DNA of 59,696 nucleotides, the filler included, from Porpidia crustulata (taxonomy: Eukaryota): assembly GCA_964255105.1 (NCBI GenBank). It is 5 parts of 5 records of this genome, joined end to end, with 100 filler letters (N's around TTAATTAATTAA, not from the genome) between each part and the next. Parts side by side here need not be neighbours in the genome. Positions count along the whole stretch, not along the records: positions 23,941 to 35,795 come from CAXUWE010000590.1; 4 more parts are not named here. One strand, given 5' to 3'. The position numbers and the translations under genes are program-made. Within the stretch, counting starts at the first letter, position 1. Every line of letters begins with the position of its first letter. The notes under the pieces were generated by a model. It ran no database searches, was not told the origin of the DNA, and was given only the letters and a program-made list of their open reading frames with translations. Of the stretch, positions 1 through 59,696 are shown in pieces.

Positions 1-863
1 TGATGGGGGGGAAGCCTTCTGCTTTGGAGGTTTCGATCTGCTCGGTCAGGGCCGAGGGGAGCATGCGGCCTTGGGGATCGGTGGCGACGGTGTGGACGGC
101 GGAGCGGCCGAGGCCGAGCATTTGCGCGGCTTGCTCGATACTGTAGTGGCCGTGGGCGCTGGTGAAGAGGACGAGTTTGCGGTTTTGGGAAGCGTTACCG
201 TGTTCTTTGGTATCTGGGAAGAGGGTGTTGCGGGCGATGACGATGGAGGTGATGTTGGAGGCCGAGCCGCCTTGGACGGATATACCGCCGGCGTGGGGGC
301 TGGTGAGGCCGAAGAGGTTGGCCAGCGCGCGGGAGGTGGTCTTTTCAATGATGGTGAGAGCAGGGGAAACCTGATAGACATGTACATTGGTGTTCAGGGT
401 GGCGAGGATGAGTTCAGAAGCAAGGCCGACGGCGTCAGTGGAGGCGTAGAGTTTGTCCAGGAAGCCTTGGTCCCAGGTGTTTACCGAGTACTGGAGGATT
501 TTCTTCAATGATTCAATCAGGCCATTTTGACCAAGACCGTCGTCGGGTAATTGAAAGTTTAGCAATTGAGTGAGCTTCTGCGGTTTGTGGTATTCGACAA
601 GCACAGTCCGAGGCCCACCGCCTTCGACTTGGAGACCATGGCCGGTTCCTTTGGTGCCAGCGTCTTCATCTGCGGCACGGATGAAAGGGATCAAGAGCTC
701 TTGCACCGCATTCAGGAGCTGAACTAGTTAGTGAGATTCTCGAAAGTGGGACTGCTCTAGAAGAATCAAAGGCCACACGAACAGTGGAAACTTCATCAGC
801 ACGAGAAAGGACTGGTTGTTTTTTTGCAGGTCTTTCGGGTAAGCTGGAGCCATCAGTGGACAT
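1..863 (-). CDS. Group II PLP-dependent decarboxylase (GAD65/67-CSAD-like), 5' part; runs off the window start
   Basis: Missing from the ORF track. Manual translation: exon 1 MSTDGSS...RADEVST (ATG 863), intron GTTCGT...CTAAC...CAG, then LLNAVQELLIPFI...YSVNTWDQGFLDKLYAS...LNTNVHVYQVSPALTIIEK...GGISVQGGSASN...LFTSAHGHYSIEQAA. These motifs are typical of this family. Confidence 0.9.
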
Positions 864-1062
864 TTTGACCAAGTAGATACAAATAAAACAGTATATATAT
901 ATATGGGTTTTCTTACTGCTAGTAACGTATTGTATAATATGAAAAAGGTATCATAATAAACATTCGTCTTTTCTCACGGTCTTCCTTTTTGATAGCGTCA
1001 TCGTCATCATTATTTACGTCTTCGGTTGTTCCCGAGCTGCATAAGCGTCCGTCGCCATGCCG

Positions 1063-3197
1063 TTAGACTTTCCCCTGAACCAGAACCCCATTAGCGCCAG
1101 TGCTAAACTTGGATTTACCTGATCCTCTCAATCGGCCTTGTGGTCGTCCTCCTTTGGTGGAAGCAGCAAATCGCTCCCTAGCAAGCTCGATGCCGGTCTT
1201 TACGGTCCCCTGATGCTCGTTCTCCTTCTCCTTCGCATCGGAAATCCATTGAAGTTTCTTCGTTTTATAGGTGTCCATCTTCCAATTTCTCCACACGGCT
1301 CGTCCCGGTATTGACTCCCTCAATAACGCTTCATTGATGAGTAGCTCAGCCGCAATACGTTCTCGTATGAATGTGAGGCCCGCAGTGTTAGCCCAAAAAG
1401 AGTCAATAGTATGCGATGCAATAATGTCCGCAGCCAGTTCCGCCAAATGACCGAAAAACCGCGGTATCAACATCCGTCGGAATTTCAGATCTTGCTCAGA
1501 GGTGGTCAGTGCACCTTGCAAGACGCGTGATCCAGTGCGATCCTTGACGAGATTGATAAGAGTAGGCGTGTCCATTGCAAGCAGTCCTTCGGTGACAATA
1601 TCACGTAAGGAACCCCGTGCTTCGAGCATGCTCTGAGCAAGGAGAGATCCATGAGCCTTTCCACTGTCTTGATTCTCGACCTGCTTCTTCCGATCCTCGG
1701 CCATCCCATCCGTATTCACAGAGTTCAACCTCAGCATACTGGATAGTCTCTCCGCAGGCTCTTGACCGTAAGCTTCACCTAGTGCGAGAGATATCGATGC
1801 CGTATCCACTCCCCTAATTTTACACCGTTCAATTAACATCTTGATGACCGAGGTCCGTTGTCGCTCGACTAGTAATCCGAATTGAGGACTCAGCTGTTCT
1901 ACCGCCTGATGTAGATCTTCCTTATTCAGTCGCTCAAGTATTCTGATTACCACAAAACTAGCGGTCTCATTCTTCGCAATGGTGCCAAGCTTATCTTGGA
2001 ATAAGCCACGATAAAGTGCCTTAAAAGTTTTACCGGGGGCAAGTCTAACAATGACTTCCAACAATCTGGAGCCTACCGAATCGTACAGCAAATGGTTGAT
2101 GAATGAAACCGTATCCGTCCCTTCCTGTGAAGGGTCATCGGGGAGAAGTTTGCGGAAAAGGGAATTCTCCTCCTTTGCTTTTTGCCTTCCAGCCCTCGAA
2201 AATTCCAAGTCTAAGAAAAGCTGCAAGACAGGATTGCCAATTGGATGGCACGCGAGCGCACGAAGATAGGTCGTATCGAGTAGAGTGACTGTGCCTGATA
2301 TCATCTTATCTAAAGCTGCAAGGAACGAATCGGGTACGATTCGAGAGGATCCTTTGCTTTCTACTGGATTTGAGTTTTTGACCGTCTTAGAAATATTTTC
2401 CTTCTTCTTACTTTGTAATAGCGATGTCATGTTAGCATCGGCAAGAGGCTTCCCTGAAAGCACAATCAGAAGGATCCGAAGGGCATGCGACGCGAATGGG
2501 TCAGTCATCAGATAGCCAAGATTTCCTTCGAGCTCATTTAACGTGTATAAGAATAGGTTCTCCATGGATACATAAACCTCTCCCTCCTCTGTTGTCGACT
2601 GTTCCTCTTCTACCGATACTTTTAATTCTTGACTCACGATTGGTGCCGACTGGAGGAATAAGGTCTCGCAACAATGCGAGGCAAAACGATGTTGAGAAAG
2701 GTTGAGGAAGCTAGGATCGTTAGCTACCAATGAATATAGCGCGGTGTAATGCGTCCTTACTGTCCGCTAAATTTTTGAAACAATGCCTTCAACTGGCTCG
2801 GAGTTGACATCAGGATGAGCCGCTCTAGCAGCCTTGAGCAAGACTGGCTATTGGCGATTTTGAGCTCCTTGCCTTTGGCTTCTTTGTAGACATTAGCCAG
2901 GAATAGAGAGCGTTCCTCGGCATCTTGAAATTGGTCCAATTCGAGTAGAGAATCGGCCCGTTTGAAATATTCCTGTTCGTCTTCATCCAGTAATCCATAA
3001 AATTGGATCTCTCCGGGTCCGGTGGCACTCTCGTGGTTTTCATCATATCTAGGTTCATTGCCGTCGAGAATGATCTCGACTTCGGCATCTGGATCATACG
3101 ATTTCTGCCGTTTTGTTGACAGGGGCGCTTCCTGCTCTTCCTCACACTTTCTCTTCTTCTCCTCGCGCCGCCCGCGCTTCTTGTGCTCCTTTGGCAT
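1063..3197 (-). CDS. NOP9: Nucleolar protein 9 (Pumilio/PUF-repeat 18S rRNA biogenesis factor), 2 exons
   Basis: N-terminus MPKEHKKRGRR, motifs FYGLLDEDEQEYF, GKELKIANSQSCSRLLERL and HRFASHCCETL. Intron 2711-2760 (GTAAG...GCTAAC...TAG) joins the two ORFs. Confidence 0.95.
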
Positions 3198-4217
3198 GAT
3201 TCTGAAAGCCGTAGTTTTCTCCGTTGGACGATTGCAAATGGAGGCATTTCACGCATCTTAGATAAGACTCTTATCTTAGCGGCTAAAAGACCTCCCTACT
3301 CACTAAATTTATTCCAACCTCGAAACATTCGACAGTCACATCCCCTACGCAAGCAACATCCCATGCCAACCCCCAAGCAGCACCGCAATACGATACGAAC
3401 GCACCGACGCAATCGCATTCACCAAATGATTCAAAAGAGTCACTAACCCACAATATTCATCCTCTTAACAACTGAACCCCCACAGCTTCCGTACGATGAG
3501 ATCCCTCAAGATCCAAAGCTACCCAAAGAAAGCCATAAGTACTCGGCCAGTCCAAACCACCAGAATTTGACCCAGCACATCTTCAAATTATCCCCTCTCC
3601 CCCCAAGTCCGGCTTCGAATCTTCCCTTCTCCCAAGTAAATCGTCCATCAGTAACAATAACCCCCCCTTAAAATGCCAAGGCCAGGGACATGGCAGTATG
3701 GCAACATGACGACGTGGCCATTTATCCTAATAGCGAGCTTGCACACTTTATTGTACGACAAGCCATTTGGTTTTTACCAGCAAATCCTGATCGGCGCTCT
3801 TCCTGATCGATGCTCTGCTCAGCAACCTGCCTGCTCAGCAGCTGAGCAGGTAAAGCCCTAAGCAAAACATTAAACAGGGCATGGAGAAGATAGGGTACTG
3901 CGCAGGACATTCAGAGGTAGAGTGTTTTACAGGGCATTGGAGCAGATAGATTGCAAATGACCATAGGTTAATATCGAGCAGATGGAGTAATACACAAGAA
4001 AGGCATTGAATCTGTACACGAACCTAATAGCCTACCATTTTGACCTGTCACTCCCGAGCCCATAGGCTATAACTACCAATATTGCGGCCCACGTTGTAAG
4101 CGGGAGAATTGTGTGTGCAAAAACAAGTAGTTATTGGGCATCTAGTACCCCATCCGTGATATTTCTCTATAGAACTCATTCACGAACGGCGAGTTCCAAC
4201 CCACAATCATCCTCGCG

Positions 4218-4983
4218 TCAACGCGAACCCAGGTATCCCAATTCAATCCCTGCCGCAATCTCCGCCTCCGCCCTTCTTCTAAATGCTTGGTACCTATCGC
4301 CCATCCTGCGCCACTTCTCCCTCCTATATAACCTCACCATTGCTAAGAGCGTATACGCCATATACCTGATAGATTATCATTAGCTGCCAAAAAGTCAAAG
4401 CTCCAGCTCACAGTCGTTTCAGCTCGCGGAAAACTTACAACGCAAGAATCACAAGTCCGATGCTCCACTGCACGCCAGTAACATGCTTGGAAGACCACCA
4501 AACGGCTAATTGGAAGATCCAGAGAGTCGTGAAACAACCGGAGGCGGAAAGGGAGTAGTGGGGGTTGAGACAGCTACTTAGATACATGATGCAGTCGAAG
4601 GCTGCGTGGCAAATGGTCAGGGACGGGATTGTGGCGACAAAGATAGTGTAGGTGCTGTTGGAGGCGGACATGGTTAGTGTCTGGAATGTCTAAAAGCGGC
4701 TTATAAGAAATCATGCGCGCATGTAGTGGAAATGGAAGAGATGCAGTGCTTGGATGGAGCAAAGGCGACATCACGAAAGCAGAGAAAGGTCAGAGACTTA
4801 CAACATCAAGGGTGGCTCCTCCACTTCGACATCTCTGGACCGTGTTCTGGCTTCCGCAAGCAGTTTGACTTGCGAAATAACCTCATGGAGGACGACAACC
4901 GAGCAAGTCAGAATTAAGAGCAGAGTTGCGATCATGAATAGAGGTCTTTTGCCCCACATTCTGTTGATATAGACCGATGGCAT
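4218..4983 (-). CDS. Hypothetical small multi-pass membrane protein (~181 aa, 3 exons)
   Basis: Exons 4983-4802, 4654-4439 and 4365-4218. Both introns have GTAAGT donors, CTAAC/CTAAT branch sites and CAG acceptors, and the phases join in frame. About 4 hydrophobic segments and a basic C-terminal tail. Confidence 0.7.
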
Positions 4984-7900
4984 CCTGAGACTACTGGAAC
5001 TGATTTATGGGATCTTTAATTTCAAGGAGCTAGAAACGACAGTAGTTGCTGGTCTTGCCGTAGGTGTTAATGCTGCCTCAACAAAAGACGCTGGAGATGA
5101 CCGGGAAAGCCGTCCTTTAATAATGAATGGAAAATGTAAGCCTATTGACTATAATACTTGGGAAAAAGATGATTTCGAAGCTGCTTTGGAGAAAGACTGT
5201 GATGCCCACGAGTATCTGTTGAAGTAGAACTCGGTTCACAAGAATAAGAAACGCGGTAGCCATCTAGAAGATAGACTCAAGTATGGAATTGGAAAGAAAC
5301 ATCGTCAATTGGCGGTAGGAGTATCTGGCCTGTGGTGGTCGCCCTTTCCCGTTCCAACTCGATCATGAGATTTCCAGACATTGTCGAAGTCCCGTAAGAG
5401 ATAGATTCTTTGGTTTCATCCACGTGGTAGGTCTTGCTGTTACTACAGCATCTTCTAAAAGCGTCTTCATTTATAAATCTTCAAGCACTGTAGTATAATC
5501 CGTCAAGAAGAGATAAATTCATAGCATGATGACTATCCGACTCCCTCAAGCTTTGTCGTCTAATTGTGGCGATCTAGACTGAAATTACACTGAAATTATC
5601 ATCCGTCGCAGGTAACAAAAATCTGGAGTCGATCAGTGACACGTGTGTGTTGGTGATCTGTCATTGCAAGCTATCAAAGCTCTGGATATCCTGGGAGTAT
5701 AGGAACCAGCTGATAAGATTTCATCCGCAATCTTGAGAAAGTTCACTTTCCTCTCATCGGAGTTGATAGGCATCACAACAGTCAAAATTCTATAATCATA
5801 TCTGACCACAGCACCCTTACGCAGGCCTGAAAGAATACTAAGCGACGTGGCAATCCCACGATCATGATTGAACATACTCGTGCTTTGCCAGGGTTATTGC
5901 ATAGGATCAGTTGTACGTTGACATTCGCAAGGCATTCCCTCTTCTGGTAATTATCGCCCTCGAACAGTGCTGCTTGGAAGCCCGCCCTCTACTAAGCAGA
6001 CGTGGAATATGTGTATCCATGGCCTGTTGCACCCCACCTACTTGTCCAGAAAGGTAACGTTTGGAAGTGGTATCTTTTAACTAGTGTGGAGATTAACATT
6101 TTGCGAAATCCTTTCTGAAACTTTGGGATCATCCCCCACGTTGCGGGGTATTAGTTTGGTTTTTATACAGCCCCTCAAGGTTAACGATGCCTGCTCAGTA
6201 ATTTCCACAACTGTTTATGAAATTCCTTTTGGTTGAAGGATCAAATCTGCATATCTGATAGATTCCGCGTGCAGCAGCGATGTAGTCCAATATATCGATG
6301 TGGGAAGGGTCGCCTCGTTTCTAAGAACAGACATGATAGGTCCCAGATATGATTAAATATTCAGGAAAGTAGCAATGTCTTTAGCGGCAGATATGGCGCA
6401 CGTATCAAACGGTTTCAAGGTTCTCATCTTGGAGAACAACGCAGCGAATTGTTGGTGCAGCCGTGGGATCTGTCCGGAGTCCAAGACCGCAATGATAGCC
6501 TGATATATCTAACGATGGCATCAGGCAAGCAACGGCAAGCATTTGACGTCGGACGAGATTAGTGAATCGGCCAAGACGTGAGAAGGCTTTGGGGATTCCC
6601 GACACTCACCAACTTATGTTAGGTGCTTAGCAATTGTAGCAGTACCGGCTTGATGACTAAAATAGCCGTTTAATCCGTGCCGAATAGACGGCCTACGGTA
6701 CCCTAAGGACTTTACTTCGAAGCGCGAGGATCCTCATAGCTCGGGTAGTGGCACACTGTAAAAAAAAAAAAGGAAGCATAAGCGACGCCCTAGGCAAGCC
6801 CCATCAATTTTGCTCAGTCTTGTATCACTAACAGTCAATCAGATGTATATCTTTGAAGTAGTCAATCTCATGCTATGAACAGCCATCGCCGACAAAGAGA
6901 TCATAATAGAATATTAGATTACAAAGAATTTGCAGTTTGAATGAGTGAATGGCATATGAGCAGTTGATCCAACTTTTGGTAAGGTTTCCCTAGGGCCTCG
7001 CTTATGCTTCCATTTTTTCTTCAACGGCGTGAGTGGGATTGTACATGTGGCTCGAAGGGTGGAATGGCAGTCTTGATAGTCAGCACATATCCTGACTCTC
7101 AATGCGTACGTATTCTGCTGAGTAGTATGCAACTAATGTGAGACTTACCTTTCATGGAAGAAGTAGTGGGATGTTGATTTGTGCCTCATGCCGACTAGTT
7201 ATGCAGACTAGCCATTTTATGTATATTTTATGCCTACTTATGCCTCATCTCCTCGTATTAATCGTCTTATGCATACCTTACATTACCTTACATTAGTTAC
7301 CTTTAGATACAATCTATATGATTGGTTCATCGGCGTGATATCAAACTCCGAGACCCTTAAATCCACCTCGCGCCATTTCTCCTTTTGCTCCGAGCTCGTC
7401 ATGTTTTGGTGCCTCTCACACTTCCAATCCCCGATCCCTCTGATCCTAGATCTGTCAGACTCTACCCAATATGGATATCTTACCTTATCAAGCTTACAGC
7501 GTCTCCTGGGTAAGGCCACCAAAACCCGCGACTTCTGTCCACGACGCTCTGTTACGCTCTCCTGGAAAGATCCGTAGCATCAGGAATGAGACCAACTCAC
7601 TGGTCCTGGTGGCTCTTTGAGTCTCAACAATGAAAATCATATTATCATTGGCTACTCGGCCAGGCCTTGATATTGATGGAGTGCCTGACTTGATATGAGT
7701 AAACATTTGCAAGCAGCCAATAAGCTATCATGCTTGATATTAGTCTGCTTAATGTTGGTGTTCGTCCTTACCCTGCCCTATACTGACACTCTGCTTACCT
7801 ATCAGTCTATCACTGTAGGCATCCCTGTTCCCATACGCAGATGCTTTAGAGTTGTTATCCGTCATATGCGGATGCACGCAGGGCTCTTTCTTGACTCTTG

Positions 7901-8269
7901 CCCGCCCACCTTATGATACCTTTACTTTAGCTGTGCTCCGTATTCCGTTCCATTCCGCTTATGCATGCCGCTGACTTTGACCGTCACTCCGTATTATTCA
8001 TAAACTGCTATAGATCGCTGCTTTCCTTTTGAGACATATATAATTGATTCTTTGGGTTTTCGATTCCGCTTACACCATCTGATTAAAAGCTTGCGTGGTT
8101 TTTTGCTCCATCCCGCATTTGCTGACCCTCTTTTTGCTGACCACAACTTGATGTGCGCCTGCCAAGAGCTCCGCCTCATATTAGTCGTTACGATACTCTC
8201 CTCTTGCTATTAAAGTTGTGCCTACGGCAATATTTCACTGCAATACCCATTGGCACGTGTCTTTACAGA

Positions 8270-9235
8270 ATGGTATCGCAGCAAATGAGTCCTTCGTCTG
8301 ACAATGAGAACAATGCACGCAAAAGAGTCTGCAAGGCATGTGATCGATGCAGGTTGAAGAAATCCAAGGTGAGACATACGCTCTAAGCAAGTCTATGACC
8401 CATTGTTAACCAGGACATGACAGTGCGATGGGTCGAGTCCATGTAGCCGATGTAGATCCGACAATACAATATGTGTTTTTGGGGAGCGTAAGAAGGCACA
8501 TGACAAGGTCTATCCTAAAGGGTATGCTTTCTGATGTCCCATAGCGAACGACCGTTGCTCATCGACTTCCACAGTTATGTCGAGATGCTCGAGCAACAAC
8601 AACTTCAATTAGTCAATGGTCTACAAGAGTTATACGAACGCTTAATAAATAACCAGGGCTGGGAGGGCGCTCCTTTGGATACCTCAAACAATGGCCATCC
8701 TCTTACGCACGATATCCTTGAGAGACTTGGCGCTCTCAAGCTCGAAAGTCAGATAAATTACGAGGTTTTCGAAGATAACGTCGATGCGATGCGGAGACGA
8801 CTCATCGCGGACGGGGCCCTTCCTATGCAGCGGCCAAGTTCCGTGGAGTCCGAATACGATCAAAGCCAGAACTCCTTCCCTGACCCAGCGTCGCCCAAGC
8901 TCCACTTCAGTGAGCCTCCGCAGACCTTCAACCAATTTCCACCCACGCCTCCCAACCAAAGTCCTCAGGTTCAATCATCATTCAACACTCACCCATGGCC
9001 AAGTCCAATAAAGGTGGAGACCTGTATGGATTCGGATATGCTTCAGTGCCGGCCGAATTCATGGGTTCAACCGCCGCTCATCTACGAAGAATCTATAGAT
9101 TTTCTACCGTTCAATGCCGCTTCCGCCTACGAAAACATGAGGTCGTTACAACAAGGGACGAACCCATGTCTGCCCATGTCGCATTGGGCCGAAGACGATC
9201 TGGGTAATTTTGAGATGAATACTGGCATCGCGTGA
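8270..9235 (+). CDS. Zn(II)2Cys6 transcription factor, Fcr1 (fluconazole resistance protein 1)-like, 3 exons
   Basis: RKRVCKACDRCRLKKSK|CDGSSPCSRCRSDNTICVFGERKKAHDKVYPKG|YVEMLEQQQ...GHPLTHDILERLG. Introns 8369-8423 and 8522-8574. Confidence 0.92.
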
Positions 9236-11882
9236 TGTGGGCCTGCTTGGTCCGGGGAAACGTTCAACGCCAACCCAAGGATTCACACCGATGGTGTCGC
9301 GACGTGATCCTTTGGACTCGGCTTCTTTTGGGGAACGGAGCATAAGCGCTAAGACATAAATCTGATTTTATGATGGCCAGGCGTATTTGGGGTTCTATCG
9401 GTGGTCTGAGCTCCGCATCCGCATTTTTTGTCGGAGGGTTTCTCGCATTGGACTGTACTTCATTGTGGTGCGGCCGCACGCCATAGCAGTCGATATTCTG
9501 AGGTCCTTGATCAATCTAGTTGATTGACTTTCAACAAGCTTTTTTCTCGCCCAGCCTTCATTGACGTTGCACACCTGTCTTTGCTAGGTACGTCGTCATT
9601 GATGGGCATTCCTAAACACTATGGATCTGTACCAGGAATTTTCTGATCTCCATATGGAAACAATCCTTACTTTGACTCACGGTTTCCTTTCTCCCTAGCT
9701 ATCTCCTTCAGTTGCTGCTACATTATTTCTGCAATATTCTGCTCCTGCAGACTATTGAGATCTGCAGGACGAGATCAAATGAAAAAATAGGAGCTTGACC
9801 GCCTTGAAAAGGTAACGAATCATCTTTCTTTTTCAGCATCCTTTTTTTTGAATTTTTTCAACCGATGATCTCTTTTGCTGCTTGCTCTTCGCTACACCAC
9901 ACCGACTTTTCGCACCCCCACACTCGACATTCAACCACCGCTCCCACCAAGCGAGGTACGCCAACCTCCACCGACTATCGGGGGCTCTGCATGTGGCAGT
10001 TCCCGCAACTGTCCGCTACCGTCCACGGAACATTTTGGCTGCATAAACGTCTGGGTACGCATCGAAGTACCCTATCAGGCTACATCTACCACAGCAGCTT
10101 TGTGGCCTACCGTACCATCCAGCATCTGGTAAACAGCAACAAATCTGCCTTCAGAGATCATACCAGGTACATGATGAATGCCAACTGTCCGATCTGCTTG
10201 CTATACATGGCCTATCCCCTCACTGTCTACCGGATGAACGACATGTGACAGCGGTATCTTATGCAGACTAACAGGTTGCATAGTATGAAGTCGAAAATGT
10301 GCTTGACTTGCTCTGTGCATCGTTGCCCAAGTAGGTGTTGGAAGAATGCACCTGTTCAGTGACTCTGGCAGTTCGGCATATTGCGAGCAACGGGGGGCTG
10401 TACACGTGATCTGACGTTTGAAGAATATTCCGAATGCCGAGGGCGTTTCCTTGAACGGGCATTCGGATATCAAATTACTCCGGGGGGTAATAAAGAATGA
10501 TAATTATTCACGTATGATCCCAGGATCACTTCGTTTGCATTGCTATTTAGGTGTTTTCAAATTGCTGTCAAGTCTGCTGCCTTTGTGCTGTTTTCTGACC
10601 ACATCAAGGTCTGACTGGTGCCTTGTCACCTTGTGCACACTACCCAGTTATCGCGAGGTGGGATTGAGTTCCGCTACACGGCTACGTGGCTCCCTGCCAC
10701 TTCATTCGACGTGAGAGTTCAAGATATCGATATGATACCGTATCAATACGCGCAATACCAAGCACTGGTGTCACATTGCGTTGGAGAGGTAGCAGACTCG
10801 CATGAGGCTCATTGTTCGCGAACTCTGTTCGATGCAGCCTATACGTACCTATCCGGGAGTATCACAAAATGCTTGTTACCTCGTCGGGAAATCCCCGCGA
10901 TCACGTTGGCGAGTTAGATAAGATTAGTTGGTATCATAGGTCGATATCTCTTACGAGTAATCTACCCGGGAAAGCGTTGGTACAGGTCAGCATGCCCGTG
11001 CACCATCACCGAACTCATCAGCACCAACACCGACCACTAACCATCTATTTTGAAACGGAGTGTTCACAAGGCGTGCCGTCGTCCTCTCCTCCACTGTCCT
11101 AGAATTTTAGCCCAGTCCGGAACTCCGGGAAAGGGGACCGATGTTGGCTGACAGATCATGCGTACACTTTATGCACGACGTTGGAGAACAGACTGCTGAT
11201 TATCGTGCATCGTTTGAGACGATACCTGCTATCAGTTTCGTTGGGAAAGTGGCGCTTTGAATCAACAATTTTGACTTACCGGGGATCTGTCTCGACGAAT
11301 TGACGCACTCGCTCAACCGCCTCTCCATGTTATCGCCAAAGGGAAGCAACCTTCAATCTATCAACTTAGACTAGGTAAAGGTCATAGGATGTGTCCAGTG
11401 AGTCGTTTCCTTTGTAAGATCTCTTCATCGAATCCACATCTTTTCCTACCATCTCAGACATCTCCATTACGGATCTTCGTTTCATACGTCCCAAATATCA
11501 ATGAACGGAGCCAGCTCTTAGTGTCGGTGTCGTCTTCGCAACTTAGAGAATCCCATTGCTATACTACGAAGGATAATACATTCTGCATCGATCCGTCGAC
11601 TCTTCGACTCAGTCGCGAAGACAGAACGACTTTGTTTCTACGAGATATGTCCACCAATGGTCATCACTCCATACGGGTCTGCTAATCCATTGCAAAGGCA
11701 CTGCAGAGTTTTGCAAACCTTGAAGCTCGTGTGCCAATCATACAAAGCCTTAGCAAAGGCTATAAGAACGCCGGAATAGTCGAAAGCTCACACGTTTGTT
11801 TTACACAAGAACTACGTCTTCAAAATACATTGCCCCCACCATAAATTTCCCCCACGAATCCTCCACCCTCCCAACCTAAGCC

Positions 11883-11982
11883 NNNNNNNNNNNNNNNNNN
11901 NNNNNNNNNNNNNNNNNNNNNNNNNNTTAATTAATTAANNNNNNNNNNNNNNNNNNNNNNNNNNNNNNNNNNNNNNNNNNNN
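11883..11982. other. Artificial contig linker (N44-TTAATTAATTAA-N44)
   Basis: 100-nt spacer with a core giving stop codons in all six frames; the same spacer occurs four times. Confidence 0.99.
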
Positions 11983-12117
11983 GGGGAGATGTGAATTGAA
12001 AATAGAGATAGAGGAATCGTGAGGGCCAAGGTCGTGTGAATCCAAATGTATCATCAAGAATTCTATGGCTTCTTTTATATAACTTGCTCCAGACCCAGGT
12101 CTTACAAGAACAGGGGT

Positions 12118-13356
12118 TCAAAGTTTCGAGCCCGAGGGCGCATCGATACTGATAACCATCTTTCCGAAATGCTTCTGCTCCCACTGCCGACTCGGTCAGC
12201 GCGAAGCCTGGTCAAAGAAGTGGGAAGGAACATACCATATATTGGAAAGCTTCCTTTAGCTCCTCGAGCTGGAAAACCTTCTCATCAACAACCGGCTTGA
12301 TCCCGTTCGCGTCGATGCACTCATTCATGGCCTCGAATTGCAGCCGGCTTCCCACAAGCACGCCCCTAACCGTCACGATATTATTCAAGCAATCGAGGAA
12401 ACTCGGCTGGTCGCCCTTGACGCCGCCGAGGAAGCCGATGATACTGATGACGCCTTCAGGCTTGATGGCTTTGAAGGATTGGGCCACAGTCTTGGGCCCG
12501 CCGACCTCAAGGATGTGGTCCACGCCCAGTTTGTGCGGGGAGAGGGATTTGGCAGTTTCGCCCCAAGTGGGATCGTCTTTATAGTTGAGGACGTGGTCGG
12601 CGCCGAGTTTTTTGAGGATCTCGGCTTTGGCGGGGGAGGAGGTGGTGGCGATGACTCGGGCGCCTGCGGCTTTGGCGAACTGAATTACGGATTAGTGCAG
12701 TCTTCGGACGCGATTTTGGATATCAAGTTTCGTACCTGAAGAGCGAATATGCTCACTCCTCCCGTTCCCTGCGTGAGCACCGTTTGGCCTGGCTTCAGCG
12801 CCTTAGATTCCAACCCGTACAGCGCGTTCCACGCCGTCAACGCTGCACATGGTAATGTGCTCGCTTGCTTGAAGTCGAGTGATACGGGCATATGGACCAG
12901 TCCTGATTGGTCAAAGGCTCCGTATTGACGTAATGTACCATCAATCACTCCTCCCACGCCTGTGTTAACAATGGCAGTGGTGATGGCGCCACCCATGTGG
13001 GCTTGATTGAAGAGGGTCAGGACTTTGTCCCCGGTCTTGAATCGAGCCACGCGTGAGCCAATGGCCTCGACCGTGCCAGCTCCATCCGAACCTGGGACCA
13101 CGCCATCTTGGATAGGAAAGCCATATTTACCCTATAGATCCGGTGAGCCACGGGCAATCCATTGGGGTAGAGATGAGATTTTGAGCAGACTTACCAATGG
13201 GATGATCAAGTCTCTGTAATTCAGGGAAGCAGCGTGGAAGTGAACGAGGACGTCTTGGTCCCCTAATTTGGGAATTTGGGCCTTCTCGTTCCACTTGAGG
13301 CAATCGAAGCTGCCTTTACCCTGAACATTCCATTGCTTGGTAGTCGATGGTGCCAT
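12118..13356 (-). CDS. MDR-superfamily (zinc-type alcohol dehydrogenase-like/quinone reductase-like) oxidoreductase with C-terminal SKL, 4 exons
   Basis: Motifs AASLNYRDL, VPGSDGAG, ASTLPCAALTAWNAL, QGTGGVSIFALQ, DHILEVGG and VGSR. The last exon reads WEQKHFGKMVISIDAPSGSKL*. Confidence 0.93.
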
Positions 13357-13875
13357 TGCCGGGTGTTTGGATCTTTCTGGTAGTGTCACAATAGAGTACA
13401 AATGAAAGAGATGTTAGAAAAGGATCCGTCGGCTCAGACGGGTAAGTGGAGGACTCTATATGCAGGCCGAAAGGACAAACTCGAGAATGGTCCATGACGT
13501 AGACGCTGAATAATTGATATCAAAGACTGAAAAATATTGGATGTTTATATAACCCTTGGGTAATTGGGCACCTTACGACGGTAACCGCTCATGCTAGCCG
13601 AAATGGCTGTATCATGTCATAGTAAAGTCCGTCCTCGACTCAACCCTAGCGCTAAGGGTTGAAGAACTGATCCAAGAGAAAGAGCCATGAGGCGTACTCT
13701 ATCCAAATCAAACTTGTTAATATTACATTATGTCTGGTTTACCCGAAAATTCTACTGAAGGTGTTGAAAGGACTTGATGAAGATAAAAACTTTTGAAGTA
13801 TTCTGTCAAGATGGCCTCTCCCAACTACCACTTCGCCTGTTCCATCGACCTGTCACCAACGGCTTGTGAGAAGTC

Positions 13876-14417
13876 CTAATCTACGCTCGCCACGGGCGTG
13901 TGACCTGCTGCCGTGTCCTGTGTCTCATCTGCCTTCACCAACGCGGCGGTAGAAGAGTGCTCCGGCAACGGATCTCCCTTATCCCTCGTTTCTACCATGC
14001 ACTCGCTCTTGCTGTCATTTCGAGAGTCTTTGGAGGAGGTTCTCTCAAGCTTGGATGACGACTTTGAGCTGGTAGCTTCGGCGACTTCAGGTTTGTCATA
14101 CATAGAACTTCTATTACCGATTAGCCATTGCATCTGAGCGGCGGTTCGACTCTTGTCAAGTCATGGCTAATGAAAGGACATCCAAAGACTCACTGCTCGG
14201 TACCAATATTTAATGAACTGGTGAAGTCATCGGTGAGTTTTCGGAAGTTCTCGGGATAGCCCTTCGGTAAGTCAGCTTCAGTCTTCTCAGATCGACAGGC
14301 CGCAAAGCATACGATTTGAAGGCCTCGAGTTGGAGGTGGAGCTGGTGAACGAGTCAACGCCGGGCGCAGACGGCTGAAATAATGCTTAAGAGACTGGAGT
14401 CGATCTAAACATCCCAT
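13876..14417 (-). CDS. Hypothetical protein (~152 aa, 2 exons) starting MGC
   Basis: Exon 14417-14194, intron 14193-14111 (GTGAGT...GCTAAT...TAG) and exon 14110-13876 join in frame. Ser/Lys/Glu-rich C-terminal half. Confidence 0.55.
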
Positions 14418-14991
14418 GGTGTATTGCTGAAACGATTGCATGCACAAAAGAAGGTGGTGATCAGGGTCAAAAGGAAAGTGGTGGGAGTAATTCAAAGGGA
14501 TGGGAGTGGCAAGCTTGCAAGCAATGCTAAACCAGGAATTTAATACAAAGAATGGCGCACGCTCAAAAGCTAACGACAATAAAACAATGGCAATGAAGGC
14601 TCAATGTGAAAGGGTGGGTTTGCTGTAGAACATGGGCGGATGCTATTGCAGAAAAAGTGAAATGGCCACGGTGGCTTGGAATATATAAGGAGATTTGGAG
14701 ATTGGAAGGGCAACCAAGGAAATGAATGCCGTCTGAGTGGGTATCGTGTGAAGATTTCCACGTGGAAGAGAATATGAATATGAGACTGACTCCTGCCCTG
14801 CTTCGGGATAGCCCAAGAATGTTGGCCTCGGCGAGTGTACGTCCATTCATAGAAAAGTTCCCAGGATGAGCCTTACCTCCTATCCACATAGATACCCGTC
14901 ATACTTACTTAGGACAGAGTTCCCACCTACTACTTCGATGCCTCTTTGAGATTATTCAAAGCCCGTGCCGATTGATTTTCATAAGCTCGAA

Positions 14992-15005
14992 CGGTGACGT
15001 CACCG
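14992..15005. promoter_or_regulatory. 14-bp palindrome containing an ATF/CREB (CRE) site
   Basis: CGGTGACGTCACCG, about 580 bp upstream of the ATG at 14417. Confidence 0.35.
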
Positions 15006-15177
15006 CCTATCGAAGGTTTGTCGCCGGGAGAACCCCTTACATTCTCACCAGCATTCCCGACTCCTTACCATCGGAGATTTCTCCGGTGCCCCTACATTCC
15101 TAGAGAGCGGGTGGCAAACATTATCGAACATTATTGTAGTATAGAACATCGATTTCCGAGAGCTTGACCGCTCAAGT

Positions 15178-16734
15178 TTACTTCAAGCCCTCGTATACCA
15201 TACTCTCCATCTGTGCCCACGTTCCCATCACATCCGGATCTGTTTGAAGTCCAGTCAGTCATTAGCCAGTCCAAGGACGAGTACTTTGGACTCACTGCCA
15301 AAAGGAAGAATCTGGCTTGCGATTATGCCTGCAACGCCTCTCTCGCGGTCACACCACCAAAACAGATTGGGCAACCCTGCCCACCAGCCCGTATTCTGGC
15401 CTCTTCCTGTGGCACCCTCGTGGATCGTCAGCATAAACGTCAGGCCCCAGCCTTGCGGCTGCTCCCGTGGCTGTGGATACAGGTCCGAAATTGGGTTTGT
15501 ATACTCCGGCTTCGAAGCAGGAATGTCTTGACGGCCAAAGTTGGGGAATTGCGGGATCTGGTTTGTGAACATCTGAGAAACTGTTTCGGATTTGAGGAGC
15601 TGGAAGCCCGTGGTAGGTGATTTGCCATCATTGAGAAGTGTTGCGAGGATTTCTGTATTTCGAAACACGGAGAATTAGCAGGTGATCTATGGGGACCGAC
15701 GGGTTCGTGGTTCTTCACCGCAGTATTCAATGGGTCGAGCAAAGCACCCGGCGCCGGCGCTATTAAAGACTCCTGCAACGTCTTTGCCTTCAACCATCAG
15801 CGGCCGTCGAAGGGCATGCTCCCGCTCTCTGATGTTGCCATCGGGTGCCTTAGCGTGCATACGGGCCAGGTCCCGCTTCATTTGCTCGGTCGGAAACATG
15901 TTGATATTCTTGATGTCAAGGGGCTGCAAGATATATTTCTGGAAGTAATCATTCAATGACATTCCAGATACTCGTTCGATCATGGTGCCAGCCCAGTCAA
16001 TGCCAACCTAGAATTCGGTATCAATCGTGATCAATCGCATCACTAAGGGACTGTAGCTAGCCTACCCCATATTGCCATTGGGTTCCAGGTTCAAAGACCA
16101 GCGGTTGGCCCAGAAGGTCCTTACTGGTGTGATATTGAATTTCGTCACATCCCACAGGTTGACCCCATTTGCGGAGATTATGGTTGAAAAAAGTATACCT
16201 GATTTCTTCAAGTCAGATAATAAAATTCTTAGGTAGGTCCTTCTTGGAGGGCAAAATAATACCCAAAACCAGCTGTTCGAGCGTCAGTAGGTCATGGCCC
16301 ATCTTTCGAAGTGCTAATTTTGCCTTACCAGTATGTGTCAGTAACATTTTCAAAGTTATTCGGTTCTTCTTATCGACGTATTCCGCCTCGCCATGCTCGT
16401 CGACATTCGTCAAAATCCGAACGCTTTTCAGTTCCGGGCACACTTTTTCGACCTGGTCCGCGTCGTCTAGACTCAACTTGCCTTGTTCACATAATTGCAT
16501 GGCAGCTATACCGCCAATCATCTTCGTGCACGAGGCAATCCAAAAAACTGTATCTAAGCTCATGGGCTCCTTGGTATCAACGCCTTTCGTTCCACTTGCG
16601 TGGGAGAAGATGATCTTCCCATCTTTGCCAACAACGACCGCAACACAACCCGGTATCTTGTTCTTGTCCGCTGTGACCGTATCGAGGGCCTTGCGGATGT
16701 TGGCCGTTGTGGAATCAGAGAGGACTTTAGCCAT
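15178..16734 (-). CDS. Beta-lactamase/transpeptidase-fold serine esterase (LovD/EstB-like), multi-exon
   Basis: SxxK motif in FWIASCTK, plus LLTHT, PGTQWQYG, SAGAGCF, WAGLPNLFWWCDRERG and SQILPFG. Terminal exon ...VYEGLK*. Confidence 0.93.
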
Positions 16735-17276
16735 GATTAGCTGCTTTGATCAATAGATTATCATGAGCATGGAAATGCCACGCTCGCCGACAAGCGACTT
16801 CCATTATATGTATGCTACAACCATGTCCGTAATGTATGATGTGTCTGCTTGGTTCCAGGCCAAGTCGAATCATGACTAACGATTCGATTTTGCGGGGTAT
16901 GTTAGCTACCAAGGATATGAAAAACAAATTAAGCAAATCTGGTGGGGTAACTGGGTATCTGGCAGCCACCAAACTGACGATTTGGAACGGATTAGGAGCT
17001 TCTGAATCCTCTGTTTGTGGAGTCGGACAAGCGGATTATGGACCAGCCGCAAGCCCCTGGCGCCCGTGATCAAGCTGTAAGGCAACTACAGTCGGTAGTA
17101 TCGTAGGGAGACGCTCAAAAGCCATCTTAATTATCTTCTGACATAGAGAGAGTGATATACGTTTGAACGGAATTTTTGGAACCCGCACGCCAAGGGATCG
17201 GACCTTGGGATAAAAGCATCCCAGCTTCACATGTCTTGTTGGAAAATGGTCGAAAGAGGTAGCTATCTCCGAGACG

Positions 17277-18463
17277 TTAGAGAGATATTATACTTTGTAG
17301 AGGTACACCCCATATTGAGCCTGCGATAACCATTCCGCCTACACTCATGAGGAGTGCCATCAGAATGTTCACTCCGTTGTTGTCAAGGATGCCATACCCG
17401 CTCTCGATCCTGCGACTTGGATAGTCGTCTTCTCTCTTGTTGGCTCCTGCGTGAGATCCGATAACAGGTACCTGAAATGTAGTATGTTAGCTTGTCCACT
17501 TTCACTAGGCCACACTTACCTTCTTGCCACCGTTTCCTTCTATAATTTTGCCTGTGCGAGCATCAACCACACTGGCTTGGAACCACCCACCAAGGGCGCT
17601 GTCCAAGAAGCTTCCGAGACCGCCCCAGACGGTGACTGCTATGACCCAATAAGCCTTCTCCTCCCAGCCCCAGCCGCTTCCGCCCTTCAGTCCCGGTTGA
17701 TTATCACCGAACAATTTTCCTGTTTTAGATGTCAAGCCGACCACACAGAACGGTAGAAGAACTGTAGAAGTTAAGGCAATTGTGAAGGCGCCAAGAAATC
17801 CAGCCATCGAGCCAGCTAATGTAACACCGCCATTCGTTCCTGGAGGAACTTGCCGGAAGTTCCAGGAAGTCAAGAGCCGGGGCTTGCTCTTGGAAAGAAT
17901 GCCGAGTTCTGAGGAGAAGGTATCTGCAGCTACAGCTGCGTAATTACTAGAGATTGCACATCAGCAAGAGCTTTCACTGAAACCCATATTTAAATTCAAT
18001 ACCTCACAATCCCAACAGCCAGTAGATCGTGGCCATAGGGCATGCAATCCTGACTTGCATTACCGCTCTTATCCTCTGCAAGTAGTTTACGATAATGCAA
18101 CAGAATAAGCACAGAAGCCACCACGGAATTGGCCAAAACCTGAATATGCGTTCGAGCACCTTCTCCCCCAGACAAGCCTGAGGAAGAGAAGGTCAATCTC
18201 GCCTTGACATTGTGCTTGACCTGCCAAATCGTAAGCGATCGCGTGTCAAATGTCATTCGACAGAGTAGGAATAGCACCTTAGTCACAGAAGTCCCACCGA
18301 GGAAGAAAGCCACAAGCAAAGCAAAGAATGCACTCCATGGGTGTATAGCATGTATAGTAGCCGTCACCGCTGCCGCGGCAATACCGAGAGGAGTTAGTGA
18401 CTTGTGGGAGTAGGCGCGATAGACCAACGCCAGCGTCGTTGGAACAGCAATATAAGAATGCAT
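17277..18463 (-). CDS. DUF92/TMEM19-family integral membrane protein, multi-exon
   Basis: Motifs KSLTPLG, GGEGARTHIQVLANS, AADTFSSELGILSK, VPPGTNGGVT, GSFLDSALGGWFQAS and LDNNGVNILMA. Confidence 0.92.
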
Positions 18464-18951
18464 TCCACGAGAGCCGTCCGGGAGTAGCAACAACTCAGTG
18501 GCTCCAATGTAATATCGAATCGTAGAATTGGGAAGCTTGGCTTGCTCGGATCAGGCGTGTCAGGGTCGTTGGGCGGGAGCTTGCGGCGTGGGGTTGGAGG
18601 CATGAGGCATGAGGCTCAGCCGGAACCCTGGAAACTTCGTTGGAGTACGGTGGGCCTTGACGTTCACTTTTGATATTCATGATCGCTCGTATACGACTAT
18701 ACATTATCAAGCAGACTATGAGACTACATTTGGTACGCTGCGAGAGCTGGTCTGGCCTTCTGGCTATCTTGAGCTTCGAATTCCTGCAGTACAACGTTGG
18801 ACCAACCCTACTCCGAAGAAATAAAAATATACCTCACACTTGGAGACAAGACTATTTCAGACTAAACCATGTCCAAAGAAACACCCACTGTTAATTATAC
18901 AAGTATTATAGGTTGTTTCAGCACAACAAGGGACTTTCGAGCGTCTTTCGA

Positions 18952-21175
18952 TTAAACCTCCAACTCGCCTTCTAATGGATATTCCTGAACCATGAGCTGC
19001 CGTGTTGCATTCCCCGTATGTCTGTGCACCAGTGCAATATTCACGTCTCCGGATACCATATGTGGCTGTTCCCCAACTTTGCATGTTCCGACATTGCGTC
19101 TTAACTCCACGGCCAGGGTACTCGCATCCTCCGCCATCATAGGGTCTTCACTACCCTCTCTAATACCAGTGTCCCTGACCAAGTCTTCTTGGCTCCACCA
19201 ATTCTTTGCCGCCACCCCTACTGCACTCTTACGCTCCACGGCCGGCAGTATAGCCCCATCCCTAAAGATCCAGGGCTGCCAGAATTGGAAACTTTGCCAG
19301 AATCCAACGCTTCCGCCGTGGATTAATCGCCATGGTTTTTCTTTGTATGCGAAGAGCCAGCAATCGATGGCGCATTGTAACGCAACGATCGTAGTACCAG
19401 CACAGTTGAGTGGAAAGTACGGATGTAGAGCATAGCTATCATGATACTGGAGGCAGTGATTTATGAAAGGGATGATCCAAGTCATTAGATACATCAGCGG
19501 ATAAATGAACAGAGTGCGTATTTGGCGCTTGATGGTCCTATGCCGACGGTAGACGTCATTGTCTACCATTCCCGGCTTTTCTCCAGTACCTGAAATATTT
19601 ATTTGTGAAGCGATGGATATGTCGGGATTTCGGAGTGTATTATGGATTAGAGCATCTGGTTGCGTTTGAGCGTCTTGCAACACTGTATCTTGTCTCGATT
19701 GATGTGGACTGGCCCATGACACCCTTCGTTCCTGGAGCATATCAAAAATCGTAGGTGCAGGATGTCTCCAGGCGTATTGGCTATCTATGGGTCGATTTGG
19801 TTTCAGCTCTTCCTCGGATGATATGGTTGGTATTGGGACTGGATGGCCAAAGGAGTATGTCTCCCATATTGGTGGTCGTACATCAGAAGGCCCATCAGAT
19901 ACCTGGCGGTGTTGTCGATCGGCTTGATGCTCCGGTGTTGTGGGTTCGTAATGCGTTGTGCAGGTGCTAGAAGCTTGGTTCGCTCCTAGGTTCAAGCTCA
20001 ACTTGCGAAGCGGGATCATAGGTATACGATGTGTTCTTGAACCTTCGCGATATGTCCCGAGCGTTGGCTTAGAGGGCAATCCGCTTGATGAGAATGAACT
20101 AGACGCGCCGGCTCCGGAACGAAAGTGGTCGATTGTGATTCTGACGTATACGAATACTGCGAAATAGATTCCTAAAATGGTACACAAGATTAAATATCGG
20201 GGGACCCAAGCCAAGGCGAGACGGTACCAGAAAGGCCGGGAAGGTAGATAGCAGTAGGTTCCTAACGTAACGTATGCGTCATTTGGATTCGCGAAGGCTA
20301 CAGATGCCATCAATAGGGAGAATACAATCCAACAGCCGTAAGCTATATGTCGGAAGGGATACAAGCCAGCTCCTCTAGGCCTTTTCTTTGGTCTGATTAT
20401 ATAAATTACAGTATGGATTGCAATCAGTAAGATGATGAAGTCTGTTTCAGCGCATTTATTAGCTATAATCTAGGAAGCACAATATCAATTGAATGAGTAT
20501 GAACCTGAAGCAGCCTACTTGACGTAGATCGACTTGCAATATACAACAGGCAAGCCGCAAGGAATAAGACGTACCTGACGCTTCGACGCTCACGGCAAGC
20601 AAGAAGCCTGAGATTTGACAAAAGCCAGACGAATTCTTTATGGGACCACCAATAATCACCACAGTTGGGTAGATTAGATATCCAAGGGCTTTAGCCATGT
20701 CGCTGATTATGAGAAGCAGTATCAATCTGGGCACAGTGAGCAGGACTTCTGCATACGTGATAAACATGAGGTGCCCAGCTGTCAACGCTCACTTATGTCG
20801 GAAGTTTCTCTTCATCCTGATGAACCAGTACAACGTTATGATTGCGCAGACAATGCTAATCGATGCCGATGCTATGGCCAGCGATTGCTGAATACGTATC
20901 TGTTGGGGCGAGAAGCCGTAATTGCTGGCCAAGGGATTTAAGGGGCTTGAAAGACCTCTACGGAAACCGATAGTAAGTGCCGCAGGAACAGTGTCCTCGA
21001 TCACCTGATACGGTTCTTTGCCCACATCGTTCAGCAGAAGACTGTCAGTGTACACAGTAGACTGCCTGCAAGACCGTGCTTGGCAATCCATTACGCTATG
21101 ACGTGAAAGATTGAGATGGCTGGACGGAGAAGACTCCCGACTATTGGGATGACCTTCCGTGGAGCACGGCGCCAT
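18952..21175 (-). CDS. Git3/Gpr1-type carbon-sensing G-protein-coupled receptor, multi-exon (start codon uncertain)
   Basis: Motifs YWFIRMKRNFRH, LIISDMAKA, FCQISGF, YCYLPSRPFWYRLALAWVPRY; long third intracellular loop; IKRQIRTLFIYPLMY and DCWLFAYKEKPWR. Confidence 0.9.
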
Positions 21176-21616
21176 TCAGACTGGAGACATGGCCGGAAAC
21201 TGAGGGGTATGGCCATCAGACTTAGCAAAAGTAGAAAGGGAAGCTGAGTATTCTCTTCGGCACCGCTAGTAGAAGAACATCCGCGGCAATTGCAAACAGT
21301 GATGGTGGCGGCAGCTGCGAGTCTTGCCTCGAAATCCTAGGAAGCTTCCACCGACGCTGGTAGAAAAGGCAGTGAACTAACGAGATGGCATGAGTGCCTT
21401 AGTACTCGATAAGGGTCGAGGTTCAGAGCATCCTAGATAAGGCCTGACCAACTTCACTGTGACTTGTTGTGTCGAGGTACTGGCTGTATTCCACAATCCA
21501 TCCACTTGTTTCCAATAACGCTAAACCCTACATCTTGTCTGGCTAAACCAGGAGGACGCACTTTGTTTCCTCGCCAAGTCGAAAGACATTCTATGTGTCT
21601 CTAAAATACCTGGGGA

Positions 21617-22513
21617 TTAATCTAGACTTGGTCCTAGGGCCACGATACTGAATCGCATCTCACCACCAACTTGTGCTTCTTCTCTCTTCAAAAATTTCAT
21701 CGGGCCCAGATCTATAGCCTTTGCACTCAAAAGGTCTTCTCCTTCGCTTAGTTTTCCTCTATTCAGCGGTCCCCTACGTGAGCCATCCAGCTCCCATAAA
21801 TTATTCTCCTTAGATTTTATGAATGCCACGTAATGTAGGTCGACACGAGCAGATGCTTCAGGCGCAGCCGTATCACCTTGGGAGGCGGCAGAAGCATGTG
21901 CCGAGGCGAGAGTGGAGGTTGTTTCGAGGACGTGGGCGCGAGCATCGGGACGTAGTGGAAGTGCAGTGGATATTAGAGTATCAAGGGGCGTAGATTTGGC
22001 TGTTAATTGCGTCTTTGTTGAGCTGGAATTAATACTTGAGAGGAGATTGTAACATACCAATAAAATCCCGAACCAGACCGTTGGAGGCCGCATGTAGAAG
22101 CCCCATAAGGCCACAGGCGTTACCAATGGTTTGCCTAAACCATATCACCTCCTCATCCGGACCAAAGCCACTGTATTTCGGTAGCGAAGCGTCTTCTTCT
22201 GCCCGGAATGATTCGTAGGAGGGCGACACAGGGAAGACAAGGAGAAGGGCGTGGGCAGGTCGAGGCACAAAGTCAAGGAGGGAGGAATCGGTAAGAGAGT
22301 AGACATCATGGAACGAGAGACTCGGAGATAGTCCTAGTTTGTGGATCAACGATGACATTACTTCAGGATTGTTTTCTGTTCCGTATCAGTTGGTGCTGCT
22401 CAGGACGTCTGATTACAGAGGGTTCTACCGAGTGGAACAAATCTAAGTGCATCTCTTGGGACACGCGGGGTAGCTTCATTGTTGATGGGAGATGCCCCTT
22501 GAGCTTCTGCCAT
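21617..22513 (-). CDS. YUH1: Ubiquitin C-terminal hydrolase (peptidase C12, UCH-L3/Yuh1 type), 3 exons
   Basis: FVPL|ENNPEVM, catalytic Cys motif QTIGNACG, DLHYVAF (His), WELDGSRRGP (Asp), C-terminal FSIVALGP. Confidence 0.92.
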
Positions 22514-22730
22514 TTCTAAACGATGCTGTTCTAGATCTGATAATTCAAGATCTTACAGAAGGAGTTTTACATCAAGAGTACCTCTAGTAGCAGCCTGGAA
22601 TTGTGGAATCTATCCCCTGGACCCCTGCTCATAGATAGGGCTGCGCTTGTCCCGTCTCCATTTGCCTCGGCTTGCGGGCATTGCTTCGCTCGACGTCTTT
22701 CGACAGCAGAAAGCCGTTGATGTGACCACC

Positions 22731-23840
22731 ATGGAGTTTATGTCGAGCCTCCAGAATGGCTTAGATGATCACAAACCTTCGCTGTTTGGTATTCCGCCTC
22801 AATTGACTCTTCTAAGAAGCATCGCTAACGACCCCTAGAGCTGCTCTCGGAACAGCAGCTTTCGTCCCTCATTCCGCCCTCCCTCCGCTATCTCCTAGCC
22901 GTTGCGACACATCGTCACCCACGATATCTCCTCCGACTCCTGAACTCCTTCGATGAAGTCTACGCCCTGCTTATGGTCGCTGTTGAGCGCCACTACCTCA
23001 AAACATATGGAGGGGGCTTTACCGAGAACTTTTACGGCCTCAAACGCGAGCGAGTCCTCCGTATCAAAGGCGAAGAGGCACCTCGAACCCAATTAGGCGC
23101 TCCGAGTCTTATGCGCGAGACACTTCAGCTACGAGACCGCGACATATGGAGAAATATAGCCGTGATGGTCGGCCTACCCTACCTCAAACGGAAGCTCGAC
23201 GAAAGCTACGATATCCATGCTCCTCAAGCTACAATTCTCGGGCCCAGCTATAACCGAGATTCTCTCCCTCCAAATGCCTCAATCCGCCAGAGGTTTCTCT
23301 ACTACTATAAATGGTTCCTACGAAACATTTACCCTAGCGTGAACGCAGCATACTACTTCTCCCTCCTCGCCTTCAACCTTGCGTACCTCTTCGACAACAC
23401 CAAATACTCCTCGCCCTTCCTCTGGCTCATCGGCACTCGAGTCCGCCGTCTAGGCGAAGCAGACTACCGCGCAATTGCTCTCGCCGCCGAAAGTCCAGCA
23501 GCCCCGCCCACGCCTGGCTTGAGCCCTGGGCAATCTAACAGCATCTTCAACCCGGTTACCTTTGCTACGACAATCTACCCCCACCTCCTCTCCAGCCTCA
23601 AAATAATTCTTCCAACCTCCATTTTCGCGCTCAAATTCCTGGAATGGTGGCATGCCTCGGACTTCGCACGCCAGCTTTCCCGTAAAGCAGCCGAAGGGCT
23701 CGATCTCTCCCCCCCCATCATCTCTGGGCTACCTGTCAAACGCTATCTTCCTCCTTCGACCTCGACCTCCAAAAACTTAGGAACAGTTGCTCAAGCCGCA
23801 ACGACCAACACCGTCTCTCTCTCCAATCCCACACCAACCC
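22731..23840 (+). CDS. PEX12: Peroxin 12; C-terminal RING cut off by the contig end
   Basis: MEFMSSL...[13 protein letters not shown]...[32 protein letters not shown] and [10 protein letters not shown]. Confidence 0.95.
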
Positions 23841-23940
23841 NNNNNNNNNNNNNNNNNNNNNNNNNNNNNNNNNNNNNNNNNNNNTTAATTAATTAANNNN
23901 NNNNNNNNNNNNNNNNNNNNNNNNNNNNNNNNNNNNNNNN
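23841..23940. other. Artificial contig linker
   Basis: N44-TTAATTAATTAA-N44. Confidence 0.99.
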
Positions 23941-23989
23941 GGGTGATGTGGATATTTGGTTATTGGGGTGAGGGGAGGGATGAGTGGTG

Positions 23990-24180
23990 ATGAGCAGAGC
24001 GGTGCGGCAGAGTGGCGGGCAGAGTGGGGGACAGAGTGGTGAACTCAATGCGTCGCTGCGTTCAGTGGGCTGTCTGTCTAGGGGACCGTCTAGTCTAGTG
24101 GGCCGTTCAGTCCAGTGCGTCGTTTAGCTCAATGTGTCGCTGCGTTCAGTGCTTTCCGTTCAATGCGTCGCTCCGTCGAG
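23990..24180. repeat. Short degenerate tandem repeats (CAGAGTGGYGGG-like, then TCAATGCGTCGCTGCGT-like)
   Basis: About 4 CAGAGTGG/CAGAGCGG units, then about 4 copies of TCA(A/G)TGYGTCG... Confidence 0.7.
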
Positions 24181-25150
24181 TTCTTCGTCGAGTTCTTCGT
24201 TGAATTCTTCATTAAGTCTCTCGTCAAGTTTCTTGTTAAGTCTTTCGTCAACTTTCTCGTCAAGTCTCTCGCCAAGTCTCTTGTCAAGTTTCTCGTCAAG
24301 TCTCTCGTCAAGTTCCTCGTTAAGTCCTTCGTCAAGTCCCTCATTCATCTCCCAATTACGCCTGCTATCAAATCTCTCACCAAACTCCTCATCGAGTCTA
24401 CTGTTAAGGTTAATGGCATTACTTATAGCAGGCTTAATGAGAAACTTGAGAGAGAACTTGATGGAGAAACTGATGGCAGGCTTGATGGGGGAATTGATGG
24501 TAGGTCTGATGGGGTGCTGGATGGTGGACTTAACGGGGGACTTGGCAGGAGGCTTGATGGGAGAACTGATGGCAGGTCTCATGGGAGGCTTCTTGGGGGA
24601 AGGGGGTTCAATGGCAGAAGGCGGCTCAATGGGGGAAGGGCACTCAATGGATGAGGGAAAGGAGGTGAATTACGAGGGGGGGCGACTGCGAGAGGAGGTA
24701 GCGAAGTGGGATGTTCACTTTGGGGCAAATGGTTTGTATAGCATCAAATTTGTACACGGCGAAGTGCATTTGTTTCGACATCGAGCTATATGTACGTGAA
24801 AGATTTGCCTTTTCTGTTTGCAAAACGACGAGATTGAGAGCGAGGAAGCTCGAGAATGTAGATATTCAGGAAGTCGTTATTTGTTGCATTCCCTAGGAAA
24901 TCCAGGCTCATGGTCTATTGGATAAGTCAACGGTGTTTCTTCCTCTACATTGTTCCGGGAGGTGTATATAGTATTTTATAGTACAAGCATATGCTAGACA
25001 GTATTTAGGACCGAGGATCTTGAGCAAATATATGGGGAGTTGCGTTCAGAAGGGCAACTTGTTGAGGAGAAAGGCGTCGGAAGGGTTGGATTGACAAATG
25101 AAAGGGCTGAAGTCTGTCCTTTGAATGTCCGGGGCGAAGCCTGCATGGAG
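24160..25150 (-). pseudogene. Possible decayed ORF ending in PIKP and LDEE/LDER tetrapeptide repeats
   Basis: The frame of ORF 24160-24582 can be read upstream for several hundred nt with scattered TAA/TAG/TGA stops. No family recognised. Confidence 0.3.
24170..24600. repeat. 12-bp minisatellite in two oppositely oriented arrays
   Basis: Left array (~24170-24400) has unit ~AAGTCTCTCGTC. Right array (~24430-24600) has unit ~GATGGGAGACTT, close to the reverse complement of the left unit (GACGAGAGACTT). Confidence 0.8.
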
Positions 25151-28100
25151 TCGTAAAGTGTATAGGGATGGTTTGAGTAAGGCAAGAAGATCCGTGTCTG
25201 AGAATACTCAGATGGGTATCTGCTCTGTGATACATATTCAACGGAGCGTCATGCGAGTGTTTGAAGACGGAAGCCTATCTCATCAGACTGCGTGTCGTGC
25301 AAGTCGCAACTAGCGTTTGATATTGGTCCGGAGCGGATCGAAGCCCGTGTTCCATCAGTGGGAGACGCTCACGCGAGGGGTTCATGCAAGATCTGGTCTC
25401 GGGGAAGTCCTGTTCTAGTTCTGGAGCTCGCTCTGTTCGAAGGTATGGGTCCGCGATGCTTTGATGGGCTTTGCCTCTGGATAAGTATTCAGCCTAGCGG
25501 TCTCGCTCATCAGCAGTGGGCGGAGGTTATCAGGGGAAAGTCGGAGGAGTGTCAGAGTCGGTATCATATCCTCTGGATCAGATCGTTAGGTACCAGCTAT
25601 AAATTGAAGGCGTTGATGTGGTCCGGAATGATCTTGTATTCGCACGTTTACGTTCCATTTGACAGAAGAGGGACATCTGGTAGCTCGTCTTCAGAGTATG
25701 GAGATGATAGCCCTGGTCGACAGGAGCTTTCGAGTGCGTCCTTTGGATTCTGAAGGCATTGGAAGCTAGTCCTAGATTATGGCCCAGAGAATGGGAGGTC
25801 AACCAGAGCTCTCTGCGGTTTGCTCTTGGGAGGGGACGGCTTTCTCGTAGAAATCATCCGACTTGTTCTGCAGCCTCTGAGTGGATGTGAGACTAAAGTG
25901 CACTTTAGGAGGAGCGTGCAATCGTTCAAGCGAGTGTACTCAGATGCCTGATAACGTTGGCTACTGATTCGATGTCAGACCAAGAGGTGGTGAGGAGGAA
26001 GCCCGCTTGAGCCCTACAAGGCAGTATTCAGGAGTTCATCCAGATCTAGCGATCCGCAGTCAATGCACGCACGCGTCTCAATTGGAATCCATCACATTGA
26101 TCTTGGGATAAGAGTGGGTCTTCTCGAGATCAGAAAGAGATGACATAACGAACATCTGGTCGTGAGCTTCAGACCTGCAGACCTTCAGACTCACACATCA
26201 CCTCTAGTGTAACAGTGAGCCATTATTGCACTCGATACGCATCTGGCCGATCACCTTGACAATCATCTAGAACTCCAGGTTCAGGATCATTCAGCAGTGA
26301 TGAGAGAACTTAGAGCAATCAAGAGATTTCTGCAATCTGCGCATATTCCGGTGCCAGGTGAAACCCTTACAGTCTACCGAAACGGCAAGGAAATCCAACC
26401 AATATTCTTCGCTTCATTCCAGCGGGGATCAAATTTTTTCACCCTAATTTCCTATGAGGGTTGGCCAACAGCCACAAAGCCTTTTGTGAATTCCACTGAG
26501 GGCCAGCGCAGAGTGCGCGGGTTCTCTATATTATTGACCAATACGAGAGAATTCCTGCTCCAGTGTGCTGCATGCGAGACCCTAGAGTCCCCTGAATTTC
26601 GTAATATCATATGCTGGATCTATCACAATTGTCCAAGGTAGGCACTCTGTGCAGGTGAGCTAATTGTTTCAAGCGCGTTGATCTAATCTTGACGATTGGT
26701 GCTTGCGGCACATGTTGGTGATGATCAGGCACTTCCATTACGAGTTTGGGAGTGTGGTCGGACACAGGATTGACCAGCAGGAGAGCGGATTTAAAATAAT
26801 AATATTATCGATCGATGATACGATAGGAAAGTTCCTTGCGTGTCGCGGATGTCGTGTCACTAGTAAAAATGGACTTCTTAGGTAGGTAGATAGGGAGCGG
26901 GAGATCACCAGGTGTCATTGGCGCGCAGGTGGTGAGAAGGAAATGACGAGGTTGGTATAAGCGTAAGTGTAAGCGGCGATCAAGTATATGAAGGAAGAAA
27001 AGCCGAGATAATTGGCCGCGAAAGGATTTTGGTCAAGGTGTAATAAGTCCTGGTTTTCTCCGGTCAATTCGCTGCCAATCATGAAGCACAGACCATAAGG
27101 TACTCCTGCATCCCGGCTCCCCCCCGCGCACCTGGGAGCAGAAAGGCTTCTCCAACCTGATTCCGTGACTATCACGACTAGGGTATGTGTCCTATCAGCT
27201 GCCCCCTTTACAAAGATGTGAGAGGTCATTTAATAAAAGGACTACGCTTTGAATTTTTAGGACTCGTATGCACGGTGGCAAGGAGGAATCCCCGCCATCC
27301 AGCTGCCTGATTCCGCAGACGGCGGAAGAATAATCTCCACAACAATGCAGGGAAGTCTCCTTTGAGATTTTGACTGCCATGAAACGCGGGAGCATACTGA
27401 TCAATGGCGGTCAATCCGGTGGCTACCATCTTCGAAAGCTGACACTGCCTAGTGCCTGTACTGCTCATATGCCTCACGGCGAAATATTGTGGTAAAATAC
27501 ACGGTATCGAGATAATAAGATACTGTACGGTATTGCAGCATCTATTCTAGGGCAACGGTGAAGCCCTTTTCTCAATCTTCTCCAGAACCCTTGGTCTGGC
27601 GATCTGTCCGAGTGTTTCCTCTGCGATGCCGTTGATGAAAGAAAGCTAATGATTCACTGTCTTGCAAGATCGCGGTAAGCCGTATTGTAAATGATATATA
27701 GCGGGCAATAGTCGGCTCGTCTACTACCTATGATGTTTGCCCAAAATTCGGACGAAGCCGGCGGCTGAGGCTGGGGAGCGAACGTGGACTTACCCGCAGA
27801 CTAGACACGCTAATCCTAAAGAGTCGAAGCCCCAGCCGATTTAACCCTATGGAGTGCAGACCATTCTCTCTTTTAACTCATCAAATTACACAACTGCATT
27901 TCTGAAATCATTCACTCACATAAATTGACTGCACTCCAAATTCTAGCACTTGTAACTGTACGACGATGTTCATTGCTCGATCTCATGTCTTAGAAATTCA
28001 ATGATGGGTTGGAGATCAGTGTCGCTTTTTTTGGCCCCCGCGCTTTGAGGTAAACCGGTCGCTAAGCTCTTTGTAGTTTGGAACCGATCTTGTCTGAAAT

Positions 28101-28234
28101 AGGGCTAGGTCAACTAGCCGTATAAGAGTTAGCTGCCGCTCCTGGGCGCGGCTATTTGGTAGCATGGAAGGTGGAAGGTACCCAAGACACTCAAGCTAGA
28201 GTAAGGTACCTACAGCAACGATGATGTCGATTCA

Positions 28235-30906
28235 TTAGAATCTGTTCATGCATTTCACACCGGCCCTAACACACTTGTAGCATGGGAGTTCAGAGGCTTT
28301 CCGAACGCATTTCGCTCTAATTTGTCGACATCTACGACACGCTTTCGGCAGCGTCGAGCTGTCAAGCTGTTGCTGGGTTAGGGCGTCATCGGCGGGGTGA
28401 AGGTAGGGTGATGGCGAGCCTTTAAGACCTACGACTTTAGTTCCTGATGCTGGTGAGAAACTCCCAAGTCTTCGGCGCACAGGCGTTTCGAGGGACACTG
28501 GCTTTGTAACTTCAATAGCTCCAGCGCAATTCAGGAAAGCTGGCTTTCTGATGGGGTCGTCACCCCATGAGACTGCATCAGGAAATTTCCCAGTGCGAGG
28601 AATGATAATCTCGTAGGTAATCCGTGGGTAATCGAAAGATATTCGGACTTCGTACTCCATTCGCAGGTAAAACTTGTTGGTTCTTTTGTTTCGGACCTTT
28701 TCAAAGGGTCCTCGATCAATGTCAGAAAGATCCATGTGGAGCTTCCCTATCACTGCTATGTCTTTCGCTCACTTCAGTACTGTCCGAGATATATGGCAGC
28801 CAACTCACCATTGCTAGGGTCATGGACTGCTAGGTGATCTCGCTTTTCCTTATGGGAACCATATAACGTCTCTTCTATCTTGATAGGTTCTTTCAGCCAG
28901 GCGCCGCGCCAACCCCGCAGAGTCCTCACGCAACCTCTTTCTATCTTTTCGTCCTGGCTCAAGTCAGTCCAATGTTGCAGCAGCAGCCTGTTCTGTGTAA
29001 GTCCAGATATACCAGTTTGAACAGCCAGTTTATACGATCCTGAACGCTTCTCACGCCATCGTGTTGATCAATTGTTGGTTTAGCGTCACCGTGTATATCT
29101 TCAATGTACTGCTCATCCCATGCTGTCCCAAAACTACGGCGAAGATATCTCTCCGTAATTGCATCTTTATGCATTGCTCTGAGAATTGCTCCATCAGATA
29201 CAATTGAAGCGCTGAAAGGACAATCATTAGTGGCCTGTCATTCCACGAAGTGGCTTCACTTACGAGTTTCCTTTCGGTGTTATGAGGTCGATCGGATAGC
29301 CCATACGAGGTGGTGTGCCCGTACCGAATACTTGATTCAACGAAAACCAAATGTGCTTATTTCCGCTCAATCCTCCCACGAAGATAATTCTCTAGAAGCG
29401 GATCAATGTGAGTATACTCCCTAGAACCAACTCAAAGTTACCTTTATTTTTTGACCAGACGTACTCGAGTATTTCTTGTTGAAGCTTCTGATTTGTTTTT
29501 CGATCATGGAGATGATTTGATCAAGGGTTTTGCGGAAAACCTCTCGAATATGAATACTGTTGATCCTCAGCATCTCTACACCAGGGTGTGACGACCTTAT
29601 ATACGTACCTGGACAACTGGACACGGTTTGAAAGGATTGCTTTCGATGGGGTTGGTATTAGACCAGGTATATGTATGCTCATGTTCTTATCTCTGGCAGC
29701 ATCTGAAAACCCGTTAAATTCCTTTTTAGCATTTTCGAAACTTGCACAAGCTATGTCCAGGATCTTGTTTGTGTGCTCTGTTGTGTTTGGCATTCCCAGA
29801 TGTTGTAGGAAGGTTGGCATCAAATCTTTGGTGTACGTGGTAAAAAATTGTCGAAAATTGTCGTTCAATAACGCAGAGCCACATAGACAGCCTGGAAATC
29901 AGATCAGCTTAACGTTCAGTCATCCGAACAGTGCCACAGACCATCGCCACGGACGCCTTCTCTCATTCTAAGTATTGAGCTATTCGTATCAACCATGTAG
30001 GTGATGAAATCCTAAGCAGCACGTATCAGTGAAAGTTGTCTATGTTTGTGCATAGCATCTCGACATACACCGGTTCCACCTCCAATGTCCGCAACTAAGA
30101 AGGGATCATAGAGCTTTCGAGATTAGTCCTAATCTCCATAATCGGATAGCTTGATCAAATCGACTCACATAGGGTTTTTTGCTTTGATTTGCCTCAATAG
30201 TATGTCGAAGTAACAACGCCTCTTCCTGTTCTTTTTCGCGAAGATAGAACGCAGCCGCAGCCTCGGATTCGGAAACAATGTCAGGGTTTGGGAGACCTGC
30301 TATCTCTGCTGCAGTCACCATTGTCTGGTTTATCTCGGGTGTCCACATAGCAGGAACGCAAAGTACGCACTGAACATCCGAAGTGCTATATATTTCCTCG
30401 CTAGCTGATGTACCGTAGGTCTTGACTATCTCGTCCTTTGCGAAACCGTAGAGGCGAGCTAAGAAAATACTTATAAGGTCCTCAATCAGAGGGGTTCTTG
30501 GCTCGTTATCTGTCCTCCAAGAGCCTGGTGGAATCCTCGAAAGTTGGGCTGTGTGCTTTGCTCGAATGTCTTCTGTTGCAGGAGATTTCTCAAGACCAAG
30601 TTTCAGCAATACAATGCGATCTTCCTCCGGAATTTCTCCGTCACTAATATGACTATCGACAGATTCACCCCACACAAAATCTTGGAACTCGGAATGCCAG
30701 GCAATCTGGGTCTTGACTTGGTTTTCCGAAAAGCCCGATTGTCCGAAACGCACGGGCTCTAGCTTAATGTCATTAAGGGCAGTCGTTGACGGCTGTTGAG
30801 AAGAACTCCATTCTTGGAGAGCAAATGAAACGGCAGCATAAGTTGTTCCATAATCGATACCGAGGATCAATTTCCTAATGATCTGTGGGTTATTTGCTTC
30901 GTCCAT
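28235..30906 (-). CDS. Non-canonical Hsp70 (HSPA12-like actin-fold ATPase) with a C-terminal Zn(II)2Cys6 cluster, ~9 exons
   Basis: Motifs LGIDYGTTYAAVS, VLCVPAMW, VSESEAAA, VADIGGGTGD, CGSALLNDNF, IIFVGGLSGN, IVSDGA and YLRMEYEVRISFD. The terminal exon continues without a stop to CRRCRQIRAKCVRKASELPCYKCVRAGVKC. The GT-AG junctions I checked are in phase. Confidence 0.88.
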
Positions 30907-31377
30907 CTTGTGCACCTTCAACGTCTTTTGGGGACCGAAAAAAAAGAAGCAAGAGAGCGTAATAGCAATTTAGATGACTATACACAGCTCCTGGCGGGAA
31001 CGGGAAGACTTAACTTCGGTGTGTCAGGTCTAGAGTTTGGACAGGGGGGAACTGGATTTTCCAGGGAAGCTAATCTCCTTGAATAAGTGTTTTTCGAGAC
31101 CCTTTCCATACTTTACAAGGGGGAGATATACCAACTAAGTTTGTAAAATACAACATACGGTTTACTAATAAATATTTCAACTACCAAGTATGCACACCCG
31201 ACCCCTCTACTCCTCAAAATATTCTAAGTCGCGTTCGCACTAATTCAAAAATAAAGACTGGGTATTCCTCAATATCTGCATCAGGTCTTGTTTCTTCTTC
31301 GATCCTCTATATTCACAAGGCGTCGCGCGATAAAGTACTACAAAGCACGACATTGGCGCTCAAGGATACGGCTCGCA

Positions 31378-33070
31378 ATGCATCTTTGGACCGATGCAAT
31401 GGTAGAGGCTGCTTTAGAATTTCTTAGACTGAACAAAGGCTCTGGCGGGCTCTTCGAAACTAACAACCGCGAAGCACTGGAACAGGCAAAGAACTTCGTG
31501 ATGCAACAATGTCCCGGAGTAAACATCACTATTTGTCAACTAAGATCCAAGTATCATGCCTTGTGGAGGACCTGGCGTAAAGAGGATCTTCCAGGTGGCG
31601 GCTCCATCTACCGGTTAGGCCCTGATGCCCTTAAGTCGATTCACAGGCGACAAACTGTATCCATCTCAGATCGCCTCAGTGGGAGGAAAGCTGCGATTTC
31701 TGCGCGGAATTGTGTCCCAATCAAACACCATCGACAATTGCGAGCGCGAGCCATCGACTACACTGAAATGTCGCCGATGACCGATGATTCTGGAAGGTAA
31801 ATTCTTTCTCCAATGCCCTAGGCTTGAGGACAGCAGTATTGATTTGGCTATTTCCAGAGATGTGGCCAAGTGTGATACATCCGATGTCCCTCAACCAAAT
31901 ACAAATAAATCTGGCATTATTGTTCTTGTTCAAGAATGTGAGACGACTAGACGGCAAGCATCCTTGAGCTCCACATATACCTCATCTTCGCCACTTACGG
32001 AAATGAGTCCGATGCAGCCCGAGATTTCCCAAGAAGGCTGTGGCAAGACTGGAGGTGGAGGCAGATTCGCAGCGGGATCTAGTAGGTCAGAATTCGATGT
32101 AATCCTGTCGTACACTAAGTTCTATGAAGGTACCCAAACTAGAAGCTGGGCAACGGTGAATGATCGTCTGTTTGGAAACTCAGAAGTGTGTTTACCAACC
32201 CGAGATGATCTGGAATACTTGCAAGGGATCACGATGAAAGAGATATTGTTCTCTGTTTACGCCCTTCTTGAGTCTACGGCCACGGCATACGAGGGGACTC
32301 AAGAGATACATACGTCAGTCGCTTGCTTGCCGTTCTTTGAAATTTGCAAAACCGTTTACGGCGTAGGCAATAAAGCCGATCTATTGATCATTTTCGGGGA
32401 TTTGCAGTTCCAAAGTCCAATTTCTTTGGGAGTTTTTCTACGTGCTCTGATCGGCGCTGCTGTATATGAATGGGTATTCGACGGCTGTCATGATTCTCCT
32501 CTGAATGACCTTGACAGTCGAACAGGGATACCAGCAAGATTCATGAGCGAGATCGAGAAGCGTGAGTGGCCTCTTACAGCTATACATATATGAACTCTGA
32601 TTCTAATACGAGCATCGAATGCAGGGCATCCCGAAGAGTATAAGGATGTACTTCGGCAAAGCAAACACGGCTTCATGAAGGAGGAGCTTGATCTTGATTT
32701 CATTGCTGGAGAGCTTGCGACCCGTCTCACGCACGCTCTAGGCCCATTCCTGAATAAACATCTTGTCAACACGACCAACCTCGAGAGTCTCAGAGCGTGG
32801 CGCAAAGACTTGCACAAGGTTTTCGTTTCTGCCATTAACCTCAAGAAGGCAGTACTGCTGAGCGATAACAAGTTCACATTTCTATGGCCTAGCGCAGGTG
32901 AATGTTCCAACCATAGGACGATGAAGACAGACAACGGGAGCTACGTTGAGCGTGACCGAAAGGTACGCATTGGATTGTTTCCAGCTTTGCTCCCGGCATG
33001 GGAACCGAGTACAACCTTAGATCGGTCCAGGGAAAGAAGTGTATTTCCAGCCATTGTCACACTGCAGTGA
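31378..33070 (+). CDS. Hypothetical protein: N-terminal Myb/SANT-like domain plus C-terminal helical/GrpE-like domain, probably 3 exons
   Basis: N-terminus WTDAMVEAALEFL...ITICQLRSKYHALWRTWRK. C-terminal part LRALIGAAVYEWVF...FLWPSAG...VRIGLFPAL...RSVFPAIVTLQ*. Intron 32562-32623 is canonical. The first junction needs a very short intron (31797-31833/31836). Confidence 0.7.
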
Positions 33071-33894
33071 TAAGGTGTCTCTACCCCTTACTAGTCTTGG
33101 CTCGCTGGTAATATAGATGAGGTAGATTTCGAGTCTCTGGCTTCTAGGATGTTTGATTTGCCGTAACGGCGGGGGCCTAGAGCTGTGTGCTGATGTTATG
33201 ATGGGTCTTACATGGGGTTCGTGCACGTCAATTAGCTGGGCTAACAAACGATACATCGGTCCAAACCCAAGAGTCGGCACCTCAGGTGCAGTACATAGGT
33301 GTCCTCAACTAAGTATCGGCAGGCCGCTGCATGAAGATCCCAGTCTAGCAGTATGAGTCAACGGGTTTATTGCTGGAATGCCGTACACCCCTTGATCCAG
33401 ACACCGGGACTTCCATCTAAATTCAGCGATCCAATCAGGGCGAGCAGGTCATTTGTCATTTGTAGGTGGTCTTCATGCACAAGCCCGCAGCAACCATCCA
33501 CGATGCTCCGTTACATTGCCCCTGTAATTTGTCGATACAGGAGTAGTTAAGCCGGACGTGGAGATCGACCGGAGGGATACGAGCTGAAAGAATGCTTCGT
33601 GTCGAGCAAGGTCTGTCGCGCACCCATGAAAATCAATGCCAAAGCGCTACCGTGAGACCCTGCTGCCCGTTAGCTTCTGGGCCGGCTGGTGCAGTGGAGG
33701 TGATTTTGGTCGGAGTCTACCGCACAACAGACAGCCTCTGATAAAAATGATCTCGGTTATGTCGAAAATGCACACTCCCAATCCTCCGTGCCGAAATTCT
33801 CGTGCTATAAAAGCTCGTTCCTCGATCCTTCTCCATTGCCATTCCATTCGATTCACTTCACGCTGCATCCAACCGAATACCCACTCCCATTACC

Positions 33895-34593
33895 ATGACA
33901 GCTAGAGATTCAAGGGAGATCATGGACCAATTTGCAGTATTCTGTCAAGCTCTTGGAAATTATGTACAAATAAGACTCGCTTCAGTAGACACAGCGGCGG
34001 TTGAGGGGTTTGATACTCTGATAGCTACCGTCATTGTAAGCGTCTCGAACTCCCACTCGTTCATCGAGCTGATTCTGTTAAATCTTTCTCAGCAAGCTCT
34101 CAATGAGTGGCTGGAAGAGAAGATCTTTCATGCGAGATCAGAGATATCAAATCAAGCGGGTCGGTCCTCGGACGACAGCTCATCCAGCAGTCACTAGGGA
34201 TACAACGCATCGAGTTGTATCTATTCCAAAAGGTATCTTTCTATCCTTTGGTGTCCGTATTCTCTCGAGACTGCTGATCACGATAGGATTAGACATTATG
34301 CCTGTACACGGCCCACAAACGCCATGAAGGCCTCCAGGCGCCTGAACGACACGCTTCCACTACCTCTTCCTCGCCGACTAAGACATTTCAGGGCGTACGC
34401 AGCGCATTCTTTTGAGAAAGATCGATTTTGCGGAGGAAGAAGGAAGGCGGTTTGGAGGAAGTGGATGAACGGCGACTGGCTTGCACGACGCTTAACAAAA
34501 GTTTTGATATATTTTGATAGAAGATGTACAATAAGTGCAATAAATCTCTTTACCAAAGAATATAAACGTGCCGCTCTCACGCGTAAAGACTGA
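33895..34593 (+). pseudogene. Three-exon hypothetical gene with one in-frame TAG (or a short two-exon gene ending at 34197)
   Basis: Introns 34036-34092 and 34233-34286 splice ORF 33895-34197 in frame to ORF 34324-34593. The only interruption is TAG at 34195-34197. Confidence 0.45.
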
Positions 34594-35795
34594 AGAACTG
34601 AAGCCTTTTCTATACTCTACGTGCTAAAGAAAGAAATGCTCCAAGGTGAGCAACGTGGCTCTTTGAGAAAGATCCGGAACCTACCAAAATGCCTGTGAGT
34701 GGTTCATCCCTCACGACGATGACTCGTACCTCATACCACTCGCCCGAAAGGAGCCCCGACACTTGGAAACCCAATCTTTGAATGGTACAAGCGAATAGGT
34801 ACTTGAACAACCTTATCATTCAAAAGTCGCCTCGAAGCTGACCAGTCACTGCCGCGAATTGGAATCACGAGAGGAAACATTGGACACGAAGACTTGAATA
34901 GCTCACCTCGTTCATTACCTCTCAACCCGCATTGCTCATAGATCAGCTTCATCAACTCCCTCTGCACCGTCTCAGAATCTCCTGGCCCAGCTTCCGGAAA
35001 GAGTCAGAATAGTATCGCCTGGTAGGTCACTGGGTCTTTGCCCTCTATCTATTACTGACGCACCTCCAACAAATGGCTCTTCACGCACGCACGTTCCAGA
35101 GCTACCTACTTCTCACGGAACAAAGATCCGCCAGGACGAGAAATGGTTCTGGAATAATAATATGACGAAGCTGCAAAGCCCAGGGTATCTGAGCTCGAGA
35201 AAGAATGCAACAGACGAACGAACGACGCGGCTGACTATTTCAATTCCAAATCGAATCGACAAAAGCGGACTGTGTTTTTCTACTTCCCAAAGAAATATCG
35301 CGTCCCGCTTTATATGCAAGTCAAAAACTTACTATATGCCATCCCTAAGACAAAGGGTAGAGTAAATTCCCATGAAACGGAAGGAAACGCTGATGTTGGA
35401 CCTCCGTCTTGACAGTTGGCGGCTGGTGGTTTCGACCTGGAGGATGGTTGTTCCGATCCGGAGCGCGCGAAGATCAGAAGCCCACCACTCCCTCCTGTTG
35501 GCATACCAGGTATGAATTTGATGGCATTGATGTTGTTGTTGTTGTTGCTGGGAGGAGGGCTATCTCGGAGGTGAAAAGGAGAAAGGAAACTTTCTTCTAG
35601 CGTCTCCAGCCCCATGTGGCGGAGATTGCCAATAAACCCCCCCCCCTGAATTCCAACACCTCCCCTTGACTATATGAATGGACGAATGACATCTAAACAA
35701 ATATGAAATCGTAAAATCGAGTCTGTATATTATTAAATATAAGTGTTGAGATATATGATGGGCTGACTTAGGGTGAAAAGGGTTGTGGATTGAGT

Positions 35796-35895
35796 NNNNN
35801 NNNNNNNNNNNNNNNNNNNNNNNNNNNNNNNNNNNNNNNTTAATTAATTAANNNNNNNNNNNNNNNNNNNNNNNNNNNNNNNNNNNNNNNNNNNN
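35796..35895. other. Artificial contig linker
   Basis: N44-TTAATTAATTAA-N44. Confidence 0.99.
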
Positions 35896-38800
35896 TCCTC
35901 AATCTTTCGCATCAGCCTCAACCTCTCGCCCTGCTTGTCCGCACTGTCTGCACTGCTCCCACCACTGACGCCACTCACGCCGCTCGTACCGCTGACACCG
36001 CTGCCAACATCATCTTCGCCAAATAACGCCTTCTCCGCCTCTATGTTGGCGTTCTCGAGCCGGGCAGCTGCTAGCGTGTCGGCGATGAGGGTTTCGTATT
36101 TCGCATCCGCGGCTATGTGGCCGCCTGCCGCGAAGTCGCGGTAGGCTTTGGTTTCGGGGGCATCGATGAGGCGGAAGTCGAGATCGTTGAGGCTACTTCT
36201 ATTATCACGAGGCGCCTTGGCTGGTACCTCTTTTGTCTTGGGCAAGTTTCGGTTCATTGGCGAGCCATTACGAGGTGTGCCTCTACCACGGGAAGGAGGT
36301 TGCTGAAACCTGCCAGTGCCGTTCGCAGATCCACTGCCGTTCGCAGGAGGCTCTTTAGCTGGATCAGTAGGGTCTTTGCCTGTAGTGCAGATACAGCGGC
36401 AAGATGCCATATTGCAGGTTTCAAGGCAAGCATGGCCGCATGGAAGGGATCTTTGGCAAGGCTTTCGGCAGATAATGGTGCTGTGATCGAAAGGATGGCA
36501 ATTCAACATACAGCTGTGGCCGCATGGAAGTTTTTCGGCACAGGGCACTTTGCAGCCGCCGACGAGATCTGAGAAAGATTCCGCACAGGTGGCTTCGACT
36601 ACTCGCGAGTGCTTCTCACAGGTAAGAGGAAGGACGTTGCCCACTCGACAAGGATCTTTGCTCATGATTTTGAGAACATCTGACCACAACTTGTTCCTGC
36701 GTAGGAGTTGTTCGTCGCCGAATATATAGAATCCACGCTGAGCCCGAGACAACGCGACGCAGACTCGGTTCTCGACCGCCAGAAAACCGATGCTATTTTT
36801 GCTCCGCACGAGTGAGAGTAATACAACTTCATTCTCTTCACCTTGATAGGAATCCACTGTCACGATTTTGAAAACACAACCTTGCAGATTAGAATGTCTT
36901 CGCAATTCTTTTAATATCAATTTTCTTTGCCCGTTGTAAAAAGTCAGAACAGTGATATTCTTCACATTCATTCCGTTGTACACGAGATAATTGAAGAAAG
37001 CAACAATCATATCCGCCTCCTGCTGATTGACCTTTGACATAAGCTGATCACTATTTTCTTCCCAGCGGTGATTAAAGAAGTAGCTATTGGCACCGCCCAT
37101 GCCAGGGATAGGGCGTTTCTCCAAAACAGAGGGATGGTCTTCCAAGTTCTGATAGATTGGTGCCAACAGCCTCCTTATCTCAGGGACCATACGGCGCTGC
37201 CGGCTTAATCGAGAAAATTCAACCTGGTTCTTGACCAAGCGCTCGAACATTGAAACGTCGAGATAGAAGGGTGGCCCTTCCAGTTCTTGCATAGAACAAT
37301 GGCCTCGAAGCTGCTGATGGTCGCCTACTAGAATGAGATGCTCTAGTGAATCAAAACAAGCAGCGGTGATGTTAGCCTCGAGTGTTTCGGCAGCTTCCTC
37401 GATAAGCACAACTTTCGGCTTCAGACCTTGAACAAGACCGCGGTATTTGCTGAGACCCGTGGTTGTCATGCCGATGATCCGAGCTTGTTTCAAATAATTC
37501 AAATCGACCTCCCATCGACCGATCTTTGATTGCACTACGAGGTCCGCGTACTGCTTTGCCAAGTCACGGAAGGATTTGCGGATGATGTCTTTCGCCTTTT
37601 GCTGCATATATCGATAGACTGGTCCTCGATATGCCTCTTCGATCTCCCATAGATCCTGCTTCTGCAAATGCTTCCAAACATTTTCCTCTTTAACATCCCC
37701 AGAATCAGCAGTGAAAGGTTCAGAGAAGAACATACGTGGGCCTCTTAAGGTGTCGAAATCCTCCTCGTCATCGATTTTTGTTTCTGCCTCTACTTCTTTC
37801 AACTGCTCAAACTCGAGGTCCACCTCTTCAAAATCCAAACCCATTTGCTCTGGCATTATATTTCGTTTTGCCACGATTAATTCTTTTCCAAGCCACACTG
37901 CCATATCTCCCGGTACTTGCAAAGCATCAGCCTTGAACCACTCCGCCGCGCCTCTAATCAGAGACTCATATTGAGTCTCTGTGATAATGCCAAGATCATT
38001 GAAGAACTTAGCCCCCAGTGGCTCCGAACCCTCAGTCAATGGTTTCAAAAGCTCTAGCATCTCCTTGTGTAATTGGGCCATCTTCTTGGCAGCCTTTATT
38101 CTGTATCCTCCCGGAATTGAGGCAGGGGGACCTCCGCCCTTGATCGCAAATAGCGTCCGCGGCTTAATGATTTGCATGTCGGAAGTCCTTCCTCCGAGGC
38201 GTATGAACTTTGGCTCAAATTGCGCAACATGGCGTAGCAGCTGGTCAAGGGCATGATTGGTATGACAAGCTATAATAACAGGTGCGCTCCCATAGCGCAT
38301 ATTTTGAATGAGAAGCCGTAGAGCAACAACAGATACATGTGTTTTGCCCGTACCCGGAGGACCATGAATAACGGCCAGGCGCTTCGATAAGATCCGAATT
38401 AATGCAGCCAATTGAGATGGATCAAGTTCTGATGCAGCGTCTTCCGGCCAATCTTTGATGATGTTGACGCTAAGGAAATCATCGGCATTTGACTGGAAAG
38501 CCAATGAGATATTCTGCATCGGCTGTTCAACAAGATATTGTGGCGGCTCGACGTCCTTCTGTAATTCGACAATGTGCTCAGAAAGGGGGAACCTGAGCAA
38601 TTTAGTCAAAATTCTTTGGAGTAACCGCGTTGTTTGCATACTTTTCGCGCGCAATCTTCTGCAGACTCCGAAGTGTGTGACGATATGCTTCATAGTATCC
38701 ATTTCGCGCTTCGACCATCACCCACTCTTGTTGAGGATCAATCTCAATTTCATGCGGCCCACCAAAGTATATGTCGATCTCAGGTGGATTCTGCTGCACT

Positions 38801-39464
38801 GCCTCTAGAGACCGCGCAGCTACGACGGCGATACGACAGGTGGTCTTGAACATATCACTCGCCGGCGATAAGGCAACCAGCGAGCCTGTTATTAATCTCT
38901 TTGACTGTTCCCACACGATTTTCTTTCCCGCCCTTCTCGTGGAGAATGTAATTCTTGCGGCTAGGCCGCCGGTGGTGAACGTGTACCCGAGGATGTAGAC
39001 CTGTTTTCATTGAGTCCTTGTTAATGGTAAGAAGTGAGGGTTGCCTTAGTTACCTTTTCGTAAATAGCCGCGTTTTCCTGCGAATTCTTTTCCTCTATCT
39101 GAGGCTCTGCAAGGACCTCAGATACCACATTACGCATTGGTGCTACTGCGTCTTCTCTAAGAAGCCCATAATGAGCTTCTAGGTACTCTTCTTTTGATGA
39201 CCAAGGCTGCGTGACCTTATTTACCGCCACTTCAACTTCATCGTCTTGGATGTCGCTGGTCAGTCCGCCGCGGATTTCTTGCGATGTTGGAATCTCGCGC
39301 TGATGGCGCCACGATTGCACATTGTCTGTATCTTGGAAAGCCTTTTCGTACTCTCTGATACTGAGATCAAGCGTCAGTCTGGGCCTTGAGTTGCTAGACT
39401 GTGGCTCGTGTGGTTGCTGCTTGGCATTACCACGACCGAAGCGCTCTTGAAGATGCTCATTCAT
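35896..39464 (-). CDS. hrr1: UPF1-like SF1 RNA helicase with NF-X1-type Zn fingers (Hrr1/SAD-3/ZNFX1 family); 3' end cut by contig end, start uncertain
   Basis: Motifs YLEAHYGLLREDAVAP, WEQSKRLITGSLVALSP, HGPPGTGKT, IEEAAE, VGDHQQLR, TVDSYQGEENEVVLLSLVRS and NRVCVALSRA, followed by CGHxC repeats. Two GT-AG introns near 39000-39050 and 38600-38640. Confidence 0.9.
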
Positions 39465-40804
39465 GTCTGGTTGGCCTGTCAATGTGGTCAGCTGAATCAC
39501 CAAAGATCAGAACATCACATGAGCCGAGAGGTCAAAACACAGCAGAACTTCGACTGAGTTTTGGGACGGAAAAGGTGATTCGTGAAGTCTGAGCAGTGAA
39601 TCTAAAGCACATTGATCATGGATGAATGAACCGCAACTCAGAAGAACTTGAAGAACGAGGTAGAGAAGCCAAGTCTTCTGCGCGTGCAGAGCAGTTGCGT
39701 ACTTTGATCATCTATTGAATCGTGTAATGCTTGGGTGCGGAAGTTATCGATACCTGCCGTTACAGCAGATGAAGTGCCTCGTGCTATTATCAAGATGTGG
39801 GTCAGCAAGTGATCCTGATGACAGAGATACTATGATCAGGATGGCTCTTACATTGGTACTTCCTGGGCGGTTCGGAGGGCTTTGCACGTTTACGTGAGGT
39901 TACGTGCTTCCAAGATTGATCTGCCATGGTAGAAGGGTCAGAGACTTCCTGTCCGGAGTCCATGATCTGGGTGACAAAGGAAGTGCAATGGCGACGTTGA
40001 CAATAAAGTCGTCATATTAAGTTTGTAATTATGTTAGAGAGAATCATCGAAAATCGATAAGCGGACGACAACACGAAAATGATGTATCAGTCTATCCATA
40101 GCAACACTTCGAGGGCGTCACATTCACACCCTTCCACCATTTTACAAGACAGAGCATCAAGGTGGCCATCAAGGATATGTTGATTCCGACGGTGAGATAG
40201 AAAAGTTAAGGAGACAGCAGTAATACATGCAAGCATCGAGACCAAAAGCTCCATGCGAGGATCCGATACAATTAAGAAGGCCTGCCAGTGTACGAGCGTG
40301 TCATTTACCTACCTGAAGAACTGGTCATGAAGTGATATCGATAATCACAGCTCTGAGGCTTAGCTTCGGCCACCTGCCAATCCATGGAGCTATAGGTATG
40401 GGTGGATGGAAAAAAAAGTCTCCAGGTAGAAGATCTAGCTTCAGGTTGAGGGCTGAGAGCACTTATGTCTGTAGGAATTGTATCAATTAGAAGTATCAGG
40501 CTCTTCTTGCAGTGGTGATTCTGTTGTATTGGGTATATGGTCTTCTCATCTAGACGTGGTACGTGACAATCATCATTGGATGAAAGCTGTGTTTGTTTAG
40601 TGTACATGAAAGCGCTATCCAAGATACAAATTGGTTCATTCTACAACTCAATGGGACCTCAATTTCAAATACCAAAGGCAGGGACGTTCCTCAAAGTCAA
40701 AGATTGGTGAAGATGGAACGCAAAGAGAAGGAACAGACTGATAGACTAGGTGGGGAAGGAAGATGTCTTTGAGAGTAGATAGATAGACGCACAACGGGAG
40801 GTGC

Positions 40805-41450
40805 TTGCCTCAGTTCTTAGACGTACCTCGCTAAGCCCCTTCGGGTTAGCTAACGTCGATTTGACTGACTACGCAGCGTATCGACGATACGTCTGAGTTC
40901 AAAACTGTGTATTCATGTCAGATATACGTTAAAATGACGATGCTAAATGTGCGTTTTGCAACAACGATCGACTAGCTTGTGATTTCTGTACGCGGAATGT
41001 CTTCTAATGAATTCATTATGACTTTATATTATGTTATATTTCATATCTGTTGTGCGTGCGTTGTGAACAAGGGCAATTCTGATTCGTTTTGCTAAGAAAT
41101 TGAAAAAAAAGTTAACGTTGAAACTGTAGCGTATGCAATATTGCTTTACATGTAATTAACACATTATAACGTTGTAAATTTATACTGTAATGATATTATT
41201 ATGTGAATATGTATCATATCTCGCGACGAGACTAGTTTGCGATCGAAATCAATGATGTCGTGATGTCGTTGTGTGAGCTTGAATTTTCATCTTTCTGTAC
41301 GTTAACGCATACCTGACTGAAATAATGAGTTGTGATCTCAGACGTGCCGCCATCATGCTGCGTAGTCAGCAGGGCTAACCCGAAAGAGCTTAGCATAGGA
41401 CGTAGCTAACCCGAAGGGGCTTAGCGATGCACGTCTGAATTCTGAGGCAA
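40805..41450. mobile_element. Non-autonomous foldback DNA transposon (MITE-like, probably Mutator-derived) with long degenerate TIRs and an 8-9 bp TSD
   Basis: Left end TTGCCTCAG...AGACGT...TCGCTAAGCCCCTTCGGGTTAGCTA; right end TAGCTAACCCGAAGGGGCTTAGCGA...ACGTCT...CTGAGGCAA. Inverted similarity continues inward for more than 120 bp. Flanked by the direct repeat GGAGGTGC(T) at 40797 and 41451. AT-rich non-coding core. Confidence 0.88.
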
Positions 41451-41852
41451 GGAGGTGCTATTCCATGCCTTTTGGAGTACGTAATCATAGATTGACGCTA
41501 GTAAACTCCGAATACACTAGAGCTAAGCGAAGTCTGGGGAAGCCTGGCATCGAACGTCTCGTGAGTTAGAGTCCATTCATAATCATTACCCACGATTGGA
41601 ATGGTGAACATAAGTAGTCAAGCGTTGAGAATGAAATGAGAATGATTTTACGGGCTCCTCGTTGGTTCTCTATAAAAGCCCTTCTATGACTGAAGGCTTA
41701 TTCAATGGTGTGAACAGTCAGGGCTCTAGCAGTTTCAATACACCCGGACCGTTAAGAGTCTGACATGCAATCATTCGGTGGAGACGATGACGACAAATAC
41801 AGCGCTGGTATGGTCATTCCGCCCAGTTCTCACACTATCTTAGGCTAAATCT

Positions 41853-44050
41853 ATGGCAGGCTCTGTAGATGGTAGCTCGGACAATGATCAAGACGGGCAG
41901 CTAGACGATCTGGATGTGGACGGGGATGGTGATCAGGAAGGTGACGGCGACGGCGATGCTGAAAACGATGACGAAAATGAGGAGAACGAGGATGAATATG
42001 ATGAGCCAGATCGGGAAGATTCGCAGGATCCATTTGGTGATCAGTCGAACCGGGGCCTGACCAAGCCGGCAGCAACCTCTCAAGGGTCTCTACTTAGCAG
42101 CCGATCTGGATCCACCCAAGACTCTAATAGTTTTGGGGGGCCTGTCTTATCCGCTCCGACGTCGCATCCAAAACCGACGGTCCTTTTAACCGCGGCATCA
42201 CCTACGCCCATCTCCTCGGCTCCAAACATTCCGACGATTGAGACCCCGAAAATAAGGCCGGAAGTATTGACCGCTTCTGTCTACGATATTGTACCCACAA
42301 TCGCCGCACCACATTCCACTTCTATAAACTCGATAACAGCGACCCCCGATCTGCGCTGGGTCTTTAGTGGAGGTGCCGATGGCTATATCAGAAAATTCAA
42401 CTGGGTAGAGACGGCCAATGGCAAAGCTATGCTCACTGTGGCGCAACGGCATCCTTTCGTTGACAGTGTGACAAAGGCTGGCGTACTTATGAGTTATTGG
42501 GAAAATGAGGACACCAGTGGTGAGTAACGTTACATCGTCTAGAAACCATTAGCTAATAATGGTGGAGCGATAGTGAAGCCAAACAGTGGCGAAGATGGTC
42601 CTACACTCTCATCTGTGTATTCACTTGCCGTACAGCATGAAGGTTTGTGGCTTTTATCCGGACTCGAATCTGGTGGCATCAACTTGCAATCGATTCGTCA
42701 CGAGGAAGGTAAATTGATCGCCTGCCTTCGTAAGCATAAGTCAGCTGTATCCGTTTTAAAGCTTGCCCAAGATGAGCAATCGCTGTTGTCAGGAAGTTGG
42801 GACAAAAGCGTTGTTGACTGGGACTTGAACACGGGCCAGTTGAAGCGCACCTTTGAAGGGAGCGGAGGTCAGATCTCCGCGCTCGAGGTTCGACCCTTTT
42901 CCAATCTACCAGTACCTGAGGCCTCCGGTGATGTGGTTGTGGCCAGCAGCACTTTTACTGTCTCTGACAAGCCTCGTCCCAACGGCGTCCTAACAAATGG
43001 CGCCGATTATGATGGGAAGATCGATCCTCAGTCTACAGAGAATGGCATTTCTAATGAAGCGGGATCTCCTACGGACTCGTTATTCGGTGGTAATGGAGCT
43101 GACTCACTCTTCGGTGATAATGAAGATGCTGAGGCCGGGGCACCCTTAGGGGGCGACTTCGTTGTTGACGACGACGAAGATGACTTCTCTCGAGCAGTTG
43201 CTAATGGCATTCAAGAGCAGGATCATGAAGACGCAGAGGGTGATGTAGACATGGTTGATGCAGCTCAAATCCCCATTGTTCCATTAGCGAACGGAGGTGT
43301 CACAGATCCATCCGTCTTAGAGTCAGCGCCCTCAGATAGCCAAACACTGTCACCTAATCAAGCTTCTGAAAGCACGCTTAATGGGTTGCACTCTATTGAG
43401 CACGCATCGCATCCTTCCCACGAGGCTCTTTCAGCAACTCAAGCTCAAGATAACTCTACGGTAGCGCCTTCGGATGTCCCTTCAACTGCTGAATCGACAT
43501 TCCTCGCTGCTTCGAGAGACGGTAGCCTACGTGTATGGGACAAGCGCCAATCGACGCCAATCGCTAAAATTCTACCCCGAAATGTTCCCCCATGGTGCAT
43601 GAACGCCTGTTGGTCACCTGATGGAAATTATATCTATGCTGGTCGCCGAAATGGTACAGTGGAGGAATATAGCCTCCACAAAGGCTTAAAGGGTGTCGAA
43701 CGAAGCTTGAAGTTGCCCAATGGCAGCGGACCTGTCAGCGCAGTCCGAGCTATGCCAAATGGTCGACATCTAATATGGTGAGCTATGAAAGATCCTGTCC
43801 AAGACCTACAATACTAACATTTGGAAGCGCATCTTATGACATTTTAAGACTTTACGATTTAGAACAGCAGCAGACATTCAAACATTCTACGGTTCCATTC
43901 CTTATTGTGCCTGGCCATCGTACTGGCGTTGTCTCTCAACTGTATATTGATCCAAGCTGTAGGTATATGATCTCCACTGCCGGCAATCGTGGATGGGAAG
44001 GAAACTCAACAGAGGTTCTGTTGGGTTATGAGATTGGCGTTGGAAAATGA
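41853..44050 (+). CDS. SPT8: SAGA complex WD40 subunit Spt8, 3 exons
   Basis: Acidic N-terminus; YDIVPTIAAPHSTSIN, FSGGADGYIRKFNW, LTVAQRHPFVDSVTKAG, PPWCMNACWS, AGRRNGTVEEY and VPFLIVPGHRTG. Confidence 0.96.
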
Positions 44051-44907
44051 AGATTATCTGGATGTAACATGACCGACTTGGAGATGTTGGTGCGGGAACA
44101 GCGAATCTTGCTGGATCGTGAAGGGTTTGATTCTCGAGATTTAATACGCATTATATCCCATGATTTGGTTAGATATTTCGAAGGGAGTATAGAGGTAAAT
44201 TCTTAATTCGACATGGTTGAAACTGCAAGAACACTGACTTCATGCGGAATATTCTCTCTTGACGAGATCCTATTGCGATGCACTGGATGAACGCAGTCAA
44301 TGTCGTTACTCTCCCCTTTTGATTTGCATGTCCAACTAGACATCCAGTTGTGACGGTAATTGATGGTGGAAAAATCCAGCGCCGTAGCGTTGCGACTTCT
44401 TGTTTAGGACCCTTGACCTCTTGCGAAGTGTCCCATATTGATTCCGGTGTAAGAAAAACCTCCAAGTACTTCCAGATCCATGCCTTCCATGTGGAGGGAG
44501 CCCAAGACTTCATTTTCTCGCGAGGACTTCAATATAGCTACCGCATTCTATCTCCAGCTCGAAAACGGTCGATAAATCGGTCTCAGACAATTAGACCCGT
44601 CCTCATCAAGCTTGAATCTTCCAATAACCATGACAGATTAAGTCAATAAATAACTTGCAAAGTTCATGCTTTTGGTAAGATTGCTCAGCTCGAAGTCATT
44701 CTTAACCGCTGCTCTGATTGCCTTGATGCGTTTTGAAGGTATGTCTCCAAATGAAGGACAATTATTTTGCTGATCCGGCTCAACACTGACATATACGGCA
44801 GTGGCGATCATTTACATATTTTCCTGCGCTTCTAGATAAACAGTCACCGCCACAATCGCTCTTGACTATAAGCACTCTCGCCTCTAGCTCATCGCGAATC
44901 GCCCACA

Positions 44908-47212
44908 ATGCCCAAACTACGTGATGTTACTGTCAGCGTTACAGATGAGAAGGGGAGCAGTCTTGAAGAATGGGGCGTCCAGATCTTAAGAAGCCAGAAC
45001 AAAGTCTCCGCATACATCAGGTCAACCACCGACACACCTTTCAGAGTTTCCATTCAACCGTTGATCCCGTACATTACCCCTGATGTACCACCTGCGAAAC
45101 AATCATCTTCAAAGCGAACTCGATCCAACTCTATTGGTGAGGTTTTGCATAGACGCAGTGAGCCGCATTATACCCACAAAGAGAAAAGCGTCGTCCTCTC
45201 ATCTCCACCCCGACCATGGGACCGCCAAACCTCATCCCCTCCACCCGACTTTGATTTCCTTGCATGTCTCTATATCGACGGTCGTCAAAAACCGGAGCGT
45301 AAACTTATTGTCTACCTCGACCCGAGCCATTCCGAGTTTGCGGCTCCAGATGGCAAAGTTAAATTTACATCACGTTGTGTGGAGGGTCGTGACGGTAGCT
45401 TGAAAACGCATGCTTGGGTTTTTAAAGATGTTGGAGTAGAATCTTCGTTTGAGAAGATGAATATATCCGGAGCTGAGCAGGCGGCGAAAGATTTTGACGA
45501 ACCTATTGAAGACCGTCTTGCTAGAGGACTTCAGTCAACCGCTCTGACTGGAGAAGGAGGTACTAGTACACAAGATACGGCCAAATTCGGACAAATCGTT
45601 GTCACCCTCCACAAGGTTAGGCTCGGAAATGTTATAGTCGATGCAAATTATCGTTTCAAGCACAGGGAAGGCGATAAAGATGATTGTGAAATAGATGGAA
45701 TTGACAGAGGTGTTACACACACTACCAAGTAAGCTGACATACACTGGTCTACTCAATATTCTAGCCGCTGACTGTCATAGACTCACACATATAAAGACCT
45801 TATCACGCGCGCCAGCGAGTCTCATAAGTTACGAATTCTATGATCGTAAGGTGGATGTTTTCGCTACGTTCCAATTTTTTTACAGAAGCCAACGTGAGTA
45901 CATACAAGATGGTCCGACAAATAGACTTCTCTAATGAAGGTGGACAGAAAGCCTCGAGAAATTCAACTTCCCTAATTTTCCTCGAAAACTACCCAGAGCG
46001 TACACCACAAATTCGGGGCGTCTAAACACGGAACTCTTCAACAAGACAACACCTCTGAGCATTTCCCGTGGATTGCATAGTCACACAAAGAGACCAAAGC
46101 CTAGGGGCAAAGCTTTCGAAGAAAATGTGCGGGACCAGGATTTCGAAGCCTTCAAACCCAGGTACGAATCTACTGATGGATACCGCGATCCAGCAGTCAT
46201 GGCAAAGGGAGAGAGAACATTACGAGTTTCCAGCAGGGCCCGGCCATTGACTCTTCAGCCGCAAAAAGATGGCGACGACTCTCAAACCATGTGTGAACGA
46301 AGACCGTCTCGGTTCGCTAAATGGAAGGAGCTAAGCTCCAACGAAAAGGAAATGAGAGAGGATCGCTCAACGACGCCGTCATCTGCCTCAAGCACCGATT
46401 CTATCTGCAGCATAATTGAGATGTCATATACAAAACAAGTCACAGGATCTCCCTATTCCCCGCCTGAGTTGATGAGAGAACACATGGATGCAACTTCAAT
46501 ACTACCAGATCAACCGTGCTCTCCAATAAACTGTGGTCTAAAGTCCAACAAGGGCGATTTACCCACAAGCCTTCGCCTACGCAACGATCATCGCCTCCTG
46601 ATGCCTACTGCCCCACCACCTGGGAAGCTTCAACCTCCCACGATACACCCAATAGCCTCGTCTTCCTCAGAGCCACACACAACCTCAACAAGTCTTGCCG
46701 TCCAGAGCAAACAGCCCGGTAATGCCACTTACCGCAAGACCGGTCAGACCAGCGACGCCGACGACGAACGCGAAGACTCGGATCCCGACGACGACGAACA
46801 AGCCGACGACAACAAGGAAAACGAAGATCCCGATGACCCGAATGATTTCTTGAGCGCGGACAAGGACGACGAGGGGTTGCGCGGACGATTGCAGGCGGTG
46901 CAGATCGGTGCTAGGAAGCGGGCCCTTGATGATGATGACGACAAGGATGACGAGGATCGTGAGGAGACCGTAAGAGGAACTACAGAGACTGGGGCGGGAA
47001 GCACGGAGGATGAACAGATGAACGGGTCTACGGATACAGTCTTGCGAGGCAGTAGAGGGATGAGAAACGAGCTTGTTGAGGGGGACGTGAAGCCGCTTGA
47101 GGAGATGAGTCGGCCGAAGAGGGTGAAGATTATGGCGGAGGATGTTGCGGTGGAGGTGGTGGTGGAGCCAATAACGGACGAACCGATGGCGGAAACGGCG
47201 CAAGGGTTATAA
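44908..47212 (+). CDS. Fungal hypothetical protein (N-terminal beta-rich domain resembling DUF7918-type proteins; disordered acidic C-terminus), 3 exons
   Basis: LEEWG...VSAYIRSTTDTPFRVSI, ACLYIDG, GQIVVTLHKV and FATFQFFYRS. GT-AG introns near 45729-45780 and 45894-45947. The family assignment is from memory. Confidence 0.75.
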
Positions 47213-47748
47213 TTGTAGCAGGGTCGATAAGGGAACGAACCTGCAAGGATGGGCGAGCCGAGCAATAAGTAGTCGCATCTTCTTTTGCTCATAGCAGCGA
47301 TCTCGAGAGAGGCGATGTGGCTGCGAAGAAGACGAGGCGGTTGATTATGGTTCGTAGAGTTGGGATTGTTTTTTTTCGTTGGGGGGGTCTGAGCTATTCG
47401 TCATGGAGGTCGTTACTCGCACGGGATCCGATTTTTCTTTTTTTTCTTCCATGGATGGAATTTGTGAGGATGAATGATGAACGAACGCATGAGTGGGTGG
47501 GTGATGGGTGATGGTGGATTGATAGGTCTACTCTAGCCGAAAGAGCATGCATGCAATTCAGAGAAGTTTTTCTTCTTTCGCGTGGGAGTTTGGAGTGGTG
47601 GTTTGAGGTTACGTCTTTGGGGTTTCTAAGTGATGTGAGTGTGTGTGTTTTGGGATGTTGAGATTTCTGGAGCCATCTACTGCCATATCCCTTGCCCTCT
47701 TCTTTCTACTTCCTCAGCCCATCACGTTCCTCGCCCTTCCCCCTCAAC

Positions 47749-47848
47749 NNNNNNNNNNNNNNNNNNNNNNNNNNNNNNNNNNNNNNNNNNNNTTAATTAA
47801 TTAANNNNNNNNNNNNNNNNNNNNNNNNNNNNNNNNNNNNNNNNNNNN
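47749..47848. other. Artificial contig linker
   Basis: N44-TTAATTAATTAA-N44. Confidence 0.99.
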
Positions 47849-47896
47849 GGGCGAGGAGGCGGGATTGGTGGGTGGGTTGCAAAAGGTTCTATGGAA

Positions 47897-50800
47897 TCAT
47901 TGGCGACGTAATGGTTGGAGCGAGGGTATTGCCCGGGCGCCATCGTCGTCTTCGTCCATCAAGCCGTTCGAGCCGGAAAGATCGCCAGTGGCTCTTCGGG
48001 GAGGAAGACGCGGCCCATCGTTTTCATCACTCGGTGAGCCTTTCTGCTGGTGCCGATTGCCTGTCGGCTGAGACGCTGGGAATTTCTTATTGGACTCGGG
48101 CATCGATATCGTGCCCGTATTTCGGCGAGGTGGTGGAGGCAGAATCACTGTTTTCTCTCGACTCGCCAGAGTACTCCGACGAGCTAGCACGCTGCTGCCA
48201 TCGATACTGCTAATCGACGCTTCCCGGCTATTTGGCTTGGAGAGAAGCATAGGCTTCTTGGGAACCGGAGGCGCTGGTTTTCGGGTGACTGTCGATGCCG
48301 ACGACGCTGCTGAAGCTAGGCTGGGAGTTCTAGACTTTTGCCCTGGAGTAACCGTTGTTGTCTGACCACCCTTATGGCTGTTGTCGAAAGGGATCTTCAC
48401 ACTGGGATCAAATGGTGGCGTAAGCATGCGCGAAGCTTCCAATGGTACTGCTTTGGGTGCGTTTCGACGTATGTGTAGATCTGCTGAGGTATGAGTAGTT
48501 ATAGGTTTGGGTACTACAACCCAATCTGGTTCACTGGCGGGGGTGAAAGGATTAGAAGGCCTTGAGGTATTAGGGATGGAGAGTTCCTCGGGAGGCCCAA
48601 CATTGGATCGAACCGGAAGACCTTTAATGCCATGTCAGAAAATTTTCTTCTGTCATCGTAGACTTTGTAGATTTCATACCATTATCCAACCACCACTTGC
48701 GGCGGTCCGAACTCGCAGGAGGCAGTCCAGGTGCTATAGAATCATATCCTATTAGATCCTCATCTTCGTTCTCGCCGTTCCTCGCATTGGCGGTTATCTC
48801 TCCCACATCGGCTCTCCGTTTCGCGTAAATTTCCTGGCTCAAGCTCTTCTTCAAATCCTCATCGATCGCACTTAGTGTACATTGGAAAGTAGCATACACT
48901 GGTCTGTGGTCGGAGAAGCGGAGTGGCGCCGTTGTGTAATTGATTTGCTTCAAATTGTCGCCTTTCTTGAGTACTCGATCACACCATGCTGGGATTCGGG
49001 CTTTCTCGCTGAACCGCATTAGCAAGACATATCTCGAAAGAGTAAAAGATTATTGACTTACGAACTATCATAATCATCTGTCCCGTTGTCGTATTTGTAT
49101 GTTGGTAGAAACGTGATGCGGGCCTCTGAATAGAAAGGAAATGTTCTGCCTGCTACCATCTGCAGATTCAACTGATCGATTCATTAGCAATAGAAAGACG
49201 CAGATATCTACATAGCTCTCACTTGATCATTCTGATAGAGTTTCTCGAGATCACCGGCATCGATCAGCCGGCGTACCTTATCATCACTCAGTCCAATTCG
49301 ATAATTGAAGTCTCCAAACCATATAATCGTATCATGGTCATCGATGGACCGCTTCCGCTGGAAGCGCAGACCACTATTGATATCCATGATCGTTCGATAA
49401 TCTCGATTTCTTTCTTCATAGTTGGCGAAGCCAGCCGCTAGATGCGCCGTTACGAAACAAATGCGAGTATTGGCATAATCCATTCTGATTGCCACAGCCC
49501 CTTTATTGCCTGCCATTCCCGACATCCCTGTCTTCACTGCATCAGTTTTCGAAATCGTACAAGGTCGCACCAAGAGAGATCACCTTTTTCACACTACCTT
49601 CAACGTTTTTGATGGTTGATAAGGCACTCGCTTTGACGAAGATCATAAGTGCAGCTCCAACAAGCTGCCCACTTCTTAGAAGTACGTACTCTTCTGTGGA
49701 ATGTTTTCGCGCGTTCACGTTTAATGTCTGTCTAACCGCCTGTTCCCACGCCTGACGCCTCACTGGATCTGTAGACATAATCTGCTGAGGGCTAAGCTCA
49801 ACAATCTCCTGAAATCCTACCGCAACGATCTCAGGGTACCGTTGAAGACTGTTCAATTGCGGGCACAGCCATACGGTAAGATCTTCTTTGACACCGTATC
49901 CTTTGCCATTCAAATTGAAGGTGCCCACGAATATTTGTATGACTTGGGACGCTGAGTATTCGTTGAGTCTGTTGAATTATTAATCTGTGGTCAAGCTTGA
50001 CAATCTGCTGATGTACCTTTTTTTGAGTTCGGTATTGACATAATCATTGATGGGATCATACAAATGCACAGGCGACTGCTCCATTAGACGCCCCTAGATA
50101 TAGCTCGTTAGCTGGCTCCCGAGGCCAAGAAATGTTGAGCATCTCACTAGAAGCATATCGATAGTGTTTTGTCTCCCTTTATCCGCAAAGTTATTTATGT
50201 ACATGCGGGTTGCACTTTTTCGAGCATCCGCAATAGCGCCAGCCAAAGACATTTTCCCATGTCTCGTGAATGAAGACTTCAAGGCTCCAGTGCCAGCATA
50301 TATTTTTGACAGTGCCTGGCATTTTGTTAGAAAGCTGCGGAGTGGGGCTAGGTACTGTTTCTCACATCTCCGTTGTCAGCCCAGAGACTAGAGTGTCTCA
50401 TCCATAAGTCTGCGGAAGCATGCTTGCTGCGATGGTTGAGAAAGGATTCGAAGGCCATCTGGCTGATGATTGTCTGTATAAGATTAGTCCGGTCGAGACA
50501 GTCCAAGCAATTCGTCCGGAACACCCCTTCCTGTTGTAATGCAAATGTAGGGCCGGTTTGCAAAGCCTTATCGATAGGAGCAGTTTCTGGACCAGACAAT
50601 CCAGCCTCGTCGCTCAGAAAATACGCGAAACTTTCTGCACGATCTTGAATGAGGCGCCGCACCAAACTTGCGGCTTCGTATCCACCGGGTCCTTTTGTTT
50701 CAGCGTGGAAGTCAAAGTGAGACTCTTGCAGTTCGTGGTGATCTGATGCTTCTTCAACGTCAAGGGCCTGGTTCAAAGGACTATGTGCAATATGATATTT

Positions 50801-52056
50801 GTATCTTGCTGATAATTCCGACTCTCCAGATTTCATCTCACTTAATAGATTTAGTATATGAACAGATCCATAATTCAAGCTTAATTGTTCAAAGTGTTTA
50901 TCAAACGCTGGCTGGGTGGCTTCTGCGGATCTAGTGATTTGTATCTTTTGCTGCCCAGGTAGAAGCCCTGGCGTCTGTTCCCAAAAGACTGGTATAGACC
51001 CTCGGATTTGGGCATATGAAAAACACAAGCCAGAAGGCTGATAGAAAGTAGTCTCGGTTTCCACAAAATTTGCTACGCAGCCATCATCGTCAATCCCCCG
51101 AGAGTTGAACCTTGTCCCAGCGCGTCGACAGGATAGTCGAGATATCAATGTTAATCCAGACGGTAGATTAGTTCTTGTAGTCTTGATGGGGGATGAGGAC
51201 GGAGGGATGAGTATTGTCGATACAAATCCTCTGATGGCTGAAGTCAGGATATGTGACGCATCCAGCGCTTCTTTTTCTTGAGCGGCCAGCCTTGAACGAA
51301 ACTTAATGAGTGGATCTATCATATACGAATTCCATAGAAAGTCTTCGTCGAGACTATCAACATCGAATGCGGATCCTTCAGATAGTCTACCAACGGTTAA
51401 TGTAGACCACTCACACAAGGGCACACTCTTACCTATCTTGTAAACGATTGGTGAGATCAAAGTTGACACTGTAATAGAAGGTCCCGCTGCTGAGAATTCT
51501 CTTGAGCTCAAGGCAGGGATGTTCGAATTGCGTTTCTCGAGAATCGGACCCATGGCCATAGTCATGTCCATTCGAAGCTGTAGTCTCCGTAGGATACGTG
51601 TTGATCTCGTCATGAAGCAGATAATCATAGTCATCTTTATTGAGACAGTCTTTGGTAGCATCAGCGATTTAGATAGATACTTGAGCCAATGCGACTGGAC
51701 AAGAGCGACTAACAAAATTCAACAGAAATTATTCGCTGCACAGTTTCTCCTGGTCTCACAGTGGCAACACGAACAGATCCACTGATAACGCAAAGAAACA
51801 CATCAGTATTGGTGTTGATCAAGCCTAAGGTACCATAGACACCAGCAGAGAGTGGACGGTAGTCTGCCAGGTCGACCGCGCTCAGAGCTGTGTACTCCAC
51901 CATACACCTAGGGTTCGAGGATTTGGCGGTAGGGCCATTGTTGTGAAAATCTGAAGCAGTGCTCGAAGCACTGTGGCGGAGTATGAGCGCATGAGATTCT
52001 GTCACAAGAGCTATGGCTCTCTGAGGATGATCTCGGAGAAGTACCCTCTGAGACAT
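47897..52056 (-). CDS. Synaptojanin-like phosphoinositide phosphatase (Sac1 domain + inositol polyphosphate 5-phosphatase + Pro-rich tail; Inp52/Inp53/Syj1 family), multi-exon
   Basis: Sac1 motifs RAGTRFNSRGIDD and RTNCLDCLDRTN; 5-phosphatase motifs GFQEIVEL, GNKGAV, WFGDFNYRI, PAWCDR and SDHRPV. Confidence 0.96.
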
Positions 52057-52484
52057 GATCAAAACTTAAGATCATGGTCTGCTCAATTGGAATTTCGTGA
52101 AGGATTCGAATCGTCAAATGCTGAATCGGGTAACCCACCGCTACTTATGGTTTGCTGCCACAAGTTGCCTTTTGGACTGCGGCTTGCCCGAGAAACAGCT
52201 CAAAGTTCACAAAGATTCACATTAAGATTCGATGCATTCAATTCACATCAATATTCAGTCTACTAGGTAAATACTAATAAGTAATTCTTGAGTTCACAGC
52301 CCGACAAATTGCAATTAATATAAGCTAGATACCATGCATCATATAAATGATATTTCTACTTCTCAGAGAGTCTCTGACCGAAGTGTAAGGAAGCTGTAGA
52401 CAGTAGCCAGCCCCTGCGTTGCCAGACATCTTCTCTTGAGCCTCATGATGCTTGCTCGTAGGGCAGCAGTATGAGAGGTCGGGC

Positions 52485-53085
52485 CTATGTCACGTTTGGC
52501 CTAAGTGTGACATCTTCAAGTTTAGTGATGTCCATAAATCGCCCCTGAAACGTCACTCTGAGCTCTTGGTTGGCGGCGAGAAAGGCCTTTTCAAGCTTCC
52601 TGGCACTCATTAAGATCTTTTGCTCTATGGCAGTCTTTCTTCCGAGTAAGGTACAGAGGGTTTGAAGTCGAAATTTTTGAGCTCTTGCACTACATCTTTT
52701 GTTAACCGATCATGTTGAACATTTTTCATTTTCAGACCAGGACCAAATGACTGACGCGCGCCGTGACAATTTGTCGAAGCTAGTACAGATGTCATCTTGC
52801 AATCTCTTGACGGCTTTTGAATGTTCAAGCATTGCATTATCCCGCCGGGCTTGCCGTCTCTTTTTAGTCTGACCTTGTGTGAGCTAACAGTATGCAAGAA
52901 TAAATCTCAACATGCTGTACCGCGTCCATCATCTTCAGTGCCATTTGCGTAACATCTAGGTCCTCTTGCTCTTGTGGCCTGGGCGGCATAAATGCCTGGC
53001 CGTCTACTTCACCCTCCAAGGCCGATGGCAACCTTGATCTGCTCTGCACCTTGGCCACATGCGCGCCTGGCCGCTTGGGCGCCAT
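52485..53085 (-). CDS. Small coiled-coil hypothetical protein (~160 aa, 3 exons)
   Basis: Spliced translation MAPKRPG...ALKMMDA|TKKRRQARRDNAMLEHSKAVKRLQDDICTSFDKLSRRA|ARAQKFRLQTLCTLLGRKTAIEQKILMSARKLEKAFLAANQELRVTFQGRFMDITKLEDVTLRPNVT*. Two in-phase GT-AG introns; head-to-head with PXR1. Confidence 0.7.
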
Positions 53086-53308
53086 GATCCCCTAATCTCC
53101 CAAGGTTCTTCGACGTAGGTTGGCGGCAATTGCAGACGTTGCTGTAGAGTTTTGGTTCAGCGCTGACGAAGGTGGACGGGCGCGAAACTAGTGGATATTT
53201 AGCCGAGGCCCGCGAAATCTGAATCACTCCGAGCAACATATTATCTACTCTATCACGATTGGTGTCCAAGGACCTTTCCCCGCGTGAACGAACTTGAAGC
53301 AGAATACG

Positions 53309-54492
53309 ATGGGCTTGGGGGCCCCCAGAAAGTATATCAGTGGTGTCAAATTCCTCAATGCATGCTAATAGACATAGACGGGTCAAGCTCTCGCATGATC
53401 CCAATAACACCACCTGGAGTCGATCTGCCAATGGCTATGGGCAGAAACTTTTATTGTCGCAAGGTTGGAGTCCTGGGGACCTCCTTGGCGTGAAAGATGC
53501 CCCCCATGCTAGCTTACACTCCCAGGCCAGTGCATCCCATATCAAGGTCACTCTAAAAGACAACAATCTTGGCTTGGGCGCAAAACATGGGGCAAGTGAG
53601 GGCCAATGTACTGGGTTAGACATTTTTCAGGATGTGCTGGGCCGTTTAAATGGTAAAGCACAGACGGTCATTGAAGCGGAGCAGGAGTCGAGAGCTGTGC
53701 TGAGAAGGGCAACCTACGCAGAAAATCGCTGGGGATCTCTCCGTTTTGTGAGCGGAGGCCTCTTAGTCAGAGATGAGATTCAGAAGCCTGTGAAGGAGAC
53801 CAGCCAGCCTCTGCCAGCCATTAAAGTTACATCATTATTAACCACACACGTTACACCACCGCGGGAGCTGGAAGAAATAGCAAAACCTGAGGATCAAGAC
53901 CGTACTGGGAACTCGCCCTCGTCTAAAGAAGTCAAGACGCCTAACAAAGTCGTTCACAGGAAAATTACGGGAAGCGCTCACGGTACCTTGGAAACAAGTC
54001 CCCAAAGAGCTTTATCCATAGGGAAAGACTGTGAAAGTGTTTTTGAGGTCGAACCTAAAGATACCACACATAGCAAGGATGAATTAAGACAGCCGAGTTC
54101 AGATAAAGCCCAAAGGCGAGCAGAAAAGGAACAACGTAAGTTGCAGAGAAAATTGAGACGAGAGGCCAAGAAAGCATCCCGCATGGATTCCAGTATGGAG
54201 CAATCGGCTATGACTGCAACCTCAATCTTACAAGAACAATCATCGCCACTCATAATAGCGCTTCCGCCTATGGAGACAGACAAGATACCTGACACTATCC
54301 CTCGTAAGATCGTTGCTAGTGGGAGACATATTGTTCGACAGCGCTACATTCGACATAAGAAGATGGCTGTGATGGATAAGAGAGCATTGAATGAGGTAGG
54401 GTATTTCCAACCCTTTCTTAAGTGGAAACCCAGAGCAGTCTGCAAGCTAATGCATTAAACTCGGATAGATACTGATGATAAAAGCGTTGTGA
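53309..54492 (+). CDS. PXR1: G-patch rRNA-processing/telomerase-inhibitor protein Pxr1 (PinX1/Gno1), 3 exons
   Basis: MGLGAPRK|RVKLSHDPNNTTWSRS, G-patch YGQKLLLSQGWSPG...DNNLGLGA, GLDIFQDVLGRLNG, VRQRYIRHKKMA...ALNE|ILMIKAL*. Confidence 0.95.
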
Positions 54493-54813
54493 ATTCGGGT
54501 TCCAAATATAACTAATCCTGTCCTACATTCTTCGCATATATACGATACGGAATAGATCTTGTCGATGTCTTCTCCAGGCTATCTATTTCCTTGGCGATAA
54601 GAAAACTCATGTGATTCCACAGCTTCTGGAAACGTCGTGGAAAACCCCAGTGTCGCTGATGTAACATGTCTCGCGGGCACTAGTGTATTTGAAAGTCTGG
54701 TTCCTGCCGAGCTGGTTCCTGCCGAGCATCGAGCATCGGGCATGCTCTCAACATTTGGACCCTGTGACTGATTTTATCATCCAGGAATCTACCGATGAAG
54801 GGCTTCTACTTAT

Positions 54814-55263
54814 CCAATGCCGGGTCATCCCCAACCCTGTTACTCAAAATGGCTGTTTGATGTTTACTAGCCGCAGAAATTTACGGGTCAACAAATAGCC
54901 GCTGATTTGCTCAACAATCAGATCGGAGATGGGCCCGCAGCGAGGTTAGCATTGCCAATCATGACGCTCTATCTCAATGCTTTCGAAGGTTCTCCTCAGG
55001 CACCTACTCCGTGCCATTGAGAAAGAATCACCACTTGTGATTGGCTCGTGCGAGATTGTTACACATTTGCTCTGCCAATACTTTCCCCATTACTCTGGAC
55101 TGCATGGGAGATAATGCGTTTCTGCCATTGATGGTGTCAGAATTAGCAGAGAGGGAGCGTAGCGCCATTGGCCATTACCTTTCAATGGCATTTGGCTGCC
55201 ATTAAAGAAGACGGCTGGAAGTGTCTGATTGGCTGACGCGTTATCATTGCGTGACCTGATGGC
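54814..55263. promoter_or_regulatory. Cluster of seven CCAAT boxes upstream of the 56024 gene
   Basis: CCAAT/ATTGG at 54814, 54955, 55040, 55075, 55167, 55228 and 55259. Confidence 0.5.
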
Positions 55264-56023
55264 TGTCTCACTTGAAGGATTGACAGAAATCAATGGTGGT
55301 TTCGCTACCTTATCTCTGGTAAAGAAGTATGTATAGCGTCATCAAATCACAAAGGCTGATCACGCGATCCTAGAGAAAAATACTGTCGTATGAGATCATC
55401 ATGAACGAATAATTAAGTAGATAGGTAGATACCTAAATACCTTATTTTACCTCGTTCATTGACTTGGATCGAGATTGCTCACCTTTGATAGTGAAGTTAA
55501 GCTACCCCTGTCTATTAGCGCTTCCACTAAATAAGCTTACATTGCTTTCCCCGCGTTTCGCTAGTGGCAACCTCTTGGACGATAACGCTGTCTTGTGTCA
55601 CCCCAAACGTAAACTCTACGCGCAGTAAACCAGCTACCTCTACCTACTCACCCTTCTTTATAAGCTGCTCAACTTTCATCTGTTTTCTTCTTTCTTTCCT
55701 TACCTTATTTCCACCCACCTGCTTCCTACTTCTTGTGCTTCTCACTTCAACCTTGAATCAGAATTGAGTGACGTTACCTATTTAAGATAATCAGGCGGAA
55801 CTTCGTCTTCTCTTATTCATCCAACCCTGACGACGATACTATCAGCTAAAGAGCGTGCCCTGCATATCCAAGGACATCCACTGAATAGAGGGTATGAATC
55901 AATATAGCCTACAACAACAGAAAGAAACGACTAATATTTGAATTGCGATTCTAGAGCATTTTCTACACTGATCGCTTTACGATCGACTTCGTAACAGTAG
56001 CAGAACAATTATCGATATACGCC

Positions 56024-56785
56024 ATGTCCAACGACAACTCACCAACACAATCACCTCCGTCTCCATCCGCCCGTCGTTCATCTTTCTCACCAGGCCAGAA
56101 GATTTCCGAACTCTTCGGTCGGTCGCCGAACGCGGCTGCTTCCGGCACCTCGGCCTACCCAGGCCCAATTGCGACTGCTGCAGCCAACGCACAAGCCCAG
56201 CAGCGTCGACGCATGTCCATCTCGTCGCTGGGGTTATCGGGTTCCCCAACGCAGCCTTCTGCTTTCCCGGGCGGCAGGGCTCGGCAAGAGAGCGTCTCGA
56301 GCGGCGGCTCTGGCTCTCCGTCCATCGATGAAAGTGCCATCGAGGAAGGTGATGCCGCTCCGAGCACATCACCGTCATCACCATTTGCTCGGAGGATGAG
56401 CTTCGGTGCACGAGCTTTGTGGGATGTTAGGGGAGGGCCTGGGAATACAAATGGTAGAGCTCCTATAAGTTCGGTTTCTTCCTCCACTAAAGGGCAGAAT
56501 CTGTCTTCATCTGTTGGTGGAAATTCAAGGAAAGCATCTAATAACTCTTCACAACGTTCAGGCGAAGGTTTCAATTGGTCTGAAGGGCTCAGATCGAGAG
56601 CCGAGAGATCGGCATCGAACGCAACTAGTCCTGTCGCTCCTGGCTCTGGAGCTAACCCCCGAGAACACCAGCGAGCGGCGAGCATGGCGGCAGTTGAGCA
56701 GCCGATCAAAGAGATGCCAAAGAGTCCCAAAGCTCCGGATCATTTCCAGGAGCGGATTTTGAAGGGGGACTTCTACATGGACTAA
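56024..56785 (+). CDS. Conserved filamentous-fungal Ser-rich disordered protein of unknown function
   Basis: RRSSF, RRRMSI and RRMSFG basophilic kinase-like sites, GFNWSE, and C-terminal PDHFQERILKGDFYMD. Probable 5'-UTR intron 55892-55954. Confidence 0.85.
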   Translation: MSNDNSPTQSPPSPSARRSSFSPGQKISELFGRSPNAAASGTSAYPGPIATAAANAQAQQRRRMSISSLGLSGSPTQPSAFPGGRARQESVSSGGSGSPSIDESAIEEGDAAPSTSPSSPFARRMSFGARALWDVRGGPGNTNGRAPISSVSSSTKGQNLSSSVGGNSRKASNNSSQRSGEGFNWSEGLRSRAERSASNATSPVAPGSGANPREHQRAASMAAVEQPIKEMPKSPKAPDHFQERILKGDFYMD

Positions 56786-57949
56786 GTGCCAAATTCTATC
56801 CAAAGCTTCTAACGACACGTTTTGTAAACCGTGGCAAAAACTCGGCACTCAGCCACGTTGAACACAGGATTATGTCGACATGTTGGTGCCTTGACGGACG
56901 CTCTTTACTGGCTTGCTATTCTCGCTCTTGGCTTCTGACGCTCAGCGACCCGATAAAGCTTCAAGCTCGCGCGCTAGCTTCGAATAGGATGGATGAATAA
57001 GGACTCAGGCCTTACTAGTCTACACTGGATGTACAACTACCGACTGCGAACAAGCTTCACCAGCCTTTGTTCCGTCACCACGATGAGACTTTCGACGACT
57101 CTTTCAACAGTACTTCAAAGTTCATGGTCTCAAGGCATCACGCCCTTTCAGTTTCTGGGACACGATATACGACTACAAAGATCTCACGGCACTCTTTTCT
57201 GAAACAAGACAATGGCGTCATGATCGTTCAGGAGGGAGTTTTCTGTAAGGTAAATTAGGAAGATAGCAGCAATCTAAGCTTGAGCGCTACGTGTACCAAT
57301 GAAATGGGTATACGACTTATGTTTCAATTGTCAACCACAGACAATGCCCTCCTCACTTGCCTCTTATTTATCATCATTCATGCTATTCACACATTTTTCC
57401 GCCCTTGTGCTTCAAGTCGCCTATCCCTATCTCCATGTTAGACAATCCTTAACCCCGCCATACCTAGTCGACCATTCCGTTTTCTTGCATGATAGCCAAC
57501 CTAGCGTATTTTATTTTCTCTCCTCGTACCCCACAGTATTATTATAATTAAATTTAACTCTCCCGTTTCCCAAGGCAGCGCTCTCGGATTGAGCCTCCTA
57601 CTACCTCTTTCGTACGAAAGCCAATCATGTCACCGTTGAAGGGTAGCCCCTTGGTTCAGAATTAGAAATATCGTGCAACCTTCGGCATCCCCAATCACAT
57701 TTGGCTGTGAGAGTGTCGCACTATGATGCCAAGGGTGTGCGGAGATGGTCCTTCCCCGCATTGTATGCAACGTTCGTCATTCTCACCTTTGATACATCTT
57801 CAGCCTTCACTCCTCGATAAACTTCTTTTTCCTCCCTCAAACTCTTACGTTCTCAGTTCTGTATATCTGCTTCTCTTGTTTCTCTTCCAGTCTATTCAAT
57901 TGGAAGATTGCCGATCACAAAAGTCACCTGAAACGTCCTACCCTGCGCA

Positions 57950-59410
57950 ATGGGCTCTCAAGCAGATATCCCGAAGCAGTACAAAGCTTGCGTCTACGAT
58001 GACCCAGGTAAAGTCTCCACCAAAATCGAGATGCTCGATATGCCGGAACCGGGACCAGGCGAGGTCCTAATCAACCTGTACGTTGACCTCTTTGCAATAA
58101 AAACATCAATGGACGGAGAGCCCTGCTTAACGGTTCTTCGCAAAACAGCACTCACTCCGGCGTGTGCCACTCCGATTTGGGTGTCATGGAGAACAGCGTA
58201 AGGCTCAACGACCTCAAATACAGATCTCAACAAAACATTTAGTGCTGAATGGTACCTACAGTGGGCATCCCTCCCATACCCTACCCGAAAAGGTCAGGTC
58301 GGTGGACACGAGGGCGTGGGGAAGGTTGTCAAATTAGGCACTGGGGCCGACAAATCAACCGTCAAGGTCGGAGATCGGGTGGGGATCAAATGGGTGGCCG
58401 GAACATGTGGCAGCTGTCGTAAGTAATCGTCCAATCTCGCGGTCTCTAACGACGTTTTACTTACAAAAGTGCAGCTCCATGCCTTGAGGGTATGGACGCA
58501 TTATGCCTCACTGCAAAGGTTAGCGGATACTATACAAGTGGCACATTTCAACAATACGTTATCAGTCCGGCAAAGTATGCTATCTCTGCTATACCCACCT
58601 CCTTTCGACTGATACTTACACCCCCGCGCCAACAGCTACGTAACCCCGATCCCTGACTCGCTTGATTCTGCCGACGCAGCCGTAAGTCGCTCCCTCTATC
58701 TTCCTAAATCCTAGCTGACCCCCGCAAAGCCCATGCTATGCGCCGGCGTTACTACCTACGCCGCTCTCCGCCGCTCCAATGCCAAATCCGGCCAGTGGGT
58801 CGTTATCTCTGGCGCTGGCGGCGGCCTCGGTCACATCGCCGTGCAGCTGGCATCCCGCGGCATGGCCCTCCGCGTGATCGGCATCGACGACGGCTCCAAG
58901 CAAAAACTCGTCTCCGACTCGGGCGCGGAGCACTTCATCGACGTGACCAAACACGACGACGAGTCCATTACTTCCGAAGTCACGAAATTAACCGGCGGCT
59001 TGGGCGCCTCGGCGGTGATTGTGTGCACGGCGAGCAACAAGGCGTACGCGCAGGGGGTCGATTTCCTGAGGTTCGGCGGAACGCTGGTGTGCGTGGGCAT
59101 GCCCGAGGGCGAGCCGCAGCCAATCGCCAAGAGCTACCCGCAGAAACTGGTGTTCAAGCAGGCAACGATCGCGGCGGTGGCGGTGGGAAACCGGCGGGAT
59201 GCGATGGAGACGATGGATTACGCGGCGAGAGGGATTGTGCGGACGCATTACCGGGTGGAGAAGATGGAGAAGTTGACAGAGGTGAGTTGGAAGTGGAAGC
59301 GAGGGAAACGTAATTCGAAGAATAATTTTGCTAACGACGTGGTATTGTAGATTTTCCAGCAGATGAAGGAAGGAAGATTGATTGGGCGGGTCGTGCTGGA
59401 TCTACAGTAA
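57950..59410 (+). CDS. Zinc-dependent alcohol dehydrogenase (AlcB/ADH II-like), multi-exon
   Basis: SGVCHSD, GGHEGVG, structural-Zn Cys cluster CGSCxPC...C, PMLCAGVTTY, SGAGGGLGH, terminal GRVVLDLQ*. Confidence 0.96.
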
Positions 59411-59696
59411 AAAGCTAATAGAGGGTAAAATATAGTGGCCAACTATACACCTAAAGGCGGACTGACAGCTAAAAGCGGTAGCAGACAAAGCTCGTAGCAT
59501 TTTGTCATATTACACGGCCAGCGATCCGCACCAACTGTACATAGTAGCACGGTGTACAAAATGTACAACCATCCAAGAACACTGTAAATAGGAATAATTT
59601 CTTAGCGACAAATGTAGTGCATGTTTCACAGTGTCAAAGCATCCGAGAATCAATATCACAATCTTGTAAATCCTCTTTTCGATCATGATACTCAAC

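Follow-up and report, generated by a model that had tools for sequence, protein, structure and literature searches.

A divergent gene pair of a filamentous ascomycete: an Hsp70-type ATPase with a Zn2Cys6 cluster beside a Myb/SANT-like protein with a probably GrpE-like C-terminus

A 2026 review (PMC13580251) gives the function of HspA12 as unknown, and atypical Hsp70s of this kind as having no known function or cofactors. A locus in Porpidia crustulata (assembly GCA_964255105.1) raises the question whether a divergent Hsp70 may have an exchange factor of its own, encoded next to it, and whether both proteins may be targeted to DNA. The locus lies within a stretch of 59,696 nucleotides, five parts joined with filler, which is called the window here. 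GrpE-type exchange factors of eukaryotes are, to our knowledge, confined to organelles, and we know of no cytosolic or nuclear ones. If the GrpE-like domain described below is real, a divergent Hsp70 would gain a concrete and testable cofactor, and an unnamed fungal family comprising 56 or more sequence clusters would gain a fold and a likely role. A job for this Hsp70 on DNA-bound complexes would also be suggested, because each of the two proteins has its own DNA-binding-type module. If the GrpE resemblance fails, a conserved Hsp70-Zn2Cys6 fusion beside a Myb-like protein remains, and this architecture is still unusual.

The locus and its counterpart in a second genome

Gene A (28235..30906, minus strand) has nine exons (30906-30169, 30113-30069, 30011-29942, 29891-29609, 29556-29442, 29391-29264, 29211-29013, 28953-28809, and 28755-28235) and encodes 747 aa. 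Its splice model of 747 codons contains eight introns of 50-59 nt, all GT-AG. Gene B (31378..33070, plus strand) has three exons (31378-31796, 31858-32561, and 32625-33070) and encodes 522 aa in a splice model of 522 codons with introns of 61 and 63 nt. The start codons are located at 30906 (minus strand) and 31378 (plus strand) and the stop codons at 28235-28237 and 33068-33070, respectively; within their open frames, neither start has an in-frame ATG upstream. Two genes placed head-to-head around a 471-bp spacer (30907..31377), as proposed in the initial annotation, are thus confirmed by both splice models, ATGs and stops. Gene A aligns end to end with its homologue P0001 (318 of 682 aligned columns identical, 47%), and the gene B orthologue on contig L113 has the same three-ORF layout. 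Since both models are clean and agree with homologues, they support the best explanation of the pair, which is given in the last section.

The spacer is presumably a bidirectional promoter, from which gene A and gene B would be co-expressed. It contains no CGG-N(0-14)-CCG site, and it has no word of 10 or more bases in common with the corresponding spacer of L113.

L113 is the one other genomic context examined (approximately 64% DNA identity). It carries both orthologues head-to-head, with the same architecture in both pairs, so that the divergent pairing predicted to extend beyond the window does recur, on the evidence of one related genome, where plain synteny of the two loci may be the whole explanation. 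The gene pair and its zinc cluster are conserved in this second genome, and the locus can be described as a two-gene module of a filamentous ascomycete that is conserved and transcribed divergently. Only the two genes are homologous between the window and L113; the 523-bp L113 spacer does not align, and nor do the flanks (1.3 and 1.1 kb). This limit would suit a pair that travels or has travelled as a unit, and some DNA transposons typically have Myb/SANT-like trihelix proteins as accessory proteins. The L113 flanks are, however, too short for judging synteny, Pfam finds no transposase or integrase in the flanking ORFs, and no terminal repeats were seen; a mobile-element origin of the pair is considered very improbable.

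The Hsp70-type ATPase and its zinc cluster

The nucleotide-binding, actin-like ATPase part of gene A is encoded by exons 1-7 (29013..30906, minus strand). The spliced translation contains GIDYGTTYA, ADIGGGTGD and FVGGLSGN, corresponding to the motifs sought for phosphate-1 (DxGTT), phosphate-2 (DxGGGT) and adenosine (VGG..) binding. Pfam HSP70 (PF00012) matches exon 1 marginally, at 21.1 bits, where the cut-off is 20.6, over profile positions 131-187, and Pfam covers nothing of gene A past the ATPase part. When P0001 is compared with a solved Hsp70, the DxGGGT and VGG motifs are aligned, weakly (E 0.18); the whole of P0001 has no Pfam match at E<=1. The Pfam score together with the ATP-binding motifs makes firm the assignment of gene A as a predicted Hsp70-type ATPase of divergent type that retains its ATP-binding motifs, in keeping with the Hsp70-like call of the initial annotation.

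The last exon of gene A encodes, in frame, a Zn2Cys6 binuclear-cluster motif of the form CX2CX6CX8CX2CX6C (28250..28339, minus strand), which ends five codons ahead of the stop. The pattern used for membership (CX2CX6CX5-12CX2CX6-8C, Pfam family PF00172) has this single match (28339-28250) in the six frames of the window, and none in 200 shuffles. The same pattern is present in L113, where 20 of 30 residues are identical, including all six cysteines, and the Pro before Cys4 is conserved. The linker between the C-terminal core of gene A and the cluster (28340..28504, minus strand) is poorly conserved relative to L113, with 14 of 55 residues identical, as compared with 57 of 83 in the preceding core. 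On these grounds the Zn2Cys6 call also stands firmly: the six-cysteine pattern is full and its ligands are selectively conserved. The predicted gene A product is accordingly an ATPase joined by a variable linker to a C-terminal Zn2Cys6 cluster.

The cluster might nevertheless be foreign to gene A, either as a captured or decaying fragment of another gene or as exon 1 of a transcription-factor gene lying downstream. It stands at the extreme C-terminus, where the linker and dimerisation region that usually follow are absent, its Pfam Zn_clus score of 19.6 bits (E 1e-3) falls 1.4 bits short of the cut-off of 21, and P0001 is without a cluster. Such an origin is hardly to be expected for a motif that both genomes carry in frame within the same exon and that is conserved better than the linker preceding it. 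Moreover, no GT donor occurs from Cys6 to the stop, and the 13 downstream minus-strand ORFs (26455-28195) have no Pfam match at E<=0.1.

The two ends of the gene B protein

Gene B has no Pfam match. It belongs to an unnamed fungal family of 56 representative proteins at E<=1e-3, including the window's own ORF. Its N-terminus (31378..31650, plus strand) forms in the AF2 model (pLDDT 85.7, from 7 sequences) a trihelix with helices at residues 6-18, 30-44 and 52-66. Foldseek ranks 1 and 2 are the GT-1 DNA-binding domain (prob 0.96/0.75, TM 0.61/0.56, E 0.3-0.6), and VIA gives Zeste with Z 7.2 and GT-1 with Z 7.1, followed mostly by Myb, SANT and homeodomain proteins, where Z below 8 may indicate a common arrangement. 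Pfam is blind to this domain: Myb/SANT-like profiles do not match exon 1 at E<=1, and the best Pfam Myb score among 11 family members is Myb_DNA-bind_5 in P0047 (E 0.22). The trihelix is kept in L113, P0047, P0055, P0015 and P0021. With GT-1 and Zeste as the top fold matches of a confident predicted model, a Myb/SANT-like trihelix fold, in line with the motif first suggested for this end, is probable at the model level.

Exon 2 (31859..32560, plus strand) encodes a Ser/Thr-rich linker, which is disordered, and then a conserved helical middle region. It has no match in Pfam or among longer proteins; it is 35% identical over 238 aa in L113, and is conserved in the long family members too. The combination of this front with this tail, described as a fusion in the initial annotation, is not special to the locus; several family members share the layout, which is the norm of the gene B family.

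The C-terminal domain (32627..33067, plus strand) comprises four helices followed by a five-strand beta part, and its AF2 model reaches a pLDDT of 89.6. GrpE chains hold ranks 1-5 among 350,542 chains searched with Foldseek (9a81_A, 1dkg_A, 4ani_A, 3a6m_A, and 9blt_B), with weak scores (E 0.038-0.31, TM approximately 0.3, rmsd 10-12 A) and no match for this domain at E<=0.001. VIA lists GrpE chains over residues 21/26-147 with Z 5.5 (GrpEL1, residues 26-147), 5.3 and 4.5, values of a size that it describes as common for helical models. Among the VIA matches listed, only GrpE chains cover both the helical and the beta part.

Profile-profile comparison of the gene B family with GrpE by hhalign gives P = 0.0062 with 30 GrpE and P = 0.0017 with 47 GrpE, at a probability of only 6-15%; column shuffles attained the real score in 0 of 100 and 0 of 150 cases. 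The alignment pairs 'F.WP.aGe.FD...M' of the family with 'I.p.G..FDP..H' of GrpE and rests on this one short motif, and at a relaxed threshold it continues collinearly through the C-terminal 'FPA.V' and 'RPA.V', respectively. Global mode of hhalign finds nothing. Pfam GrpE (PF01025) does not match gene B exon 3 or 11 family members at E<=1, the family profile finds no GrpE at E<=10 among PDB sequences, and a custom HMM of 47 GrpE sequences leaves the gene B ORF outside the best 15 of 1,752 ORFs. The GrpE-like tail proposed in the initial annotation is thus retained as the top structural match, with weak scores and a low profile-profile P value, and the predicted C-terminus of gene B is probably GrpE-like. 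The modelled protein would consist of a Myb/SANT-like trihelix, a disordered linker, a helical middle and a domain that is GrpE-like at the fold level, weakly.

Gene B may instead encode no exchange factor but a Myb-like protein that binds DNA and has a C-terminal domain specific to fungi and of other function. The resemblance of this domain to GrpE would reflect a shared simple arrangement of a helical hairpin and a small beta domain, and a common promoter or mere synteny would be all that links the pair. Every GrpE score is weak, sequence-to-profile searches fail, and the pairing has been met in only one other context, in a related genome. But GrpE had been named ahead of the searches and then took the leading ranks of an open search, the match coincides with an Hsp70-type neighbour, and the motifs match at a topologically equivalent place. 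This reading appears rather unlikely, though it has to be taken seriously.

Proposed mechanism and known systems

The best explanation of the pair, with a probability of about 0.45, is GrpE-type exchange on the gene A Hsp70, with both proteins targeted to DNA or chromatin. In this reading the gene B protein would use its GrpE-like domain to dock on the nucleotide-binding domain of gene A and accelerate the release of ADP, in the way that GrpE serves DnaK. Both proteins would be brought to DNA or chromatin by their DNA-binding-type modules, and the ATPase cycle would act on DNA-bound clients, for example, transcription or chromatin complexes. Physical binding, nucleotide exchange, DNA binding and the nature of the clients are what we infer here, and a switch made of ATPase and exchange factor is suggested by fold and adjacency. 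The pair may be a chaperone machine working on DNA. In a stronger and doubtful form of this proposal, gene B would provide an atypical, putatively HSPA12-like eukaryotic Hsp70 with a dedicated GrpE-type exchange factor, the first of its kind, and the Zn2Cys6 cluster would anchor the ATPase and the Myb/SANT-like domain the exchange factor, so that cycling would fire only where both sit on DNA, remodelling transcription or chromatin complexes.

HSP70 together with GrpE is a theme of prokaryotic GTPase-centred conflict systems, according to Kaur et al. (2020; PMC7159879). The fungal pair might likewise be a conflict or non-self-recognition module, with an Hsp70/GrpE-type regulator pair as in the prokaryotic systems and the DNA-binding-type domains as sensors or decoys. 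In line with this, the 56 clusters at 50% identity show a diversified gene B family, a gene for an SF1 helicase is found 2.8 kb from the pair, and Pfam on the flanking ORFs recognises no genes in the flanks. The wider neighbourhood is, however, a housekeeping one (NOP9, Pex2/12, SPT8, SacI), the base composition is unremarkable and the architecture is the same in both orthologue pairs. Neither the pair nor its surroundings yielded an effector, an NLR or a repeat-sensor domain. Nothing supports the integrated decoy or defence role that had been raised for the fused domains, and the conflict reading is improbable.

Returning to GrpE-type exchange as the preferred reading, several known systems can be compared with the pair. 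Gal4-type Zn2Cys6 factors share with gene A the full six-cysteine pattern and the Pro before Cys4, whereas in gene A the cluster lies at the C-terminus of an ATPase and stands alone; Pfam finds no fungal transcription-factor middle-homology domain in the pair or the flanking ORFs. The trihelix fold of GT-1 and Zeste is the best match of the gene B N-terminus, which no Pfam Myb model picks up. HSPA12-type atypical Hsp70s are divergent Hsp70-type ATPases that have no canonical substrate-binding lid, and gene A resembles them in the first respect and putatively in the second. The literature searched yielded neither an HSPA12 exchange factor nor an HSPA12 fusion with a DNA-binding domain.

As in known GrpE-Hsp70 systems, an Hsp70-type ATPase adjoins a protein with predicted C-terminal helices followed by a small beta domain, in which, as in GrpE, a 'G..FD...[HM]' motif opens the beta part and a 'PA.V' motif closes it. 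Unlike the GrpE-Hsp70 operon, the fungal pair is eukaryotic, spliced and divergently transcribed. The gene B domain escapes Pfam GrpE, and the protein is extended by a Myb/SANT-like domain and by a long additional middle region, while gene A, in contrast to known GrpE-partnered Hsp70s, ends in a Zn2Cys6 cluster and has no J-domain protein near the pair. Divergent bacterial GrpE paralogues, which score above the Pfam cut-off, have Met in their 'LDP..M' motif, where the gene B family has Met at the equivalent place, and are found directly upstream of a second Hsp70 in both of two loci examined. These second bacterial pairs resemble the fungal one in that a dedicated divergent GrpE-type protein stands beside its own Hsp70 paralogue. 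They differ in scoring well above the Pfam GrpE and HSP70 cut-offs (64-66 and 465 bits, respectively), in having a TPR protein or other genes in the same operon and in lacking Zn2Cys6 and Myb-like domains. The fungal pair would be a variation on the Hsp70-GrpE theme.

Gene models and conservation of the pair

The window consists of fungal-type DNA with a G+C content of about 48% and short GT-AG introns. Splice models were derived from open frames, GT-AG sites and comparison with homologues. Gene A, which encodes the Hsp70-type ATPase, extends on the minus strand from an ATG at 30906 to 28235, and has nine exons, eight introns of 50–59 nt and 747 codons. Gene B, encoding the protein with the putative GrpE-like tail, extends on the plus strand from an ATG at 31378 to 33070; its 522 codons are spread over three exons, with introns of 61 and 63 nt between them. 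These boundaries and the 471-bp divergent spacer (30907–31377) agree exactly with the initial annotation. P0001 (707 aa), the sole longer gene A homologue obtained by a word-indexed protein search, aligns with the gene A model end to end, with 318 identities in 682 aligned columns.

Metagenome contigs were scanned with gene A exon 7 and P0001 as queries, giving four confirmed loci, of which only L113, a contig of 7,346 bp, is closely related. Its gene A orthologue is 59% identical over exon 1, 70% over exon 7 and 54% over the last exon. On the opposite strand it carries a gene B orthologue of 36–46% identity with the same three-ORF layout, and the two genes are arranged head-to-head across a spacer of approximately 523 bp. 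DNA similarity to the window is about 64% and limited to the two genes; neither the spacer nor the flanking 1.3 and 1.1 kb align, and the two spacers (3113–3635 in L113) have no common word of at least 10 bases. The other three loci (L114–L116) are short, distant matches without a gene B domain, one of them (L115) looking bacterial, and were omitted from the synteny count. The divergent pairing was thus recovered in the one informative context of one, a result which is suggestive and fits functional linkage and ordinary synteny alike.

Elsewhere in the window, housekeeping genes are tightly spaced; they include NOP9, a Git3-type receptor, Pex2/12, a UCH hydrolase, SPT8 and a SacI-domain protein. 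About 2.5 kb on either side of the pair (25754–28234 and 33071–35843) contain only short ORFs without Pfam match, and no J-domain, transcription-factor or transposase match was obtained among the flanking ORFs. An SF1 (Upf1-like) helicase gene with AAA_11 and AAA_12 domains (35844–38717, minus strand, 957-aa open frame) is convergent with gene B at a distance of 2.8 kb in the window.

The Hsp70-type ATPase and its zinc cluster

Exon 1 of gene A matches Pfam HSP70 with 21.1 bits, narrowly above the cut-off of 20.6. Motifs of Hsp70/actin-fold ATPases are present in the translation, namely GIDYGTTYA (phosphate-1), ADIGGGTGD (phosphate-2) and FVGGLSGN (adenosine-type), and for this reason the ATPase looks active. 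The conserved core is followed by a 55-residue linker and then by CX2CX6CX8CX2CX6C, in frame and five codons before the stop, as had been claimed for a Zn2Cys6 terminus. A six-frame search of the window found this pattern once, and no match came from 200 shuffles; the cluster scores 19.6 bits against Pfam Zn_clus (E 1e-3), slightly under the cut-off of 21.

The cluster could alternatively be the start of another gene. Against that possibility, no GT donor is present after the sixth Cys and before the stop, and the 13 minus-strand ORFs downstream (26455–28195) gave no Pfam match at E≤0.1. Together with the unique pattern and the Zn_clus score, these results indicate that the zinc cluster is, to judge from the sequence, the end of gene A. 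The L113 orthologue also has the cluster: it retains 20 of 30 residues, including every one of the six Cys and the Pro ahead of Cys4, against 14 of 55 in the preceding linker. This difference points to selection acting on the cluster as a component of gene A. The spacer 30907–31377 has no CGG-N-CCG site, and hence there is no sign of the zinc cluster regulating its own promoter.

P0001, 47% identical to gene A, lacks the zinc cluster and ends in a Lys/Arg-rich low-complexity tail (residues ~655–707), which could be an alternative route to the nucleus or to nucleic acid.

The gene B family and its two terminal domains

No exon of gene B matches Pfam at E≤1. Exon 3, which encodes the C-terminal domain, was used for an exhaustive HMMER search; 56 representative proteins, including the window's own ORF, matched at E≤1e-3, and 11 of these at E≤1e-10. 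Most are exon-sized fragments. The eleven longest were retrieved for comparison. Several of them are laid out like gene B: the N-terminal region is conserved, and a long linker of low complexity leads to a helical middle part and then to the exon 3 domain. The N-terminal region is complete in four of the seven members of at least 380 aa (P0015, P0021, P0047, P0055), partial in P0036 and absent in P0048 and P0031. The front of gene B, previously regarded as a fusion, is therefore part of the usual layout in a fungal family that has no name. Only two members have a named source, and both are hypothetical proteins from genome bins of lichen fungi. Exon 2 found no match among the longer proteins, and the family alignment, used as a protein-search query, retrieved just two proteins, both already included in it. 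In P0048 (519 aa), the middle and C-terminal domains are kept and a Lys/Arg-rich N-terminus replaces the trihelix domain, so the front end of the family is exchangeable.

The N-terminal domain, modeled from a seven-row alignment, has three main helices and a pLDDT of 85.7. Foldseek ranked the Arabidopsis GT-1 trihelix DNA-binding domain first and second (probability 0.96 and 0.75, TM 0.61 and 0.56, E 0.3–0.6). VIA placed Zeste first (Z 7.2, rmsd 2.4 Å, 67 aligned residues) and GT-1 at Z 7.1, followed by Sap1, Reb1, RAD and many other Myb, SANT and homeodomain proteins. The scores are middling, the list itself is coherent, and Pfam Myb models do not match the domain. The Myb/SANT-like character suggested initially is fairly well supported at the fold level of the predicted structure.

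The C-terminal domain was modeled by AlphaFold2 from the 56-row alignment (pLDDT 89.6) as a fold in which four helices precede five short strands. Searched with Foldseek against 350,542 PDB chains, it has no match at E≤0.001; ranks 1–5 are all GrpE (9a81_A, E 0.038; 1dkg_A, 0.13; 4ani_A, 0.17; 3a6m_A, 0.18; 9blt_B, 0.31), with TM of about 0.3. In VIA-align with 48,161 representatives, the top rows (Z 6.0–6.7) are unrelated helical hairpins limited to residues 1–81, and were set aside as a common arrangement. GrpEL1 (9bls_B; Z 5.5, rmsd 7.2 Å, 93 aligned residues) is the only one among the rows listed to extend over the helical and the beta part together (residues 26–147), and a second look gave 9bls_B 5.5, 9blt_C 5.3 and 3a6m_A 4.5.

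Profile comparison by hhalign used GrpE alignments built from genome-derived sequences. It aligned the family motif F.WP.aGe.FD...M to GrpE I.p.G..FDP..H, with a score of 21.4 (P 0.0062) for 30 GrpE sequences and 24.4 (P 0.0017, probability 15%) for 47. The real score was reached in 0/100 and 0/150 column shuffles, respectively. It was reached in 10/100 shuffles in blocks of 10 columns, which are not a valid null since the motif stays intact. At a relaxed threshold the alignment is collinear as far as the C-terminal FPA.V/RPA.V.

The proposed GrpE-like tail is accordingly favored by the five Foldseek ranks and the hhalign motif, but not by several other searches: Pfam GrpE matches neither exon 3 nor 11 relatives, the family profile found no GrpE among PDB sequences, hhalign in global mode found nothing, and a purpose-built GrpE HMM run over 1,752 ORFs did not place the gene B ORF among its best 15. 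Because GrpE was named beforehand and subsequently came first in an open search of structures, the neighbor is of Hsp70 type, and the motif signal lies at the equivalent place, the domain is probably GrpE-like in fold and descent, at odds of somewhat over three in five.

Proposed function and comparison with bacterial pairs

The domains and their conservation are what the sequence shows, the GrpE-like domain at fold level and weakly. In the best-supported reading, the two genes would encode a dedicated Hsp70-type ATPase and the GrpE-type exchange factor that serves it. The GrpE-type domain of gene B would bind gene A and act as its nucleotide exchange factor, and the small DNA-binding-type modules would tether both proteins to DNA or chromatin, where the machine would presumably act on clients.

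As the initial annotation had supposed, a literature search found no described fungal system of this architecture: it yielded neither an Hsp70-like/GrpE-like pair in fungi nor an Hsp70–Zn2Cys6 fusion, nor any exchange factor serving HSPA12-type proteins. HspA12 function is called unknown in a 2026 review (PMC13580251). The pair may represent the Hsp70-plus-GrpE theme in a new form, with gene B as a putative GrpE member.

In bacteria, divergent GrpE paralogues were found directly upstream of a second, full Hsp70 in both of two loci (L134, 3329–5979; L135, 3442–5879). These paralogues still exceed the Pfam GrpE cut-off, with 64–66 bits, and have Met in the LDP..M motif. The L135 pair comes after an 840-aa TPR protein. 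HSP70 with GrpE has been described as a theme of prokaryotic conflict systems (PMC7159879). The two bacterial loci and the conflict-system theme fit the principle of a divergent GrpE encoded beside its own Hsp70.

What the first reader, a model, noticed from the sequence alone, without database searches (positions are those of the whole stretch)
28235..28753. GAL4-type Zn2Cys6 cluster at the C-terminus of an Hsp70-family protein
Seen: the last exon carries the HSPA12-type terminal strands (FYLRMEYEVRISFD), a Pro/Ser linker, and then CRRC-RQIRAK-C-VRKASELP-CYKC-VRAGVK-C (28339-28250). This is an exact C-x2-C-x6-C-x8-C-x2-C-x6-C pattern with no stop or intron in between, and no EEVD tail. Established: Zn2Cys6 domains usually lie at the N-terminus of transcription factors. 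Fusion to an Hsp70 ATPase is unusual.
Basis: partly seen in the sequence, partly recalled or inferred. Interest (0 to 1): 0.75.

Follow-up and report, generated by a model that had tools for sequence, protein, structure and literature searches.

The report
Hsp70-like ATPase with zinc-cluster tail
A fungal gene joins an unusual Hsp70-type ATPase to a transcription-factor-type zinc cluster, the join is kept in many related fungal sequences, and the neighbouring partner gene may also carry a DNA-binding fold, which suggests a chaperone-like motor aimed at DNA.

Summary
Confirmed. A clean 9-exon, 747-aa gene (minus strand, 30906-28235) encodes a divergent Hsp70 ATPase domain, a non-canonical beta domain, a disordered linker and a terminal C-x2-C-x6-C-x8-C-x2-C-x6-C cluster. 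The fusion is conserved: 15 of 17 other last-exon homologues carry all six cysteines. A full orthologue (L014, 58% identical, same eight introns) shows constraint on the cluster (dN/dS about 0.3) but little on the linker (about 0.7). The cluster models onto Leu3/Gal4/Pho7 but is atypical: it lies below Pfam's cut-off here, has an altered recognition helix and has no dimer helix. Some close relatives lack it. The gene sits head-to-head with a 522-aa partner, also kept in L014, whose N-terminus models weakly as a Myb/SANT-like helix-turn-helix. The scan had already noted such Hsp70-like/partner pairs on other fungal DNA; my look-ups found no note of the zinc-cluster fusion, and nine literature searches found no description. 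Best reading: a nucleotide-gated, DNA-tethered Hsp70-like module of probably lichen-associated ascomycetes. Expression, zinc binding, DNA binding and partner binding are all untested. New variant of a known kind.

The parts
28235..30906 (-). Hsp70-like gene, 9 exons (30906-30169, 30113-30069, 30011-29942, 29891-29609, 29556-29442, 29391-29264, 29211-29013, 28953-28809, 28755-28235), 747 aa
   Evidence: co-linear with P0001/P0002 at 44-45% over aa 12-666/691; same 8 intron positions and phases in L014
29150..30906 (-). Divergent Hsp70 nucleotide-binding domain (about aa 1-480, exons 1-7; end approximate); phosphate-1, connect-1, phosphate-2, adenosine and connect-2 type motifs present
   Evidence: motif scan (motif names recalled); Pfam HSP70 21.1 bits on exon 1; profile of 41 relatives hits DnaK/Hsc70 NBD at E 1.9e-26
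28499..28755 (-). Last-exon part of the non-canonical C-terminal beta domain (aa 575-660; the domain starts in exons 7-8)
   Evidence: predicted strands, pLDDT 63-88; no HSP70 Pfam match; 78% mean identity of a 36-residue block among 12 close clusters
28340..28498 (-). Disordered Pro/Ser-rich linker (aa 661-713)
   Evidence: pLDDT under 50; 26% identity and dN/dS about 0.74 against L014
28250..28339 (-). Zn2Cys6-type cluster, C-x2-C-x6-C-x8-C-x2-C-x6-C, ending 4 residues before the stop
30907..31377 (.). 471-bp spacer between the two start codons, candidate bidirectional promoter (532 bp in L014)
   Evidence: promoter function inferred
31378..33070 (+). Head-to-head partner gene, 3 exons (31378-31796, 31858-32561, 32625-33070), 522 aa, no Pfam or NCBIfam family
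   Evidence: gene model; L014 partner 554 aa with two corresponding introns, 26-46% identity by region
31378..31602 (+). Partner N-terminal three-helix domain, candidate Myb/SANT-like helix-turn-helix
   Evidence: model pLDDT 71; best rows GT-1 trihelix, ARR1 GARP, telobox Myb, Zeste, homeodomains, Z at most 6.2: suggestive only
32625..33070 (+). Partner C-terminal domain, the most conserved part (46%); belongs to unnamed Ascomycota clusters; GrpE/MIEAP-likeness is a lead only

Best explanation
The gene encodes one real protein: an atypical Hsp70-fold ATPase whose usual substrate-binding domain is replaced by a different beta domain and which carries a Zn2Cys6 cluster on a flexible linker. SHOWN: gene structure, Hsp70 NBD, conserved cysteines under purifying selection, and a conserved head-to-head partner gene. 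PREDICTED: Gal4/Leu3-like fold of the cluster; helix-turn-helix fold at the partner's N-terminus. INFERRED: the cluster binds two Zn ions and tethers the ATPase to DNA or chromatin. The protein stops 2-4 residues after the sixth Cys and has no dimer helix, so affinity would come from the basic linker and from assembly with the co-transcribed partner, whose helix-turn-helix would be a second DNA contact. The ATP/ADP cycle of the Hsp70 domain, probably set by the partner's C-terminal domain, would switch the complex on and off. It would work like a nucleotide-gated, two-subunit DNA-binding regulator, at sites that need not be CGG.
For: 15 of 17 other hits of the last-exon profile have all six Cys directly after the same beta domain. 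One record ends inside the motif and one lacks it. All 12 clusters with a window-like beta domain, the window's own included, carry it. The tail is 86-87 residues in the 11 clusters other than the window's, and 12 of 12 members of the largest cluster have the motif. Against L014: cluster 58% identical, dN 0.30/dS 0.94; linker 26%, dN 0.74/dS 1.0. Non-Cys positions average 49% identity against 26% in the linker. Net charge of the cluster is +4 to +10 in 16 of 16. The model superposes on Leu3, Gal4, Pho7, Put3 and Ppr1 at rmsd 1.3-1.8 A over 32-38 columns, Foldseek probability 0.90-1.0 for these crystal-structure rows. Three of 15 homologues pass Pfam's Zn_clus cut-off. The partner is kept head-to-head in L014 while the short flanks give no match. 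A second, N-terminal and canonical Zn2Cys6 (37.8 bits) sits on a related NBD fragment, P0028. Precedents: monomeric clusters such as AlcR, Pho7 and AflR (PMC12501005, passages); human HSPA12B as a nuclear coactivator (PMC7526558, abstract).
Against: The window's cluster scores below the Pfam cut-off (19.6 against 21), it was not among 87 Zn_clus matches in its own genome, and 4 of 15 homologues give no Zn_clus hit. The position four after Cys2 is Lys in 33 of 43 ordinary clusters of this genome but Lys 7, Arg 5, Gly 4 of 16 here. The position three after Cys2 is Arg/Lys in 32 of 43 against 4 of 16. Close relatives lack the cluster: P0001 (45% identical, basic tail only) and P0166. Of the 21 hits that cover the beta domain, 3 have it, 2 have a partial CxxC and 16 have none. 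Both profile searches contained the Cys tail, so they favour carriers. Foldseek E-values are 0.27 or worse, and VIA Z is at most 3.0 for zinc-cluster chains. The partner's helix-turn-helix call rests on a two-sequence model, Z at most 6.2, with no Pfam match. GrpE-likeness of the partner gave no sequence signal. The dN/dS values come from one pair, with near-saturated dS and only 36 codons for the cluster. Pair conservation rests on one other locus. The spacer showed no inverted-CGG site in the window.
Confidence: 0.5

Rival explanations
1. The fusion is real, but the cluster has been co-opted as a protein-contact, zinc/redox-sensing or general nucleic-acid-binding and nuclear-import tail. It has no sequence-specific DNA binding, and the protein remains a chaperone-like ATPase with a private cofactor.
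For: Altered recognition positions. All 16 clusters have Val/Ile then Arg/Lys/Pro after Cys3, against 0 of 43 ordinary clusters, and an 8-residue loop in 16 of 16 against 3 of 43: a specialised variant. Relatives make do with basic low-complexity tails (P0001, P0009, P0142, P0166). No dimer helix.
Against: The strong positive charge and Arg/Lys four after Cys2 in 12 of 16 fit DNA contact. The partner's N-terminus also models as a DNA-binding fold. A canonical cluster occurs on P0028.
Confidence: 0.28
2. The pair is a defence or self/non-self module in which transcription-factor-like domains act as integrated baits for antagonist effectors, and the Hsp70-fold ATPase is the switch (by analogy with integrated domains of plant immune receptors; recalled).
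For: Both genes seem to carry transcription-factor-like domains. Tails vary widely among relatives and a cluster occurs at either end. The short flanks are not shared with L014. The rest of contig C590 holds repeats and ORFs of no family.
Against: The cluster shows purifying rather than diversifying selection. Only one copy of this clade and one partner match were found in the genome. No effector domain such as a nuclease or pore-former was found.
Confidence: 0.15
3. The cluster is an accidental read-through into a relic of a transcription-factor gene, or is removed from the mature transcript, and has no function.
For: Below Pfam's cut-off; absent from P0001 and P0166.
Against: Open frame, near-fixed tail length and six invariant Cys across 12 clusters whose linkers share only 26% identity; the stop lies 2-4 residues after Cys6 in 16 of 16. 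dN is below dS in the cluster.
Confidence: 0.05

Closest known systems
Zn2Cys6 binuclear-cluster factors (PF00172; Leu3 2ER8, Gal4 1D66, Pho7 6E33, Put3 1ZME, Ppr1 1PYI)
   Same: Cys spacing within the family pattern (PMC12501005 passage); predicted fold at rmsd 1.3-1.8 A; basic surface
   Different: At the extreme C-terminus of an ATPase; no dimer coil and no Pfam match to any other transcription-factor domain; altered recognition helix and fixed 8-residue loop
Ume6 (C-terminal Zn2Cys6 cluster)
   Same: Cluster at the C-terminus (title of Anderson et al. 1995 seen in the reference list of PMC2447501; paper not read)
   Different: Ume6 has no ATPase domain (recalled)
HSPA12A/B-type atypical Hsp70 and fungal look-alikes
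   Same: Divergent but recognisable ATP-binding domain, substrate-binding domain replaced, no TPR-binding tail (PMC2266713 passages); HSPA12B acts as a nuclear coactivator with YAP/TEAD4 (PMC7526558 abstract)
   Different: No DNA-binding domain of their own is known to me (recalled); orthology to animal HSPA12 was not tested; the fungal paralogues L006 and L008 are distant
Canonical and atypical ascomycete Hsp70 subfamilies SSA/SSB/KAR/SSC/SSE/SSZ/LHS
   Same: Hsp70 NBD
   Different: No SBD match, no EEVD. The survey PMC3879978 lists seven subfamilies, and its main text has 0 occurrences of 'zinc' or 'HSPA12' (passages)
Fungal Hsp70-like/partner head-to-head pairs noted earlier in this scan; DnaK-GrpE
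   Same: Head-to-head arrangement with an unnamed partner; nearest named Atlas clusters for the partner tail are GIL1/IRKI_C 0.82 and MIEAP 0.79 (lead only)
   Different: The listed notes mention no Zn2Cys6 tail or N-terminal helix-turn-helix; GrpE similarity was not detected here

Membership tests
Zn2Cys6 cluster domain (PF00172) | C-x2-C-x6-C-x5-12-C-x2-C-x6-8-C | tested here: met
   16 of 16 clusters examined; pattern from PMC12501005
Zn2Cys6 cluster domain (PF00172) | Profile score over the curated cut-off | tested here: inconclusive
   window 19.6 against 21 bits, E 0.00098; 3 of 15 homologues pass, 8 hit below the cut-off, 4 do not hit
Zn2Cys6 cluster domain (PF00172) | Two-helix binuclear fold | tested here: met
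   prediction only: block pLDDT 83-84 over most of the cluster; the top five Foldseek rows are Leu3 and Gal4, E not significant
Zn2Cys6 cluster domain (PF00172) | Basic CGG-reading residues after Cys2 (role of the Gal4 Lys17/Lys18 positions recalled) | tested here: inconclusive
   position +4 is Arg in the window, Lys 7 / Arg 5 / Gly 4 of 16; position +3 mostly non-basic
Zn2Cys6 cluster domain (PF00172) | Binds two Zn ions and DNA | not testable with these tools
   needs biochemistry
Gal4-type transcription factor (whole architecture) | N-terminal cluster followed by linker and dimer coil | tested here: not met
   protein ends 2-4 residues after Cys6 in 16 of 16; upstream lies an Hsp70 fold
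Hsp70 superfamily | Actin-fold NBD with phosphate-1, phosphate-2, adenosine and connect motifs | tested here: met
   profile of 41 relatives against DnaK E 1.9e-26 (the window protein itself was not in that alignment, its 45% relative P0001 was)
Canonical Hsp70 (DnaK/SSA type) | SBD-beta plus helical lid, EEVD tail | tested here: not met
   profile match stops at position about 417 of 594 even against full-length chains; no HSP70 hit on the last exons; no EEVD
HSPA12-like Hsp70 | Divergent NBD with substituted SBD | tested here: met
   compared with the description in PMC2266713
HSPA12-like Hsp70 | Grouping with animal HSPA12 in a tree or profile | not tested
GrpE (partner C-terminus) | Sequence/profile similarity to GrpE | tested here: inconclusive
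   hhalign probability 0.1; GrpE HMM score matched by 29 and 78 of 300 shuffles; shallow alignments; Atlas MIEAP 0.79
GrpE (partner C-terminus) | Dimer fold and nucleotide exchange on the Hsp70 | not tested
   no model or complex prediction was obtained
Myb/SANT-like helix-turn-helix (partner N-terminus) | Three-helix fold with conserved Trp residues | tested here: inconclusive
   Trp4 and Trp63 shared with L014; about three quarters of the 50 VIA rows are helix-turn-helix DNA-binding domains by their titles, but Z is at most 6.2; Foldseek GT-1 TM 0.54, E 3.7; no Pfam match

The most novel reading that the evidence does not exclude
A fungal lineage has turned an orphan Hsp70/cofactor gene pair into an ATP-gated, two-subunit sequence-specific DNA-binding machine. 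The Hsp70-fold subunit reads DNA through its own Zn2Cys6 cluster and the partner through a Myb/SANT-like domain. This would make it an Hsp70 that is itself a transcription or chromatin factor, and give a direct handle on what this Hsp70 branch does.
Probability: 0.3. Interest if true: 0.85.

Novelty: new variant of a known kind. Interest (0 to 1): 0.62.

Why it matters
Hsp70s are known to reach chromatin through transcription factors; an Hsp70-fold ATPase with a built-in, conserved DNA-binding-type domain is an architecture I found no description of (paper searches). The fungal Hsp70-like/partner pairs have no known job. A clade in which one, and perhaps both, members carry a DNA-binding fold points to the nucleus and makes the question testable with a 40-residue domain (SELEX, EMSA) and a two-protein pull-down. 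The fusion is easy to miss: the cluster often scores under Pfam's cut-off, and the carriers found are last-exon fragments, unnamed or called hypothetical.

Tried and rejected
No RNA holder listed; the one DNA run may be the source.
A single-sequence search with the last exon among longer proteins found nothing (0 of 324 candidates), and exon 1 found only P0001 (1 of 1616), so no annotated full-length carrier was seen.
Atlas: no usable hit for the last exon.
Viral contigs: no relative.
PDB by sequence: the cluster's best hits, Leu3 and Cdc37, are at E 0.5; P0001 alone has no significant hit.
The beta domain has no clear fold match (Z at most 3.3); this does not show a new fold.
The PF12776 search of the own genome was blank with a blank control; PF27033, precomputed for P0001, is not in the library here, so its name is unknown.
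GrpE tests were negative but weak.
Single origin of the tail: trees on about 85 columns leave the deep order open (50 rows, 30 rows after dropping duplicates and long branches). One clade is not rejected (p-AU 0.37) and not shown. Profile cross-scores between the two carrier subclades overlap with ordinary clusters, though the shared loop signature favours one origin.
No shared CGG pattern in the two spacers.
No complex prediction was obtained, so binding between the two proteins is open.
Scan look-ups for the fusion were empty.
Supplements of PMC5415576 (fungal transcription-factor tables) were not opened and could list such an architecture; its main text has 0 occurrences of 'hsp70'.
Rejected: assembly chimera (L014 has the same structure); intron in the linker (open, near-fixed length in all close clusters); metallothionein (E 0.17).

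Full report
Observation. The window is a string of contigs of a 22.9-Mb fungal genome joined by N spacers; the finding lies on contig C590. On the minus strand a gene of 9 exons runs from 30906 to 28235, with eight GT-AG introns of 50-59 nt and one open frame of 747 codons. The motif is at 28339-28250 (aa 714-743), four residues before the stop. It is the only such match in the six frames, and 50 shuffles gave none. Pfam finds Zn_clus at 19.6 bits (cut-off 21) and HSP70 at 21.1 bits on exon 1. The spliced model aligns co-linearly with P0001/P0002 at 44-45%, which checks the exon calls.

The Hsp70 part. Phosphate, connect and adenosine-type motifs are present in the window protein, L014 and P0001 (motif names recalled). 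A profile of 41 mostly full-length relatives hits DnaK and Hsc70 at E 1.9e-26, but only over positions 8-417 of 594, also against full-length chains. So the ATPase domain is Hsp70-type and the C-terminal beta domain is not a recognisable SBD; there is no EEVD. This is the anatomy described for human HSPA12 (PMC2266713, passages), but kinship to HSPA12 was not tested. Named relatives are Polycauliona, Cirrosporium, Psora, Bacidia, cf. Caloplaca, Rusavskia, Ikaeria and Mycoblastus, mostly lichen-forming fungi (recalled). None of the named ones carries the full cluster, so the carriers' taxonomy is inferred.

Conservation of the fusion. A profile search listed its best 150 of 1960 hits. Three of them, P0013, P0022 and P0139, had the same beta domain, linker and terminal six Cys; one, P0028, had a canonical cluster in front of a related NBD fragment. 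A second search with the last-exon alignment gave 18 hits, one the window's own protein. Of the other 17, 15 have the whole motif, one record ends inside it and one (P0166) lacks it. Cluster members agree: 12 of 12, 3 of 3, 3 of 3 and 2 of 2. Both profiles contained the tail, which favours carriers, but tail-less beta domains were still found. Of 21 hits covering the beta domain, 16 have no Cys tail and 2 a partial one. Among the 12 clusters whose beta domain is window-like, none lacks it. The closest full-length database protein, P0001, ends in a basic tail without Cys. One metagenome locus, L014 (JAABUO010017664.1, same cluster as P0156), holds a whole orthologue: 738 aa, 58% identical, with eight introns at the same positions and phases. 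Pairwise dN/dS is 0.31/1.8 for the NBD, 0.20/1.9 for the beta domain, 0.74/1.0 for the linker and 0.30/0.94 for the cluster (one pair, dS near saturation, 36 codons). Block identities among the 12 close clusters are 78% (beta), 26% (linker) and 59% (cluster; 49% without Cys). The fusion is therefore old and selected.

What kind of cluster. The model of the last exon has a beta domain, an unstructured linker and a two-helix cluster. Foldseek's top five rows are Leu3 and Gal4, followed by Pho7, Put3, Hap1 and Ppr1; E-values are not significant for so small a domain, and VIA Z is at most 3.0 for these chains. Against 43 ordinary clusters sampled from 87 in the same genome, the 16 fused ones differ in four ways: an 8-residue central loop (16 of 16 against 3 of 43); Val/Ile then Arg/Lys/Pro after Cys3 (16 of 16 against 0 of 43); Lys four after Cys2 (7 of 16, with Arg 5 and Gly 4, against 33 of 43); and a basic residue three after Cys2 (4 of 16 against 32 of 43). 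All end 2-4 residues after Cys6, so there is no dimer coil. Monomeric binding has precedent in AlcR, Pho7 and AflR (PMC12501005, passages), and a C-terminal position in Ume6 (title only). The shared signature favours one origin; trees neither show nor reject it.

The partner. 471 bp upstream, on the plus strand, starts a three-exon gene of 522 aa. L014 has the same head-to-head gene (554 aa, two corresponding introns, 26-46% identity by region), while its flanks of about 1.3 and 1 kb match nothing on this contig. It has no Pfam or NCBIfam family. Its tail falls in unnamed Ascomycota clusters (0.95), with GIL1/IRKI_C and MIEAP as weak named neighbours. Eight earlier scan notes describe such pairs in other fungi and propose a GrpE-like cofactor; my sequence tests of that gave no signal. 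Its first 75 residues model as three helices (pLDDT 71, two sequences). The best rows are GT-1 trihelix and TEAD4 by Foldseek (E 3.7) and ARR1, a telobox Myb, Zeste and homeodomains by VIA (Z 6.2-5.8). The class is consistent, but the scores are below the level the tool calls reliable.

How it most likely works. Shown: one conserved polypeptide with an Hsp70 ATPase and a selected six-Cys module, beside a conserved partner. Predicted: both carry DNA-binding folds. Inferred: co-transcription from the spacer, complex formation, DNA or chromatin binding through two weak contacts, and switching by the nucleotide state of the Hsp70 domain (0.5). Human HSPA12B acting as a nuclear coactivator (PMC7526558, abstract) is a loose analogy only. 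Rivals: a co-opted protein-contact or import tail (0.28), baits of a defence module (0.15), a functionless relic (0.05). Expression, metal binding, DNA binding and partner binding were not tested.

Novelty. Nine paper searches (listings only, except the six papers named in this report) showed no Hsp70-Zn2Cys6 fusion; the library lacks most subscription journals. PMC3879978 (passages) and PMC5415576 (passages) do not mention it in their main text; supplements were not seen. Scan look-ups for the fusion were empty. Both domains are known and the gene pair was noted before in the scan, so this is a new variant of a known kind, interest 0.62. The boldest open reading, an Hsp70 that is itself an ATP-gated DNA-binding regulator, gets probability 0.3.

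Noticed in passing
P0028 (375 aa, JGI/IMG, contig up to 4762 bp): A canonical N-terminal Zn2Cys6 (37.8 bits) lies in frame before an NBD fragment of the same Hsp70 subfamily (36% to the window protein): a possible second, independent fusion. DNA not seen.
   Followed up: partly
P0059, P0036: Relatives named from Polycauliona and Rusavskia have long charged tails (201 and 179 residues) with partial Cys motifs, possibly decayed or different metal sites.
   Followed up: no
window 23994-24650: Run of 12-, 18-, 24- and 36-bp tandem arrays at the start of contig C590, open in several frames, no Pfam match; possibly part of a repeat element or a low-complexity exon.
   Followed up: partly
window 25265-27500 and 33811-35362: The rest of contig C590 holds only short ORFs with no significant Pfam match among those scanned, unlike the housekeeping genes on neighbouring contigs.
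   Followed up: partly
window 11883-11982, 23841-23940, 35796-35895, 47749-47848: N spacers join separate contigs, so gene order across them is not established.
   Followed up: yes
L008 (G000:C1619) and L006 (G000:C1282): Two distant Hsp70-like paralogues of similar atypical type in the same genome; the partner-tail search matched only C590.
   Followed up: partly
window 1-22144 and 42543-59347: Ordinary genes by Pfam: PLP decarboxylase, NOP9, zinc-type dehydrogenases, beta-lactamase-family protein, DUF92, Git3 receptor, UCH peptidase, SPT8, SacI-domain phosphatase, G-patch protein; a weak Zn_clus match at 8418-8495; a weak DUF7918 match at 44872-45729.
   Followed up: partly
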